From Takakia lepidozioides (lineage: Eukaryota > Plantae > Bryophyta), in contig CM060732.1 in NCBI GenBank assembly GCA_030704615.1, positions 60,388,001 through 60,452,000 on the forward strand: a stretch of DNA of 64,000 nt, given 5' to 3'. The position numbers were made by a program, and so were the translations under genes. Under the pieces are notes generated by a model that saw only the letters and a program-made list of their open reading frames with translations, did not search any database and had not been told where the DNA came from. This document shows, piece after piece, positions 1-64,000 of this stretch (position 1 is its first letter; every line of letters begins with the position of its first letter).

Positions 1-354
1 GGAGAAGGGAGATTGGCCAGCTATGAAGATGGCACACCCTGATTATTTCTTGCAAAAGAGACAGGCAGCCAAAGGAAAGAGGAAGAAAGAACCTTCTCAA
101 TATGCTGAACTGGGTAAATCCCTGTGCGACTCGGCTCCAAACCTGACATTTGCTTGTCCTCAGGAACCAGTGTCGCCATTGCTTTTGGGCTCATCAGTTT
201 ACCCCCTGGGACACCTCTCCATGTGGTCAAGAATCTTCGGGTGTTTGGTGACTGCCTTATCTCAAAGATTGTTGGGCGAGCAATTGTTGTGCGCGATGCC
301 AACCATTTTCACCACTTCCAAGATGGGGTCTGTTCTTGTGGGTATTACTGGTGA
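1..354 (+). pseudogene. Degenerate C-terminal DYW domain of a PLS-class PPR RNA-editing factor (5' part outside the window or eroded)
   Basis: ORF 124-354 reads [58 protein letters not shown], the DYW consensus. The HSE(K) catalytic motif is missing, CxxC is FGDC and the terminal tripeptide is YYW. Confidence 0.85.
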
Positions 355-3300
355 TCTGAACAACAATCTGTATCTGGAATTTGATGTATGTTACTGATAA
401 AGAGAATTGGGTGAAATCGAGGTTGCGGCAGCAGAAACAAATCATACTTGTTTGTGTCCACTCAGGCTAAATGCAACCAGTGATTTCATACATTCTAAAA
501 CCAACTTACCCACTCACGGAACTTTTTGCAGCATCGATACATTCATCGTCGTCAACATCATAGTTCCATTCTTGGTTGACAACTGTGTGGTACAAGTTGA
601 GTAAGTTTACCCTGGTTGACAATTGAGGAGCCAATGTACTCTTAAGTGAACTCTTTAGTAGTTCCAGAAATCTGGTTCCAAGCAGTTGTGAATCAATAGC
701 AATAGTGAATATTGTGGCAAAATTTGCAGCACATTCCACCTCCCACCATCAACAAAACCTATAAAGACATAAAACTTCAGCTTCTTGCATTCCATATAAA
801 TCCTGCAGAACAGTTTAAGCTACATGGTGCTCATCAAACAATCGAACGCCTCAAAAGCTGTGATCTGGCTAAAATGGAGGCAAATCTATTAAGAGCTCAT
901 GAAGAAAGGCAGGTTCTTGCACCAGCTATGTCCAGAGCTGTCTCACATAAGTTTAGATTGCAATTGAATGCATGGTTGCAAAAGAATAACCTTTGTTGAT
1001 AGCCTTGGTGGGTGGTGCATCGCACTTGCATGTGAATTATCCCTCTTCCAGATCATTCATTGGGGGGCCAGTCTTGGTTGAAGTATCACTCGGTGCTCAT
1101 CCGCCTTGATCCAGGAATCATCGTCACATGCATTTTCAGTCTGACGTCTTGGGAGCGAAGGATTTTGCAGTGCACCTCCTTTCCAACTAAAAATGTCAGA
1201 CTCACAACACGCTATGTCACCATACAGTTTGGAACCCATGCAAGTACTTTTAAGACCAAGGAATGTGTGGTTTAGCTCTGGCACATTACAGATTGATTCG
1301 GCCAACATGACATCAACACTAGAGAGGGTCCTACACTCAGCAATGGCCTGTACAGTACATAAAATCTACCCAATCCTTCCATTTGACTTAACAAATATGC
1401 CACAAACATGGGCAAGTGATGAAAATGGGCAACTGCACAAACCTTGTCGCAAGGGCTACTCAATGGATGGAACTTAAGACCTGAACCTCATTTGAATTAC
1501 AAAGAAGGGAGGTCCAAGCAAGTAGGAGATTGGGTCAGTGCTATGAATGCGCCCGGTTAGCATTTGGAAGTACATAGCTCAATATTTGCTTTCTTAAGAA
1601 AAGAATTGCCATGCCTGTTTTACCTGCCATGGTAAGTAGATCGACATCCAGCGCATCCATGGGCAGGTGTTAAATGTACTTCTGCATCTGTTCAGGCAAT
1701 TCTTTTCAGCCATGGACTGTTTGGATGTGGATAATCTGTTATTGGTTCTTAACCCAGTGAGGCCATTGTTGGGCTGACATCCAGGGAGAAATGCAGCTCA
1801 ATGCCGATGTTGTGAGGAGCTCTGACATCTAATGGGGGCTTTGTTGTGCGCAGGCTGGAGGCATTTACCTCTTGGCTTCTTCACAATAGGAGCTCTGGTG
1901 ATCACATTATTGTTGCTATCACTGTATTCGTGATATAAAGAGCGATTCAGGTGATCGTGTAATTGTTCTTATCCTTTTATCATGCCCGACAATAGCAGTT
2001 CTGGTGATCATATTAATGTCCCTATCACTGTTGTGATCAATTATGAACGGTTTGTGCTGTGCATTAAACACGAATTTAGATGGGTTCCTAGATACAGCTG
2101 CAGATGGTATTAGCTATTGAGTGCTTGAAGTTCAACAAGCAAACCATCAGAGATATACCATTGGCTTTCAATCGGATAGAGGGCTGGGGAAGGCAGAGAA
2201 AGAAGCAATTTTTTTGGTTAGCCACAGATTCAGCAGTTTGGTGGATGTCTCTTTGTGACCTGACAATCCTCATCAACCCCACTCTTCTCCAAATTTTAGT
2301 GAAAGCAGGGCCCAGTGTGTCTACTTGAGAAAGGTATGTGGTGAGGACTGATCTTTGTCAGATCCTCTTTATTTGTGATTATTCATGTGAGGTGGTGACA
2401 CCCAAGTAATAAAATTCATCTGGTCTATCCTTCTCTAACATGATTGGGTGTTTTATCACTTCAAAATGAGTATTCTTGAGTGCTTTGGGGAAACAGAAAG
2501 TAGCATCTTCTACTCACAACAGATGGATGTTTCCTGCAATTGTATGAAGAAAACATGAAAGCTGACAGCTGAAGTGAAGGCATTTTCAGGTAGTAAACAT
2601 TCTGTCACTAGGGAGAAGTATAGGATTTTGTGCATGGCTTGACTCACTCTCTGAGCAGCGTAAGTCCGATAGAACTGAAGAAAGCTCTGACGTAATTCGC
2701 AGAGCTAAGATCCGCCGCACCTCTCCTGCGGGAAGTCCTGAGGGAAGACGAGCAGGTCCCAGCGGGAAATCTTGACTTGAAGAGCACCCCGTTGATTTGA
2801 ATGCCCCTGTCACCGAGGAAGACCTCTCTCAAGGTGGTAGAGTATTGGTGGTAGAGTATGTGATATGGGTCTGGGTTGTATTGGGCACTCTTCAAAGTAA
2901 TGTATACCATGTATGGACTTCAATCTGGGACACTATCTGGCAGGCCCATTCCCTGTTGCATGGTGGACCTTAAGCTCTGAGCCTCTCCTGGGCAGGCTGA
3001 ATTTCAGTGTGGAAGTTCTTCGTGGATGACTTGTTTCAAACCCTGTATTTGTGACTTGTGCGTTTGTTCCCAGTGAGCACTTTTTCCAGGCGACAACTCT
3101 TGGCTTTGATGAAATGTAAATCATCACCTCTCCACTATCTACACATTGGAGATTTTTGAGATAGTATGATACCTCAAATTTTAAACCCTAAACCCTGAGT
3201 TCAAAAACCTAAAATAGAATGATACTAGAATAGTTTGATTTCTTTCTTTCTTTGTGTCAATATATCTAGCTCTACGAGCTTTGGTTTTTTCCTCTTGGGG

Positions 3301-5870
3301 ACAGTTATACCCATTTGTACAGTCACCCCACTTGGGTCTTTTTATAAAGCTATGCAGGTTATGTATGTTTTTTTTCTTAAAGTGGGGCTGTGACAAAAGT
3401 TCACAGCCTGATTCAATGCTGAATATACTCAGACCACAATTATGGCTGATTCAAACCCAGGGTAATATCAGCTGAGTTCCTGTGGGTTATGCGTCAGATT
3501 TGCTCTACAAGGATGTTGGCTGGCTTCCCTCCTTTGCATAGTAGAGTATGGGGGCAGACTTAACTCCTCAATTAGTTAACCCTACCTTGTTTCCACCATC
3601 TCTGATCCATCTTGATAACCTTTAACCATATTAGTGGGTGTGTGTTGGACTCCATAGGTCCACTATTGGAAAATGGTTGTTAACTCCCCCTGATGATAAG
3701 CTTTCTGGCCTTTCTTGCAGATTTAGATATAATAAGATCTGTGTGGAGTGCATGGGAGCAAGAAGACACAGAGGCCTCAAGGGAAACACCTAGTAGCGAC
3801 AGCTCACAAATCGGGCCCTAGTAGGTAACCTAGCCGTGAAGGCTTTCGCATTGGACACCGCCCAAGGGAAGCGGGGAGAAGAACATACCGCAGCCATCAA
3901 GGTAGCTGTATTTGACCCAGAACCATCTGGGTGGCACTTAGCGCACTGCTACTGATAGGTGCCTTGAACTAAGATCGAGACCTGTCAACCAGTTTGGCGA
4001 AGCAAGTGACTGCTAGAATATCGCCGAACTGACAAGTAAAATGGAGCAGGCTCGCGTGCATGAAGAGATCCACAATTAGGGATTTTAAAGAAGGCTTGGA
4101 GATTGCAAGCGTGGAGAAGATGAGGATGATGGTGTACTGGCAGCTAGAGCAGATCTGCTCTCGATAGGAAATCAGACTTAGCATGGCGTGGTGGTTGGGT
4201 GGACCGGATGCTGTAACCGGTGCTGTGCTTGCAGAGTTGTAAGTCGATGTTAGAATAGACGTCACAGCCTTTGTTGGTCTGCTGCAGCAGCAGGGGCTAT
4301 GATCTCTCTTTTGTACAGAGAGCGATGGTGTAAATACTATGACTAAGGTCTCACAAGTGCTGATTTGAAAAGGGGCAGTTTAGAGTTGATTCTAGTCACT
4401 GTTTGTGAATACACTTCCGTGAAGAACAGGGCTGAACTATCTTTGGACTGGAGTGATCTATGTTACGATCTGAATTGTGACTGGAATAAGAGAGGCTGGT
4501 TACCATGGATCCATACTGGTTTTGGATTGAATTGAGGCCCTATGATTATGAAGAGAGAAGTGCCTTGGAAATGTTGTTGATTTTCTTGTTGGATGAAATC
4601 AAGGAAGCGGTTTTCTTTGGAGTTTTGGTAAATACCCTGTGAACAGCAAAACAAGCATAGCGCCTGAAATTGGTCATAGTTGGACAGAGGAAAGAGTGTC
4701 AGAGCCCTTTCAGCTACCAACTGTTGGTGAGAACTTGGTTCATCGAAGCAAAACGCAAAAAGAGAAAAAGAAAAATATAAAAATACGGTGTCTTAATACG
4801 ATAATCAACATCAACGCCAGGGACGACGTTCATTTCGTCAATCCTCGTAACCCTGTCAGCGTGTGTACCAAGGCCAACGTACACTATTCTTTCTTCTTCA
4901 TCGTCTCAGAATCACAATTGGAGGTTCGTTTTTCGGCAGGGAGCCTGCTTTCATTCTTTAGGCAAATGCCAAATCTCCCTGATTGTGAGTTTTGAACAAA
5001 AAAGAAGTTGCGTGATCAGATTAACTCTGTGCTAAGATCCACTCCGGTGTAGTGATCTCTCAAAGTTATTGGCATCATGTTGACAATTCATAGCCAAGCT
5101 GGCTATTGGTTATTGAGCAGATTGGACAGGTTACACGTGAATCGGGGCAAATGAGGCTGAAGTAGAATGTGTGCCCCTACTAGGAAGGAAAACTTGAAAC
5201 AAGGCATGCGTTGGCGCCAACATAGCAGCTCAGGAGTATGATTCTCTCTCTTGCGTTCGCAATGCACTGACCGTGGCCCTGTCAAATACAAAGGACGGTG
5301 ATCGAGAGAGCCATCGGAAGACAAGATGGTATACCCATTACCTCTACCAGAAGAGGTAATTCATATTAATGCTGCTTAAGCTTCCAAAACTAAAGTCCGG
5401 AAGTTTTCTATGCAGCAAGTAGCTGCATTACTAGTGTGACCAGATCTCTTGATTATCTCGATAAGAGGATTTGAGAGTGTGTACTGAGTGCGCCGAGACA
5501 GAGATAGAGAGGAAAAGGCTTTAGAAGGGAAAGAAACTAGATGAGGGTTTTCCCCATTCACATCGGAGATCCAGGATTCACAATGGAGATCCAGGCCTCT
5601 GTCACATTAGTGATTGCAGGGCCAAAATTCTATAACAGATCACACTAAGCCCAGCACTTACCTCAAGAGCCTCAAAAGGACAATTTACCGTATTCTGTAT
5701 AGTACCCTGTGACCAATTTCAGTCGGGTTTCAATCTGACGAGATGGTACTGGGTGTTTGGTTACAGTCGACAATGAGATATGCGTGCAGCAATCTCGGTC
5801 TCCATGGATCTGTGATGGCCTAGTCCTGGGGTCAACCGTGGCCGCAATATCCTCCACATCAGCCCTTGCG

Positions 5871-5982
5871 TTCTCTTCAGCTCTTATGAGGTTTCCTAAC
5901 ATCACTCCTTCCTACTCTGCTACCTCTGTCCCATTCTCTTCAGCTCTTATGAGGTTTCCTAACATCACTCCTTCCTACTCTG
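5871..5982. repeat. Two-copy tandem duplication, period 63 bp
   Basis: TTCTCTTCAGCTCTTATGAGGTTTCCTAACATCACTCCTTCCTACTCTG occurs at 5871 and 5934. Confidence 0.9.
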
Positions 5983-7471
5983 TCACCAACGCACTACAAC
6001 AAGCTGTGATTGACACTACAGGAACTTGCAGAAATAAGGAAAAGGTTCTCTTACGAGTGAGCCTCCAATCCAAGAATATGCTCTCAACTTTTGAAGTGTC
6101 AGCCGGCCTAGTATCACCATGGCTTCAAGCAGCAAAAATTCAAGTTTCATAGCCAAAGGACTCGAGCCAGCACTTTCGCAACACTGAAATTGATTACTGG
6201 GTTACAATATTAAACTCCAGTCCAACCCCGATTGCCTCCTTTCCATGCTTATCTAATGGATCCTCGCCGATATTCGTTGTTTCAATCTACATCCCCAGTC
6301 GAGATCAAGACCGTTCAAAAACGTCCGGTCCGTTGTTCCTCGTAAATGAAGGGTCAAGATGGTCCGACCATGACAGCACTAGTTGGATTGATAATTGGGC
6401 GCAGGGTGGCGGTTACCAAGTCGTAGGGGCGCTTCCATGCACGCCTCCTTCAACCACAGCAAACAAGTCCAGATGATGAGCCTCCACAAGAGAACCTGAA
6501 TCCTCACAAAACGTGATATGGAGTACAGTGGGGGGTGCGCTGGATACATTGAAGGAAGAGTTTGACTCCCCGGAGAAGTTCATTCATATGTAGAAAAGTC
6601 TCAAGTGAATCTGTGGGAACCTGGAAATCATAAGCCTGGAGAAATATACTTAATAAATCATAAGAGGCCCTGGCGCTATATTTGAGAATTTCTGACTGCC
6701 AGCTTTGGCTGGACGCAGTGATTCAAGGATCTATTGTTTATAAATTACAGATTCTTCCCTTTGCCTCATCAAGCTACGTGAATTTGTACGACTCATTATC
6801 GAAAGAAATTTTGTAGTTATATATTTCTTTAATTAGACTCCGTTTTAGGGGGCTCAGATCTGGTTGCTTATCGAGTAGATCTTATGATCCGTGGTGAAGT
6901 GATCGACATTCGCGAAATTAAGATACCTGTACTACCAGAGGACGTTCTAGTTTAAGAGGAAATCCTCCTTGGCTGAAGAAGTGTTGCCGAGACCATGCCT
7001 TGCCCTGAGCCAAAGCCTGCAAAGCCATGCGAGCCAACGAACCAATTTCCCGTAAGTCTTTGAGACGCCCTTCCGGCTTACGATTTCTTTCCTCACTCTT
7101 GAAATCATAGCATGGGATCATACATGCTAAATGGGCCGTGAGTAAGATTCAATGGCTTTGCATGGAAATATCTTGCTGTGAATATATAATCGTGATGACT
7201 CTGATTCGAGTCCGATGCCCAGTGTTGTGAACGTGAGGATATGGTTGGTCAAGCGCAGGCTTGATGGTCCTATCGGCAGAGATTTGTTCGACATTTGGTT
7301 TGACATTTGGTTGAGGTGGAGGTAGCCAATGCTCTTCCTTCGGTATATAACATATGCTGATCCTTCACAAAAGTACGAAAGGAAGCTTGGGTCCAGTGGA
7401 AACTATATTGAGAGGCATATTTCCTGACTAGAAAGTTTAGCAAGTGCAGCCTGGTCTATGAACTTCTTCCA

Positions 7472-8700
7472 TTGAAGACCAGGATCATGGTTTTCAATGG
7501 CCAAGCTGATCGTAAATTCATCTTCAACCAGCAGGAAATTGATATTGCGAAATCATACCGGTACCTGGGTCTGGTTATCCACTCCCCCAAGTTTCACTTT
7601 GCAGCCACTGCCCTGGACAGATTGACTAAAGGTAAGGCGGCCTCCGTCCGCCTTCAGGCCAAATGCAAGCAAATACATCTGCGTCATCCCCCAACCAAAA
7701 AGTGGCTGTTTGACACCGTCGTCAGCCCTGCTACCATCTATGCTTGTGAGTTCTGGGCACCTGGTGTCCCTGTCTCCTGGTGGGAAAAGAATTTGGAACC
7801 ATTACAGTCATCTTTTTCTCCAAGCAATGCCTGGCGCCAGGAGCACAACTCCATCTCAGATCCTAGGTGCAGAGTTCGCATGTGTACCATTGCAATCCGA
7901 GGCCCTCTTCCGGCTTACAATCTTTCTCCATAGATTACAGGCCCTTCCACCCAAGGGGCTCGTGGCAAGGGCCCTCACAACATCTATGAGGCTCAAAGCT
8001 GCAGGTTTCAGGAACTCCTGGTATTCTCGAGTGGACAGTTTATTTCAACGTAACGGACTTTCTACTGCTTTCCTATTACCAATGAATCCAGATGAGGTGG
8101 ACATCACATCCAGACATGACCGCAACAGACTCATTAGGAGAGAGCTTATGGAATTACATGTCAAGAGAACTTGGAAGCTACCCAATCTCACGACAAAGCT
8201 CCACTTCTATCGAGAGACATTCTTGGTGCTCCTCGATGATAGAATCTTGAGACCTTATTACCTTTCAGCATCCTTATCTCCTTCCCTCCTGAGGGCATTG
8301 GGGCGGTTCAGGGTGGGTTCCCACAACCTGTGGATAGAGACTGGCAGATGGGAAAACCTGCAACGGGAGGACCGCCTATGTCCAACTTGCATAGGGCGCA
8401 GCCAGGAAATTGAAACTGAAGAACACTTCTTCCTCTACTGCCCTCTATACTACGAGATCCGTGGGAGATGCCACTGTTTATTCAGTGGAACCCAAACTCT
8501 CGCTGATGTCTTCCACTATGAGGATAAAAAATGCTTGGCAGCCTACCTGCACGAGGCCTTCACCCTTAGACAATCGCTAGAACATTAATTCTTGGTTTCT
8601 GGATTTTTTCCTCTCTCATGTTTTCTTCCATTTTGTCCCATAAACTCTATGAGCTTTCCGCGGACGTTATAAAGCACCATTTCATTTCATTTCATTTCCA
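7472..8700 (+). mobile_element. 5'-truncated non-LTR retrotransposon (LINE, RTE-X-like) with (ATTTC)n tail
   Basis: RT C-terminal motif KTRIMVF...SYRYLGL, then ..YACEFW, a frameshift near 7810, then RFRVGSHNLWIETGRW..REDRLCPTC...ETEEHFFLYCPLY (CCHC finger). Stop at 8588, a short 3' UTR, and an ATTTC repeat tail at about 8679-8698. Clade assignment is from motif recall. Confidence 0.8.
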
Positions 8701-8991
8701 CTGGAAATGCCACTGGAAATGAGGTTTCTAGTCCAGCGATTACAATACAAGCTCTAGAATACACTGTAGAATGCACAGCCCGGAGGCAGAACACTCTCTA
8801 ACGAGAACAACCACATACTAGAATTCCACTGAGCCTTCAACATCTAGTTCTATTCATTGACACGGAGAAAATAGCAAGGGTCTGAAAAAATACGTACAAC
8901 TTTGAGCACAGATTTACAGAGAAAAATTTAGATTCATTGTTCAAGCTCTGTTCAAGATTCATACTATCTAACACAGAGAGGGGATGCACAG

Positions 8992-9208
8992 TATGTGGAG
9001 GTTCTGGGTCCAGATGGATCGTCTAGGAGGTTTGCTCTAGGGACCCGAGCAAACTTCGCAGTGGAACGATTCAACAAAAAGCTGGTGGACGATGTGAAGC
9101 CTGTGATCTGCGTGGAGGCATGCAAAAATGGAGAAGAACCAGTTGAGTTTGGGCCTGATGCTGAGCTCGTTAGCCAGGAGACTTGGACTCTGCGCGTTGT
9201 CCAAGAAG
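8992..9208 (+). CDS. Exon encoding an uncharacterised conserved plant domain (YVEVLGPDGSSRRFALGT...KNGEEPVEFGP)
   Basis: Bounded by cag| at 8989-8991 and |gtac at 9209. The RRFAxGT..FAV..N.KL...EA.K.GEEP..FGP pattern recalls a plant protein family of unknown function. Splices in phase into the peroxiredoxin exon via AG at 9415-9416. Start exon not identified. Confidence 0.55.
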
Positions 9209-9421
9209 GTACTTAAGTTGGCTGACTGCCTCTCCTCGTGATTCTTCTTGCACGACTCCCTGTCGTAACTAGAATAGGATGTGTGTTCGTTTCCGAAGCT
9301 TGGCAATGTAGGTATGATGAGCACATACATTTTTATCCACTTACTAATCCAAGATCACGACTGTACTGTATGCCCTTTCTGTTCTTTGGCTTACTGTTTT
9401 TCGTGGGATTACATAGCTCCA

Positions 9422-10258
9422 ATGGCTCCCGTCGCCGTTGGTGAAAAAATTCCTGATGGAGAGTTGACCTTCCTGGACGATGAAGGCAAGCTGCAGAAGT
9501 TCCAAGTCTACGATTATGCTCGTAAGAAGAAAGTCATCTTCTTCGGTGTTCCTGGAGCTTTCACCCCCACATGCAGGTAACCAGGCTCCCATCTTTCCTC
9601 GTTTTCCAACACTTGCTACAGACGAAGTAACGCACAGGGTGGTTCTGGCTGACCAACCAAGATGTCTGCCAATCCCAACACTCACCAGTTGGCTTGATTG
9701 TTTGGCTTTGCAGTCTCAAGCATGTTCCTGGATTCATTGAGAGAGGCCAAGAGATCATAGCAAGGGGCATCGATGAAATCATCTGCTTAACAGGTCTCTT
9801 CTTTTCACTCTCGCACAATAATGTAATTCATAGTGTGGCAGTGTAGCTTTCACTTGAAAGCTTTTATAGCTCTACTGTCCAGGCAAGACTTCGGACTAAG
9901 AGCATGTCCCCAACTTGTCTGGTGTATGCCTGCTTCCTCTCTCTGAACATCCCCACACTTGTGAAATGGATATTTCACTGCAGTGAATGACCCTTTTGTT
10001 GTCAAGGAATGGGAGAAGTGCTACCCAAACAAAGAACATCTCAGATTCCTGGCAGATGGATCAGCCACGTATACTAAGGCTCTTGGCCTGGAGCTCGACT
10101 TAGTGGATCGGGGCATGGGGGTCCGCTCCCGGAGGTACTGTCTCCTTGTCGACGACTTATTTGTGAGGGTTAGCAACATTGAAGAAGGTGGGAACTTGGA
10201 ACTATCCACTGCTGAGAAAATTTTGGAAGATCTCAATCAGAAGGGGAAAGAGGCCTGA
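9422..10258 (+). CDS. PRXII: Type II peroxiredoxin (cytosolic PrxIIB-D-like), 3 exons: 9422-9576, 9714-9793, 9984-10258
   Basis: [24 protein letters not shown] (peroxidatic Cys), VNDPFVVKEW, FLADGS.TYT.ALGL, GVRSRRY. GT-AG introns keep the frame. Confidence 0.95.
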
Positions 10259-11534
10259 GAGATGAACATCACGCACCTAAGTAGGTCATGGCAGGTCCCA
10301 GTAGCTATAGCAATGTGCATTCAGGTCTCAGATAAAGACTGCCAACAAAGGCAGAAGAACTTCTGCAGTGAAAGAGGCCATTCGAGCAGGTGCCCTACCC
10401 TATTTGGTGCAGGAGGACCAACGACTGCCTGGAATACACTTAGTTACTAGTAGTCTTAACATAGGAAGTCCAAGCTCCTTTGCAAAAGACAGAAGTCCCA
10501 ATAAGGCTTAGGCATGGCTCCTCGTTGATGACCTGCAAATATTGAAGTGCATTCATATGCTTTGTACCTGAAAGAGCTGATAGCTGAATAACACTATACT
10601 TGAGCATTCATCCAGTAGTCAATTTGCAATCAAACTGTGGGCCCTGACTTTGGGGTGGTCAGACTGACTAGATTGTTGAGTAGCATGGATGATGACATCA
10701 CCTGAAACAACGCCTCTCAAGCCTCTTGTCAACAGCAAACTTTTACTGTATCCTCTACTATGAACCATCCAATTGAGATTAGCCAGGTAACACCCACCTA
10801 AAGCAAAAAAGATGACAACAAGTGAAAAACAGAAGACATTACTAAGCAGGCACCAAAGTGAGTTTGACCTAAACAGCAATAGCACCATTGATAGGTGCCA
10901 AATCTCCTCTCAAGAATGTGCCACTTTGTAGCATTTTCTTGCTTTTGTATCCTCCCGTGAGTCAAAATTAATTCAAACAGAATGAAGATATCTTTCTCAC
11001 TACTCTGTGTATGGAAGCCAAAACCTCTCCTATTCTGGGTAAGACGCACTATGCAGCAGCAAATGTTGAGCTCCCTATTCGCCTGCACCACATCATCAAC
11101 AACTTTCATTTTCTCTTCCTTGCTCCATTCTCATTTGTTACATCCGCAGGGTCTCCATATGCAAGAACTTCTGTATGTGTATATTCTCTTGACCTTCATT
11201 GGCTAACCTGCGAGGTTTAGTTCGACTCACATCCATCTACAGGGTGCAAAACAGGAAATGCTAACTGAAAAACAATCCCCTGCAAATTGTGCACCCTGGC
11301 AACTTACACCAAGCTTGGCTGTCTTTTCAATGGGCTATCCAAAGGTAACTAAAACTGTGTCAGACATAATAGAATACAGAAAAGTGTGCAGCAATAACAA
11401 GCGGATAGAGTCTGAAAGCACTTGTGCATGTAGCATTGGAGCCGAGGCCGCTGGGCAGCAGGTTGCAGGTGTTTGACAAAATATAAATGAAACCTTCAGC
11501 ATAGGCAAGTGCAAGGGTATTCCTTGACAAAAGC

Positions 11535-13003
11535 CTAAGCCGTGACCACAGGAGCTTGGTAGCCTTGTAGCATTCGTTCGACATACTTTCCAACTATGTC
11601 CACCTCCAGATTGACCTTGCCTCCTACCTGCATACGTAGTAGTGGTTCTCATGAGAGGTGAAAGCAGACTTGGTACACACTGGATCCACCCGAGTTAAGT
11701 GGACAATATGCTATCGTGGGACTAGAAGAGTTCCTAATCTTCCAATGTACAGTCTCTGAACAGAGCTGTCCAGGAATAGTTCAGGTTACAAGGTTGAGAA
11801 TATTAACAAATAGAAATAAAAAGGTTGTAATCACCTTCTTTCCAGGTAAGATGATTTTTTGTTGAGTGTAGGCCACAAGCATAAACGTAAATGCACTCTC
11901 CTTGTCAAGAACCTCAACCACCGTGAGACTTGTTCCATCCACAGCAATGTACCCCTTGGGAACAATATAGCGTAGAAGTTCTGGAGTGGTCCTTACTTTC
12001 ACCCAAAGTGAATCTTCCTCAGGCTCCATGGATAGGATTGTCCCTGTTCCATCGACGTGACCCTGAACAAAGTGGCCGCCCATGCGAGAGGAAGGCTGCA
12101 GTGAGCGCTCAAGGTTTACAGACGAACCTACTGCAGCCTCCCCAAGTGAAGTCCGTCGCAGCGTCTCAGGGGCCAAACCAACAGAGAAGGAACTGGAGTC
12201 AAAGCGAGTCACTGTCAAACATGTTCCATTGACGGCAATGCTATCCCCCAGCTTCACATCCTCTATGACTTTACTTGCCTCCACAATCATTTCAAAGCCT
12301 CCGTTGTCCAACACTTTCACTTCCTTCACTCTCCCCATCTCTTCCACAATGCCTGTAAATAGACAGCGCACCTGTGCCACCCGCCTGTTGCCCAGAGCAT
12401 TAACAATGTTATATTGGATCAAATTGAAAAGTGCAAAGTCCGAGAAAGGAAGACTATGCAAAACAGTTTTCCAAGGGCCAAAATTTCAGAATCTCCAAAT
12501 TCCATACTCATGCTTCCAGTTTACCTTTACCTTTCGTATGAAATTTGAGTTACATCTCACCGAGAAATGATCATGACACAAGATTTTGCTTCTGTAGTGT
12601 TCGTGAAAGTCCTGACTATCTGCTATTAGGAACTCTGCACTGCCCACATCAGAACCCATCGCATCAATCATTTGAGTACATCACGATTTCGACTGAGATA
12701 GAATCAAACCAATATAGGGTACAAAGTAACTCACCCGCTTCCATTGTTCTTAGCCCCAAGTCTGCCCTGTGACCGCAAATTCCAAGCCCAGTTAGTCCGC
12801 CCACAAAATTTGACTCGGAAACCTAGCCCAGATAGCTCCACGGAGATGCGAGAGGCTTGGAAACTTGGGTAAGAGGCTCTCATCATCAATCCAAGCTCTG
12901 GAGACGCAGAAACGGAGGCAGAAACAGCACAAATCGATGCTTGGGCTGACTTCTGCAAATATGGTGATGGCAAGAGAGAACACATTTTCATCATAATTGC
13001 CAT
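11535..13003 (-). CDS. RIBC: Riboflavin synthase (alpha chain) with plastid transit peptide, 3 exons: 13003-12735, 12384-11835, 11627-11535
   Basis: LFTGIVEEMG, GDSIAVNGTCLTV, VNLERS..MGGHFVQGHVDG, KGYIAVDGTSLTV, VNLEVDIVGKYVER. Intron phases are consistent; the N-terminal exon is Ser/Ala-rich. Confidence 0.95.
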
Positions 13004-14205
13004 GACAGGTATATGTCGGAGGAGCGTTGACTGTTAAGCATGCCAAGCCAGGCCACACACCTCGCTTGTCTCCGTCATGAGACCAATGACTAGGGCTGGG
13101 GGAGACGACCTCGGTGGAAATGAAGTGTGCTCTGGTTTCACTGGGTAAATTGTGTGGGTGAAACCCTAAACACATACCCCCAGGACGTGTATCACCTGAG
13201 TGCATTGATTCATTCATACATTCATACCCGACTTATGTTGTTCTGCAATACACGTACTCATATCTGTATTCCACTAGGTTCAACCCGGTATACCGGTCCA
13301 ACAGTGGACAGAAGGGGCGGGCCCAGGATGGGGAAACGTAGGAGCAGGCAAGCCCCCAACAGGTTGGTGGATTGCCCGCACGCACCGGCAAGGCCATCGC
13401 TACAAGTACCCACTACCAACCACCTTCCTCTTTCACGGATCACTTCTTGTCCATAGCTGAGTCTTCGGAGTCCCTCTCTTCAGACCCGTCTGGCACTGCA
13501 ATGTGTTTCAAGTATCTGAAAATGGGATGGAGCATTAACTGGGTGGCTCGTTCACTGATCAGAAATTAAAACAAGCCTTCCGCCGCCAAGCTCTTCTCTG
13601 ATTGCTGACTTTTCTGTTGTGAGCTGCTGTTTCTAACTTTGCCAGTGGACGATCAGTCACTTGGGAGAGGAGCCACAGAGCCAGCTGACGGAAGTCAACA
13701 GTTGGGTGTCCGTTGCAGTTGAATCCTCGACGGACGAAAAAGTGAAAGTAGTCGTCCCAACGCGGTTTGTCGTCGTCTGGAGTTGGTGGACTTGGCCGTG
13801 GCTAAGTTATTGCGGTGCCAGCTTTGTGTGGACCACTCTCATGAGCCGGAACAGCCTGGAAACTCGCTTGGATTGCTGCTTTTTCAACATGTTTCCCGGC
13901 ACCCCATTGCTTCTGTAAGAAGTAGCTGGTAGAATCAGAAGAGGAAAGCCATGGCAGAAGACACATAAAAAGGAGAGCAAGAGCTGAGGCTGCAGTTCAG
14001 AATTAGTCCTTCCTTCTGGAAATCTCAACCGTCTAGTGTTCACAGCAGTAGGTGCACCTCTTTGTCCCCATCAGTTGCATGCAAGTTGAATATATATAGT
14101 ATTACAGTTGCTAGTACTGTGCGACCCACTTAGAGAGCGTTCCATTCCAGGCTGTGCTCTGGTCATTGTGATTACTCACTACTACACGCGGTAAGTGCCG
14201 CAAAC

Positions 14206-15969
<1,764 letters not shown>

Positions 15970-17534
15970 CATCTTCGTGCGATAATAGGGAACACATTAG
16001 AACTCTAGTGGGAAAAATGTTGGGATTAGTACGAAATCTAGAGGACCTGGCATGTTCGGTATCCTTTCCGTGGAGCTGCGGACTGAGTATAGAGCTGGGA
16101 GATTTCATACACATTATTGAGTAGTTGAGCTGAAGATGCTCGACGATAGTTAATAAGTCTGCTGATCTGTGCAAGCTGACTGCTCTTGCACCCAAGCAAA
16201 CCATCATTCAACCAGACCAAATGTCCATCAGATGACCCCGAGATGTTGGCCGTCAATGTAAGTAACTGAAGTTGTTCCTGGATTGTTTCAGCGCGTTAAT
16301 GATTTCAAGATGTGTCTTTGATTGTGGATCACACGGGATTCCTACTTTTTCAAGCTAATTCCATCCATGATCTCACCAAACTTACGGCTGAGATGAGCCA
16401 CTACATAGATCGTCTCACGAATCCTATCTACCTCCTCTTGTGGGAAAAATATGGTCGCATCCGGCACAGGATGGACCTCCAACTCAGAAGCAGCGCCCAT
16501 CTCATATGCATGTGATACAATGATATTGCGCGTTTAGGCAAAGACTCGTGACTGTACGTACATTACATGATTTAATAATTAGCCATTTATTTTCTAATCC
16601 AAGAATTTTAAATTACCTGAAATTATGTCATTTGACATTTACAAAACACTAGAAGAATCCTAAAGTATTAGTGTTAGTATCATGGGTTCTTAGAACCCTT
16701 CTATCGGCTGATCGCTCTACCCTCGAGCACTCTATCCACTATCGTAACTACTCTCCATTTTGGGCTCTCTAACTTCTGCCCTCTGCCCTTTACATCGTGC
16801 TCTCTACCCCATGCTCTCTCATTTCTACTCTCCCGATTGTTGCTAAGCACACTCTCGAAGCCTTCTCTTATACTTTTTTTGGGAATAAGAAAACTAGGAA
16901 ATAATCATTAAACTAATGGGAAATTTGTTGGGCAAGCAAACTTGGAGACTTCCATGGAAACTTCCAATTTCATCCATCCATGAAATCTTTTTTTTATCCT
17001 TGAAAATTCATCCATCTTTCATCCTTGAAATTTATCCATCCATTTCCGTTCATCCACCTTCCATCCCTAGATTTTTCATCCTCAACCTCCGCGTAGCTCG
17101 GCTCCTCCACGCTCCACCTACAATTTGGCTTCTTGCAGGTGTTCTTGCTGCTCACCATCTCTCTCACATTGACTCTTTACTCACTAAGTGCAACTATTAG
17201 ACTACCTCCAATATAGCCGCTAATGGCTATCTATAAATATATGTTTTGGTAAAAACCGAAAAGCGTCGCAGTTACATGGACGTCGCAAGAAGGGATTAAA
17301 CAAAAAATATATAACTACCAGTAATTATTTATAAATTTGGAATTAAAAAGTGTCGCATTGAAACTGCGACGGCCAGGACAACGCAAGGGGCTAATACGGT
17401 ATAGTCCAATACCTTCGGAGCTGCCACACTTACAGAGCTTAAAGATGCACATATCGTACATATAACGTCTTAGGTTGGACCGTCCGTGCAGCTTCAACTT
17501 CAAATCGTGTAATAACTTCGGTCCATGTTCCAGT

Positions 17535-17890
17535 TGTCAAGTTAAATAAGCACAGTGTGAAAACAGCTAGAATAAAACTAGTTATTTGTATTTAACACTT
17601 GGATTTAGGTCAAGTGTTAAATCAGGTGTCAAGTTTAGTTTGACACCTGGTCCGTCTTATCTTCACGAGAGCGGCAGTCGCGCGGCTCATCTCTTTCGAG
17701 TTGAGCCTACGCGACCGAGCTCCTGCATGTGTTTAGGTTTGAGTGTGCTTATGTAGGGGTACATGTTGTTGTGGGGTGGAGTCCCCATAGCTTGGGGTGC
17801 CCCTGGCTCGACTTCTGTTTCAATGAGTGATAGCGATGGATTTTATATTTCTTGTGTTGGGAGTGTGTGTCCTTTTTAGCTTGTTTATCA
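17535..17890 (+). repeat. 5' terminal repeat A1 (356 bp; the 3' part of the LTR)
   Basis: Direct repeat of 28875-29230 (offset 11340, 6 substitutions counted by eye, no indels). Begins TG and ends TATCA. Contains three hairpins (AACACTTG..CAAGTGTT, AGGTGTCAA..TTGACACCT, GGCTCA..TGAGCC). Confidence 0.95.
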
Positions 17891-17902
17891 CTCGAGAGAG
17901 AT
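17891..17902 (+). promoter_or_regulatory. Self-priming-type primer binding site (not tRNA-complementary)
   Basis: CTCGAGAGAGAT directly abuts the LTR end. It is the reverse complement of ATCTCTCTCGAG at 29029-29040 (12/12) and of 17689-17700 (11/12). There is no TGG start. Confidence 0.75.
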
Positions 17903-19999
17903 CACGCTTGCATCTGTGAGTGCCAGAGGTGAGTTTAGTTTTAAGCACTTGGGGTTTTTGTTTTAGAAGTGAGAGAAGAAAATTATGGTAGATTATGTTT
18001 GTGACAAGGCTGGTGGAGCAGCAGGATGATGCGCAAATGTAAGGAAGACTATGTTTGTTGGTAGCTGCTGACAACCGTAACCCTATCCCTGGACTTCTTC
18101 TCCGGAGGTGGAAGACTGTATGCAGCATGCATGCAAGAGTGTGGTTGTGACAAGGGAACAAACGCTTGCGGTTGAATAGTTGTTACAAGTTGGGCACTCG
18201 GTGCGTCGCTATAACTGCAACTGTACAGGAGCACCGCGAGAGGCAGATTGCTCTACAGCCTTTGCTGTACTTGGTTAGTCCAATGGTGACAAATCCAGAC
18301 CTTGTTAAAGCAACATAGACAGAGAAGCGATTTATAGAAAGAAGGTGAGGAGCAGTGAAGAGTGTACGGGAAAGGGAGCCCTGGCAGCCATGGCATAGCA
18401 TCGTGCTCCGCACCACGGGTTATCTCGAAAGAATCGATGAAGAGTAACGATGCGAAAAGCCCGCTTACAGTGTTGAAAATATTCAACACAACCTGCGGAT
18501 TATCTACCTAAGTGCTTCTGAAGCTGCATGGATTAAGCTTCTTCAACACAGCCAATGGAGTGTTCATTATATGACAGTTATGACCAAGGAAGTGAGGAAA
18601 TGCCTCATCTGCTCAGCGCAAGCTTTCCCGCTCTACAAGCTCCACGCTCAAGCTCTCGCTCCACGCTATAGCAGACATGGTGAAATGGAAGGGATGCACT
18701 CGGCTTTGTGGTAGCTGAAGCCAAGAGACAGGGAAAACGATTGATACTCACCTTCACCAATAATTATTCTATCTTCGGTGGAAGACGCAATATGTGCAAT
18801 GGGCGAGCCAGTATGCTGGTATTCATCTGAATTCGGAGGATGGCGGCGTATGTGAAGAACTGGGATTCTAACCATGTGTTGGAGCTGCAGGGAGGTAGCG
18901 TGGTGGCGTAGGGTCGCAAGCACGGGGTCGGGGACATTGGCTGGTAGGACAGCAACGGCAGTGGTAGCGCCGGCCGGGTAGAAGGCTGAACTGAAATGCT
19001 TGGTGTCAGTTGGAATGACCAGCAACCTTTCCCTCCAGCAAGTCCACCCAACATAGCTCAAAGACAGAGGAGACCTGTGACCGAGATATGGAGTGAGTGG
19101 TTATCCAACCTTGAAGTTTGTGGCCAGTCTGAATGCTGTTGCTGCCCAACTTGGCCAGACACTCGGTACACGAGCTTGCAAAGCTGCAGGGAACATTGCA
19201 GACAAGTCCAACGGGGATGTTGCGGTGGATCAGTATACCGCTAGCGGGTATGCTTCTACATTGAACATGATCGCTACCTGAATTGAGATAGTGCCTTGCC
19301 CTATCGGAGTATGCAGACCTATGCTCCAACCTTCAACTAAATGACGAAGCTGATCTGGTTACTCTCTACTCTGTGGATAGTCCAACACAGTTGCCTTTGT
19401 CAATAAGCTCCTTCACCACTTCCACATTTGACACTAGGTCCGAAGATTGTCTGAAGAGAGAGCAAGTGCAGATGGCAGCTGCCCACCAGGTTCTGACAGA
19501 GTATCATCAGGGCTTGTCCCTGCATTAGGGATGGCTCGAGTGCTTGCATCATGGGAAACAGATGCCTGACGCTGCACAGGCCATCACCATCGCCATAGCC
19601 ATACACCCGAGCTCGAGAGTCGTCGCTGGAGCAAAGCAGCTCACTAAGCGAGCAAGTCTGTGGTACACCTGTAACCACAAATGGAACCTGGGAACGGTTC
19701 TTAATGGCGGGAACGTTTTGGTGTTAAAAAAAAAAAAAAAAAAAACTTTGATATAATTTAAATGATTTAGAGCCTGGTTGGTCATAACTTTGTCAAATGG
19801 ACTCCGTTTGACTCAGTTTTTGGGTGGATAGCTGCAGAAAGGGAAAATCTACATAACTACACCTGGTTTTTGTTTTGGGGACTCTGTTAAAAATCTGTGG
19901 AATTATTAGAGTGTGAGTGTGCTATGAAAGATCCACAATTCTGTGTCCAGAATCTGTTGTGGTCTACATGAGACATAAATCTGTGGATGTACTCCTTGC

Positions 20000-20749
20000 A
20001 TGGCTGGGGGAAATGAGGACGTAATTGAAGGGCAGGTCTCTTCTCTTAGCCTGTGCACACAAGGGGACAGGATTTATGTTTCCCAAGGAACTCAGACTGA
20101 TTTGAGTGGAGAACAGTTGGACGAGTTGATTGCATACTGGGAGTCAGGCATTAGCAGTAGACAACAGACTGTTGTAGTTGGCATTGAGGAGCTCAATATC
20201 GCCTTGGACAGTCAGAACTCTGTTGGAGCCAGCAGTTCTGCAGCTGTAGGTGAAATACCAAAGTGGGTGAAAGCTAGGCTTGGAACACAGCCAAAGACAG
20301 CCCCGGGGACCAAGGTGTTCAGCCACAAGGCCGTGGTGTACTGGAGCAGAGGAGCAGGAGCTACACAAGTTTGTGCAATCAAACATGGTTGCAGCCGGAT
20401 ACGCTCTGCACAGGGCAACCACGAGCGGGGGTTCATCAGCAATGACATGTTTGTTGTGCGTGAAGGAGATGCAGTCATTCGCAATGAGGACACCCGCAAC
20501 CGTCTCAAAGCTTTCGAGTTGAGAGACTATCAGACCCTACCTTTGTTTTCTTTAGTATTCAGTGAGCGGGAGATAGGGGAGTATTGCTTTGTCTCTACCT
20601 GGCAGAAAGAGGAGGAGGGTTGGTTAGAGCGAGCTACTGTAGCTTGGGACAAGGTTATTGGCAGGTTTCTGGACATAGATATACCTCCTACACCTTACCA
20701 TCATGCAGAGCGAGGCACTTTGAGAGAAGTCTGGCAGTTGATAGTATAG
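20000..20749 (+). CDS. Uninterrupted 249-aa accessory ORF of unknown function inside the retroelement, upstream of gag
   Basis: ATG-to-stop ORF with globular composition. No motif recognised. Confidence 0.6.
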   Translation: MAGGNEDVIEGQVSSLSLCTQGDRIYVSQGTQTDLSGEQLDELIAYWESGISSRQQTVVVGIEELNIALDSQNSVGASSSAAVGEIPKWVKARLGTQPKTAPGTKVFSHKAVVYWSRGAGATQVCAIKHGCSRIRSAQGNHERGFISNDMFVVREGDAVIRNEDTRNRLKAFELRDYQTLPLFSLVFSEREIGEYCFVSTWQKEEEGWLERATVAWDKVIGRFLDIDIPPTPYHHAERGTLREVWQLIV

Positions 20750-21268
20750 ATCAGGATTAGATCTTGCTTGGTCGGGCTTCTATTCTTCCCCTCTATCTCT
20801 GTAGTATTTTCATTACCTTGTACTTATAGTTGCCAAAGCCTCTCTTGGTGGAGGCCAGTCAGTCCGGGGTTTTGGGCTGGGCTATTCTGCAGGATCAGCA
20901 TTGCAACTGGATTTTGGTGTGGGGGTGTTGATGTTTTGATTTCTTGTGTTTGGATCCCCCCCAACACCTGCATGCTTGACTGTGCGCCATGTTGGTTTTG
21001 TGTGGGCGCTTGCTGTCATAGGGATTAGGCCGGATTTGATCACCGGTCAATCCTAGAGTATGCTGTCGGTGGTGAGGCTGGAGTGATGACCAGCAAGACC
21101 ACCAGTGTTTCTTCTATGGTGAGGCTGGGTTGATGACCAGCCAACCATAGGAGTTCTTGCGGTGGATGCAGGTGCAGGTGCCCTGAGCCATTGGGATATG
21201 ACCCTTAAACTGCAACAGGTACCCACCCGTGTCATTATTAGATTAGTACTAGAGCCTTATAGTGTCAC

Positions 21269-21851
21269 GTGGAGGAGGTGCACATTGTGAGTGTCATTAT
21301 AGAGTTACCCAAGGGTTTTGAGGGGAGTACAGCTACAGGCAGTAACAGTGAGAGTGGGTTCACAAGACGAGGTATCCGGTTCAGACCACCTTCACCGCCA
21401 CCCTCAATTACTGTAGAGTCAGACACAGACTCGGAGGCTTCATCAACAGGTATGCACTTTCATTCGCCATTGTTGTGGGACGACATGGAGGAGATGTATG
21501 GAGCTACCAAGGGGCCTCGTAGGTACTCTGGAGCTGTGGGCACAATTGAGTTGGATGACTTTATCCAGGAGTTCGACAGCTGGTGTGATTTGCAGCAGAT
21601 GCGCAATCCACAGCTATTCACCCCATTCATGGCGTGGAAGGGACTGTTCCAGCATTTGGAAGGCCCGCCTATGGACGATTACCACGAGTTCAGGCGAGGA
21701 CATGAAGCAGAGATTGAGGAGTGGAGGATGTATTGGTCACCTGACTACGTCTCCATTACTCGAGGCACGACGCGACCAGTAGCTGCATCAGTACCAATAG
21801 CTCCCACTGCCAGCACTAGTAGTGGAGCAAGTAGTGCTGGTACTTCTGCAG
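21269..21851 (+). CDS. gag: Gag, N-terminal part (cut by the inversion breakpoint)
   Basis: RYSG....ELDDFIQEFDSWC...KGLFQHLEGPPMDDY is capsid-like. It continues on the minus strand from 26550 (SSKG..PRFNP.VEFF..KLRSLQDFQHKTSESLREA). Confidence 0.7.
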
Positions 21852-23010
21852 GCATGCTCCAATCTGTATGCAGCTGAAAAGGACGCCCCCTGATAGGTCG
21901 TCTCAAGATGGGCGCTGAGGTCAACCTCGCCTTGAACTCTTGAAAAGCTCATTCTTGCTCATCTTCCCACTGCCACTCCTGGTCCACCTTGGTCAGCTTG
22001 GTTAGAGCCTTTGCAATGGCACTAAATCCCTTAACAAACCGTCTGTAATAGTTTGCTAACCCCATGAAAGCTCGAACTCGGCTCACATCCGTGGGGCGTG
22101 GAACCTGTGCAATGGACTCTACCTTAGTCTGCTGTACCCCCAATCCTCCAGGATATATCATGTGACCCAGATACTCAATCTGGTTGTGGAAAAACTTGCA
22201 CTTGCCTGGATGTAACTTCAATCCGTGCGTCCTCAAGCGCTCAAATACCCCCTGAAGGTGTCTCTCATGCTCCTCCACCGTAGCACTAAAGATGATGATG
22301 TCATCTATGTAGCACCGAGCAAACTCCACCCCTGCTAGAATCCTGTCCATGACTCTTTGAAACTCAGCAGGAGCGTTTTTAAGCCCAAATGGTAAGAACC
22401 GCCACTGGTATAGGCAATTCTTCCCGTGCTCATTGATCCCCCAGAATGCCGTCTTTTGCTTATCCGCCTCCTTGATCGGCAACTGGTGATATCCGGATCG
22501 TAAATCCAACGTGCTAAAGACCTTGGAATGCCCAATGGCATCAAAGATCTCCTCTGGTGTTGGCATGGCATACCTATCAGACTTGGTCTGACGATTTACA
22601 GGCCGGTAATCACCGCACATACGTCTCTCCGTCCAATTGCCATAGACATCCTTCTTAGCTGGCATCACTGTGGCTGAAGCATACTCTCCACCAGAGAACT
22701 CCACCAAACCTGCCTCCCAGAGATCTTGAGTCCTCATCTGAATCAAAGACCTCTCCATGTCACTGTATCTATAGGGTCTCCAAAAGATTGGCGTGTCAGT
22801 GGCCAACTCAATACGGATCTCTTGACCCTTCAGTGCTCCCAAGTCCTTCAAACTGAAGGCAAAGCAATTCCTGTAAGCCCTCAGGAACTGCCGTATACGT
22901 CGTCTCTCTCCTCCAGTGACAATGGGTCCAATGTCAAGCTCCCAATTGTCCTCCGTAACTGCAACCTTAAGTCCAGTGGGCTTAGAGGTAGAGGACGCGT
23001 CCCGTGATTG
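21852..23010 (-). CDS. pol: Reverse transcriptase and start of RNase H (inside the inverted block)
   Basis: RMCGDYRPVNRQT, FSTLDLRSGYHQ, LPFGLKNAPAEFQRVM, YIDDII, KCKF..IEYLGH, FMGLANYYRRFV, then APILRRP..PFQLHTDWSM. In-frame TGA at 21949. Confidence 0.97.
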
Positions 23011-23319
23011 CTATGCTGCAACCTCTTGAGCAGTACCCCCTTCCTGCTCAGTCAATGACAAGGCCTCATCCTGCCCCATCATCTCATCATTGAGAACCTC
23101 CTCAACCCGAGAAGAATCCCCAACCTCATCCATCACAACTGCCTTGGCTGCCAACTCCCTCTGAACCTCGAGCACCTCCCACGTGTGCCATGGATGTCTA
23201 CACCCCGTGGTCCTCACCGGCTCGCCCCCACTTGCTGCCTGTACCGTCTCGGTAGGCAGAGAGACCATGAAGGGGAGTGCACTCCGCACTCTACGTTGCT
23301 CAGCCATAGCCAAGCTGAT

Positions 23320-24262
23320 AATCCAGGTCAAGCAATTGAGATCCATTGCTTGCCCCAACACCTGACGCCGTGATGCCTCAGAAAGAGAAGGCACCGCCGT
23401 GGTCCCAGTGGAAAACCCCATAGCCCGCTCTCGCTCGTCGGCATTAGGCTCCACTAACTGCTGCAACTGAGCATCCCACAGGAGGCCAAGTCCACCATCT
23501 CGAAAAGCATGGGATCTTGGGAAGCTAAGCAGTGTAGGTAATGCTGCTCGTGGTTGACCCACCCTGTTGACCACTGCCAAAGGCGAACGGTCATCGTGTC
23601 TCACACGTTGAGACTGCCTTCCTGTGTCCAAAATGCCATCCACGGTGAGGTGTGCTGGCCGCTGCACCCCATCAAATGCACGCTTGAGCAGTGCGGGTGG
23701 CATCAAGTTAGTCCACCATAGTCGTGGACGATGAGCCCGTGACCCCACTGTAGCTGCATCCAGCAACACTGCTGACCCAAGCCACGACCGGACTTGATGC
23801 ACACTGGCCATCACCCTGGCCCGAGAATCACCCATCAGCGGCACATTCTCTAAGATGTATGCCGGAGATACAGCTTGATGAAGCTGCAAGTGACGCAAAA
23901 TCCGCACCATCTCCCAAAACAGACCCGTCCTCGAGTCTAGCAATCCATTGCCATGCCCGGCTGATGAATGCCCTTGGCAGGGCCAACCTGCCACTACCAG
24001 ATCAATGGAGCCAACCCGCTCCAAATCCTGCGCCCCCAGCAACGCAATGTCTACTGGCAAGGCCTGCTGATATCCACGAACTGCAGACACCGGCAACAAC
24101 TCAAGGTACTGCTGCAGCATCTGAGCAACATGGCGCAGTGAGACGCGTCGTGCAGTCTCATCCCTCTCCACATACAGGTAACGTCGAACTCATACACCTG
24201 CCTGCAGCACTGCAGCCAATCCAGTGCTGATCCCGCCAAATAAGTCCAGAAGGCATATGCCT
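23320..24262 (-). CDS. C5-cytosine DNA methyltransferase domain (DNMT3-like) embedded in the pol polyprotein
   Basis: Motif I LDLFGGISTG, II YLYVERD, IV DLVVAGWPCQGHS (catalytic PC), VI ILENV, VIII AHRPRLWWTN, IX ERERAMGF..GTT, X RRQVLGQAMD. Same frame as protease and RT; one TGA at 24190-24192. Confidence 0.93.
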
Positions 24263-24689
24263 TCATCCGGCCGCTGCCACACAAGAGGTGTGGTATCCAA
24301 TGGCGACAACTGAGGTTTCCCTGGTGCAATCACCGCACTCTCCTCCTCTCCTAACGGTACAAAAGCTTCTACCCAAGCTTGTTGCACCCGTCTATCAGCA
24401 GCTTGCTGCAAATCCTTGCTCGTACCCCACAATGGAGTGTGAGCAACCATGGCAGGCAACTCCACCGTACCATGCATGTCATCCTGCTCTGCTGGAGGTG
24501 GCACATCCTCTGCATGGGCATTGCCTTCCAGCAACTCTCCAGGCCAACTAACTGCAGCTGTGAAGGCAGGTAGTGTTGGTATCTTGCCCCGTTGGGCAGC
24601 TGCAATACCCCCAATGAATGTCACAGGGAGCTGTGCACGGCGACCATCCCCTGACTGCCATCCAGGCCTGTAGAATGCTGACTCCTCCC

Positions 24690-25010
24690 AGAAGTCCAGG
24701 GTGAAGCCCATGGGGTATAACACTGCCCCACCAACGAGGACATCGTAAGAGACCGCGTCTGTCACAATGGCCTTGGCTCGCATCACTGAGCCATCTACAG
24801 GATGATCCGGCTGCAGTCTAATAGCCAACTGATGCCATGTCATGCCCCGCACCTGCTCTGATCCTCCCAGAGATGTCTGTATCTGGAAAGGACAAGGCTC
24901 CATATCCGCCTCCATAAGGCCCAAACCTGCAATAGCAGCTCTGCCCAACATCAGTGGCTGGGCTCCCGAGTCCAACAAGACCCGCAGTGGCCGGTACTTC
25001 TTGCTTGCCG
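24690..25010 (-). CDS. Retroviral-type aspartic protease
   Basis: RVLLDSGAQPLMLG ... SYDVLVGGAVL in ORF 24190-25494. Confidence 0.9.
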
Positions 25011-25494
25011 GTCCACTCAAAGTGAAAATGCCTCCCTGGTTGTCTAACAAGACAACTCCAGGTGTCACCGTGGCGCGCTCAAAGGCTGGCCTAGCTGGCA
25101 GCTCCGTCAATCTGGCAGCTGCAGCTTGCCAGGGCGCTACCGTGGCAGTCTTGACCCTCAAATCCGAGGATCCCTCTGCCACTACACCTTCCACTAACTC
25201 CGCAGAAGATGAAGTGACCTCCCCACTCTCACAGAGTTTTGCTGCGATTCTGAACACTACTGCAGCTAGTCTCTCACTCCCTCGTTTCGCAATCATGTTT
25301 GCCGAGACAGTTGGGCTTGACACAGAGTGGCTTGCCACCCACAACACCCCCCCCCTGCTGCCCCTAGCCTTTGGGTCAGGTGTCAGTGCTGCAACGTGTA
25401 GCATCTCCCCGATGGCATAGTTCACCTCTCTGCAACCTCGTGGCCTCTGAACTCGTGCTGCTCCTCGAGTCACGGCTGTCAGGGCAGACGCCAC

Positions 25495-26550
25495 GCTGCT
25501 CTAGTGGTAGTGCTTCTCCGCACATGAATCCCATGCCTCCCATATCTCTCCCTCATGAGCAGGAGGTGACCATCATCCCGCCTGGGAGCCGGTAAACCCC
25601 AACCTAACCGCCTGGCTATTCCTTCAGCTAGCCTCTGCTCTAGCTGCTGAACCGTATTTTGCCATGCCTTGGTCAACAAAACCGGACCTCCGCGTCCTTG
25701 GCCATGGGAGCTTGCCCTTGGCCTGCACCTCGTGCCCTACCACTCGTCCTCTTTGGTCTGGTCACCTAGCGCCCCCCCCCCGCCACCATTGTTCACCTTG
25801 GAACTGGCCTGGGCGGCAACTCAGGATGCAAGTCATAACACTGGGCATCTCCATGGCCCCATACTTTGCCACAATGCCCACATTGCACTGTGGCAGGCTG
25901 TGCTTGTGCCGTCCTTTTGCCACTCTCTAGGGCAATCTCCCTTGACATGGGGTCCCTCCCATGTCCAACATATCACCCCTGGTTGCTGTTGGCCATGCAA
26001 AAGATGCCACGGGCCTCTGCACCTGAGGTCCCCTGTAAGCTCCATGGAACTTGGGCTGGGCAACCTTGCCCCCCTGTACCACGCTGTGGGGCATCCCCTT
26101 GTGCCTGTGGGCTGACAGCTGTGCCCCGTTGCGGCATGTCCTTATGTCCTTGCCAAATCCAATTTAACAAGAACAACGCGCTCCTCCACCACCATGTTGA
26201 GCTCAATCATCCGCTCAGGCCAGCAAAACACATCTGCTAATGTGGGTTGGGCTGCTTGTAACAGGGTTGCATCTCGCACCCTTCTCTTGAGCTCCTTGTC
26301 CAGAATTCCATACCAAAACTAGATTGCCTGAACTTCAGTAACCCTTGGGTCACACTTATCAAGCGCTCAACGATGTAACGCCTCTCTCAGGCTCTCACTG
26401 GTTTTGTGCTGGAAGTCTTGCAAACTTCGCAGCTTCTCTGTCCGTACCCTTGGTAGTTCCTCCGCACTCCTGGAAGAACTCCACCACCGGTTGAATCTAG
26501 GCACATGTGTTGTAGTCGTGGCAGCGAGAGTAGTAGCCCACCTTTTGAAC
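25495..26550 (-). pseudogene. gag: Gag C-terminal part with degenerate zinc knuckle(s), frameshifted (inside the inverted block)
   Basis: FWYGILDKELKRRVRDA..PTLADVF; ICWTWEGPHVKGDCP knuckle remnant; several single-base indels. Confidence 0.7.
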
Positions 26551-26553
26551 TGC

Positions 26554-28330
26554 TGGGGGAGCGGTGCTCACACAGGTGATGATGAGGAAGAGAGTTCGTA
26601 GTGGCTTAATGCTAGCCGCTCGAACAATGCTGCAGAGTCTAAGTATAAGCTCATATGAGGGAGAATGCTTAGCTGCAGTGTGGGGCCGTGGCACACTTCA
26701 GGGCTATCTATACGGCAATCTCTCTTCACCCTGTCACGGATCACCAACCACTCAAGTGGTTGATTGGAGTCAGACAGCTTACGGGGAAGCTTGCACGGTG
26801 GGCACTCATCTTTCAAGAGTATGACTTTCATGTGGTGCATCGACCGGGTTTGGTCAATCGCAATGCAGATGGATTGAGTCGCATCCATGCACGAGCCAGC
26901 AGGATGACACTGAGGCTCGGTGGCATGGTGAGACGGACAGGAGATGGTGTCCTTGATGGCAATGCATCTGCATTTCTGTGTATCTTGCAGCGGAGGCCAG
27001 GTTGGACCTTGCAACAGGGATACTGTAGATCAAGTGTCTGAGGACCCTGAGACCAGCAATGAGCAAGGTGGCGCCAAAGATATACATGAGGATTCAGTTG
27101 TGTTGGACTACCTCCGCACTGAAGACACTACAACAGCCACTGTGAGGCCATGAGAGGGATCGGATCCTACAACGATCCAAGAGGTTCAATTGGGAGGGGA
27201 CACACCTGCTCCGAGTGTGGGAGGATGGTCGAGTGAGGATTGTGCCTCACCCAACACAGCGGGCAACGGTTAGTGCGGCATGCCCATGAGGAGTTGGGGC
27301 ATTTTGGGGTGTTCGACGCCCTCATAGTCTACTGCAGGGACAGTATGGTGGCGTGGTATGCACACAGAGGTGCAACAATTTGTGGCTAGGTGCATGGTGT
27401 GTGACAGGGTGCGTGCTTCATTCAACGCCCCCTACTCCACATTGCACCCCTCTTCCGATCATGGGATTGGGCTACATGTGGAGTCTTGACTTCGCAGGGC
27501 CATTGCACTTGACCATGACATGGTGGCGCCACCAGTACGTGTTGGTGATGGTGGAACACTTCTCTCCAGTGCATTGAATTGGTTCCATTGCCTGATAAGG
27601 CTAGTGAGGGAGCTGCGTATGCATTCTTGGATTGTGTGCTTAGCCGATTCGGTGCTCCAGCTGAGGTACTCACGGACCAAGGGAGAGAGTTCTTGGGGGA
27701 GTTTCAGGCTTTGTGTGACAAGCCTTGATAGACCCCGCACCACTTCTCGGGATCATCCTGAGGCCGATGGCTTGGCAGAGAGAGTTGTTCAGATAGTAAG
27801 AGGGGTTTGGCAAGTATGGCTTGCAGAAGGGACACCTAGGAGATTGGGGACCTTCAGTTACCCTGTTAGTCATGGGCTACAGGTTCAGCAAGCAAGCATC
27901 ACTTGCCTCCTTCTCACCATACTTTCTTCTCTTTGGCCGAGAGCCGGATTTGCCTACATCCATTCGCAGAGAAGCTGCTACAGTTCTTAACCTTGACGAT
28001 CCGGACGTGTGGGCACGTGCATGTGAGCAGCGTGCAGAGTTGTTCAAGAGAGTCATGCCCATGGCTTCGAGAACCTTGCCATTGCACAACACGTGATATG
28101 TTGAGGTATGCTACCATACGTGGTGGGGCCTATCGTCCTGGGGTTCGGAGATTCAACCCTGGTGACTATGTCTATCTCAACAGACTGCTCCTACGACCCT
28201 GGATGTGACTGCAGGACGTGTTATTTTGAGGGTTCGAGAGGTCTTGCCTTCAGGCGTCTTGGTCTTGGAGGGTCGGGATGGCATAACTTGGAAGGACCAT
28301 GTGCGTAATTGTGCGCCATGTCACCTTCCG
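26554..28330 (+). pseudogene. pol: RNase H remainder and DDE integrase, multiply frameshifted
   Basis: GAVLTQ..ASRSNNAAE..SSYEGECLAAVW..VTDHQPLKWL..GKLARWAL..YDF.V.HRPG..NADGLSR; HEELGHFG...C..C zinc finger; WSLDFAGP, LTDQGREF.GEF, HPEADGLAERVVQ, FSPYFLLFGREP. Confidence 0.92.
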
Positions 28331-28384
28331 AATGTCGATGGCAGGATTGACCCAAACCTGGCAGTGGTATCTGCAGGTTTGAGG

Positions 28385-28519
28385 TGCATGTTGTGTGGGT
28401 CTGCTAAAGGGGCAGCCACCATGCTGGTGTTTGATCGATGCTCTAGAGGTTGGCATATGGGATGCTTGACTCCACCTCTTGAGATGGTTCAAGATGAGGA
28501 TTTGGTTAGTCCCCATTGC
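28385..28519 (+). CDS. PHD finger at the integrase C-terminus (partly degenerate)
   Basis: CMLCGS....TMLVFDRCSRGWHMGCLTPPLEMV....LVSPHC follows the C4HC3 PHD pattern, including the H..CL.PPL signature. Two Cys positions are altered. Confidence 0.8.
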
Positions 28520-28776
28520 ATTGGATAGTGGGAGTGGATACAACCATGGAAGGCTAACAAGAAACGCAAGGCCCAGCTACTAGAGACCTTGAACACACGA
28601 GATCCTGGCTCAAGTTCAGAGATTGCAAGACGGCGACTAACGATGGGGCTACTCTTGTACCCGGCCTCTTGGTCTATAGAGTTTGAGTACAATAGGGACA
28701 GTGATAGAGGACTTAGTACGGTTGTGGCTATTTCATCTTGTAGCTATCTGGAGGTAGAGGGACCTATCCACCAGCT

Positions 28777-28785
28777 AGGGGGGCG
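28777..28785 (+). promoter_or_regulatory. Polypurine tract
   Basis: AGGGGGGCG followed by AT and then the LTR start TG at 28788. Confidence 0.75.
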
Positions 28786-28787
28786 AT

Positions 28788-29230
28788 TGTGGCAGACTAC
28801 TTTATTGTGCATATATGTGTGGTGTGGTTTGGACAGCGATGTAGTTGTGTAGCGATATGTATGCGCACGACAGCTATCAAGTTAAATAAGCACAGTGTGA
28901 AAACAGCTAGAATAAAACTAGTTATTTGTATTTAACACTTGGATTTAGGTCAAGTGTTAAATCAGGTGTCAAGTTTAGTTTGACACTTGGTCCGTCTTAT
29001 CTTCACGAGAGCGGCAGTCGCGCGGCTCATCTCTCTCGAGTTGAGCCTGCGCGACCGAGCTCCTGCATGTGTTTAGGTTTGAGTGTGCTTATGTAGGGGT
29101 ACAGGTTGTTGTGGGGTGGAGTCCCCATAGCTTGGGGTGCCCCTGGCTCGACTTCTGTTTCAATGAGTGATAGCGATGGATTTTATATTTCTTGTGTTGG
29201 GAGTGTGTGTCCTTTTTAGCTTGTTTATCC
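28788..29230 (+). repeat. Complete 443-bp LTR (B1 28788-28872 + GC + A2 28875-29230)
   Basis: Starts TG right after the PPT. B1 matches 29233-29317 (1 mismatch in 85) and A2 matches 17535-17890. Confidence 0.9.
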
Positions 29231-29232
29231 AT

Positions 29233-29317
29233 TGTGGCAGACTACTTTATTGTGCATATATGTGTGGTGTGGTTTGGACAACGATGTAGTTGTGTAGCGA
29301 TATGTATGCGCACGACA
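29233..29317 (+). repeat. Terminal repeat B2 (85 bp; the 5' part of the LTR, placed at the element's right end)
   Basis: TGTGGCAG...CGCACGACA followed directly by the TSD CAGT. Confidence 0.93.
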
Positions 29318-29989
29318 CAGTTTTAGCTCTCTATACTAAATCTCAAATTACACATAGTACAATACTAATCCATTATAATAATGCTTCATATGACCGTACT
29401 CTTTATAGATAATGGTGTAACTGTCTGTTGACCAAATCATAGCCGCTTCATACTAACCGTGATTACCTCTTCAGACTCCATAACCGCTAAAACAAACATC
29501 ATATCTAGCATAACACTACAAGATTAGATAAGCATATTTCTCGAGTGATATGTGATATTAAACAAACAAGAACCTTAACATTTCACTCAATGAAACCGGA
29601 GTCAAGCCAACTGCACCCTAAGGCTATGAAGAATCTACAGTACGGTGCCATAGTCAGAAGAGGAAGGCTCAACTCGAGAAAGATGAGCAACGAGCCTCAC
29701 CACGTTTGCCGTGAAGATAAACCACGCCCAAGGGCCAACAAATCTCTTGACTCTTGGATTGACACTTGTCAATATATAAAAATTAATAAATTCTTAGTTA
29801 ATAAAACTTATTATAAATTCTTATAATTTTAGAATTGCTAAACTTATTAAATTGGCATCTAAGCTACGTTAGTGTGTTTACTATGTATGTTATGTCCAGT
29901 ATATATAATCCTGTATTCATCCATAAAAAATACATTAAAAATATTTTAATGATTTAAATTAGATTTTAAAATATTACTATATTAATTAC

Positions 29990-31280
29990 TTGACGATCGT
30001 TTTTTGTATTTCTTAATTAGTTGCGAATGTCGACATTTGGCAGTCGCAACTATTAAAAAATTCAGCTATATGCGACCGTCAAGTTTGGCAATCACATGTA
30101 AGTTTTTATTTTTTTAATAGGTGTAACTACCAATTATGGCGGTTGTAAATAATTTTTATTTTATTTTAATGGTATGACCGCCAAAATCATTGGCGGTCGA
30201 GCCCAATTTGTAAGAAAATATAATAACAATAACGCCGACATTTGGCAATTATAGTTATTTTGTTTAGGTTCACGTGTGCAGTCTACGGTCCACTTGGGTT
30301 GTCACCTCAATATTTAGGTGTTAAAGTTTTTTAATAAAAGCTAAATGTAAGAACTTTGCAACGTTATGATGTACCCCGCAGAAATTCTAGGGATACCAAA
30401 AATGCCATAGATCCCCCGAGCGTGTCTTACTGTTCGGATGATAATTTCTCTGTCTGTTCGAAATTATCCTAGGTTATCCGTGCCTCAATATACTACAAAT
30501 GTACTGTCACTCTTGAGGACGGGAGGTCTCTCGTGCCTTGTGGTTGGCTTGTGGTCTCGATTTTTTTTTAAACATTAAAATTTATTTCGGCCCGCCATTG
30601 TGGCGGTTCCAAATTATTTAAAAAATTTAAAAATAAATCGAGATTTCCAAACCAATGTTTATGGTTGCTAGCGGTTTTTCGGTCATGATTGTTTTTTTAA
30701 AAATAAAAATTATTTTAAACCACCATTGTGATTGTTCCAAATTATTATTTAAAATAAAAAAAACCGCATTCGCTAGGCCAGTGCGTGTGGTTGGCTGGCG
30801 GTCTTGAATTATTTTAATATATGTAAAAGATAATTGGGACCGCTAGACTAGTGTTTACGATTGGCTGACGATATGTATTATGTGGCAGTTTTGATTTATA
30901 AAAACAGTTGGAAAAAAATGCTTGCTTGCCGAGCTCACCCTGCATCCCCTCGATTTAACGGTAACTTTAATAAATCATAATTATAACATAATGTTTTTAA
31001 AATACTCGATAATATATATACTTATTAGCAAAATAAAATAAATAAATACGTTATTTTTTTGTGAAGCTCTAAAAATAGATACTTGACATTTCTTTCTTCA
31101 GAACCTTATATAGATATTGTGTGTGTGTATATATATATATGTGTGTGTGTGTGTGAAATTGAATAAAGCAGCGGTCCCAATTATTTTTCAATTTTTTCAG
31201 GACCTTCATTGTCGAAATAGTTTTTATTTTTTCTTACAAAAACAAATCGGGATCGTCAACCAACCACAACGCTGGCCTTG
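29990..31280. mobile_element. AT-rich region with dispersed GACCGCC/GGCGGTC-type short inverted motifs; probable non-autonomous DNA-transposon remnant
   Basis: Repeated motifs such as GACCGCCAAAATCATTGGCGGTC and CCGCCATTGTGGCGG lie in an AT-rich background. No termini identified. Confidence 0.4.
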
Positions 31281-32889
31281 AGTTATTCGATATACGTAAG
31301 CTCAGTAGACAAGACCCATATCATTATCAGCATTAATAAGTTTCGAAGACTATTGTCGAGATGTATCGGAGAGTTTTGGACACAAATAACTCATATTGGT
31401 AATTCGATAAAATTCAATATATTTGTGACGCTTTGTCCGCCATCGGGATTAGTGCTCTTTTACAATGATAGTCCTCCCATAAGATGGTTTACATGTTGTA
31501 TCTCTTTTAACTTGTCAATGCTCACATGACCTAATTTTCTATATCACAATTATGTTTATATCATGACAAGTCTAGATCCCAACTCTGGTCAAAATATTAT
31601 AAGAGCATTAGAGATATGATGTTATGATATGTATAAGAACTTATCTAAAGTTGTTATTGCAATTACAATTCTTGGGATGTTGGAAATAATGCAATCCTCA
31701 TTTTTTATTATTACTTTTTATCATTCTGCACAACCATTGTTCTTAAAACAAAAGTTATGTGTTAATGTAGGAAATATATGATATTCTTCCCTTTAATATA
31801 TATTTTTCTATTTATCATAAGATAGATTAAGTCTTCTCCATTAATTGTATGTTTGCTCATATATTGTGTAGATAAAATATATCTAAATAATTAAAAAAAT
31901 TCGATTCCTAGACGCATATGTTGAGATGCTCTTGAATCAATACACCACATGTCATGTTTGTATCTATTATTGGACGAGAAATAGAACAATGCATAAAGTC
32001 TTTTAATAAATAGCAATATTCATCTTCAATGTTGTGTCGAGTTGCAATGTGTTTTTTTTACAAACTTTGATCTTGTGACTAGGTTTATTGCAATAAGAAC
32101 ACTTTGCTTGGATTTTTTGAACTTTGAATGAGATTAAAATTTCTGAGACTTCAAAAAACTTCTATAAGGAAATTTTTGTTTTGGACTACTCAAAGTTAAT
32201 CTATGAACAATGCTCTTAGATTTATCTTAATAAACGTACTTTAATACTACGTTTTTGATGAAATAAAAAAACAAGAATGAAGCCAAAATAATGAATTATA
32301 AACAAATGATAATAACATGAGCAATGATCACATAATAAACATGTAAGAAAATATTAAATCTTATACATTGTTTTGTTGTGATATGCAATGAAGTTGCTGG
32401 AGACATTCGGATATTGGGTGCGAGTTTTCTTGCATCACAAAAGAGCAGAAAAAAAAATTGTAAATGTGCACTGATAGGGGACTTAGATGGAGTCAACACC
32501 ATCAAATCCTCCGGAATATTAACCCCTAAAAGACGACGCGACCTGAAACGGGTCGTGTTGTTTTTTTTATCGAGGGCGTAGTTTCTGCAGATGAAGGCGG
32601 ATCGAAGTGCCCTCTGGATGAAAAAAGTTGCCCCCCGCTGTCCTCTACACGCTCCAGCAAACGGCACTTCATTTGAGTAAATACCGTGCATGCCAGATTT
32701 TTCCAAGTGTGTGGGGGTGCATGATTTGCTTGGTTTTCATCGTGTACAAGAATGATTTTGTAGTTTTTTTTTCCCCACACAATTCGGGCAGCTCCAAGAA
32801 CGTACATTGATGATGACGAATCCTTCGCATAGTGGCCATGAAGATAATATGACAGAGATGTTGTCTTTTTTTATTTTTGAAGTTTATTT

Positions 32890-33641
32890 ATTTATTTATT
32901 TCTGGGCAGTCCGGGCAGATTTAAAACAAACGATGACGCTGATGTGGCCGACGATGATGACATGGCACAATGATGTGTCATGATGATGACATGGTGACAG
33001 TGATGTGACACTTTGACACCTATTAATCTATCCTGCTCTATATTAAGACTAGTCTCCGATCTTTAGTCGTCACTAGAACTAGCGGGCTACGCATAATTGC
33101 TCCGCACTACTGGTGATGACTTCTAAGAACACTGTCCCCTTTGATTGGAAATATAATTTTTTCAAAAAACAATAGGAACAATGTAAGAACTTACTAGAGG
33201 CGTACTTTCATCGACTTCAGGCTGCGTCGGCTCCTTAAGCTAAAACCGACTCTTAATCTTCCTATAGAGCCCACCCCCCAAAGGGGGCAGTACCCAGGGA
33301 AGAGGCTCTTATTTACGCTAGCTTCGGCTGGCATTATATATATATATATATATATTCCTACATTGCCATTGTTACGAGGTGTTTATCTCCCAAATGAAAT
33401 GCAGTAGCATTTCAGGGTGAAGTGACACCGTAAGTTACACGAGCTTCAACAACTTCAACAACGACTTTTTTCCCCTTCGATTAAAAATTTCATTAGGTGT
33501 TTTTGGGCAACTTGGGCAGCTTAAAAAAATGATGATGATGATGTGGCAAGATGATGATGTGACTATGATGACATGGCACTATGCCACCCTATTCCTGCTC
33601 TACACGATAACTAGTTGACCTTCAGTGGTCACGACAATTAG
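32890..33641 (+). repeat. Two diverged copies of a Helitron-like 3' end (about 32890-33082 and 33498-33641)
   Basis: Both share GGGCA..GGGCAG.TTAAAA, GATGATGACATGG repeats, TCCTGCTCTA...ACTAGT, a short hairpin (TGACC-TTCAGT-GGTCA in copy 2) and a terminal (C/T)TAG. Confidence 0.4.
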
Positions 33642-35377
33642 ACAAACAAATAATAAACCCCTTCAAATAAACCATGTATATGGGTAAGGGTTGGGGCAGC
33701 CTTGGCTTGATCTGTCGGTAAGCAGTTGAGCTTGGTAAATGGCTTGCATGCCACGGAGGAGCCTGTTCTTTCTTTATAAGACACCCTGAAAGTAGACTTT
33801 AGTACCGTGGACATTGTGATTGTACTATGAGAGTCTTGGGATGTCCATCTAGCGTACCGAGGGTGAGGCCTGCCTCATCGAAGACAGCTCCCCCTTGCAC
33901 CCGCAGATCCCCTGCCCCTCTTGTCCCAGTACCGGACATTGCAACCCCTGCGGAGATCTCAAAGAAATGAGAGGTCGCCCCTTCGACAGTTTATTCTTGA
34001 CTAGTCCACATTGAAATAGAGCATCTTGGGGCCCACACAAGTGACATAAATGCAGTAGCAGAAACCATAGTTGACCCACTGGATGTTCACTCGGACGCAC
34101 CTGTATATGGAACCTATATGGAAGGCCATAGTGACTATTGAGTAGTGACTATATTGATTGTAGGCTGGAGACAAAACAACAACCGAGGTTGCGGCAGAAC
34201 GAAAGGCCCACTGTTACTGCCTGCTTGGCACCTAGTCCTCCTCTAGTCTGCATTGTGCCCCGAGTTTTAATAAATTCAGGCTCAGCTCTGTGGACTATCT
34301 GAACATAGAATGCTGCGTCCGCAAGCTGCTGCATCTGCAGTTGTAAATTGTCTTGCTGTTGTTATTGTTGTTGCCGTGTCTGTCAGTGTCCTCTCGTTCA
34401 AGGTTTGCAGCTCGAGGAAGATGGTCATATTAAGGTGTGTCTCTCTATTTCCCTCTATAACTCTGGCTTTGTTGAGGATCTAGAGCCACAAGGCTACTGC
34501 AAACAACATCTTACTATCTTAACACGAGTGACGATACAAATGTGATTGCCATAAAAAACTACTAAATTCAGATTAAGGATTTTGAACCCAGGACCATATA
34601 TTATGTGCCATAGCTGAGCCTGTGGGCCGGAAGCAGCTGCAGTGAAAGTGGGCGGTGAGCTTTGGCAGCAATGCGGTGGTTGCACAGCATGTAGCTTCAC
34701 ACTGCCCACCTAAAAGTTTCTATATCTTTCGATGAGGAGAATTTTCAGCAGGCCGTCGGTCTTTAATACTCCATTTGGGACACTCGAATCAAGTCAACCT
34801 GCAGGACCCGAAAGTTTGAGACATTGCAGATGCATGATATCAAGACACGCTGCATGCAGCTGTAAATAGATCGAAGCCAAGAGTATGTAGAATTACATTG
34901 CCTATCTAAGTTCCAGACTTATTGATCAAAGTATGAAAATAAATCGCTATGAGGGATCTGGTCATCTAATTCTACGTAGGGCTCTCACATCAGCTCCAAA
35001 TGATTTTACATTGTAATTTCTGTAAGGTAGCTTGTAGAGACAAGATCTCGTGAATCCCATGTTGGTGTAAGACTTTCCTTGAAACCACACATGTGATGGT
35101 ACGTTGTTCGCTCTTGAGCCCTGGCAGTTCCTGAAAGATGGTGATCTATGGATCTCGAGAATTTTCTACGAAGCTCTTGATGACAACTGACTCTAAAAGA
35201 ATCACGGTCAACGTCCAGAGTTCTCTTCAGACGAACGTTGCTGCTCAAGACAAATCCAAATGTCCAAAATGCTCATGAATTCACGTCGCGCGTTCGATGT
35301 AACCTGAGATTCTATGATGTTTAGTGAGCAGATGAGACCCTCCGAGAAGGGGTTTGAACTTTGAACAGTAGCGCGGT

Positions 35378-37102
<1,725 letters not shown>

Positions 37103-38567
37103 TTTCTAGATTCTTCAAGTATCGATTGCCAAAACTGGCCTCCGATTCGACTCAGTTCCAACGCAGGAGTTTTTTCAATTAAAGTTCTCTGTCAATCGCT
37201 GTTTCATTAAGGGCGCTCACTAAACCTCATAAGGACCTCAGACAGAACTTAACCCTCTGATAGCTTCGATGATGAGCTGATCAGATCTGTTCGAAGTACG
37301 AACAAAAGGACCTACTACCGTCTGAAGTAACTGCTCAGACGAATTCAAGCATACAGAAAGGAATGTCGCTGTGTAATTGACAATCATCCCCTTCTTAACA
37401 CGTAGCGTTAGGCTTCACTTCCTGCTTCCTGGCATCTCCCTTATATATCGTTCCCAGGGGCTTCTGGGTGCCTTCTGAAGGTAGCTGCCAGCCTGGGCTT
37501 GATCTGTCGTAAGCTGTTGAGCCTGGTCAACGGCTTCATCCTCTTACCCACCGCTTCATCAAGAGGGTGTAGAAAAAAGGCTCAAAAGCGACAATATAGA
37601 TTGCGAGATGCTCTCAAAGCCTCGCACGTTTTCGGCAGTAAGCGCACCGCTCTCTCTTGCCAAAATAGAAACCTTGGTCTCCTATACTCCCGTGAGGAAG
37701 AATCGCCATAGCTACTCCGCTGGGCATGCTGCTTATCACGGGACTCTTACAGATTTTTACGAGTACCCAAAAACCCACCTCCTCCAACGCTCATCTATGT
37801 ATTCACATCTTACTATCGAGCACGTCAACTGTCCATGAGATCGAAATGACATATCTTTGCATATGTGGGATGCCAGCTACTGCAGTGGAAGGAGGTTGGT
37901 CCAGTGTATGAAACTATTCTAAGGATTTACAAAAGATTGACACACTATCATTCAGGGGCCAATTGTAGAGAGCCTCTTTCCCTTGCAGAACTCAGCTCAC
38001 TTGCTGGTAGAACAGAGACAAGGAGTGCCCGCTCAAAGGGTTGGCTCTCACCCAGTTCGAAACTACATGGACACAAAGACAATGTTGTGCATGTTCCCAT
38101 CTGAGACTTCCCAAGACATATGTTTGCAAGTACTGGATATTGCCAAAGTTACTTCATGAAAAGTTGTGTGAGGAGAGCATGAATTTACGTTGATAATATT
38201 TTTGGAGCAGCCTTGATATTGTTGTTCGGACTTAGTATTAATCTTCTCTCCTCCCCAACATTTTGTCCCTTGTGACATTCGAGATGCCTTGTTTGTTTGT
38301 TCATTCTTGCCATTATTTCTACATACGAAGGCCACCCCATTTTGACTGGTCTTTCTCATGAACTTGAAAACCATAACATCAACTATGTTTTGGTTTGAAA
38401 AATAAGAATAGTTTTTGCTTAAAACTTTGTTTGAAGTGTAGTTTCCTAAATATCTGTTGTACTCTCAATTTGAAAGGTAGAATATATGTCCAAACATGGT
38501 TCCCTTGCATATATATATATATATTTCCCTTGAATTTCCTTTGCATAAATGCAAAAGTGGTTGAGAC

Positions 38568-39264
38568 CAGTGGTGGACTGGTATCACAAAAATATGAGAC
38601 CAAACTGGTCCTGGTATCGTAATGGCCCATATTTCCCAAGGCTGGTATGGTCCTGGTATTGGGGTGGGGTAGGGTATAGGAGGGGTATCAATAACGTAAA
38701 TTTATGGATATATAGCTGTATCGTGTCAATATTTGGCTTTTTCCATCTCATATTGTCTAACGTGAATATTGCCCGGGTAGGTATATAGAATATTCATATA
38801 TTCAAAGAAAATTTTCAATAACCTGAAAAAACAACTGACCTTCACACTCAAATCACAATTACAACACGATGCACACATACAAAACCAGAATTGAGCTCAC
38901 CCACATTGCACATGGAGTACCCAAAAAATGTCATAAAATGTTATGCTCATATAATGGACTGCCACTACGCCCATCATTGAAGCAGCCACCCATGAATTCC
39001 CTTGCCCTAACTCCACACATATACCTACTGTACCGTTTGGAGGCTCACATAGCAGCAGTACCGGTACCAACAGCAATCTGTCCATAGCAATACCAGACAA
39101 GTATGGTATACACCGCAATATGGAGCAAGGTATGCATTGCCCCTAGTATGGTATGCCCCGGGTATTGGCCACCCTACCTACCTACAGGCGGGATATGGTC
39201 TTACCTACCTGGGTTGATATCAGTATTGATACCCAGGTTGGACCTATGTACGGCTCCAACACTG
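38568..39264. mobile_element. Non-autonomous hAT-like element (MITE), about 0.7 kb
   Basis: TIRs CAGTGGTGGA / TCCAACACTG. 8-bp TSD GTTGAGAC (38560-38567) vs GTTTAGAC (39265-39272). GGTAT/ATACC subterminal repeats. Confidence 0.75.
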
Positions 39265-39719
39265 GTTTAGACAATGTTGGGAATTATTTTATGAAAATGT
39301 GTCGCAAACTAGTGATATTGTACATATGTGATATTGTACTTCAGTAAGTGTATTTAAAAATTGTACAACTTGACCAAAGTAGCAAATTGTCTCCAGTTTT
39401 CAAATCTGAACTACTGTGGACCCAACTTTTAAAAAAGAGACAGTTGGGGTGGATGTCTGCCAAAGGCTCAAGCATCACTGGACAATTTCGTGGATTGAAG
39501 TAGATTTGTACTGGGAACGTTGAAGTTTCTCAAACAACAGCAAAGAGCAGAATCCTTGACAGTTTCGAACATTAGTGTACAATGTAGAGAATCTACAAGG
39601 CTGCGTAGCTCCAGATTGCAGTATCCCTGTCAGCCTCATTCATCAAGCTGTAAATATGTACTGCAATCGTGACTCATGGCCATGTATCCCGCATAGTGAG
39701 GCTGGCTCTAAATCAAGAT

Positions 39720-42700
39720 TCAAAAGTTCTGAACCTCCTTGGTTGGGCGATTTCGAGCCTGTATGTGGGGTAGAGCTGGTGGGCCGATCCATGATAAAAT
39801 CACAGGAAGAAGGACAAATCCATTTAAGAATGCCAGGACACCCATTATCGTGAACATTCCAAAATAGTACAGCCTGAATGCATGGTATCTGCACCAGAAG
39901 AGTAGAGATCAGTGATTGTCTGGGAAACGTTAGCACATCATCTAGTATCGTCAACTACTTGAAGAGAAGCAGCAATAAATCAAACACTTTAATCAAGGAG
40001 GACCTATGAGACAAGATGAGAGGGAGAGACAGGTGAATGTCAGGCAGAAAGCTTACTTCACAAAGATGAGAGGAAATGTTGCAATAAATTGAGTCCCAAA
40101 ACCATGTAGAAGAGGTTCTAAGGTCCACTCCAGAGCTTTTCCCACACGGAAGTTGCGGGTCCCGTCTACCACCAAGAAGGACCTTGCCAAGTATGTGAAC
40201 TCCGATGCCATACCGATCTGCAATTTGTAGTAGTACATATTGGCATTCAAAGTAAGTTCCACATATAAACCAGAGAACACCACCACCCTCATGCGTTGCT
40301 CTTATGTGCGGACAAATCCATATAGACAACATTTGCCCTTGCCTCTTTGGACAAATGAGACTCTAATGAGATGCTAAAGCTGCATGTACTTCATGACGTC
40401 CGAGGAAAGCTCAAAGAGCTTATGGGACAAGAGAAAGCAAGAAACAAGAAAGAGTGAAAGAGAGTGAAAGTGATGAGGAAAGAGGGGTAATGAAATGGTG
40501 CTTTAAGAAAGACTCGCGTTGCATGATACAAAGTGATTCAGGCTCAACAAATCAAATGCAGGAGTAATGCCATTGGCAGGTGATAGCAGAAGAACTCAAG
40601 CAGGGCAATGGGAGATCGCTTGTGCAACTTACAACAATGCCAAGATTAACAAGTGACAGAGCTGCCCGTTCCAAGCCGCAACATATGCATCCAATACAGC
40701 CAGCAAGTCAGGTTAATCTATGGTCAACAACAGTATATAGAGGTAATATCTGCACATCCACAGCATGCTTCATCCAATTCATATCAATCGATGGAAAAGA
40801 TAAAAGAGTAATCACAGCACTCCTTGAATTCCTTCCCAGACCACTAGATACAGTTTCGATCAAGGGGACCATATACAAAGCTTCAGCAAGAAAGGAAACT
40901 GCTGTGGTCCCATGAACATAAGATATATGGCATAGAATGTCACCATTTAGTTTGGCGCCAATGATATAGATGAAGCCATAGACTTCAAGGTCAACCATGA
41001 GCAAAACAATGGCAATGATGAAGGACATGGTGATGCTGAACTGGAAGACAAGCACTGCAATAAACACTCCCACTTTCCATGTACAAAATTTGAATATATT
41101 GTTAGTCATAACACGCAATAAAGAGCTCCGGGATTTTTCATACCCCACATCATCTCATGAACAGTAAAAAGGAAAAAGACCCTTCTGTTATATCTGCCTC
41201 TTCCAGATTCGAAGATTGTTAAGATGAATGATGAAACAAATACATGAGAAGTACTTGCCACACAGAGCCGTTACAACCTGTCAAATTATTTACGGCACAT
41301 AAACAACTGTTCCCAAAACAGTGAGGAATTTACAATACTTACCCAATGCCAGGCCAACCACCAGGTAGAGATCATGGTAGCTGTGTAGATATTGCTCAAA
41401 ATAGAGGAACGGGTAACCATACATGTATGCCACCTTCTGACCAAACTTTGTATTCAGGTCATCTACTGTCTGCCTTGTTGCTTTCATCATGGCCAGATTG
41501 GGTTGAACTTCAGCGCCCAAGTGACCTGCAAACAGCTGGCATGATAGAAGAGGGAGAGTTTTAGGTACAAATAATGGCTTTCAGCAAAAGAAACTGGAGT
41601 TTGAAATAACAAGGAAGGTCTGTTCAACAATTGTTGCACCACTTCTCAAGGGGAAGTGTCATAGTGGTTATTGCCTGAAGAGTACTCACCACCGTCTTTG
41701 AGGCCCCAATTCGGAAGTTGGGATTCGGCCTGTATCCTGGAGCTCCAGGGTCCACAAAGCAGCTCAAATGCTCTCGGGATAAGGCATCCTCACAGTACAG
41801 ATCCTGCTGGGACACTATACCTGAGAAACAGCAGAAAAGAAACAGAAATCAGTTCTCTCTAATTGTGCAACTCTGGTCCCAATAAGTGGCCTTCTCTAAA
41901 GGCATACAAGTTTGCAAAGAACACAGTCTGTCATTACTAGCCGTCTCAGGTCACTTCCAAGTCAATCAGTCAGACTCTGCAGAATTGCAGTGATGAGAAA
42001 CATGTTGATGTGACTGGAGTAAAAATAAGAGGACATGATGTTTCAATAAACATGTTGCACGCTCCTAATCACTAGCATAATCCATCAACTAGTTGTGCTT
42101 ACCAAGAGGGGAAGACGACCATGGCTTTTCGTACGCATAGAAAGTTACATTGGGTGGCAGAGGCCAGCCTACTCCCAGAGACAAATTGTTCCAGAGGTAC
42201 ATGTTACCAAGAAACGAGGTTTCTAACACCTGGCCCACCCTCAATGCGTTAGTTGGCTGTGGAATGAATTAGTGAGAAAAACCACGCCAAGTGAGAGGAG
42301 AAACAACGTTTGGTCTGATGTAGTGATTTAGACAAAATATAAGTCTAGATGTTCCAATGGAAGGTTTTTCTCTGCTCTCACGCGCAATATCCAATGTCAG
42401 GATGTCTACAAAGTGTAGCAAATTTTATTCCGTCCAGATGATAAACTTTTATAGCTATTTGGCAAGCTTTACAAGAGAAAAAGCTCGGATCGCTGATGTG
42501 AAATCCAGGCTGCTGGGATCCTGAACCTGTGGGGAAGATATAGCTGATACGAGGTCATAGGCCTTGAATCACTGTCATGACTATTGGCTGTTAGGACTAA
42601 CCAGGAACCAAAGAATTGATCAGTCAACCATATTCCCTCCCTCCTGTCTCACAGATCATACCCTGGGTTGTGCGGGTGCCCACTGCGTCAAATTCTGAAG

Positions 42701-45700
42701 AGCCTCAAAAACCTCTACCAAATTGCTCTGCTGACTGGGCATGTCAATGTCACGCGTCACGATCCACTGAAATTACACGCCACATACGAGATGTCAATAG
42801 AAAATACAGAAGCAGACCTGCCAATAGAAACACTTCAAAACAGATGGAAAAGCATCTCTGACACAAGTGGAGATACTTACCACATCATAATTCAGGAACC
42901 TGTCCTCTGTAACTACTGCAAAGGTGTTTTGGTATGACCCTGTCAAATACACAACAACCAATCCTTTCAGTTGTTTCCTAACATATCCTCTCCTTCCCTG
43001 TCACCCCGTTGATCTGGACCTTTCACATAAAAGTTTCGTTCGTTCTTTCTCTTGACCCATAAGTTCTTTGAGCTTTCCTCGGATGTAATAAAGCACCATT
43101 CATTTCATTTCTTGCTGTTTCTTTAGCCCAATTACGAGCAGTAGTTGCTTTTGGGCTGCTTTTTTACTTTCGTTTCATCTCCTCTCTCTTGCTTTTTCCA
43201 ATTTTGTCCCATAAGCTCTTTGACCTTTCCGCAGACTTTATGAAGTACCATTTCATTTCATTTCTTATCAGAAGTCCACTAAGACCATTTCTTTTATCTT
43301 ATGAATCCAGATTCTAGACCGTCATAGACAGAAAGGTAACCAAAAGAATACCTGTCAATGTGACATCTGAAAGCCTGAGGCCATGGTCCACCTTTTTAAA
43401 GCCCAGGTATATCATGGACCCCAACAGCGCCGCAAACACCACAACCTGGATAAATCTTGACAAGGTCAAACATAGTACTAACTTCAATGAAAACTACAAC
43501 AAAGAACTAATATAGAACAAGAAAGACAGAAATGAATTGAAATGGAATGGAACTTTATAACATCCGCCGAAAGCTCAAAGAGCTTATGGGACAAAAGAAA
43601 AGAAAGAAACAAGAAAGAATAAAAGACAGAGAGAAGCCAGAAGCAGCCCAAAAGCAACTACAAGAAATGAATGATATGAAATGGTACTTTATAATGTCCG
43701 TGGAAAGCTCAAAGAGCTTATGGGACAAAATGGAAAAATAAACATGAGAGTAGACAAAACCAGAGCCAAAAAAAAAACACATTATCATGTCCACGGAAAA
43801 GGACAATTGAAAGAAACAAATAGGAAACAAGAAATGAAATGAAATGGTGCTTTATAACGACGAGGAGAATCAAAGAGAAGGAGAAAGTTTTTAGGGAGAA
43901 AGGTTTTCTTCCACCCACCAAACACTTTTGTGGTCAACATACTGCCCAGAGAATACATGCAAAATCTGCACTTTGATGGTTTGGGCTTTACCACAGTGAC
44001 TTTAAAAACGTTGTTCTCGAAGAGAGGGGCATAATACTTGGCCACCCAGCGAGAAACTGCAGAGCTGCCCGTGCTTTCTTGGAAGCCTACATCTGTGACA
44101 TCCACTGTAGAGCGTATTTGCTCCTTGACTGGTGATGTGCCTGCATAAGTCCCTGTGATTGCATTTCCCATGCACAACTACAGTTCTCAACACTTGACCT
44201 GAGCGCAACTTCATTGTCCAGCCTAGATCTTCATTCCTTTGTCACTCACGAAATCCATAAATGGTGAACAGCTTGGTATGAATGCCTCTTCCTCAGACCA
44301 CACCACCCCATGTGGAGGCCATCACCTTTGAAATTAATAATATGATGTGATGAGGATGTCACCAAACTTTCAAAGGGTGCAAAAGCTTGTAAAGCTGGTA
44401 ACAAGTTTAGGGTGATAACAACATACCTTCAGGAGCGGGTCCCTTTTTCCGCATTCCAAAAATTAACCATAAGTTGGGGTCATTCAAATGAGCCTGAAGA
44501 TAAAAAAACGCTGGTCAGATTATCAAAATTCAAGTGCTGCGGCTTGGGGGGCGTGAGGGAACTTAGACACCCTCAGTTGTATATCATCATACCCAACATG
44601 TACATGGAGTAATCTCAAAGTACAAATGAACGTTAAGGAGGGAAAGCAAGGCGGTTATTAGGAGGCCAAAAAGCCCATGGGGGAGAGAAAGAAATATCTT
44701 ATACCTTGACTCTTCGGGCATCAATGGCCATGACAGGCATGAAGATAAGGAGCATCCCAAGTGTATGGATGGTGGCTGTGAGGCCCATTTGCCAACAAAA
44801 CCATTGCGCTATTGGCATTGGATTCTGCCAAATCACAGTCCAGTTAGTACACAACATTCAGACATGTTATGCACAAAATCATTCAGAACAAGTCTGAGTT
44901 CGCGAGGCATTGCATTTCGACCACTAGAGGTTTTGTTTGTGATGTATCCGTGAACATTCCATACACTTTTTCATCTTCCAGTGGACATAATGGAGTTCCT
45001 TCAGGAAATACTGGTGTCACTTTGGAGATTCCTCATCCTTAGCAGAGCGTCCAGCCACTAGGACCCACAGAGCATAACAGCCGCTATGGGGCCTCTGGTT
45101 TTGTCCAGGCCCAATCGATGTTAATGATTACTTCCTTTACCTATCTCTCACGGAGGTCTTCCGTTATGAGGATCAGAAATGCTTGGCAGCTTGCCTGCTG
45201 CACAAAGCCTTGACTCTTAGACAATCCCTTGAGCGTTGCTTTTGGGCTGCTTACAGCCCCTCTCTTGTTTGTCTTCATCTTGTCGCTTCAGCTCATGAGC
45301 TTCCCCCGGACATCACAAAGTACCATTTCATTTCATTTCGTTTCTGTCTGTTTTCCTTCTTCTGTCTTTCCCCAGCACAATGCAAGTGCATCACCAGCTT
45401 CACTTCCATTTGGTTTGGATTCAAGAAAGTCTGTAAGACCACCTAGAAACTGCTAGTCAGAATGCTCCGAACTTAAGATAGGCAGCAGTAAAGGCTCTAC
45501 TAAGGTCCAACAAGCTCACCAAAGAAGAGATAAAGAAGGCCGCCAAGACAGAAAAAGTGGTGAGAACAACTGAGGGTCCAGCCAGGGCCAACGCAAGTCG
45601 CATTTCACGTTCAGGCACAGTGTCACCGGGAGTGCTCAAAGCCTGGAGTGTTGGGTCCTCTAGAAAGTTGCGCAGTATGCTAACCAGTACAAAGACATCA

Positions 45701-48700
45701 TCAATACCTGCATCAGAGGTCATCAGCTTAGCACAGGTTACAATTATCTTAAGAGAATCTATGGTGGACAAGTTATGCAGAAGTAATCAAATGGAACAAA
45801 GAGTTTTAGCCACTTGAATTGAGCTGGCAGCTTACCTTTCTGACAACAAAGGCACTGGATACATTTGAGCTGATACTTCTTAATAGACCTTGCAACAAAT
45901 GTTTGAAATTGTTTCACTCAATTCAAAGCTACTGCAAATCTAACTTGCACATAACACCTTTGTTCAGTTCGGAGTTTATTTCAACCCTCTTAGATGTTAC
46001 CAGAAAGAACACCTGAGAAAAGAGTTGTGACTTGAGATTACCAAGGCCAAGCGCAAGGAATGGAACAACAGAGCCTGCCAAAGGAGAGAAAGAAATGCCG
46101 CAAAATGCAGTGATACCAAAGCCGGCCACGACAGCAAAAGTTACTGTAGCCATGCCCTGCATCAACCAAATTGGATAAATTAACACTTCTCCCTTCATTC
46201 TGATAGTAGCAGAACAAGACCAACATTTGTTGGGGTCACGAAGGAAGAAGGGATTGAAGCTTACTGTTAGTGCAAGCCAAGTGTGTGAATGCACAGGGTC
46301 ACGAACGTCAACAAATACAATAAAAGCGTAAGTGGATGTCAGGACAACGCTGAGGATGATTTGCCAGAGTGGAGCTTTACTGGCATCTGAAATAATATCC
46401 TGTGAGGATTTCTGCACCCCACAAAGGACAGCAACAGTCTTCTCACTTCAGTACGTAAATGTGGAAGGTTCCTCCTCACCAGGGCACTGCATCTCAAGAT
46501 GATACTATGTTTCATTGGTGACCTTGCCTGATGACCTCGTGCCTAGGCACAAAGCTCATGGGCACCCACTTCCACCACCACCTCTGTGACTGATAATATA
46601 GCAACAAAGGGTTGGTAAATTTACGGGGCATCCCATTATTTCCACCCACAAAAATGGAGGGAGACCAAGATAGCTTCATGCAGAGCATCTAAGAGACCTT
46701 CTAAATGCAGAGTCTCATGAAATAGCAAACTAATCATGCATTGAATATTCTGCTGCCTGAAGCCATGCCAAGGCAGACCACAAGATGAAGAGAGTGAAGT
46801 CCACTTGCGTGTAAAAGTCAAAGATGAAGAAAGTATAATCTACTTGAATGTAGAATTCAAGCACCGGTTCTTAGCCACCTTCACATAAGAGATAGGAGTA
46901 CCACAACCATAACATCCTCCCTGACCAAACCTGTAGGGTACACTACTCACCCACATATTGAACTCCAATTGAAGGTCAGCAAATTTCTCGCCTGGCCCAA
47001 AGGAGGTGTTGGCTGTGTGCTGCCACATAGGTTCAAGAAAGTTGATCATCACGTCCTCCCAGTCCTTAACCAGGTGTTCCAGAGCTATTGTATCATAATT
47101 AGTTCCAAGTTTAGAGTTGATGTACTCAACAAACAGTGGGTGGCCTTGGTGATAGTTGTTGGACCCCCACCGAATCCCTCCTAGCTGCGAACAATACCAA
47201 CACCAAGACCAAGTTAGATTGGATGACCTTTCTCACAATCACCATGTCCATGTCCCTCATAAAGGCTTGCACATTAGTCCCAACTGTCGTTTCTCTTTGA
47301 GCTTTCCGCGGACGTTATAAAGTACCATTTCATGTCATTTCTTGTCCTCAGTAAAATAAGAGCTATCTTGCAGATATATGGAGGCACGGATTGGATTCCA
47401 TCGTTCGAGTTGAGGAAATTGCTTAAGTGTGCCATTTAGTGACAAAAACTACATGCATTCACATTTCTTCACCCCCTGCAACCTCTTCCCCCTCCTGCTT
47501 CTGTCAGGTGCATGGGCTTTTGCCTCAGGATGTGTGAACCTGCCCCATATGACTACTCTCTCTAACTATTACACAATAACTCAATGGCCACAAGGCTACG
47601 GCAAACAACGTCTTATGAATACATTCTCTCTAACTATTACAATATGTTTGCTTTTAGTTGTAGTGCAAGAGAATGAGAGATTAAAAGCATTATTGGGCTC
47701 TGTACCTTGGTGATGTTGGTCCCAGAGGCATCGTACTCCATACTACCAAAGGACGTCAATACGGGTATGTGTACTCCAAACCAAGTTACACAACACGGCA
47801 GCTTACCCCCAATGCATTGCACAGCCTGCATTCCAGTACGCAGTTGATCAGGTGAACACAAGAACAAATTCAAATCAACTGGATCCCACAGAGTTCAAAC
47901 CCAAACACCACAAGTAGATCCAGAGGAAGAGCAAAAGACAGATTTGAATAAAGTAAGATATAAGGAGCATCAGACATCCACAGGAAGACCAAATAGCTTA
48001 TGCAAAACAAACAAGCAATAGAAAACCAGGCCTATATCACTTCTCAACGTTTCGTCGAGAAAGCTAAGCTGCCGAGCATTTCTGGTCTTCATAGCTAAGC
48101 ACGCAGTGGTCAGTAAAAGCACACCCACTTGAGCATCTGCAGGGTCCTTGTTCATATGACGTCCATTTTCAATAGCATCATTGAAGTGATCTAGTATCTG
48201 CACTCCCACCACAGGAACCACCAACCTCAGTGTTAACGATACTTACCATAGACCTGCACACGCACCCATACAGACAGGCCTGGATGATGCCAGACATTTG
48301 TTGAGAAAAAAAAACACCATAGTGCAGAGAAGAGTGTAATGGGTTTTGCTTCCATCCCACTACAGTCAAGGCGTTCTTACCTCTTGGTTTGAAGTCATTT
48401 TGGAGTAGGGTTTGCGCCAGCGATAACCCCAGGTATAAGCCAGCTTCATAAAAGACTGAACTCCATTCAAAATCTGTTTGTGCCAACCATGCACCAGAAT
48501 AATGAGAACGTCTGATTCCCAGAAAAATAATGTTCATCAATACTTCTTTCACGCACTCAGCGCAACTCTGTAAATGGAAGCACATTGGGGTGAGAATCAT
48601 ACAACTGGAATATCCAGCACCTAGCACAAATGAGCCAAAAACGGGATACACCTATGGTACTAAATCTTCACTCCCTGTCATTAAGGGTGTAGTGTTTCTC

Positions 48701-51058
48701 ACTTGAGGGATAGTCGTATTGGGTAGATTGTTCGCTGCAAATGTTTTGGTCAGATTAGCCTCGAGCAAATTAAAACAGTGAACAGGGACATTTTTCATGT
48801 TTGCAAAGGCCACTATGAGATCTATTATTGACAAGCCCGTAGCGTTCGCAACATCAGGCACCGGGTTTTCCAACTGTTTGAGCGCTTCTGGGTAGTCAAA
48901 ATCTCCTCCTTCTTTGAAACAGTCCATGGGCGTGAGCTTTGTGCAGGGAAATTTGTCAATGCCCCAACCTTGAGGCAGGCCAATGGATGTATTCACCCTA
49001 CCCTCATAAGTCCAGAAGATAGAACACTCGGATAGGAACTGTAACCCCCACGATCCCCAATTCCCATCCACAAGCGGGTTCACCCCTGGCCTGAGAGCGA
49101 CAGGAACCAACGGCCTCTCACAGAAATCAGACTGCCACAAGACAGATACTTGGAGTAAGTAAATACACATGACATGGTGGCATAGGCAACAAGAAAATAC
49201 ATATTCTAAACCTCTCCTTCTATCCACTTCCCTCACCAGAGAGTGATCCTCTTCAGGACGATCAAGAACATTGTCCCTGCACCTCTGCTCACCAACTTTC
49301 AAAATCTTGAGGCTGAGCCTAAAGCCCTGGCCCTCTTGGGTCTAATTGCTGGGCACCTCACACACAGCAAGTTGATGTTTGTGTGAAGGACTTTCTAGAG
49401 GATATCTGGAGAAACCTGAACTAATTGTCTTTATCAAGGTAAGTCACACTACCGGAGTGAGCCCCTCACAAAGATAGTTTCAGATCCCTTTTGTTCCACC
49501 TAAACTGGGCGTGGGGTCTATGGCCACAAGGCTACAGCAAACAACGTCTTATGAGTACATTCTATCCACTTCCCTCTCCTCTGCTCTCTCAAACATTATA
49601 CAAAACACCAAATTTTTGGCTTGCTGCCACCCACAAATGTTGTAGGAGCAGGTCAGGTCATGCCATGCTTCCCAGTCATCTGAGACCCAATGGTTCTTAG
49701 TCACTACAATTGCACTCTAATCTGTTCTGCTGTGTAGATCGCAATAGGTGCCAATATGCAGAACCCAATTGGAAGGAACAGACTTGCTGATGATTAGTTA
49801 CCACCGCATTATAGTGACCTGCTGCTTTCTTGAAAATACAATTATGTATTCGAACCAACACACAGGAAAGGCCGATAAACCTTACATTGCCAAGATTGTA
49901 TGTTGTTTTCCCAACAGTTTTTGGCATGCTCAGACTGTCATACAGGGGTGCAACAGCACTTGTCAAGGCGTCCATGGATCTTTTCAGATCAATTTGATCA
50001 TCTGCCGATTTCAACGACGTTACTGTGACTGACTCCTTCCGGGGTATACCCCCAAATCTGCCAAATCAGACATCACCGCATGAGCAAAAGCACAGACATA
50101 GGAAAACCCTTCGGACTGTTCCAGTTGGATGATCTAAGGCTTTCCACTGTCTGATGCAAACAGATACTAGAAGCCAAAGCCAACATGGGCACACATTGAG
50201 TCTCCATTGAATATGCCATAATAGCGCTTTAGTTCGGAGTGCCCTGAAATGAGACAATGCAGAGCCAAAAGAAGGCACACAGAGAAGGACGGCAATGGAA
50301 CAGGGACCTCAGCTGATTTACTTAAGTTCACCTCCTAAGTTGATGGACGTTTTAACTCAGCCTTGTAACAAACATCAATTTTCCCCAAACAGCAAGTTGG
50401 GGAAGCATGACAGATGTATTACTGGATGCAGCATATCCACAGCCTACTGATTAAGTCCCTCTCAACTGGCCGTTGTTTGCTTGACAGACCTGGATTCAGA
50501 AATATGAACAACTGAAACAAGTTACCACATAGCCCAGCCTGAAGTTCGGGCACCCACCGTTCATTGAAGAAGATCCGCTCTTCTACAACCCGTGAATTGT
50601 GCTCCACCCATAGCCTTTCCAAGTCTGTCTCTTTCTTTCCTTTGAGGATACCCACTGAGAGACCAGCCAGAAGCACGAGTCCAATTCTGAAAAGCCAAAA
50701 GAAATCAGAAAATTAAAATTATTTGGAAGTGGCAGGACATACGGCCTAATTCCACTTGCCAGGAGTCCAGGAATTAAGAGGCAAATTACACCAGGGATTT
50801 AAAAACCCTGCAGTTGGACCAATATGCTCCTGCTGAGCAGATACGTAAATTGACTGTCATAATCTACTCGACTGGCCCAGTTCTGCTTATGACTCATTGG
50901 CCTGTCACACAAGGGTGGGACAGAGTTGAGAGAGTACAAGGAAGCCTTACACAAGAGGAATCAATGGTTTGCGGGCAACAAAGGAGCCATAGCCAGAAAA
51001 GACATCATTCATAGCCAAGTGATATGACCCCAGCAGCCGCCGGAATCTGCTAACAACC
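39720..51058 (-). CDS. Patched-like RND/sterol-sensing-domain membrane protein, about 20 or more exons; 5' end unresolved (5' UTR probably near 53280)
   Basis: Exon peptides ETDLERLWVEHNSRV, FPCTKLTPMDCFKEG, VVPFLALGLGIDDVFVL, AGPSVVLTT, MPVMAIDARR, KVDHGLRLSDV, GYPFLYFEQYL, GMASEFTYLARSFL..RVGKALE..EPLLHG, FLNGFVLLPVILSWIGP occur in collinear order. Stop TGA at 39720-39722. Confidence 0.9.
43051..43875. repeat. Cluster of five short LINE 3'-tail fragments (same family as 7472-8700): two on +, three on -
   Basis: TTGTCCCATAAGCTCTTTGAGCTTTCC..GACGTTATAAAGCACCATTTCATTTC-like copies at about 43051 and 43201 (+) and about 43535, 43670 and 43830 (-). Further copies at about 40390 (-), 45150-45340 (+) and 47290 (+). 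Confidence 0.85.
45150..45340 (+). mobile_element. Severely 5'-truncated copy of the RTE-X-like LINE in an intron
   Basis: GTCTTCCGTTATGAGGATCAGAAATGCTTGGCAGC... matches 8507-8585 and ends in an ATTTC tail. Confidence 0.8.
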
Positions 51059-53237
51059 TGTACACCTCCAAATCACAGGACTGTATCCATCAGGCTAGGG
51101 TGGACATCAACCAGCCTGCAATAGAGGGAATCAAACTACCCTTGGCAAGTAACTTTTAGGAGTACAGATGTTGGGATTCTGTTTCCTACTGAGTTACAAG
51201 GAGAGTGTCAGAGCGGGGCCCTGATTTCAACCTGCAAATCTTCTAAAGGACATGTTGCATCATCCAGGCTGCATTGTCTTCAACCTTTCAAGATGGTGGG
51301 CATACACGCATTTCATTGAAATGGAAATTAGAAGCTCTGTTCAGACACACTAATCGGAGATATTCACCAATTATGCTTTTGAGCTGTGAGGAAGGTCTGA
51401 AAATGACGTTGTCTAGCAGATCATTTCTGTGTGGGCATCTGACTTATATTGCATGCAAGAAAAACACGTCATCCTTCTGAGCTTTCGCCCCCAGTGACAA
51501 CCCCCACCCACAAATTACGAATTCATCACTTTTTGAAGAAGCATTCTGACTAGGTACGCCCTTCATCTCACACTCAAATTTAAGATCGTGCTCTAACATA
51601 TTAACCTTGAAGAACTAAGTGTCGAGTTCCCATGCTGGATAATATTTTCCTCTTCCGAAGAAGGGGGAAGAAGAGGAAGAGAGGATACAGGGAACGACAC
51701 AAGCTTGAGAGCTGTTCGTCTTCCTTCCCTTAAAACCATACTACTCCAAGACTTCCATTTTGGAAAGATCAGAGAAGCAGTGTGACATGTGTGACGGGGA
51801 AATAAAGTGCTGGGTTGTCAAATCGATTACTCACCCCCATGGTTGAAGGAAGATATTCAACAGGATTTTTTGACACACCCGACGTTGAGCGAAGTTACAG
51901 ATGCATCTCCTGCTAGCACAAAAACAAGCAACAGAGATATCAAAACATGACCTTACTTCATGGCTCTACTTCTAGGAGGTAATAAACTATGTTCTTCCTT
52001 TCTCAATACTCCCCACTGTGAGCCCAACTCAATGACGGGTTCCATACAGGACCATTGGATGAGTTGTCTAATGCAGTCAAAAGTTTTAAGGTGCTGGTAT
52101 TGCCTATCTAAGGTGTGAAGTTCGACTTGGAACAATTCAGACAAAGCGGCCCAGTGCGAGGTCTTGACTGGGAAACGACATTAAAGATGATCCTTTTGAT
52201 TTTTCAAATCCGCAGTCTTGACGTGAGTACCAACAAGAGGGAGAGATGGAAAAGGCTATGGAGAGGGAACAAGGAGAGCACAGAGACATCATGACATTTG
52301 CACTGCAGCTTGCCCTTCCACACGAGAGTGAACTTCGATATCGGGACAACAATACCTTCACAAGCGCACTGCCAAAACTATACACATGCCAAAAGCCTTG
52401 TGGTTAGTGACCCTGCCTTCCAGAATAGGTCCTAGTTTCATGACCATGTCATCGATTAAAGTATCTTCTCTATCTCGTAACCATTTGCGAGGATGATCTG
52501 CACGATCTAATTGGCATACGACAGGCCCCCAAATGCATGACGCCTCTTACATTGTTCATTTCCTTCCTCAGCTTCAATGCCGAGCGGAAAAAAATTCAGA
52601 AGTGACTCCTCAACGCATAGACGAGCGCATAGATATGAGATTGAACAACTGCCGAGTACTTTCTTGGTATCATGAGATTATAGCACCGTGATAAACACTG
52701 GCACAAGCTGTAACCTCATCGTGCTGCTAGAGCTGCACGCATTAATGACACGAACTGGGAACAACTACTCATCAGCTCAAGCTCAATTGCGTAGTAAGCC
52801 ATCTTGAAGTATGACCTGGACGAAGAAGAGAGAAGAGAAAGCTCGGGTGCGATGAATAGACGTGCACATTTGACGAGGACATCTCATACCTATTACCGAC
52901 ATGCCCGCAAGAGATCCCAAAAAAGAATCAAAGTGATTTACAACTACAGTCGAGGCCCACCATCCAAGAGAGAGCTCGCAAGTTAAGCTGAATTCCTGTC
53001 TGTAAGTGAGTTGGGAAGAAGACTCCCACATTGCACTAAACTACGGCTAATATTGATGACAATCAATTGTACCTCAGATGCGAGACTTTCACTTCACAGT
53101 GCGATGCGTACACAAAACTTTAGCCTTGCTTAGAAACTGCGCAGTTTCATCTCTCTTGTAAAGTAGAGGCCGCCACCGCGGTATGAACAACTCTCTTCCT
53201 CAGGGACCCAAGCCAAGGATCACACAGTAGCAGTAGT

Positions 53238-53238
<1 letters not shown>

Positions 53239-53281
<43 letters not shown>
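53239..53281. repeat. (CT)n microsatellite, probably in the 5' region of the Patched-like gene
   Basis: About 21 CT units. Confidence 0.95.
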
Positions 53282-53284
<3 letters not shown>

Positions 53285-55774
53285 GAAACTGTCTCTCTCT
53301 GCGTTTATGGAATGTCAGCGCCGCAGCGTGCCCGCCTTCACTACATAATCCACAAAGGCTGTCCACATCCATGAATGTTACGCCCATCCATCATACCAAT
53401 TCAATGTAATCATCCAAACAGACAGCAGTTCGCTTTGTCATCGGTGAAGGTCCACGGATGGATGACTATCGGTTAACGAATTGGTTAGTAAACGGCTACT
53501 AACGACGTGCTAACATTATTCATCCATCCATGTACTGATAGTCATTTAACTTTTACTATTAAAGGTGGGTCACCTCTCCAGGAGCTAGTACAACACCCGA
53601 CCTACTGCCACCCAGCTGGTTATAGGTTCAAATCCTGGTCGCCGCGCTGGACTGCTAGGCCCTTCCGCGCCTTGCGTGTGCATCACAATGAGCTACCCAA
53701 AAAAAAGACCAGAATGGATGAATTCTGGATGAATTTAGGGGGGATTCTCCCCCCGTGAGTACTAAACGTATTATAAACGAATCCAGATTCCAGGGTAAGT
53801 AACGGGATTCGTGTTAAGGCCAATTATGAGCGACACAGAGTGGAAATAAATGTGATCGTGGAATCATTTACTGCTCACTTCCAATTCCAATCCAAAACCC
53901 TAAGTTTCGTCCAGATGGTGTGAAGACGGAAGCTTCAGTTGGATGGATGACCCGATTTGTCATATTTCGCACGCTAGTGGCTGGCCTCTGTCAGCATAAA
54001 TTCATCCGTCTGGACAGAAGTGAGTATTATGAACGACGGCTTGAGTTGCAGGCCTGGCAGGTTTGCCTACAAGCCTGTCATGTGCTGTCTGGAAGGCCGC
54101 ATTACTGTTCAACAAGCCTGAAGCAAGCTAAAGAAAGCTCTTTACGCTCTAGAGGCTCAAGAGGCTCAAGACCAGTCAAGAGGCTCGGCTAAAGAGGCAC
54201 CGTTTCTCTTGCTAGCTGATGAAGATGCCCCGTTTCTGGTGGGGCAGATTTAGAATAGATGAGGTCGGCGGCAGCAGTGGATTAGATCGGGCTGCGCCCA
54301 CAGTGGCTGATCACAAGGAGCATCATCAGTACTCCAATGATCATCTGTTGTCAAGAAGCCTGAAACTCTTCTTTCTCTGGCTTCTCAAAGGCCTAACTTA
54401 GGAGTCTCCCCAAATTTTAAGAATTTTCACCGTTGAGTTTGAGAGATTATATTATTTTAAAGTTTTTCTTTTCTCTATGATTCACTTTTTAGGCGATAAG
54501 CTCATGACTATCTAGTCTTTCGGTGTGTGGATATGGTGAATGAGGCCGAAATGGAATGCCGAGCGTATCATGGTATATTTAGTCCTGAGTCTACGCAGTG
54601 TAAGAGTAGATAGATAAGGTGGGTTGTCTGCCATTCAAGCCAACTTGTGCATTTGAATTTGCTACTACGGTACTTGTGGTCAAACAGTTGTCCTTTTTGG
54701 TTGAGAGTAAGTGACAGTGGTAATGGCTGTGTGGGGTAGGTCACCGCGAGTCAACATGGTGGACCTCGCTCCGATGTCGCTGAAGCCACCTGCAACCGGC
54801 AGCGTGGACCTCCTCTTATTCTTATACTTTTACCCCGTCACATACGGGATATGTTCTGATCTGATGAAGCTTTTGATACTGAACAGTGAATCCATGAATC
54901 TAGCTCAAGTTGGTAGTGCACTGAGAGCCACCTAGGTGATTTTGGGCTCAAATCTTGCTACCTATTTGTGTGGTATCATCTTCTCCGTTTCCTTTGGGCA
55001 AGTGCTAAACCAGCCTCCACAAAGAGCCTAGACCCTCTTCACTGGGACAATAAGAACTACATATCTCCTCTTCTCAACAGATGTAGATGCTGAAATTTCA
55101 GTTTAGTAGACACTCCATACGTTTATACTTAATCGTGGGGCCCATCATTGTGGGTTCATCTAGAGCATTCATGGCCCCTTGTCAAGTCACAAACTATCAC
55201 AAACTACCTCCATCCACAACATTCATGGCCCCTTGCCAATTCACAGTCACAATCTATCTCTCTCTGCAGGCAATCGCAATGTGGGCCCGCATGCAATGAT
55301 GCCCCTGTTTTCATTTTCTTCGTATGTTGGCTGGTAAGATAACGCTAGCATGCTTGAGCACACCGACACTCTAAATTTGTTACAGAAGGGTTGTAGATCT
55401 AAACTTGATGTCATGTATATAAACTGTATCATGAAAATATCATTGTATGAATGAATTAACATTTATCCAAAGGCAACACAGAATGGAGCATCCAATTTAT
55501 AAGTAAATTGTAGGGGAGCAGGATTAGTAGTGCAGTTTAACGAGGTAACAACTAGGCTAGTTTACTGTCTCCAGATCTTGTCAGAAACAGCAGTGGCCAA
55601 TCATTTAATGTACCCCTCTCATTTACGAGCGTTGAGGACTGAGCCGGACCCACAAGGTCAATAGTCATGATGTGCAGTAGAATTCAACAGGCAATAATAA
55701 CCATTCCAAAGTACTTGTTCAAGTGATGGATTCAAAACTCACATCATGTATACATTTAGAGCCTGAGTTCCATC

Positions 55775-56800
55775 GTGGCTGCCGACATGGGAACATGGAA
55801 ACCCCCCGTACAGAGCTTCATATCTGGCCTTCTTTTTTACTTCCAAACAAAAAAGGGTGCCATACAGAGATTTGTCTTTGTGCCAAGCGAGTGGGTGTAC
55901 TTTTGCTCAAAGTCTCCGGCAGCCCAATTCCCCCCTAAAGTCTATAAAGCATGGAGGGACAAGCTTTTGGATTCCTGTCCACTAGTGGAGTTGATGGATG
56001 GAGAGGAGCTCTTTAGTAAGAAATCCCATCAGCCACTTCTTATAAGCTTATCTTTTCTCTTGCATCGTTCAATGGAGGCTGCTATGGAGTTCCCACTGGC
56101 CTCAAACATGAGAAAGTGGAGGGGTCGGCCCTTCCTCTCTTGGTTTTTTTATCAACTCCACGGGGCCTGCTTAAAGAAGACCTGGCAGCGCCAGCCTAGC
56201 CCAGCACCTCACAAGGTAGAAGGTTCTCGCCAGCCTGGTCGTGGCACAGAAATTACAAAGGAAAAAACAGGCCAGGTCTTTACATTTATGTGCCATATGC
56301 TTGTTGATCCATCTAAGTTACACATCTCTCTTTGGAGATATCAATCCTCACGTACACTTGCAAAGCAGACCAGAAGAGCTGCTCAAATAAGTTTTAACTT
56401 ATCTCCCTGGTCCTTTGAATGGAAAGAAAAAGTTCAGACATGTAAAATCCTTTTGCAGTGAGCTTGTACAATACAATAGTGGCTCCCTTACAATGAAGCA
56501 CAAAAATGACCACAGAGTTCTACCGAAGTAACTCTACATCATGATTATCTACTAAAGCTGCAAGGGCAAGGAAATTTGCAACCAATCCGAAATCATCCCT
56601 TTTCCTTGGAAGTGATCTCCAATCTTTGACCTGTGTTTGTGTTGCCAGGCTAAATTTTGAGAAAACCCTCCACATGAGGGATAGCTCTCTGTGCAAGTTT
56701 GGTTTGTTGGCTCCTCCATCAAGAAAGAGAGACCAAGCATACATACTTTTCTTCTGATGTACCTTTCCCAAGTAAAACCTCCCTATGAAGAAGAAACAAG
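55775..56800 (+). mobile_element. Degraded L1-like LINE ORF2 C-terminal remnant
   Basis: Trp-rich 228-aa ORF followed by a zf-RVT-like remnant (SSLC.F......HTFF*CTF) at about 56680-56770. Confidence 0.4.
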
Positions 56801-56899
56801 AAAGCTTCCCCAATGAATAATCATTTGGAGTAGAGGGCTATGTCATATATTTAGAATTTCACCGGGTCTTTGTCACCCATTCATTCCTAAGGTTAGTGC

Positions 56900-57200
56900 A
56901 GTAGTTTCAACATACGAGTTCACTTTGCTTCAGCTCCATTGTATTCAGTTCTCTTCAGTTTTATCACATTGAGTTCTCTCAGTTCATTATATCCAGTTAG
57001 CTATGACACTGAGTTCCATTATATTCAGCTCCATTATCACATACAGTTCATTTCAGTTGTATTGTATTCACTTCCCATCAGTTCTATCCCATTATATTCA
57101 GTTCTGTTCAGATTTATCCCTACAGTTCCATCACATTATATATTCAGTTCCATCGCATTCAGTTCATTTTGGTCACTTGTAACCTTTCACTTTTCTTCTT
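56900..57200. repeat. Degenerate TTCAG/TTCCA low-complexity tract
   Basis: Repeated ATTCAGTTC(C)A-like units. Confidence 0.7.
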
Positions 57201-57261
57201 TGCATTCAACTTATTATCACTATTATTATTTTTCCTATCAATAGGAAGAAGGGTGGAGCCA

Positions 57262-59000
57262 TTAGTTGATTGTGCTGGTTTTCTTAGCGTTCCCGGTAAA
57301 TACCTTCTCAAGAAGAGAGAAAACATAAAGGGGATACTGTCCGGGATGGGGCATTTCAGTTTCATTTTTTCGAATAGTTTCCATACCAAACCCATGCTGA
57401 GAATATCCTGCCATCATTGCACTCCATGACACCACATTGCATTTGAGCCATATGGGTGAACACCCGATTAGCATCCTTCATGCTCCCACATTTGGCATAC
57501 AGGGTATTCTCCAGCATGACATCCGGTTCAATTCTGGATTTGATAATATCAGCATGGCTCTCTACCCTTTTCAAAGGCTTCAGTCGAACGAGACCCAATC
57601 AGGCATCACCCCTGACTGTATCATTTTCTCATAGATCTCCAAAGCCTCCCTACCATATCCATGGCGACTGTATCCTGCAATCATGGCGACCACATCTTGC
57701 GTAGCCAATTGTCAAAGACCCGACGTGCATCCTTCACACTGCCACAATTGGCACACGGAGAGAACACAAGTGAATGTGACATGGTCAGGTGTCACCCCTT
57801 CCCGAATCATTTGCTCATAGGTCTCCAAAGCCTCCCTACTAAATCCTTGCTTAGCATATCCTGTAATCATTGCATTCCAGGAGATCACACCTAGTTCAGC
57901 CATATCATTAAACACATCCTTCATGCTCCCACATTCGGCATACATGACAGCAAGAGCAGTCTCCAGAATGGCATCTGGCAATTCAAGCTTTGATGACATT
58001 GGACCTCTATACCCTCTTCCAGGGCTCCAAGGTCGGCACTTGCCTTCAACACAAACAAATGTGACCCGGTCAGGCAATGCCCCTTCCCGTGTCATTCACG
58101 CATACTTCCCCAAAGTCTCCCTACCATACCCATGCTGAGTGTATCCTGTGATGACGAAATCCTATGCGATCACATTTCACTGAGCCATATTGTCAAAACC
58201 TCTGAGTGCGTCCCTTACACTCCCACATTTTTCATACATGGCAACAAGGGCAGTCTCCAGAACAATGTCTGATGCAACTCCAGCTTTGATAGTGTCAGCA
58301 TGGACAGTTTTGCACTTTTCCAGGGCTCCTGAAAGGAAATGAATGTGATCTTGTTGGAAGCCACCCCCTGCCTCATCATTTGCTGGAGTTGCATCATAGA
58401 TCTCAAGGGCCGCCCTACCACAGCTCTGCTGGGCATATCCTGCAACCACTGTGTTCCATGACACAACATCATTTCGCTGGGCCATATTGTCAAACACTCG
58501 CCACGCACCCTTCACGTCCCCACATTTGGCATACATGGCAGCAAGGGCAGTCTCCAGAATGGTATCTGGACCATTGCAGCTTGCATAATACCTCTATGCC
58601 CTTTTCCAGGGCTCCTAGGTTGGCACACACCTTAAGAACACAGACGAATGTGAAACGATTGGGAGTTCTCCCTTCCCTTCTCATCTGATCATACATTTTG
58701 AACGCCTCCCTCCCAGAGTCATGCGTGGTATATCCTCCAATCCTCATATTCCATGTAAACATATCCTGTTGAGGCATACTTTCAAACACAATGCAAGCAC
58801 TGGCATAAACATATCTCGTTCATGAGGCATATTGTCAACCACAATTGAGAATCAACTATGCTTCCAAACTTGGCGTACATGTTGATCAGGGTGTTGAGTA
58901 GAGAGACATTTGGCTTAAATCCACCTTGTATAATGCGGGCATGCACCTGCTTTCATTCTGCCAGGCCCTTCATTTCGATGCACACCTGCAAGGGCGGGAA
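57262..59000 (-). pseudogene. PLS-class pentatricopeptide repeat pseudogene
   Basis: Repeated TAL..MYAKCG....A..VFD.M...DVVSWN.MI.GYAQ.G..REAL..Y.QM.REG..PD..TF.CVL units in alternating frames, with many frameshifts and deletions. Confidence 0.93.
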
Positions 59001-60763
59001 TAAGTACTGGAGTCTGCTGAAATTCCCCATTGGTTCAAAATGTGCACCACCTCTTTGAGTTGTCCTGCCTCACATAGTTTTGGCACATCCCCACAAGTGA
59101 GGCTAGGTGCTTCCAGCCTCTCCAAGTGAACATCTACCCATGCAGGTTACTTGAAGGTTTCAAACAACAGTGCCTCAGTGGTGCTCTGGTGCTTCAAATC
59201 TGGTCCTTAAGGATGGATCTGCACCCACACTCCATCCCTCCCTCCTTCAGCTCTCCCTGCCTCCAACAAAAATTCATACATCCTCCCCTCACTGCGCCAA
59301 TAGCTGACAATGAAAACTAGGGTACATAGCACCCTACCTCCCCGAACAGGTGGAAGTGTGTATGAGAGTGGGTATTGGCTTATAAACATTCCCAAGGTCG
59401 TTCATGGGGTTTAAACCCTCCAATGCAGGTGAAAATAGGCCGAAAATGTCATACTGCTCACCTACAGTCAGGAAAAATCATGGACTGTTGATTCAAAGGC
59501 TGCCATTGTGGAAAGGCCGATGTTCGTATGCTTCTAGCCCTCCACCTTAGATATGACACATATGGGTGTATCACACTGTCAGCTGCACTTCAGGCAGAAA
59601 CAAAATGGGACAGAACATTTGATCATTGGGATGCATCCGCAAGAGGGCTCACGATGATCTCCCTCTAGAAAGAAAGGGCTTCATTCCAGCCCTGCTCATC
59701 TAGTCCTGTAGCCCGCAAAAGATGTGATGTATGTGATTGTAATTGTCCAGTCATAGGCTGTACATAAATGCCCTGGGATTGCCCACATACTAGAAAGTAT
59801 GAGGTTGATCCAGCACTGCTCCACTAGCCCCCTAACTTGCACCAGGGTTGACAAATGTGCATGCTTGCACTGCCAGACAGTGTTGAAGAGAAAGGTGCAC
59901 AAAGATACGAAAGACGTTTATTGGGTCTCCAGAAGGAAAGAGACAGACAGACTGACTGACTCTGTGTGTGTGTGTGTATGGTCACTATCATCAATTTCAG
60001 AGCAATTTTTCAAAGCATATTGTTGTCTGCTTTAGTGGTAAAATAACAGGCATTTACCTCATTGCACCATCGAGCGTGGTTTGTAAGACATTTTCTCCAG
60101 AGATTCTCCACATCTGTATTTTTCTGGATGATTTTGTCCCTTGCTAAGAACGTGAGGTATGGGAGCCGACTGCACTCCTATAACTGATAAAAATGGCAAC
60201 CAGATGACCAGCTCCAGGGAATGGTGCAACTACCCACAGCAGTAAAATTGAAGCAAGACAGTGCAAAAATCAGTACATGTTCACTAAGGTGATCACACTA
60301 CATGTGTGTGCAGATAGAGTTAAGTGTTATACCTCCAGATCACTCTACAACAATCCCTGCTCAACATAGACTAAGAAATTTTCAACTAACTTAAGTGCCA
60401 TATTGTTGCAGATGCATCGGCACTATGTCCCACGCACCGAGGGCTGCCCGGCCCGGCCTCCCCACCTGCCCGCTGCGCCACGCCGGCTAGTAGATTGAGC
60501 CATACACATTTATAGAGTCTATGGCGCATCTGCAAAAGTTACGATGGTTCATTCAAACAGCCCGTACTGGGAAGTTAAGTGTTGAAAGCGTAACAAAATT
60601 ACGTTATGAATTCGTAACAAAAGTCATAAAAACCTACTCCAAGTGCAACAGAATCCTCTCTACATCTGTATACATATATGGAGGGAAGCTTCTGGCATGG
60701 ACACTGCTATCAAACCAGAGGACTCGCCCTTAGTGTGCTTGGTCAATACATGATATCATTTAT

Positions 60764-62511
60764 CCTTTGAAGAAGTTGATTGGAGTGACATGACTTTTTG
60801 AATATTTTGATGTGAAGCATTAAACAATATATATAACTACCTTCAACTACTAGACTTACTATTCTAGTGGATGTTATTATCCGATCTTACTAATATCCCA
60901 ACTTAAGTCTAACGTCTGTTAAATATAAAATATATATTAACACGTCATTGCTACTTTAACACTTGTGTAATCATAATCACCACTTGAGTTGAACTTTTGA
61001 ACTGTGGTACTCTCAGTTGATCTTCGGTACTCGATACTCCCACTTCTTCACCTTGTAGCACTAACTGCTTTTCGGATATTTACTATAGAATTAGCTCCAA
61101 GAATTATGCAGTTGGATATATACTGGCTCGTTAGTAGAACTTGAGGTAATTGACTTGTGACGTCTCATACTATACAAAACCTGCAATGAAATTATACTCA
61201 TATTTGGAGATACAACTTTCAAAGTAACTTGTACTCCATAATTATTCTTCCCATCAAAGTGTAGTTGCTTATTTCTCAATCTATCAACTAACTATTTACA
61301 AACAAAAGAATGTGTAGTTGGGCTATAAAGTGAGGGTGTTTTGCAATTACTTGCAGAATTACTAACGATTTGATCAAGTAGTGTAACATTCTTCTGTAGT
61401 ATGTGTGGAATTGAAAATCTCACAAATAACTAGTAATGGTAATGATATTAGTAGTGGATCTTATAGTAGAAAAGACAATGTAAAAAGAAACATTCTTCAC
61501 TTTGGATTTTCTTGTTGTTCGCAGCTCAAGCGGGTCATAGGCAGTCCTCCGGTTGTCCCATCTACCACTCTCTATCTGCAGGGTCTATAACAAGGTCGAT
61601 GTCATAGTAAGGATGAGCAAAATTCCAGTCGTTAGTGGCTTATCAATTGCCTCGAAGAACATCAGCTTCTGCTTCTGACCTTGAACAATAGGTCAGAAGA
61701 AGACCCTTTGAAGTGGACCCATGAAAAAGCCGAGACTAAGGACCGGTCCAGAGTGGAATATCATCCATTCATATCATCCACATTTGGCAAATTCATCCAT
61801 AAAAAAAAAAAATGGAGAAATTTGGCGATTTCATGTATGAAAAAAATGGAATTTACTACGGAATATTCTTTTCTATGTTTTGAGGTCACCATTTGGCGAA
61901 AATTCGCCAAAAACAAAAACGCTGCTTTCTACTATAAGCATTTGAGATGCTCTATCTTTGTCATCCCAATCTAATACTGAACCTCGATCGGCATGGGGTG
62001 AATTTGTTACAGTCCCACCTGGTGACGTTGTACTAGAGGGCTTTACATCAGCACCTATCACATCATGACCTTTGGGCATCTACTTTTCTGATAATTCTAG
62101 ATTTACGTAAGTATGCCTTATTTGTCTTATACTTTCTGGATATCCTCGTGTTAGTGATTTATCCTCATTAATTATTCTGTCCATCTTAGTTGAGATGGAA
62201 ACATATTAGGTGGCTCTAGGTGGCTGGATGTACCTTGTTAAATAATGAAATCATTTCATAGAGTAAAGAGAATGATGACGAAACATAAATATGTATTCAT
62301 TTATACATATATCTCACTCTATCACTCTTACAACAGACTGTCTCTCTTACAGATAAGAATGTTCATGCTTTATAGTTGTGAGAAACATAGTGACATGTCC
62401 TTTCGAATCTTTTGATGTGAAGCGTTCTAGCAACTGATGTAATAATATATATAACTATCTTTAACTACTAGAAGTCTTACTATCCTAGTGGATGTTAATA
62501 TCCTACTAACA
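60764..62511 (-). mobile_element. Degraded small LTR element; intact LTR at 62236-62511 (TG...CA) and partial LTR at about 60764-60894
   Basis: GTGACATG..TTTTGATGTGAAGC..ATATATAACTA..AACTACTAGA..CTTACTAT.CTAGTGGATGTTA is shared by both copies. No recognisable coding domain lies between them. Confidence 0.6.
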
Positions 62512-63039
62512 GAGCTAATAAGAAGAGGAAAAAGAGTACACACCATTAATCACTTCAAAGTTGAATCTAACAAGGTGAAAAAACAAACTTTCTGCCAAGA
62601 AAAGCAAGAAATGTCTTGCAAATGGTAATCCTGCAAAATTTGAGGGTGCAACAGCAATGTGTGCTAATAGAAAGTTAACTCAACAAAGGAATCTGTATAA
62701 TTCTCAGTCAAAAGGAAAAACGTCTCATTTGATCAAGACGAGAAGATGAAGTTTGCAATTACTGCAAAAAACATGGACACTATAAAAAGTAGTGTATGAA
62801 ATTCATGGCATATAAAGCCTTAGAAAATATCAAAACTGAACGCAATTCTTCAGCATAAGTATTGATCACCACGAGGAAGACGCACTCAACTGAAGGTGGA
62901 CCAAGGTGGCCACTGCATGGACACCATGCAGTATTTGAACTTTCATATTATAGCTTGTTTCACTAATATCGGTACTCGACACGTCGTAGAAGCTCTATTT
63001 TGCAAGGAACATGGCCGGTGACTCCATACTATCCATACT

Positions 63040-63380
63040 ATGGAGGAGGAGGAAGATGATACCCTTGAGGAATGCATCGAACAATACCGTTCAAACCTCA
63101 ACACGCCCTTCATGATCAAATATTTCAAGTCTAGGGGTTATATTCCGTCAATGATGTGGGTAAAGCATAGGTCTAGAGCATGGTTTCAAGACTTTCTCTT
63201 GGAGTATGATGATGAACAATGGCTCATGATCATGAAAATGAGTTTAGGGACCTTCAACTGGCTTTGAGCTGGCTTTGCAATGTTCTTGCTCCTTGGATTT
63301 CTATGTTTGGCACTAACTATCGCAAGGCTTTATCTATTCCCATGCGGGTTGGGGCTAATGTCTATTTTCTACATATATCT
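63040..63380 (+). mobile_element. PIF/Harbinger transposase N-terminal fragment
   Basis: WVKHRSRAWFQDF..YDDEQW...KMSLGTFNWL / LCNVLAPWI...TNYRKALSIPMRVG..VYFL matches the Harbinger N-terminal pattern. Frameshifted and truncated before the DDE core. Confidence 0.7.
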
Positions 63381-63427
63381 TCAATCGGACCAGGTGAAAC
63401 ATGTGGTGCATTGCTGACTGTATGTAG

Positions 63428-63574
63428 ATCTGGAATCCGGGGAAACTCATTCTGCCATACGGTGTGGCTCCTTCATTAACTGGAGGCGTGCTCCTTGGGT
63501 ACATTGCGTTTGACCTCTCTCATTTCTTCATGCACCGTGGTACAATGTTCAATGACTGGCTTTACAACCTGAAG
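63428..63574 (+). CDS. Exon of a sphingolipid fatty acid 2-hydroxylase-like gene
   Basis: AG/GT-bounded 147-nt exon IWNPGKLILPYGVAPSLTGGVLLGYIAFDLSHFFMHRG..NLK, resembling the FAH GG.LGY..YD..HY.LH His box. Other exons were not found in the window. Confidence 0.7.
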
Positions 63575-64000
63575 GTGGGTAAAGAAAGAGATGAAAGGAT
63601 GGCCAAAGAGAGAGAGAAGAGGATGCATATGTTTCAAGTGAAAATGCAGGTGAGATGGCCAAGTTGATTGGCAAGGGTAATCAGCAAGGACCTAGCTAGT
63701 GGCTGATAGCATTTTAGGGCAAGAAGATGGACCACATAAATTATCACAAAGCTTGGTCATTTACGTTATGACAATCTTGCCAATTTTGTCAGTGGGATAT
63801 CAGATGTTTTAGCCATCACCCTCTGAGGCTACCCACTGCTTAAATAAAGCATGTCTCATTTTCTTCGATGTATCTTGTGATTTGACGTACGATATCATGC
63901 ACACCTTGGCGTTGTGTATATTCAAGAAATACGTTCATATGCTGGTAAAGTATGCCAAAAAAAATCGGAAGATGAAAGATATAGAAGCTACAATACATAC

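Follow-up and report, generated by a model that had tools for sequence, protein, structure and literature searches.

A Ty3/gypsy retrotransposon lies in the window (the whole stretch of 64,000 nt that was analysed), where it is present as a dead and internally inverted copy that carries a DNMT3-like cytosine methyltransferase (DNMT) domain. We consider it probable that this copy, likely from a bryophyte, belongs to elements in which the DNMT closes the Gag-protease frame at a conserved UAG codon predicted to be read through, which would make it a capsid-level enzyme that likely methylates new cDNA. More tentatively, the element may represent a green-lineage group of Ty3/gypsy retrotransposons, abundant in mosses and liverworts, that gave up end-based integration: they would prime themselves, their integrase would open a palindrome inside the repeat and the outer ends would be joined to give A-B-A-B, while the leaky stop would load particles with Gag-level DNMT that methylates the cDNA and may choose which palindrome is cut.

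Structure of the Element

The element spans positions 17535–29317, starts with TGTCA and ends with ACGACA, and is flanked on each side by CAGT. Its parts are as follows.

17531–17534, plus strand: left copy of the 4-bp target-site duplication, CAGT, identical to 29318–29321
17535–17890, plus strand: repeat A1, with the element start TGTCA
17689–17701, plus strand: predicted self-primer (predicted RNA 5′ end) within A1, with 12/13 bases complementary to 17890–17902
17890–17902, plus strand: primer-binding site, able to pair with repeat A; 7/9 elements share this layout but differ in its sequence
18115–19745, no strand assigned: low-copy insertion ending in a run of ~20 A; approximate boundaries, drop of contig depth in runs X1, X5 and X6
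20000–20749, plus strand: extra ORF of 249 aa upstream of gag; contig depth high, as in the core
21485–21852, plus strand: N-terminal part of gag, homologous to the N-terminus of Marchantia protein P0004
21853–26552, minus strand: internal inversion (rest of gag, protease, DNMT, reverse transcriptase and start of RNase H); right break approximate
21952–23010, minus strand: reverse transcriptase (YIDD), with the stop 21949–21951 just after it; RVT_1, best PDB match Ty3 reverse transcriptase, E 1e-47
23005–23013, minus strand: conserved stop in the readthrough-type context TAG CAA TCA
23281–24279, minus strand: DNMT3-like C5 cytosine methyltransferase domain, interrupted by a stop at 24190–24192; Pfam, DNMT3A alignment and fold
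24613–25083, minus strand: aspartic protease (LLDSGA); motif, and Pfam on homologues
25500–26552, minus strand: C-terminal part of gag, frameshifted; tblastn match to the gag of P0004, indels with respect to other copies
26549–27041, plus strand: remainder of RNase H, frameshifted; PF17917 and PF17919 matches
27152–28078, plus strand: DDE integrase, frameshifted; tblastn, with rve and an H2C2 zinc finger in the intact relative L019
28166–28528, plus strand: integrase C-terminus with a PHD finger; PF00628 E 6e-5, just below the cut-off, and E 3e-10 in L019
28777–28785, plus strand: G-rich polypurine tract directly 5′ of B1, seen in 11/11 elements displayed with the start of B1
28786–28872, plus strand: repeat B1
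28869–28878, plus strand: junction of B1 with A2, which differs by one base from the palindrome GACAGCTGTC; predicted site for the integrase
28875–29230, plus strand: repeat A2
29231–29317, plus strand: repeat B2, with the element end ACGACA
29318–29321, plus strand: right copy of the 4-bp target-site duplication

Because the start of gag, the RNase H tail, the integrase and the PHD finger are on the plus strand, the segment from 21853 to ~26552 is inverted; once the inversion is undone, the order of domains is Gag-PR-DNMT-stop-RT-RH-INT-PHD, with the enzyme order PR-RT-RH-INT typical of Ty3/gypsy elements. In contigs of X5, X6 and X7 the two sides of the joint 21852/26537 are on opposite strands, which gives a colinear order, one X7 contig links the end of the reverse transcriptase (RT) to 26558, and relatives are colinear across the region inverted in the window. 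The stop at 24190 is likewise rare or absent in other copies, with another letter in 5289/5332 of the depth in X2, in all the depth in X5 and X7, and in 106/115 in X6, so that it is overturned by 92–100% of contig depth (contig depths are not copy numbers). This private stop and the 4.7-kb internal inversion make the copy a dead one. It is also rich in indels over 25.8–28.1 kb, and its indels and inversion may include assembly errors; the inversion alone could still be an assembly artefact, but not the family itself.

The assignment to Ty3/gypsy made in the preliminary description is borne out by the RT (RVT_1 E 5e-33, with Ty3 RT as the best PDB match). Pfam made no call on the protease of the window, which is recognized by its motif and by the homologous regions that match Asp_protease_2 (below the cut-off in L019, E 2e-4, and above it in P0307). 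Of the two additional segments, the insertion at 18115–19745 gave nothing above the Pfam cut-off, and the 249-aa ORF has 23 unnamed relatives, no Pfam match and no counterpart in the 80 metagenome loci analysed (the best 80 of 302 confirmed matches).

A land-plant host, as first proposed, is indicated by the peroxidase and PPR genes present in the window. A single neighbouring gene, for riboflavin synthase, points to a likely bryophyte: its identity is 85–86% with clusters that contain Sphagnum proteins, 82% with Calypogeia, 76% with Selaginella and 74% with Marchantia.

The Methyltransferase Domain

The minus-strand frame 25500→21870 encodes, in this order, the LLDSGA protease (Asp codon at 24970–24972), the full set of C5-methyltransferase motifs, with LFGGISTG (24220–24243), GWPC with the catalytic Cys codon at 23977–23979 and ENV with the Glu codon at 23848–23850, followed by AHRPRLWWTN, ERAMGF and RRQVLG, and then the RT with YIDD. 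The order and the common frame are thus as originally described, with the correction that the frame contains three stops, at 24190, 23011 and 21949, of which the one at 23011 separates the DNMT from the RT. The PF00145 search suggested at that time produced a match above the cut-off (E 6e-13) and RVT_1 matches the same frame (E 5e-33). Human DNMT3A is the best match among solved structures by sequence (E 6e-11 in a PDB search with X at the break), and this alignment contains the same parallels in motif wording with DNMT3A that had been noticed by eye. The predicted structure of the domain has a pLDDT of 88.5 and DNMT3A (6f57_D) as its best fold match (E 3e-19). Compared to the catalytic domains of human DNMT3A/3B (PDB 6f57, 6w89), it is alike in motif order, fold (TM 0.70 by query) and catalytic residues, with the catalytic Cys, Glu and Arg all present, whereas it is only about 22% identical and lacks PWWP/ADD. 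The domain is intronless, unrearranged and keeps its key residues; it is a genuine DNMT3-like methyltransferase domain.

Ends of the Element and Candidate Integration Route

The ordinary LTRs of the preliminary description do not hold. A canonical LTR retrotransposon has the same LTR at both ends, whereas the left end of this element is A and its right end is B, in a split arrangement A…B-A-B. Repeats A1 and A2 have 5–6 differences in 356 nt, and B1 and B2 one in 87. The organization A-coding-B-A-B recurs in loci L032, L038, L041, L043, L067 and L076; among 23 3′ ends, 11 are B-A-B, nine B alone and two a remnant of B2, and one is ended by the contig end.

The 13-nt stretch that comes after A1 can pair with a site at position 155 of A, with 12/13 bases complementary in A1 and 13/13 in the copy of A2 (29029–29041); a match as good as this occurred in 0/200 shuffles. 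An exact complement of 10–14 nt is found at position 155–171 of A in 7/9 elements, with three different sequences, and a clear self-primer is absent from L067 and L076 among the nine tested. The RNA would very probably start inside A and prime itself, as in Tf1-type elements, with synthesis of the plus strand from the G tract giving a cDNA of the form [B-A]-internal-[B-A]. Since the primer-binding site follows A1 and the G tract precedes B1, the copied unit is likely [B-A].

Integrated copies, conversely, open with the first bases of A and close with the last bases of B, with TG…CA. These two ends meet internally as GACA-NN-TRTCA in 11/13 elements, the palindrome being absent in L074 and L076, and the variants of the junction appear to be those expected from deamination of CAGCTG. 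Exact 4-bp duplications flank 6/8 elements displayed with both ends, and also L059. As the TG…CA ends and the 4-bp duplications match the internal palindrome at B1-A2, these comparisons suggest that the integrase likely cuts inside the repeat and not at the DNA ends. HIV integrase can cut an internal junction palindrome in vitro (PMC1905944), and a staggered cut after CA in the palindrome would give retrovirus-like processed ends. The junctions between A2 and B2 are variable (precise, with 2 nt lost, or with B2 shortened to 29 or about 7 nt) and the CA end is constant, a pattern that suggests the joins that end-joining would give. We lean, by a small degree, toward a route in which the integrase would cut the internal CA^GC^TG palindrome and insert both of the TG/CA termini so produced at a 4-bp stagger. 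Joining of the outer ends of the cDNA, before or after insertion, would create the A2-B2 junction. Random opening of two-LTR circles is rejected as the source of these ends, because its expected mirror product, A-B-A-internal-B, was found in 0/24 loci with A1; likewise, its absence means that the cut at the palindrome needs a further bias.

It is possible, if doubtful, that A-B-A-B is regenerated in the manner of Ngaro/PAT elements, by a template switch to a circle opened at the B-A junction and without host end-joining. The order of the repeats is that of SymbioDIRS (PMC5890265), a single permutation is observed, and 4/12 displayed A2-B2 junctions are identical within one family, all of which would agree with such a mechanism. 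However, the polypurine tract before B1 and the primer site after A1 fit LTR-type synthesis of [B-A], the A2-B2 junction differs between copies, and the element has a DDE integrase and 4-bp duplications. The anatomy of these ends suggests a testable way in which an element with a DDE integrase can have DIRS-like split repeats. Tools that seek two matching LTRs would likely miss such elements.

A Conserved Stop between the DNMT and the Reverse Transcriptase

The stop at 23011 reads TAG CAA TCA, which fits the type I readthrough consensus UAG-CAR-YYA (PMC3542737). A stop is in the same place in 22 of the 26 close-clade loci with a scorable DNMT-RT junction (15 TAG and 7 TAA; L037 was left out because its gap is too long), and the remaining four have a frameshift in the linker (three loci) or a deletion (one). 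These 22 loci represent only two lineages, or three with the window, and some of them probably stem from a single locus that was assembled twice. The strict CARYYA context follows the stop in the window, L019, L020 and L057, that is, in two of the three lineages, while it was found after 0/323 decay stops. In 18 of the 22 loci, designated Sphagnum-like, the stop is followed by CAACCC or CAACCT, with an ATG three codons past it, and one locus has TAACCC.

The intact relative L019 contains exactly one stop in 2417 codons, TAG CAG TTA, which separates a 1369-codon Gag-PR-DNMT frame from a 1047-codon RT-RH-INT-PHD frame in the same register. TAGCA is invariant in seven aligned junctions in spite of their diverging flanks, and the spacers from the stop to the RT are of 15, 21 or 22 codons, all of which keep the frame. 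Within the family of the window, an X5 contig (depth 231) and an X7 contig retain the TAG at 23011; among the differences listed, the 11 of the X7 contig over 22940–23385 are all away from the stop, and the only one of the X5 contig, at 23007, leaves a CARYYA context. Additionally, 43/49 proteins that end after PR-DNMT terminate 52–180 aa past the domain, those of Marchantia and Calypogeia 70–74 aa past it, where the stop context is inferred from the protein ends. Stop-bearing elements form a single clade in the RT tree, and in a more distant group the frame from DNMT to RT is open in 13/34 loci, as well as in P0305 and P0307–P0311. A candidate 3′ RNA stem beyond the stop scored z from -0.6 to -4.3 across elements, with -1.6 for the window. 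As judged from these alignments, the stop at 23011 is a conserved feature and not decay, and the earlier view of a plain Pol fusion of DNMT with RT gives way to one in which an in-frame stop separates them.

Since this conserved UAG splits Gag-PR-DNMT from RT-RH-INT-PHD, the DNMT is likely produced in amounts like those of Gag. The signal of TMV allows 6–32% readthrough in plant reporters (PMC2754532); by analogy, it is quite likely that most ribosomes would halt at the UAG and a minority continue, with Gag-PR-DNMT several-fold above RT and integrase. Single in-frame stops of this kind are described for the TMV-type UAG-CARYYA, MuLV gag/pol, Tca2 and SIRE1 (PMC3542737, PMC2754532, PMC2194720); however, stops of the MuLV, Tca2 and SIRE1 type follow gag, whereas that of the window follows protease and DNMT, which places two enzymes on the abundant side. 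The position of the stop thus predicts enzyme dose.

Concerning its role, the balance tips slightly toward an active DNMT that would enter the particle with Gag and methylate the cDNA in or near it, so that new copies would arrive already marked. Methylation of the cDNA was suggested by de Mendoza et al. (2018) for their elements, of which the SymbioDIRS DNMT was active on CG in yeast, and the KnitGypsy-Dnmt3 domain was inactive there in a result that the authors deem inconclusive (PMC5890265). There is no extra loss of CpG in the element, with an observed/expected ratio of 0.47 vs. 0.50 in the rest of the window. The main alternative, which we find rather less probable, is that the DNMT works in trans, with integrated copies or the chromatin of the host as its substrate instead of cDNA, in self-restraint or in competition among elements. 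Synthesis at Gag level would yield far more enzyme than two cDNA strands require, de Mendoza et al. (2018) raise a reading of host benefit (PMC5890265), and the PHD finger implies contact with chromatin, although on the integrase side; conversely, the fusion to Gag-protease would be expected to steer the DNMT to the particle, and none of the three domain orders found places the DNMT outside the polyprotein.

The Gag-side position of the DNMT would stand even if RT and integrase were made through splicing, from an internal promoter or by re-initiation instead of readthrough, an option that we regard as unlikely. Ogre elements are known to be spliced between protease and RT. Gene models from Marchantia and Sphagnum join DNMT to RT through predicted introns, with an acceptor region shared by P0008, P0012 and P0041, and the Sphagnum-like group has a pyrimidine tract and the ATG past the stop; Tca2 also illustrates that a lone stop in frame does not always mark a canonical site of readthrough (PMC2194720). 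Nevertheless, the predicted donors vary between gene models, the linker is coding-like, with 42–50% AT, the three spacer lengths preserve the frame, and the first Met of the RT frame in the window is residue 85, within conserved sequence. The deletion in L018 was considered as a spliced copy and rejected because it lacks an AG end. We retain readthrough as the preferred explanation.

Relatives and Selection on the DNMT

A search among longer proteins retrieved 82 matches, the best of them from Calypogeia (75%), Marchantia (61–75%) and Sphagnum (48–57%), and a second protein search 62; named relatives in these three genera are 57–75% identical. No named element protein of Klebsormidium nitens was among the matches of either search, and the 15 pattern matches in IMG/VR included no confirmed relative. 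The phylogeny recommended initially was obtained in part: in a quick DNMT tree the window clusters with element sequences from Calypogeia, Marchantia and Sphagnum with a support of 100, in trees (this one, and FastTree trees for RT and DNMT) that were midpoint-rooted and built without host DNMT3 or K. nitens sequences. RT and DNMT distances correlate (r 0.79, 50 elements). Of 116 proteins whose DNMT is nearly complete, 49 terminate after PR-DNMT, 19 continue into RT, 30 have RT before DNMT, 13 have DNMT-integrase without RT and five are unclassified. Full-length Gag-PR-DNMT frames occur in the Marchantia gene models Mp_4g09160, Mp_5g06330, Mp_5g06860, Mp_Vg00370 and Mp_Vg00540.

The dN/dS of the DNMT was 0.08–0.12 between the window and six loci (dS 2.1–2.6, near saturation) and 0.08 with L020 at a dS of 5.6, and was saturated with L019 and L041; it was 0.14 for L019/L020 and 0.09 for L041/L033, with similar values for RT. 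The range between families, 0.08–0.14, is therefore under the Ka/Ks of 0.2 taken to indicate purifying selection, and values were higher among decayed sister copies (0.27–0.74). From these estimates, with a between-family dN/dS of about 0.1, the DNMT is under purifying selection. It is a family trait, and two of the three outcomes named beforehand as able to overturn the claim, a one-off capture and neutral evolution, do not hold. The broken, inverted and indel-rich (25.8–28.1 kb) copy of the window might suggest an assembly chimera, or the single or neutral capture of part of a host DNMT3. Both are rejected for the family, since many independent contigs and named genomes carry this domain at the corresponding position, with a dN/dS of about 0.1.

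Comparison with Known Elements

The Gypsy-DNMT3 kind of element with A-coding-B-A-B repeats is already known: KnitGypsy-Dnmt3, from K. nitens, has Gypsy domains, DIRS-like repeats and the DNMT in its Pol ORF (de Mendoza et al., 2018; PMC5890265). By its published description, it shares with the element of the window the Gypsy domains, an intronless and unrearranged DNMT3-like domain, the DIRS-like repeats and purifying selection, in agreement with the kinship to algal elements proposed at the outset. It differs in that its DNMT is in the Pol ORF, whereas in the window the DNMT is in the same frame as RT and RNase H but split from them by the conserved stop, and the host is a land plant. Because a single open frame with RT is lacking, we set the element apart as a variant of the KnitGypsy-Dnmt3 kind. 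The priming site, the internal palindrome and the target duplication seen here are not mentioned for KnitGypsy-Dnmt3 in the text of that paper that we consulted.

SymbioDIRS-Dnmt3 and Ngaro/PAT elements also share the A-coding-B-A-B repeats, and SymbioDIRS-Dnmt3 the DNMT3-like domain (PMC5890265), but they use a tyrosine recombinase, whereas the element of the window has TG…CA ends and, with no recombinase family in the ORFs scanned, an rve-type DDE integrase and 4-bp duplications. Tf1/Sushi and the moss Tcn1 chromoviruses (Neumann et al., 2019; PMC6317226) resemble it as Ty3/gypsy elements of non-seed plants with a self-complementary primer site, which, as predicted from sequence, is present in 7/9 of our elements; however, they have a chromodomain at the integrase C-terminus where this element has a PHD finger, and it has in addition the DNMT and the split repeats.

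According to a 2019 review, land plants such as tracheophytes lack methylase-encoding transposons (PMC6338049). In our literature search, which covered subscription papers thinly, we found no paper that describes Gypsy-DNMT3 elements in bryophytes, or the readthrough site or ends of such elements, and the name KnitGypsy-Dnmt3 only in PMC5890265 and one 2026 preprint; PMC12344493 and a 2026 preprint speak of “streptophytes”, and their supplements may include bryophyte copies. What is added here, at the level of sequence, is the conserved leaky-type stop after the DNMT, the predicted self-priming and the internal palindrome matching the ends. Through the Gag-PR-DNMT frames of Marchantia, a model plant for which methylation mutants exist, the function of a transposon DNMT would become accessible to experiment.

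Position of the DNMT within Pol

Sorting of the 116 related proteins with a near-complete DNMT by domain order revealed that in 30 of them (P0042–P0072, P0315–P0330) the same DNMT is placed between RNase H and integrase. Elements with this organization formed a separate clade by RT (FastTree, midpoint-rooted), and a Chromochloris protein, P0058, clustered with the DNMTs of this group in a quick, midpoint-rooted DNMT tree. The domain has thus changed its place in Pol and, from the grouping of P0058, likely extends to chlorophytes. The catalytic motif also varies, being GWEC instead of GWPC in most of the single-frame group (L033, L034, L041, L043, P0303–P0312), more distant relatives in which the DNMT-RT frame is open.

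Structural variation among copies

Of the 23 metagenome loci that have a 3′ repeat, nine stop after B1 and lack A2-B2 (L014, L015, L023, L024, L027, L033, L063, L068 and L073); L014 shows an exact 4-bp duplication. These loci could originate from one-LTR circles or from B1-B2 recombination. Opposite-strand repeats occur upstream of gag in L013, L016 (about 6215–6338) and L042 (4973–5263); other copies too are thus rearranged.

Among the indels listed between the window and other copies, 12 of 12 sit in 25815–28065 (130 more lie beyond those listed), and none at a 55% share falls within 22940–24260. The indels in 25815–28065 are possibly assembly errors.

Additional features of the window

20000–20749, + strand: 249-aa ORF upstream of gag, without Pfam match
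18115–19745: low-copy insertion in the 5′ leader of the element, with a poly(A) run at its end
11781–12485, 15532–15969, 35378–35812, 45929–46447, 57712–58593: host genes (riboflavin synthase; class III peroxidase, two exons; sterol-sensing (NPC1-like) exon; PPR gene)
8589–8698, 40386–40452, 43039–43772, 45255–45344, 47257–47346, both orientations: dispersed repeat family, units of 50–100 nt

Contig depth of the 249-aa ORF in this host's copies resembles that of the element core. A protein search retrieved 23 relatives (27–49% identity), and the ORF gave no hit in the best 80 of 302 metagenome matches to the element.

The leader insertion, for which a Pfam scan gave no match above the cut-off, contains in one frame YGVSGYPTLKF, which resembles a thioredoxin/PDI fragment; the insertion is possibly a retroposed chimeric RNA.

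The two peroxidase exons lie on opposite strands to each other. The dispersed repeats, which include an inverted pair near 43160–43772, suggest a MITE-like or regulatory family.

Follow-up and report, generated by a model that had tools for sequence, protein, structure and literature searches.

A Patched-type gene of a non-animal subfamily in the moss Takakia lepidozioides

The stretch of Takakia lepidozioides DNA analysed here (64,000 nucleotides, hereafter the window) carries on its minus strand an intact, spliced gene for a Patched-type protein. Judged by its sequence, this protein is a member of a Patched subfamily outside animals that has extracellular motifs of its own and a short C-terminal tail. 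The reading we favour, with a probability of roughly 0.6, is that of an intact, spliced, non-animal Patched-type gene whose 12-helix product is likely an ion-driven sterol mover, and which probably descends from early eukaryotes, flowering plants having lost it later. The protein family itself is well known, and some members are already automatically labelled 'patched' in databases; our literature search found no paper on the plant gene.

The coding span (39720-51840) comprises 25 exons that encode 1,117 amino acids without a single internal stop, and all 24 coding introns are of the GT-AG type. In the order of transcription, the coding exons lie at 51840-51835, 51057-50951, 50686-50558, 50057-49886, 49131-48703, 48473-48381, 48197-48129, 47825-47706, 47184-46951, 46411-46265, 46156-46042, 45707-45520, 44824-44705, 44493-44427, 44152-43992, 43445-43352, 42939-42881, 42766-42662, 42229-42103, 41820-41690, 41535-41343, 41072-40944, 40661-40633, 40217-40057 and 39888-39720. 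The first-pass annotation, which had suggested assembling the coding sequence from transcripts, placed the gene at 39720-51058; the 3′ end of that span is right, but the first coding exon and the 5′ UTR exon are missed. Spliced contigs (X1 and X2, presumed to be RNA) confirm 23 of the 24 coding junctions, and the remaining one (48473/48703) falls between two contigs. The 5′ UTR exon (53073-53231) is defined in X1 by the joint 51909/53073 and the piece 53072-53231. X1 continues for about 34 nt past 53231 into a GA repeat, which would extend this exon to about 53265. In the next exon (51835-51909) the 5′ UTR ends and the coding sequence begins, with the start codon at 51840-51838 and six coding nucleotides in all. 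The last exon (39461-39888) encodes TM12, a short cytosolic tail and the stop codon (39722-39720), followed by the 3′ UTR, and is covered by unbroken pieces of X1 (39461-39888) and X2 (39000-39888). An additional 3′ exon, considered since the tails of homologs are longer, is ruled out by the uninterrupted run of the contigs through the stop. The transposable-element insertions described in the introns correspond to short dispersed and inverted repeats; no coding transposable element was seen among the listed ORFs of at least 60 amino acids, part of which were searched with Pfam. An Rfam search over 36000-56000 returned zero matches. Compared with a Sphagnum-type transcript, dN is about 0.22 and dS about 2.6, the latter near saturation.

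Five of the six motifs initially picked out lie within single minus-strand frames, namely ETDLERLWVE (from 50631), PCTKLTPMDCF (from 48948), VDHGLRLSDV (from 43391), GYPFLYFEQY (from 41418) and NGFVLLPVILS (from 39824), while the sixth, PFLALGLGIDDVF, also on the minus strand, is interrupted by the intron at 46041-45708 and rejoined in the spliced contig. The PTCH1 and NPC1 motifs given for comparison are both present in PDB alignments. The end of TM1 and extracellular domain 1 (about 400 amino acids) are encoded at 46951-50686 and include the Patched-type motif PC..TP.DCF.EG as well as two motifs of the subfamily, WG...FP and GY.WR; WG...FP occurs in 21 of 23 plant alignment rows and in 0 of 12 animal-type rows. 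The sterol-sensing domain (TM2-TM6, 44705-46411) matches PF12349 and PF02460 both in the exons (E 1.8e-5) and in the full-length homolog from Ceratodon, P0005 (E 3e-23, above the cut-off). The acidic residues D543 and D544 in the GxxxDD motif of TM4 (45697-45702) are equivalent to D513/D514 of PTCH1 (TM4 reference motif from PMC10446486), and E1014 in the GxxxE motif of TM10 (40200-40202) is equivalent to PTCH1 E1095. The TM4 pair is present in 23/23 plant rows and the TM10 glutamate in 22/23, the exception being a shorter sequence (P0025, 942 aa). In plants, the helix following this glutamate has one residue fewer and is missing a histidine that is kept in 37 of 46 protist-type rows, and plant TM11 is devoid of the aspartate carried by two fish-type PTCH rows, so coupling may differ in plants.

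The proposal that the gene is Patched-type rather than NPC1 is upheld by phylogeny, and neither of the two outcomes named beforehand as refuting it, a grouping with plant NPC1 or upstream exons for an NPC1 N-terminal domain, was obtained. A Patched-type clade of 50 rows that includes PTCH and excludes NPC1 and PTR-like rows receives an SH-aLRT of 100 in two runs, and NPC1 forms a separate clade (SH-aLRT 100); the trees were rooted on rows labelled PTR-like from their position and did not include DISP or HpnN, which had been named for the same comparison. One could imagine an NPC1 that shed its N-terminal domain, given that short forms of this kind are described in some protists (PMC4990510) and that structural Z scores for PTCH1 and NPC1 are tied, or else contamination by animal DNA. 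Both are vanishingly improbable. The grouping of plant sequences with NPC1 is rejected by the AU test (p 2.7e-43) even with two short NPC1-type rows taken in, and the window protein has GLGIDD in TM4 in place of the NPC1-type GVDN. There is no NPC1 N-terminal domain upstream, because a spliced 5′ UTR with in-frame stops, which also holds two short in-frame uORFs, precedes the ATG at 51840. Consistently, five plant NPC1 N-termini used as tblastn queries found nothing in the window better than E 0.17, PF22314 and PF16414 are both absent from P0005, and the first 300 residues of the window protein contain 5 cysteines, whereas Chara NPC1 has 21 in its first 330. What the protein does have in common with NPC1, NPC1L1 and yeast Ncr1, plant NPC1 included, is the sterol-sensing domain, the overall fold (Z about 44) and sterol transport as the function of the family. 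Contamination is further contradicted by 68-70% identity to moss proteins, by exon sizes that are those of two Sphagnum-type loci (L008 and L011) and by plant-type neighbouring sequences (peroxidase, PPR). This is a genuine plant gene.

Affinity to Patched does not mean specific closeness to animal PTCH1, a distinction that qualifies the original assignment. The 12-TM RND fold with a sterol-sensing domain, two extracellular domains and no N-terminal domain is common to animal Patched (PTCH1/PTCH2, Drosophila Ptc), as are the TM4 GxxxDD, TM10 GxxxE, LWVE and PC...DCF.EG motifs. An AlphaFold model of P0005, 70% identical to the window protein (pLDDT 78, pTM 0.73), predicts this 12-TM fold with two large extracellular domains and can be superposed on PTCH1 along 861-899 residues with an rmsd of 3.5-4.0 Å. 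The VIA-align Z scores are tied (44.1 for PTCH1, 44.0 for NPC1), and only aligned length (781-826 for NPC1) and rmsd lean to PTCH1. By both sequence and Foldseek, animal Patched is the best PDB match: the best 12 among the Foldseek matches listed are all PTCH1, and with P0002 as query against PDB sequences, PTCH1 accounts for 11 matches (E 1e-53 to 1e-49) that outrank NPC1 (1e-37). A single sterol-sensing domain exon, used as query against the PDB, gave only weak NPC1 matches (E 0.84), which carry little information. Dispatched and MmpL (Z 33-35), bacterial HpnN (E 2e-14) and PTCHD/PTR have the RND fold in common, but their similarity is far lower. The plant proteins differ from animal Patched in extracellular domain 1 (about 400 against about 310 aa), extracellular domain 2 (about 200 against about 250 aa) and the C-terminal tail, which is 29-75 aa long without PPxY in plants (29 aa in the window protein) and about 290 aa in animal Patched; a PPxY and a tail of about 290 aa are seen in two fish-type rows, and one invertebrate-type row has a 107-aa tail and no PPxY. 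The AU test rejects a grouping of plants with animal PTCH (p 1e-69) as well as one with PTCH and two sister rows (p 5e-5). By these sequence comparisons, the plant protein is not the sister of animal PTCH1.

Instead, plants fall within a 34-row non-animal clade (SH-aLRT 99) under two models. Its named members come from mosses, liverworts, lycophytes, ferns, two red algae (Porphyridium and Bangiopsis), a stramenopile and Salpingoeca, whereas 25/25 named angiosperm matches are NPC1, in agreement with the expectation of a gene of seed-free plants. Strongly conserved Patched-type proteins are encoded by Physcomitrium, which has 2 copies, and by Marchantia and Ceratopteris. Among named matches, no green algal or charophyte member was found, and Chara braunii returned NPC1 only. 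Of 20 protist-like representatives checked for an organism name, 3 gave one. An alignment-based homolog search added no algal members but also failed to recover the protist rows it had been given, so that absence from its output carries little weight. ESM Atlas searches yielded large animal Patched/PTR clusters and weak leads to NPC1_MLD and nothing else, and are uninformative about the range. No match for Physcomitrella, Selaginella or Chlamydomonas was found in the supplement of PMC4990510. The Patched-like proteins of protists (Salpingoeca rosetta PTSG_05169, Porphyridium purpureum 'Protein patched-like 1', Bangiopsis and Chrysoparadoxa) have the clade, motifs and cysteines of both extracellular domains and the acidic triad in common with plants, and the window protein scores 361 bits against PTSG_05169, compared with 111 against the best stretch of carp PTCH1. 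Identity is about 30%, however; plants have the one-residue TM10 deletion with loss of the histidine, and extracellular domain 1 is greatly enlarged in choanoflagellate-type rows. We found no functional study of any protist Patched-like member.

The same transporter could have been acquired horizontally by the land-plant ancestor from a choanoflagellate-like or other protist, a somewhat unlikely origin. Plants join a clade with PTSG_05169 in both IQ-TREE runs (SH-aLRT 88 and 84), a weak attachment to a choanoflagellate-containing group that also fits transfer; the plants sit on a long stem (0.76-0.98), the identities of full-length representatives drop from 56% straight to 36%, and the Chara result points the same way. 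However, these support values are below 95, the FastTree position is unresolved, a grouping of plants with red algae is not rejected by the AU test (p 0.26), red algae carry the subfamily, and algal members may hide in unnamed rows. Early-eukaryote inheritance is the origin we consider probable.

As to function, PTCH1 requires the triad residues for sterol movement (PMC8654371, PMC10446486), and the conservation of D543, D544 and E1014 makes an ion-coupled sterol transporter likely. By homology to PTCH1, a cation or proton would bind the triad and drive a phytosterol through the sterol-sensing and extracellular domains, moving it within or out of the membrane at the expense of the ion gradient and leaving less accessible sterol in one leaflet. 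Because there is no N-terminal domain, the sterol would be taken from the membrane rather than from an NPC2-type carrier. Animal Hedgehog receptors have a long cytosolic tail and loop with PPxY motifs, whereas the tail here is short and free of PPxY, and no Hedgehog (Hedge) ligand or Smoothened is known from plants; in view of both, a homeostatic pump appears more likely than a morphogen receptor.

A link to flagellated sperm had been raised as speculation. In such a reading, land plants would keep the protein to set the sterol of flagellar or sperm membranes, as PTCH1 acts on ciliary cholesterol (PMC8654371), and would have lost it with swimming sperm. Each of the 17 named plant members belongs to a lineage with swimming sperm, set against the NPC1-only angiosperm matches. 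Yet an obligate link is weakened by the members in Porphyridium and Bangiopsis, since red algae, to our knowledge, were never flagellated. Chara braunii, which has swimming sperm, returned only NPC1, no named match came from Ginkgo or cycads (whose coverage in the collection is uncertain), and Patched is unmentioned in the main text of two papers that profile ciliary genes (PMC5850483, PMC3268115). We regard the sperm role as rather unlikely.

It is also conceivable, though very improbable, that secreted Hog-domain (Hedgehog C-terminal-like) proteins, which mosses and lycophytes possess, have in this protein their receptor or a pump under their control, the two forming a proto-Hedgehog pair without Smoothened. 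PMC2362128 reports Hog-domain proteins from Physcomitrella, Selaginella, red algae and choanoflagellates, with none detected in Arabidopsis and other higher plants, a range that roughly parallels that of the Patched-type gene, and the Physcomitrella protein carries a signal peptide. The same source states, however, that in moss and red algal Hogs the motif J cysteine is replaced and the N-terminal parts show no relationship with Hedge; the extracellular domains described here are unlike those of animal PTCH in length and motifs, and parallel loss may only mirror the common loss of many ancient genes. Improbable as well is the broader idea that a pan-eukaryotic Patched pump partnered secreted Hog-domain proteins before animals, with mosses, liverworts, lycophytes, ferns and red algae keeping a Smoothened-free module and flowering plants losing both together; if true, moss knockouts would reveal the role of Patched before Hedgehog signalling.

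The origin of Patched has mostly been discussed for animals, choanoflagellates and bacterial HpnN, with plants and moss absent from the main text of PMC2698682. With the favoured reading, that of an ion-driven sterol mover, plant biology gains a candidate sterol transporter, encoded by a gene that the lineage leading to flowering plants has apparently lost. In Physcomitrium, Marchantia and Ceratopteris, which are without a Hedgehog pathway, the proposed ancestral role of a lipid-homeostasis pump is open to study by knockout.

The Patched-type gene lies on the minus strand, where tblastn matches to four full-length plant homologs run as tiles between 51057 and about 39700. With splice sites taken from the sequence, it comprises 25 coding exons and 24 GT-AG introns, and encodes a 1,117-aa product without internal stop. 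Of the six motifs singled out by the first-pass annotation, five each fall in one minus-strand frame, and the sixth, split by an intron, is joined in a spliced contig. The span proposed there, 39720..51058, covers the rest of the coding region but misses the 6-nt first coding exon with the start (51840-51835, -), which gives an N-terminus equal in length to that of the moss homologs. Spliced contigs from two runs presumed to be RNA (X1 and X2; one organism, two studies) confirm 23 of the 24 coding junctions of this CDS, 12 in both runs and 11 further ones in X1, and the last (48473/48703) falls between two contigs. A 5′ UTR intron (51909/53073, -) is spliced out in an X1 contig. In-frame stops precede the ATG in the spliced UTR, and five plant NPC1 N-termini used as queries find nothing in the window better than E 0.17. 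An NPC1 N-terminal domain, which the annotation did not see, is thus not hidden upstream either. The contigs also read through the stop codon without a break, so the short tail is real. Two short in-frame uORFs occur in the 5′ UTR (53073-53300 and 51841-51909, -; ATG at -147 and -66), with a GA microsatellite at the transcript 5′ end.

Copies of short, dispersed repeat families lie in the introns in either orientation (e.g., 40386-40452, 43039-43860, 45296-45344, 47293-47361, 47581-47630 and 49517-49566), among them a 103-nt inverted pair (43160-43262/43670-43772). These families are highly abundant in RNA-like contigs (summed depth in thousands), find no match in Rfam, and are probably MITE- or SINE-like. 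A peroxidase gene (PF00141; 35381-37105, -) lies directly downstream, and another at about 15532-15966 (+); a lumazine-binding (riboflavin synthase-like) frame (11784-12485, -) and a PPR-repeat fragment (58180-58593, -) are also present. A retrotransposon pol-like frame (21952-25500, -), interrupted by two in-frame stops, runs from a protease-like motif through a C5 cytosine methyltransferase domain (PF00145, E 6e-13) to a reverse transcriptase (E 5e-33). It is similar to the DNMT-carrying Gypsy elements of Klebsormidium described in PMC5890265, whose main text mentions neither moss nor Physcomitrella. Such an element in a land plant may not have been reported before.

Contamination, already argued against in the annotation, is excluded by several observations. 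Protein identity is 68-70% with the Sphagnum-cluster, Physcomitrium and Ceratodon sequences, 59% with those from liverworts and Selaginella, and 51-53% with fern-type rows. The protein joins the mosses with SH-aLRT 98-99 under both IQ-TREE models, as expected if the host is a moss, which is likely. Its exon sizes agree with Sphagnum-type loci. Against a Sphagnum-type transcript, dN is low (about 0.22) while dS, at about 2.6, is close to saturation, and the adjoining frames carry peroxidase, PPR and lumazine-binding domains.

A protein search, in which only the 7,989 candidates with most shared words were scored, returned 54 matches. The plant Patched type accounts for 22, five without organism name and 17 from mosses (Ceratodon 2, Physcomitrium 2, Sphagnum), liverworts (Marchantia, Riccia 2, Calypogeia), Selaginella, Diphasiastrum, Adiantum (3), Ceratopteris and Pteridium (2). 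The NPC1 N-terminal domain is present in another 29, of which 25 are from named angiosperms, one is from Chara braunii and three are nameless; carp PTCH1 and two nameless proteins complete the set. Within these matches the plant Patched type was not found in seed plants, which does not prove its absence. Ferns apparently have two ancient paralogs (fern-type rows P0018-P0024 and P0009-P0011; both branches 0.99-1.0, FastTree), and two copies likewise occur in mosses of the Physcomitrium/Ceratodon group. Among the best 150 of 3,455 HMMER matches to 1.84 billion representatives, numerous relatives are full-length, show about 30-36% identity and score far higher than animal PTCH-type rows. Twenty representatives, one of them plant-type, were checked for organism, and three returned a name: two red algae, Porphyridium purpureum and Bangiopsis, and the stramenopile Chrysoparadoxa australica. 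A further non-plant member identified by name is PTSG_05169 of the choanoflagellate Salpingoeca rosetta. The speculative link of the gene to flagellated sperm matches its land-plant range but is at odds with red algae and Chara, and we consider it unlikely.

FastTree was applied to 153 rows, without representatives shorter than 700 aa and the bulk of angiosperm NPC1, and manual pruning left 65 rows and 794 columns for LG+G4 and LG+C20 PMSF trees (quick searches, SH-aLRT support only). DISP and HpnN lie outside these trees, and PTCH, NPC1 and PTR-like labels on nameless rows follow from position and motifs. Under both models, NPC1 and the Patched-type rows each form a clade of their own (both 100). 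Inside the Patched-type clade, animal-type PTCH (100) stands apart from a 34-row clade (99) in which plants fall together with red algae, the stramenopile and Salpingoeca. In AU tests under LG+G4, three groupings are rejected: plants with NPC1 (p 2.7e-43), which bears out the annotation's reading, plants with animal PTCH (p 1e-69), and plants with PTCH plus its two sister rows (p 5e-5). Grouping with the red algal clade, picked after the tree was seen, is not rejected (p 0.26); in the best trees, plants adjoin a Salpingoeca-containing group with support of just 84-88. Vertical descent and transfer into plants are both possible. We favour vertical descent, because red algae have the subfamily and the family spans several eukaryote supergroups, although no green algal member is known by name, which speaks against it.

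A model of the Ceratodon homolog P0005 (24-row alignment, pLDDT 78) has PTCH1 as the 12 best among the Foldseek matches listed; VIA-align Z scores are tied (PTCH1 44.1, NPC1 44.0), PTCH1 alignments being longer with lower rmsd. The PTCH1 triad D513, D514 and E1095, described in PMC10446486 as binding cations, and whose aspartates are required for sterol depletion according to PMC8654371, is preserved as D543, D544 and E1014 (DD in 23/23 plant rows, E in 22/23). Compared with animal PTCH, the plant type has a longer extracellular domain 1, a shorter extracellular domain 2 and a short tail without PPxY. A WG...FP subfamily motif occurs in 21/23 plant, 25/46 protist-type and 0/12 animal-type rows. 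Plants alone differ from protist-type rows by a one-residue deletion after E1014, which removes a His preserved in 37/46 of the latter. In three divergent rows of the non-animal Patched clade (P0026, P0061, P0101), the DD of TM4 and the E of TM10 are both lost, and these proteins are possibly non-pumping forms.

An ion-coupled sterol transporter of vertical origin is the most likely reading (probability roughly 0.6). The protein would take sterol from the membrane and adjust accessible sterol by ion-coupled transport, acting like the PTCH1 pump without a Hedgehog receptor role. That the protein might partner Hog-domain proteins is suggested solely by PMC2362128, which records Hogs from Physcomitrella, Selaginella, red algae and choanoflagellates but none from higher plants; the same paper describes the motif J cysteine as altered in moss and red algal Hogs, and such a partnership seems very improbable.

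Auto-assigned database names exist ('protein patched homolog 2' in Selaginella, 'Protein patched-like 1' in Porphyridium), so the sequences are already on record. A plant-directed full-text literature search, covering mainly the main texts of papers outside subscription journals, found no paper, and a term search of PMC2362128, PMC4054682, PMC4990510, PMC2784329 and bioRxiv 153437 turned up no description of plant Patched. The main text of PMC2698682 mentions neither plants nor moss, and those of two ciliary profiling papers (PMC5850483 and PMC3268115) do not mention Patched. A family survey elsewhere in the literature may cover these genes. The Takakia gene is real; the family is well known, but this non-animal variant has apparently not been studied.
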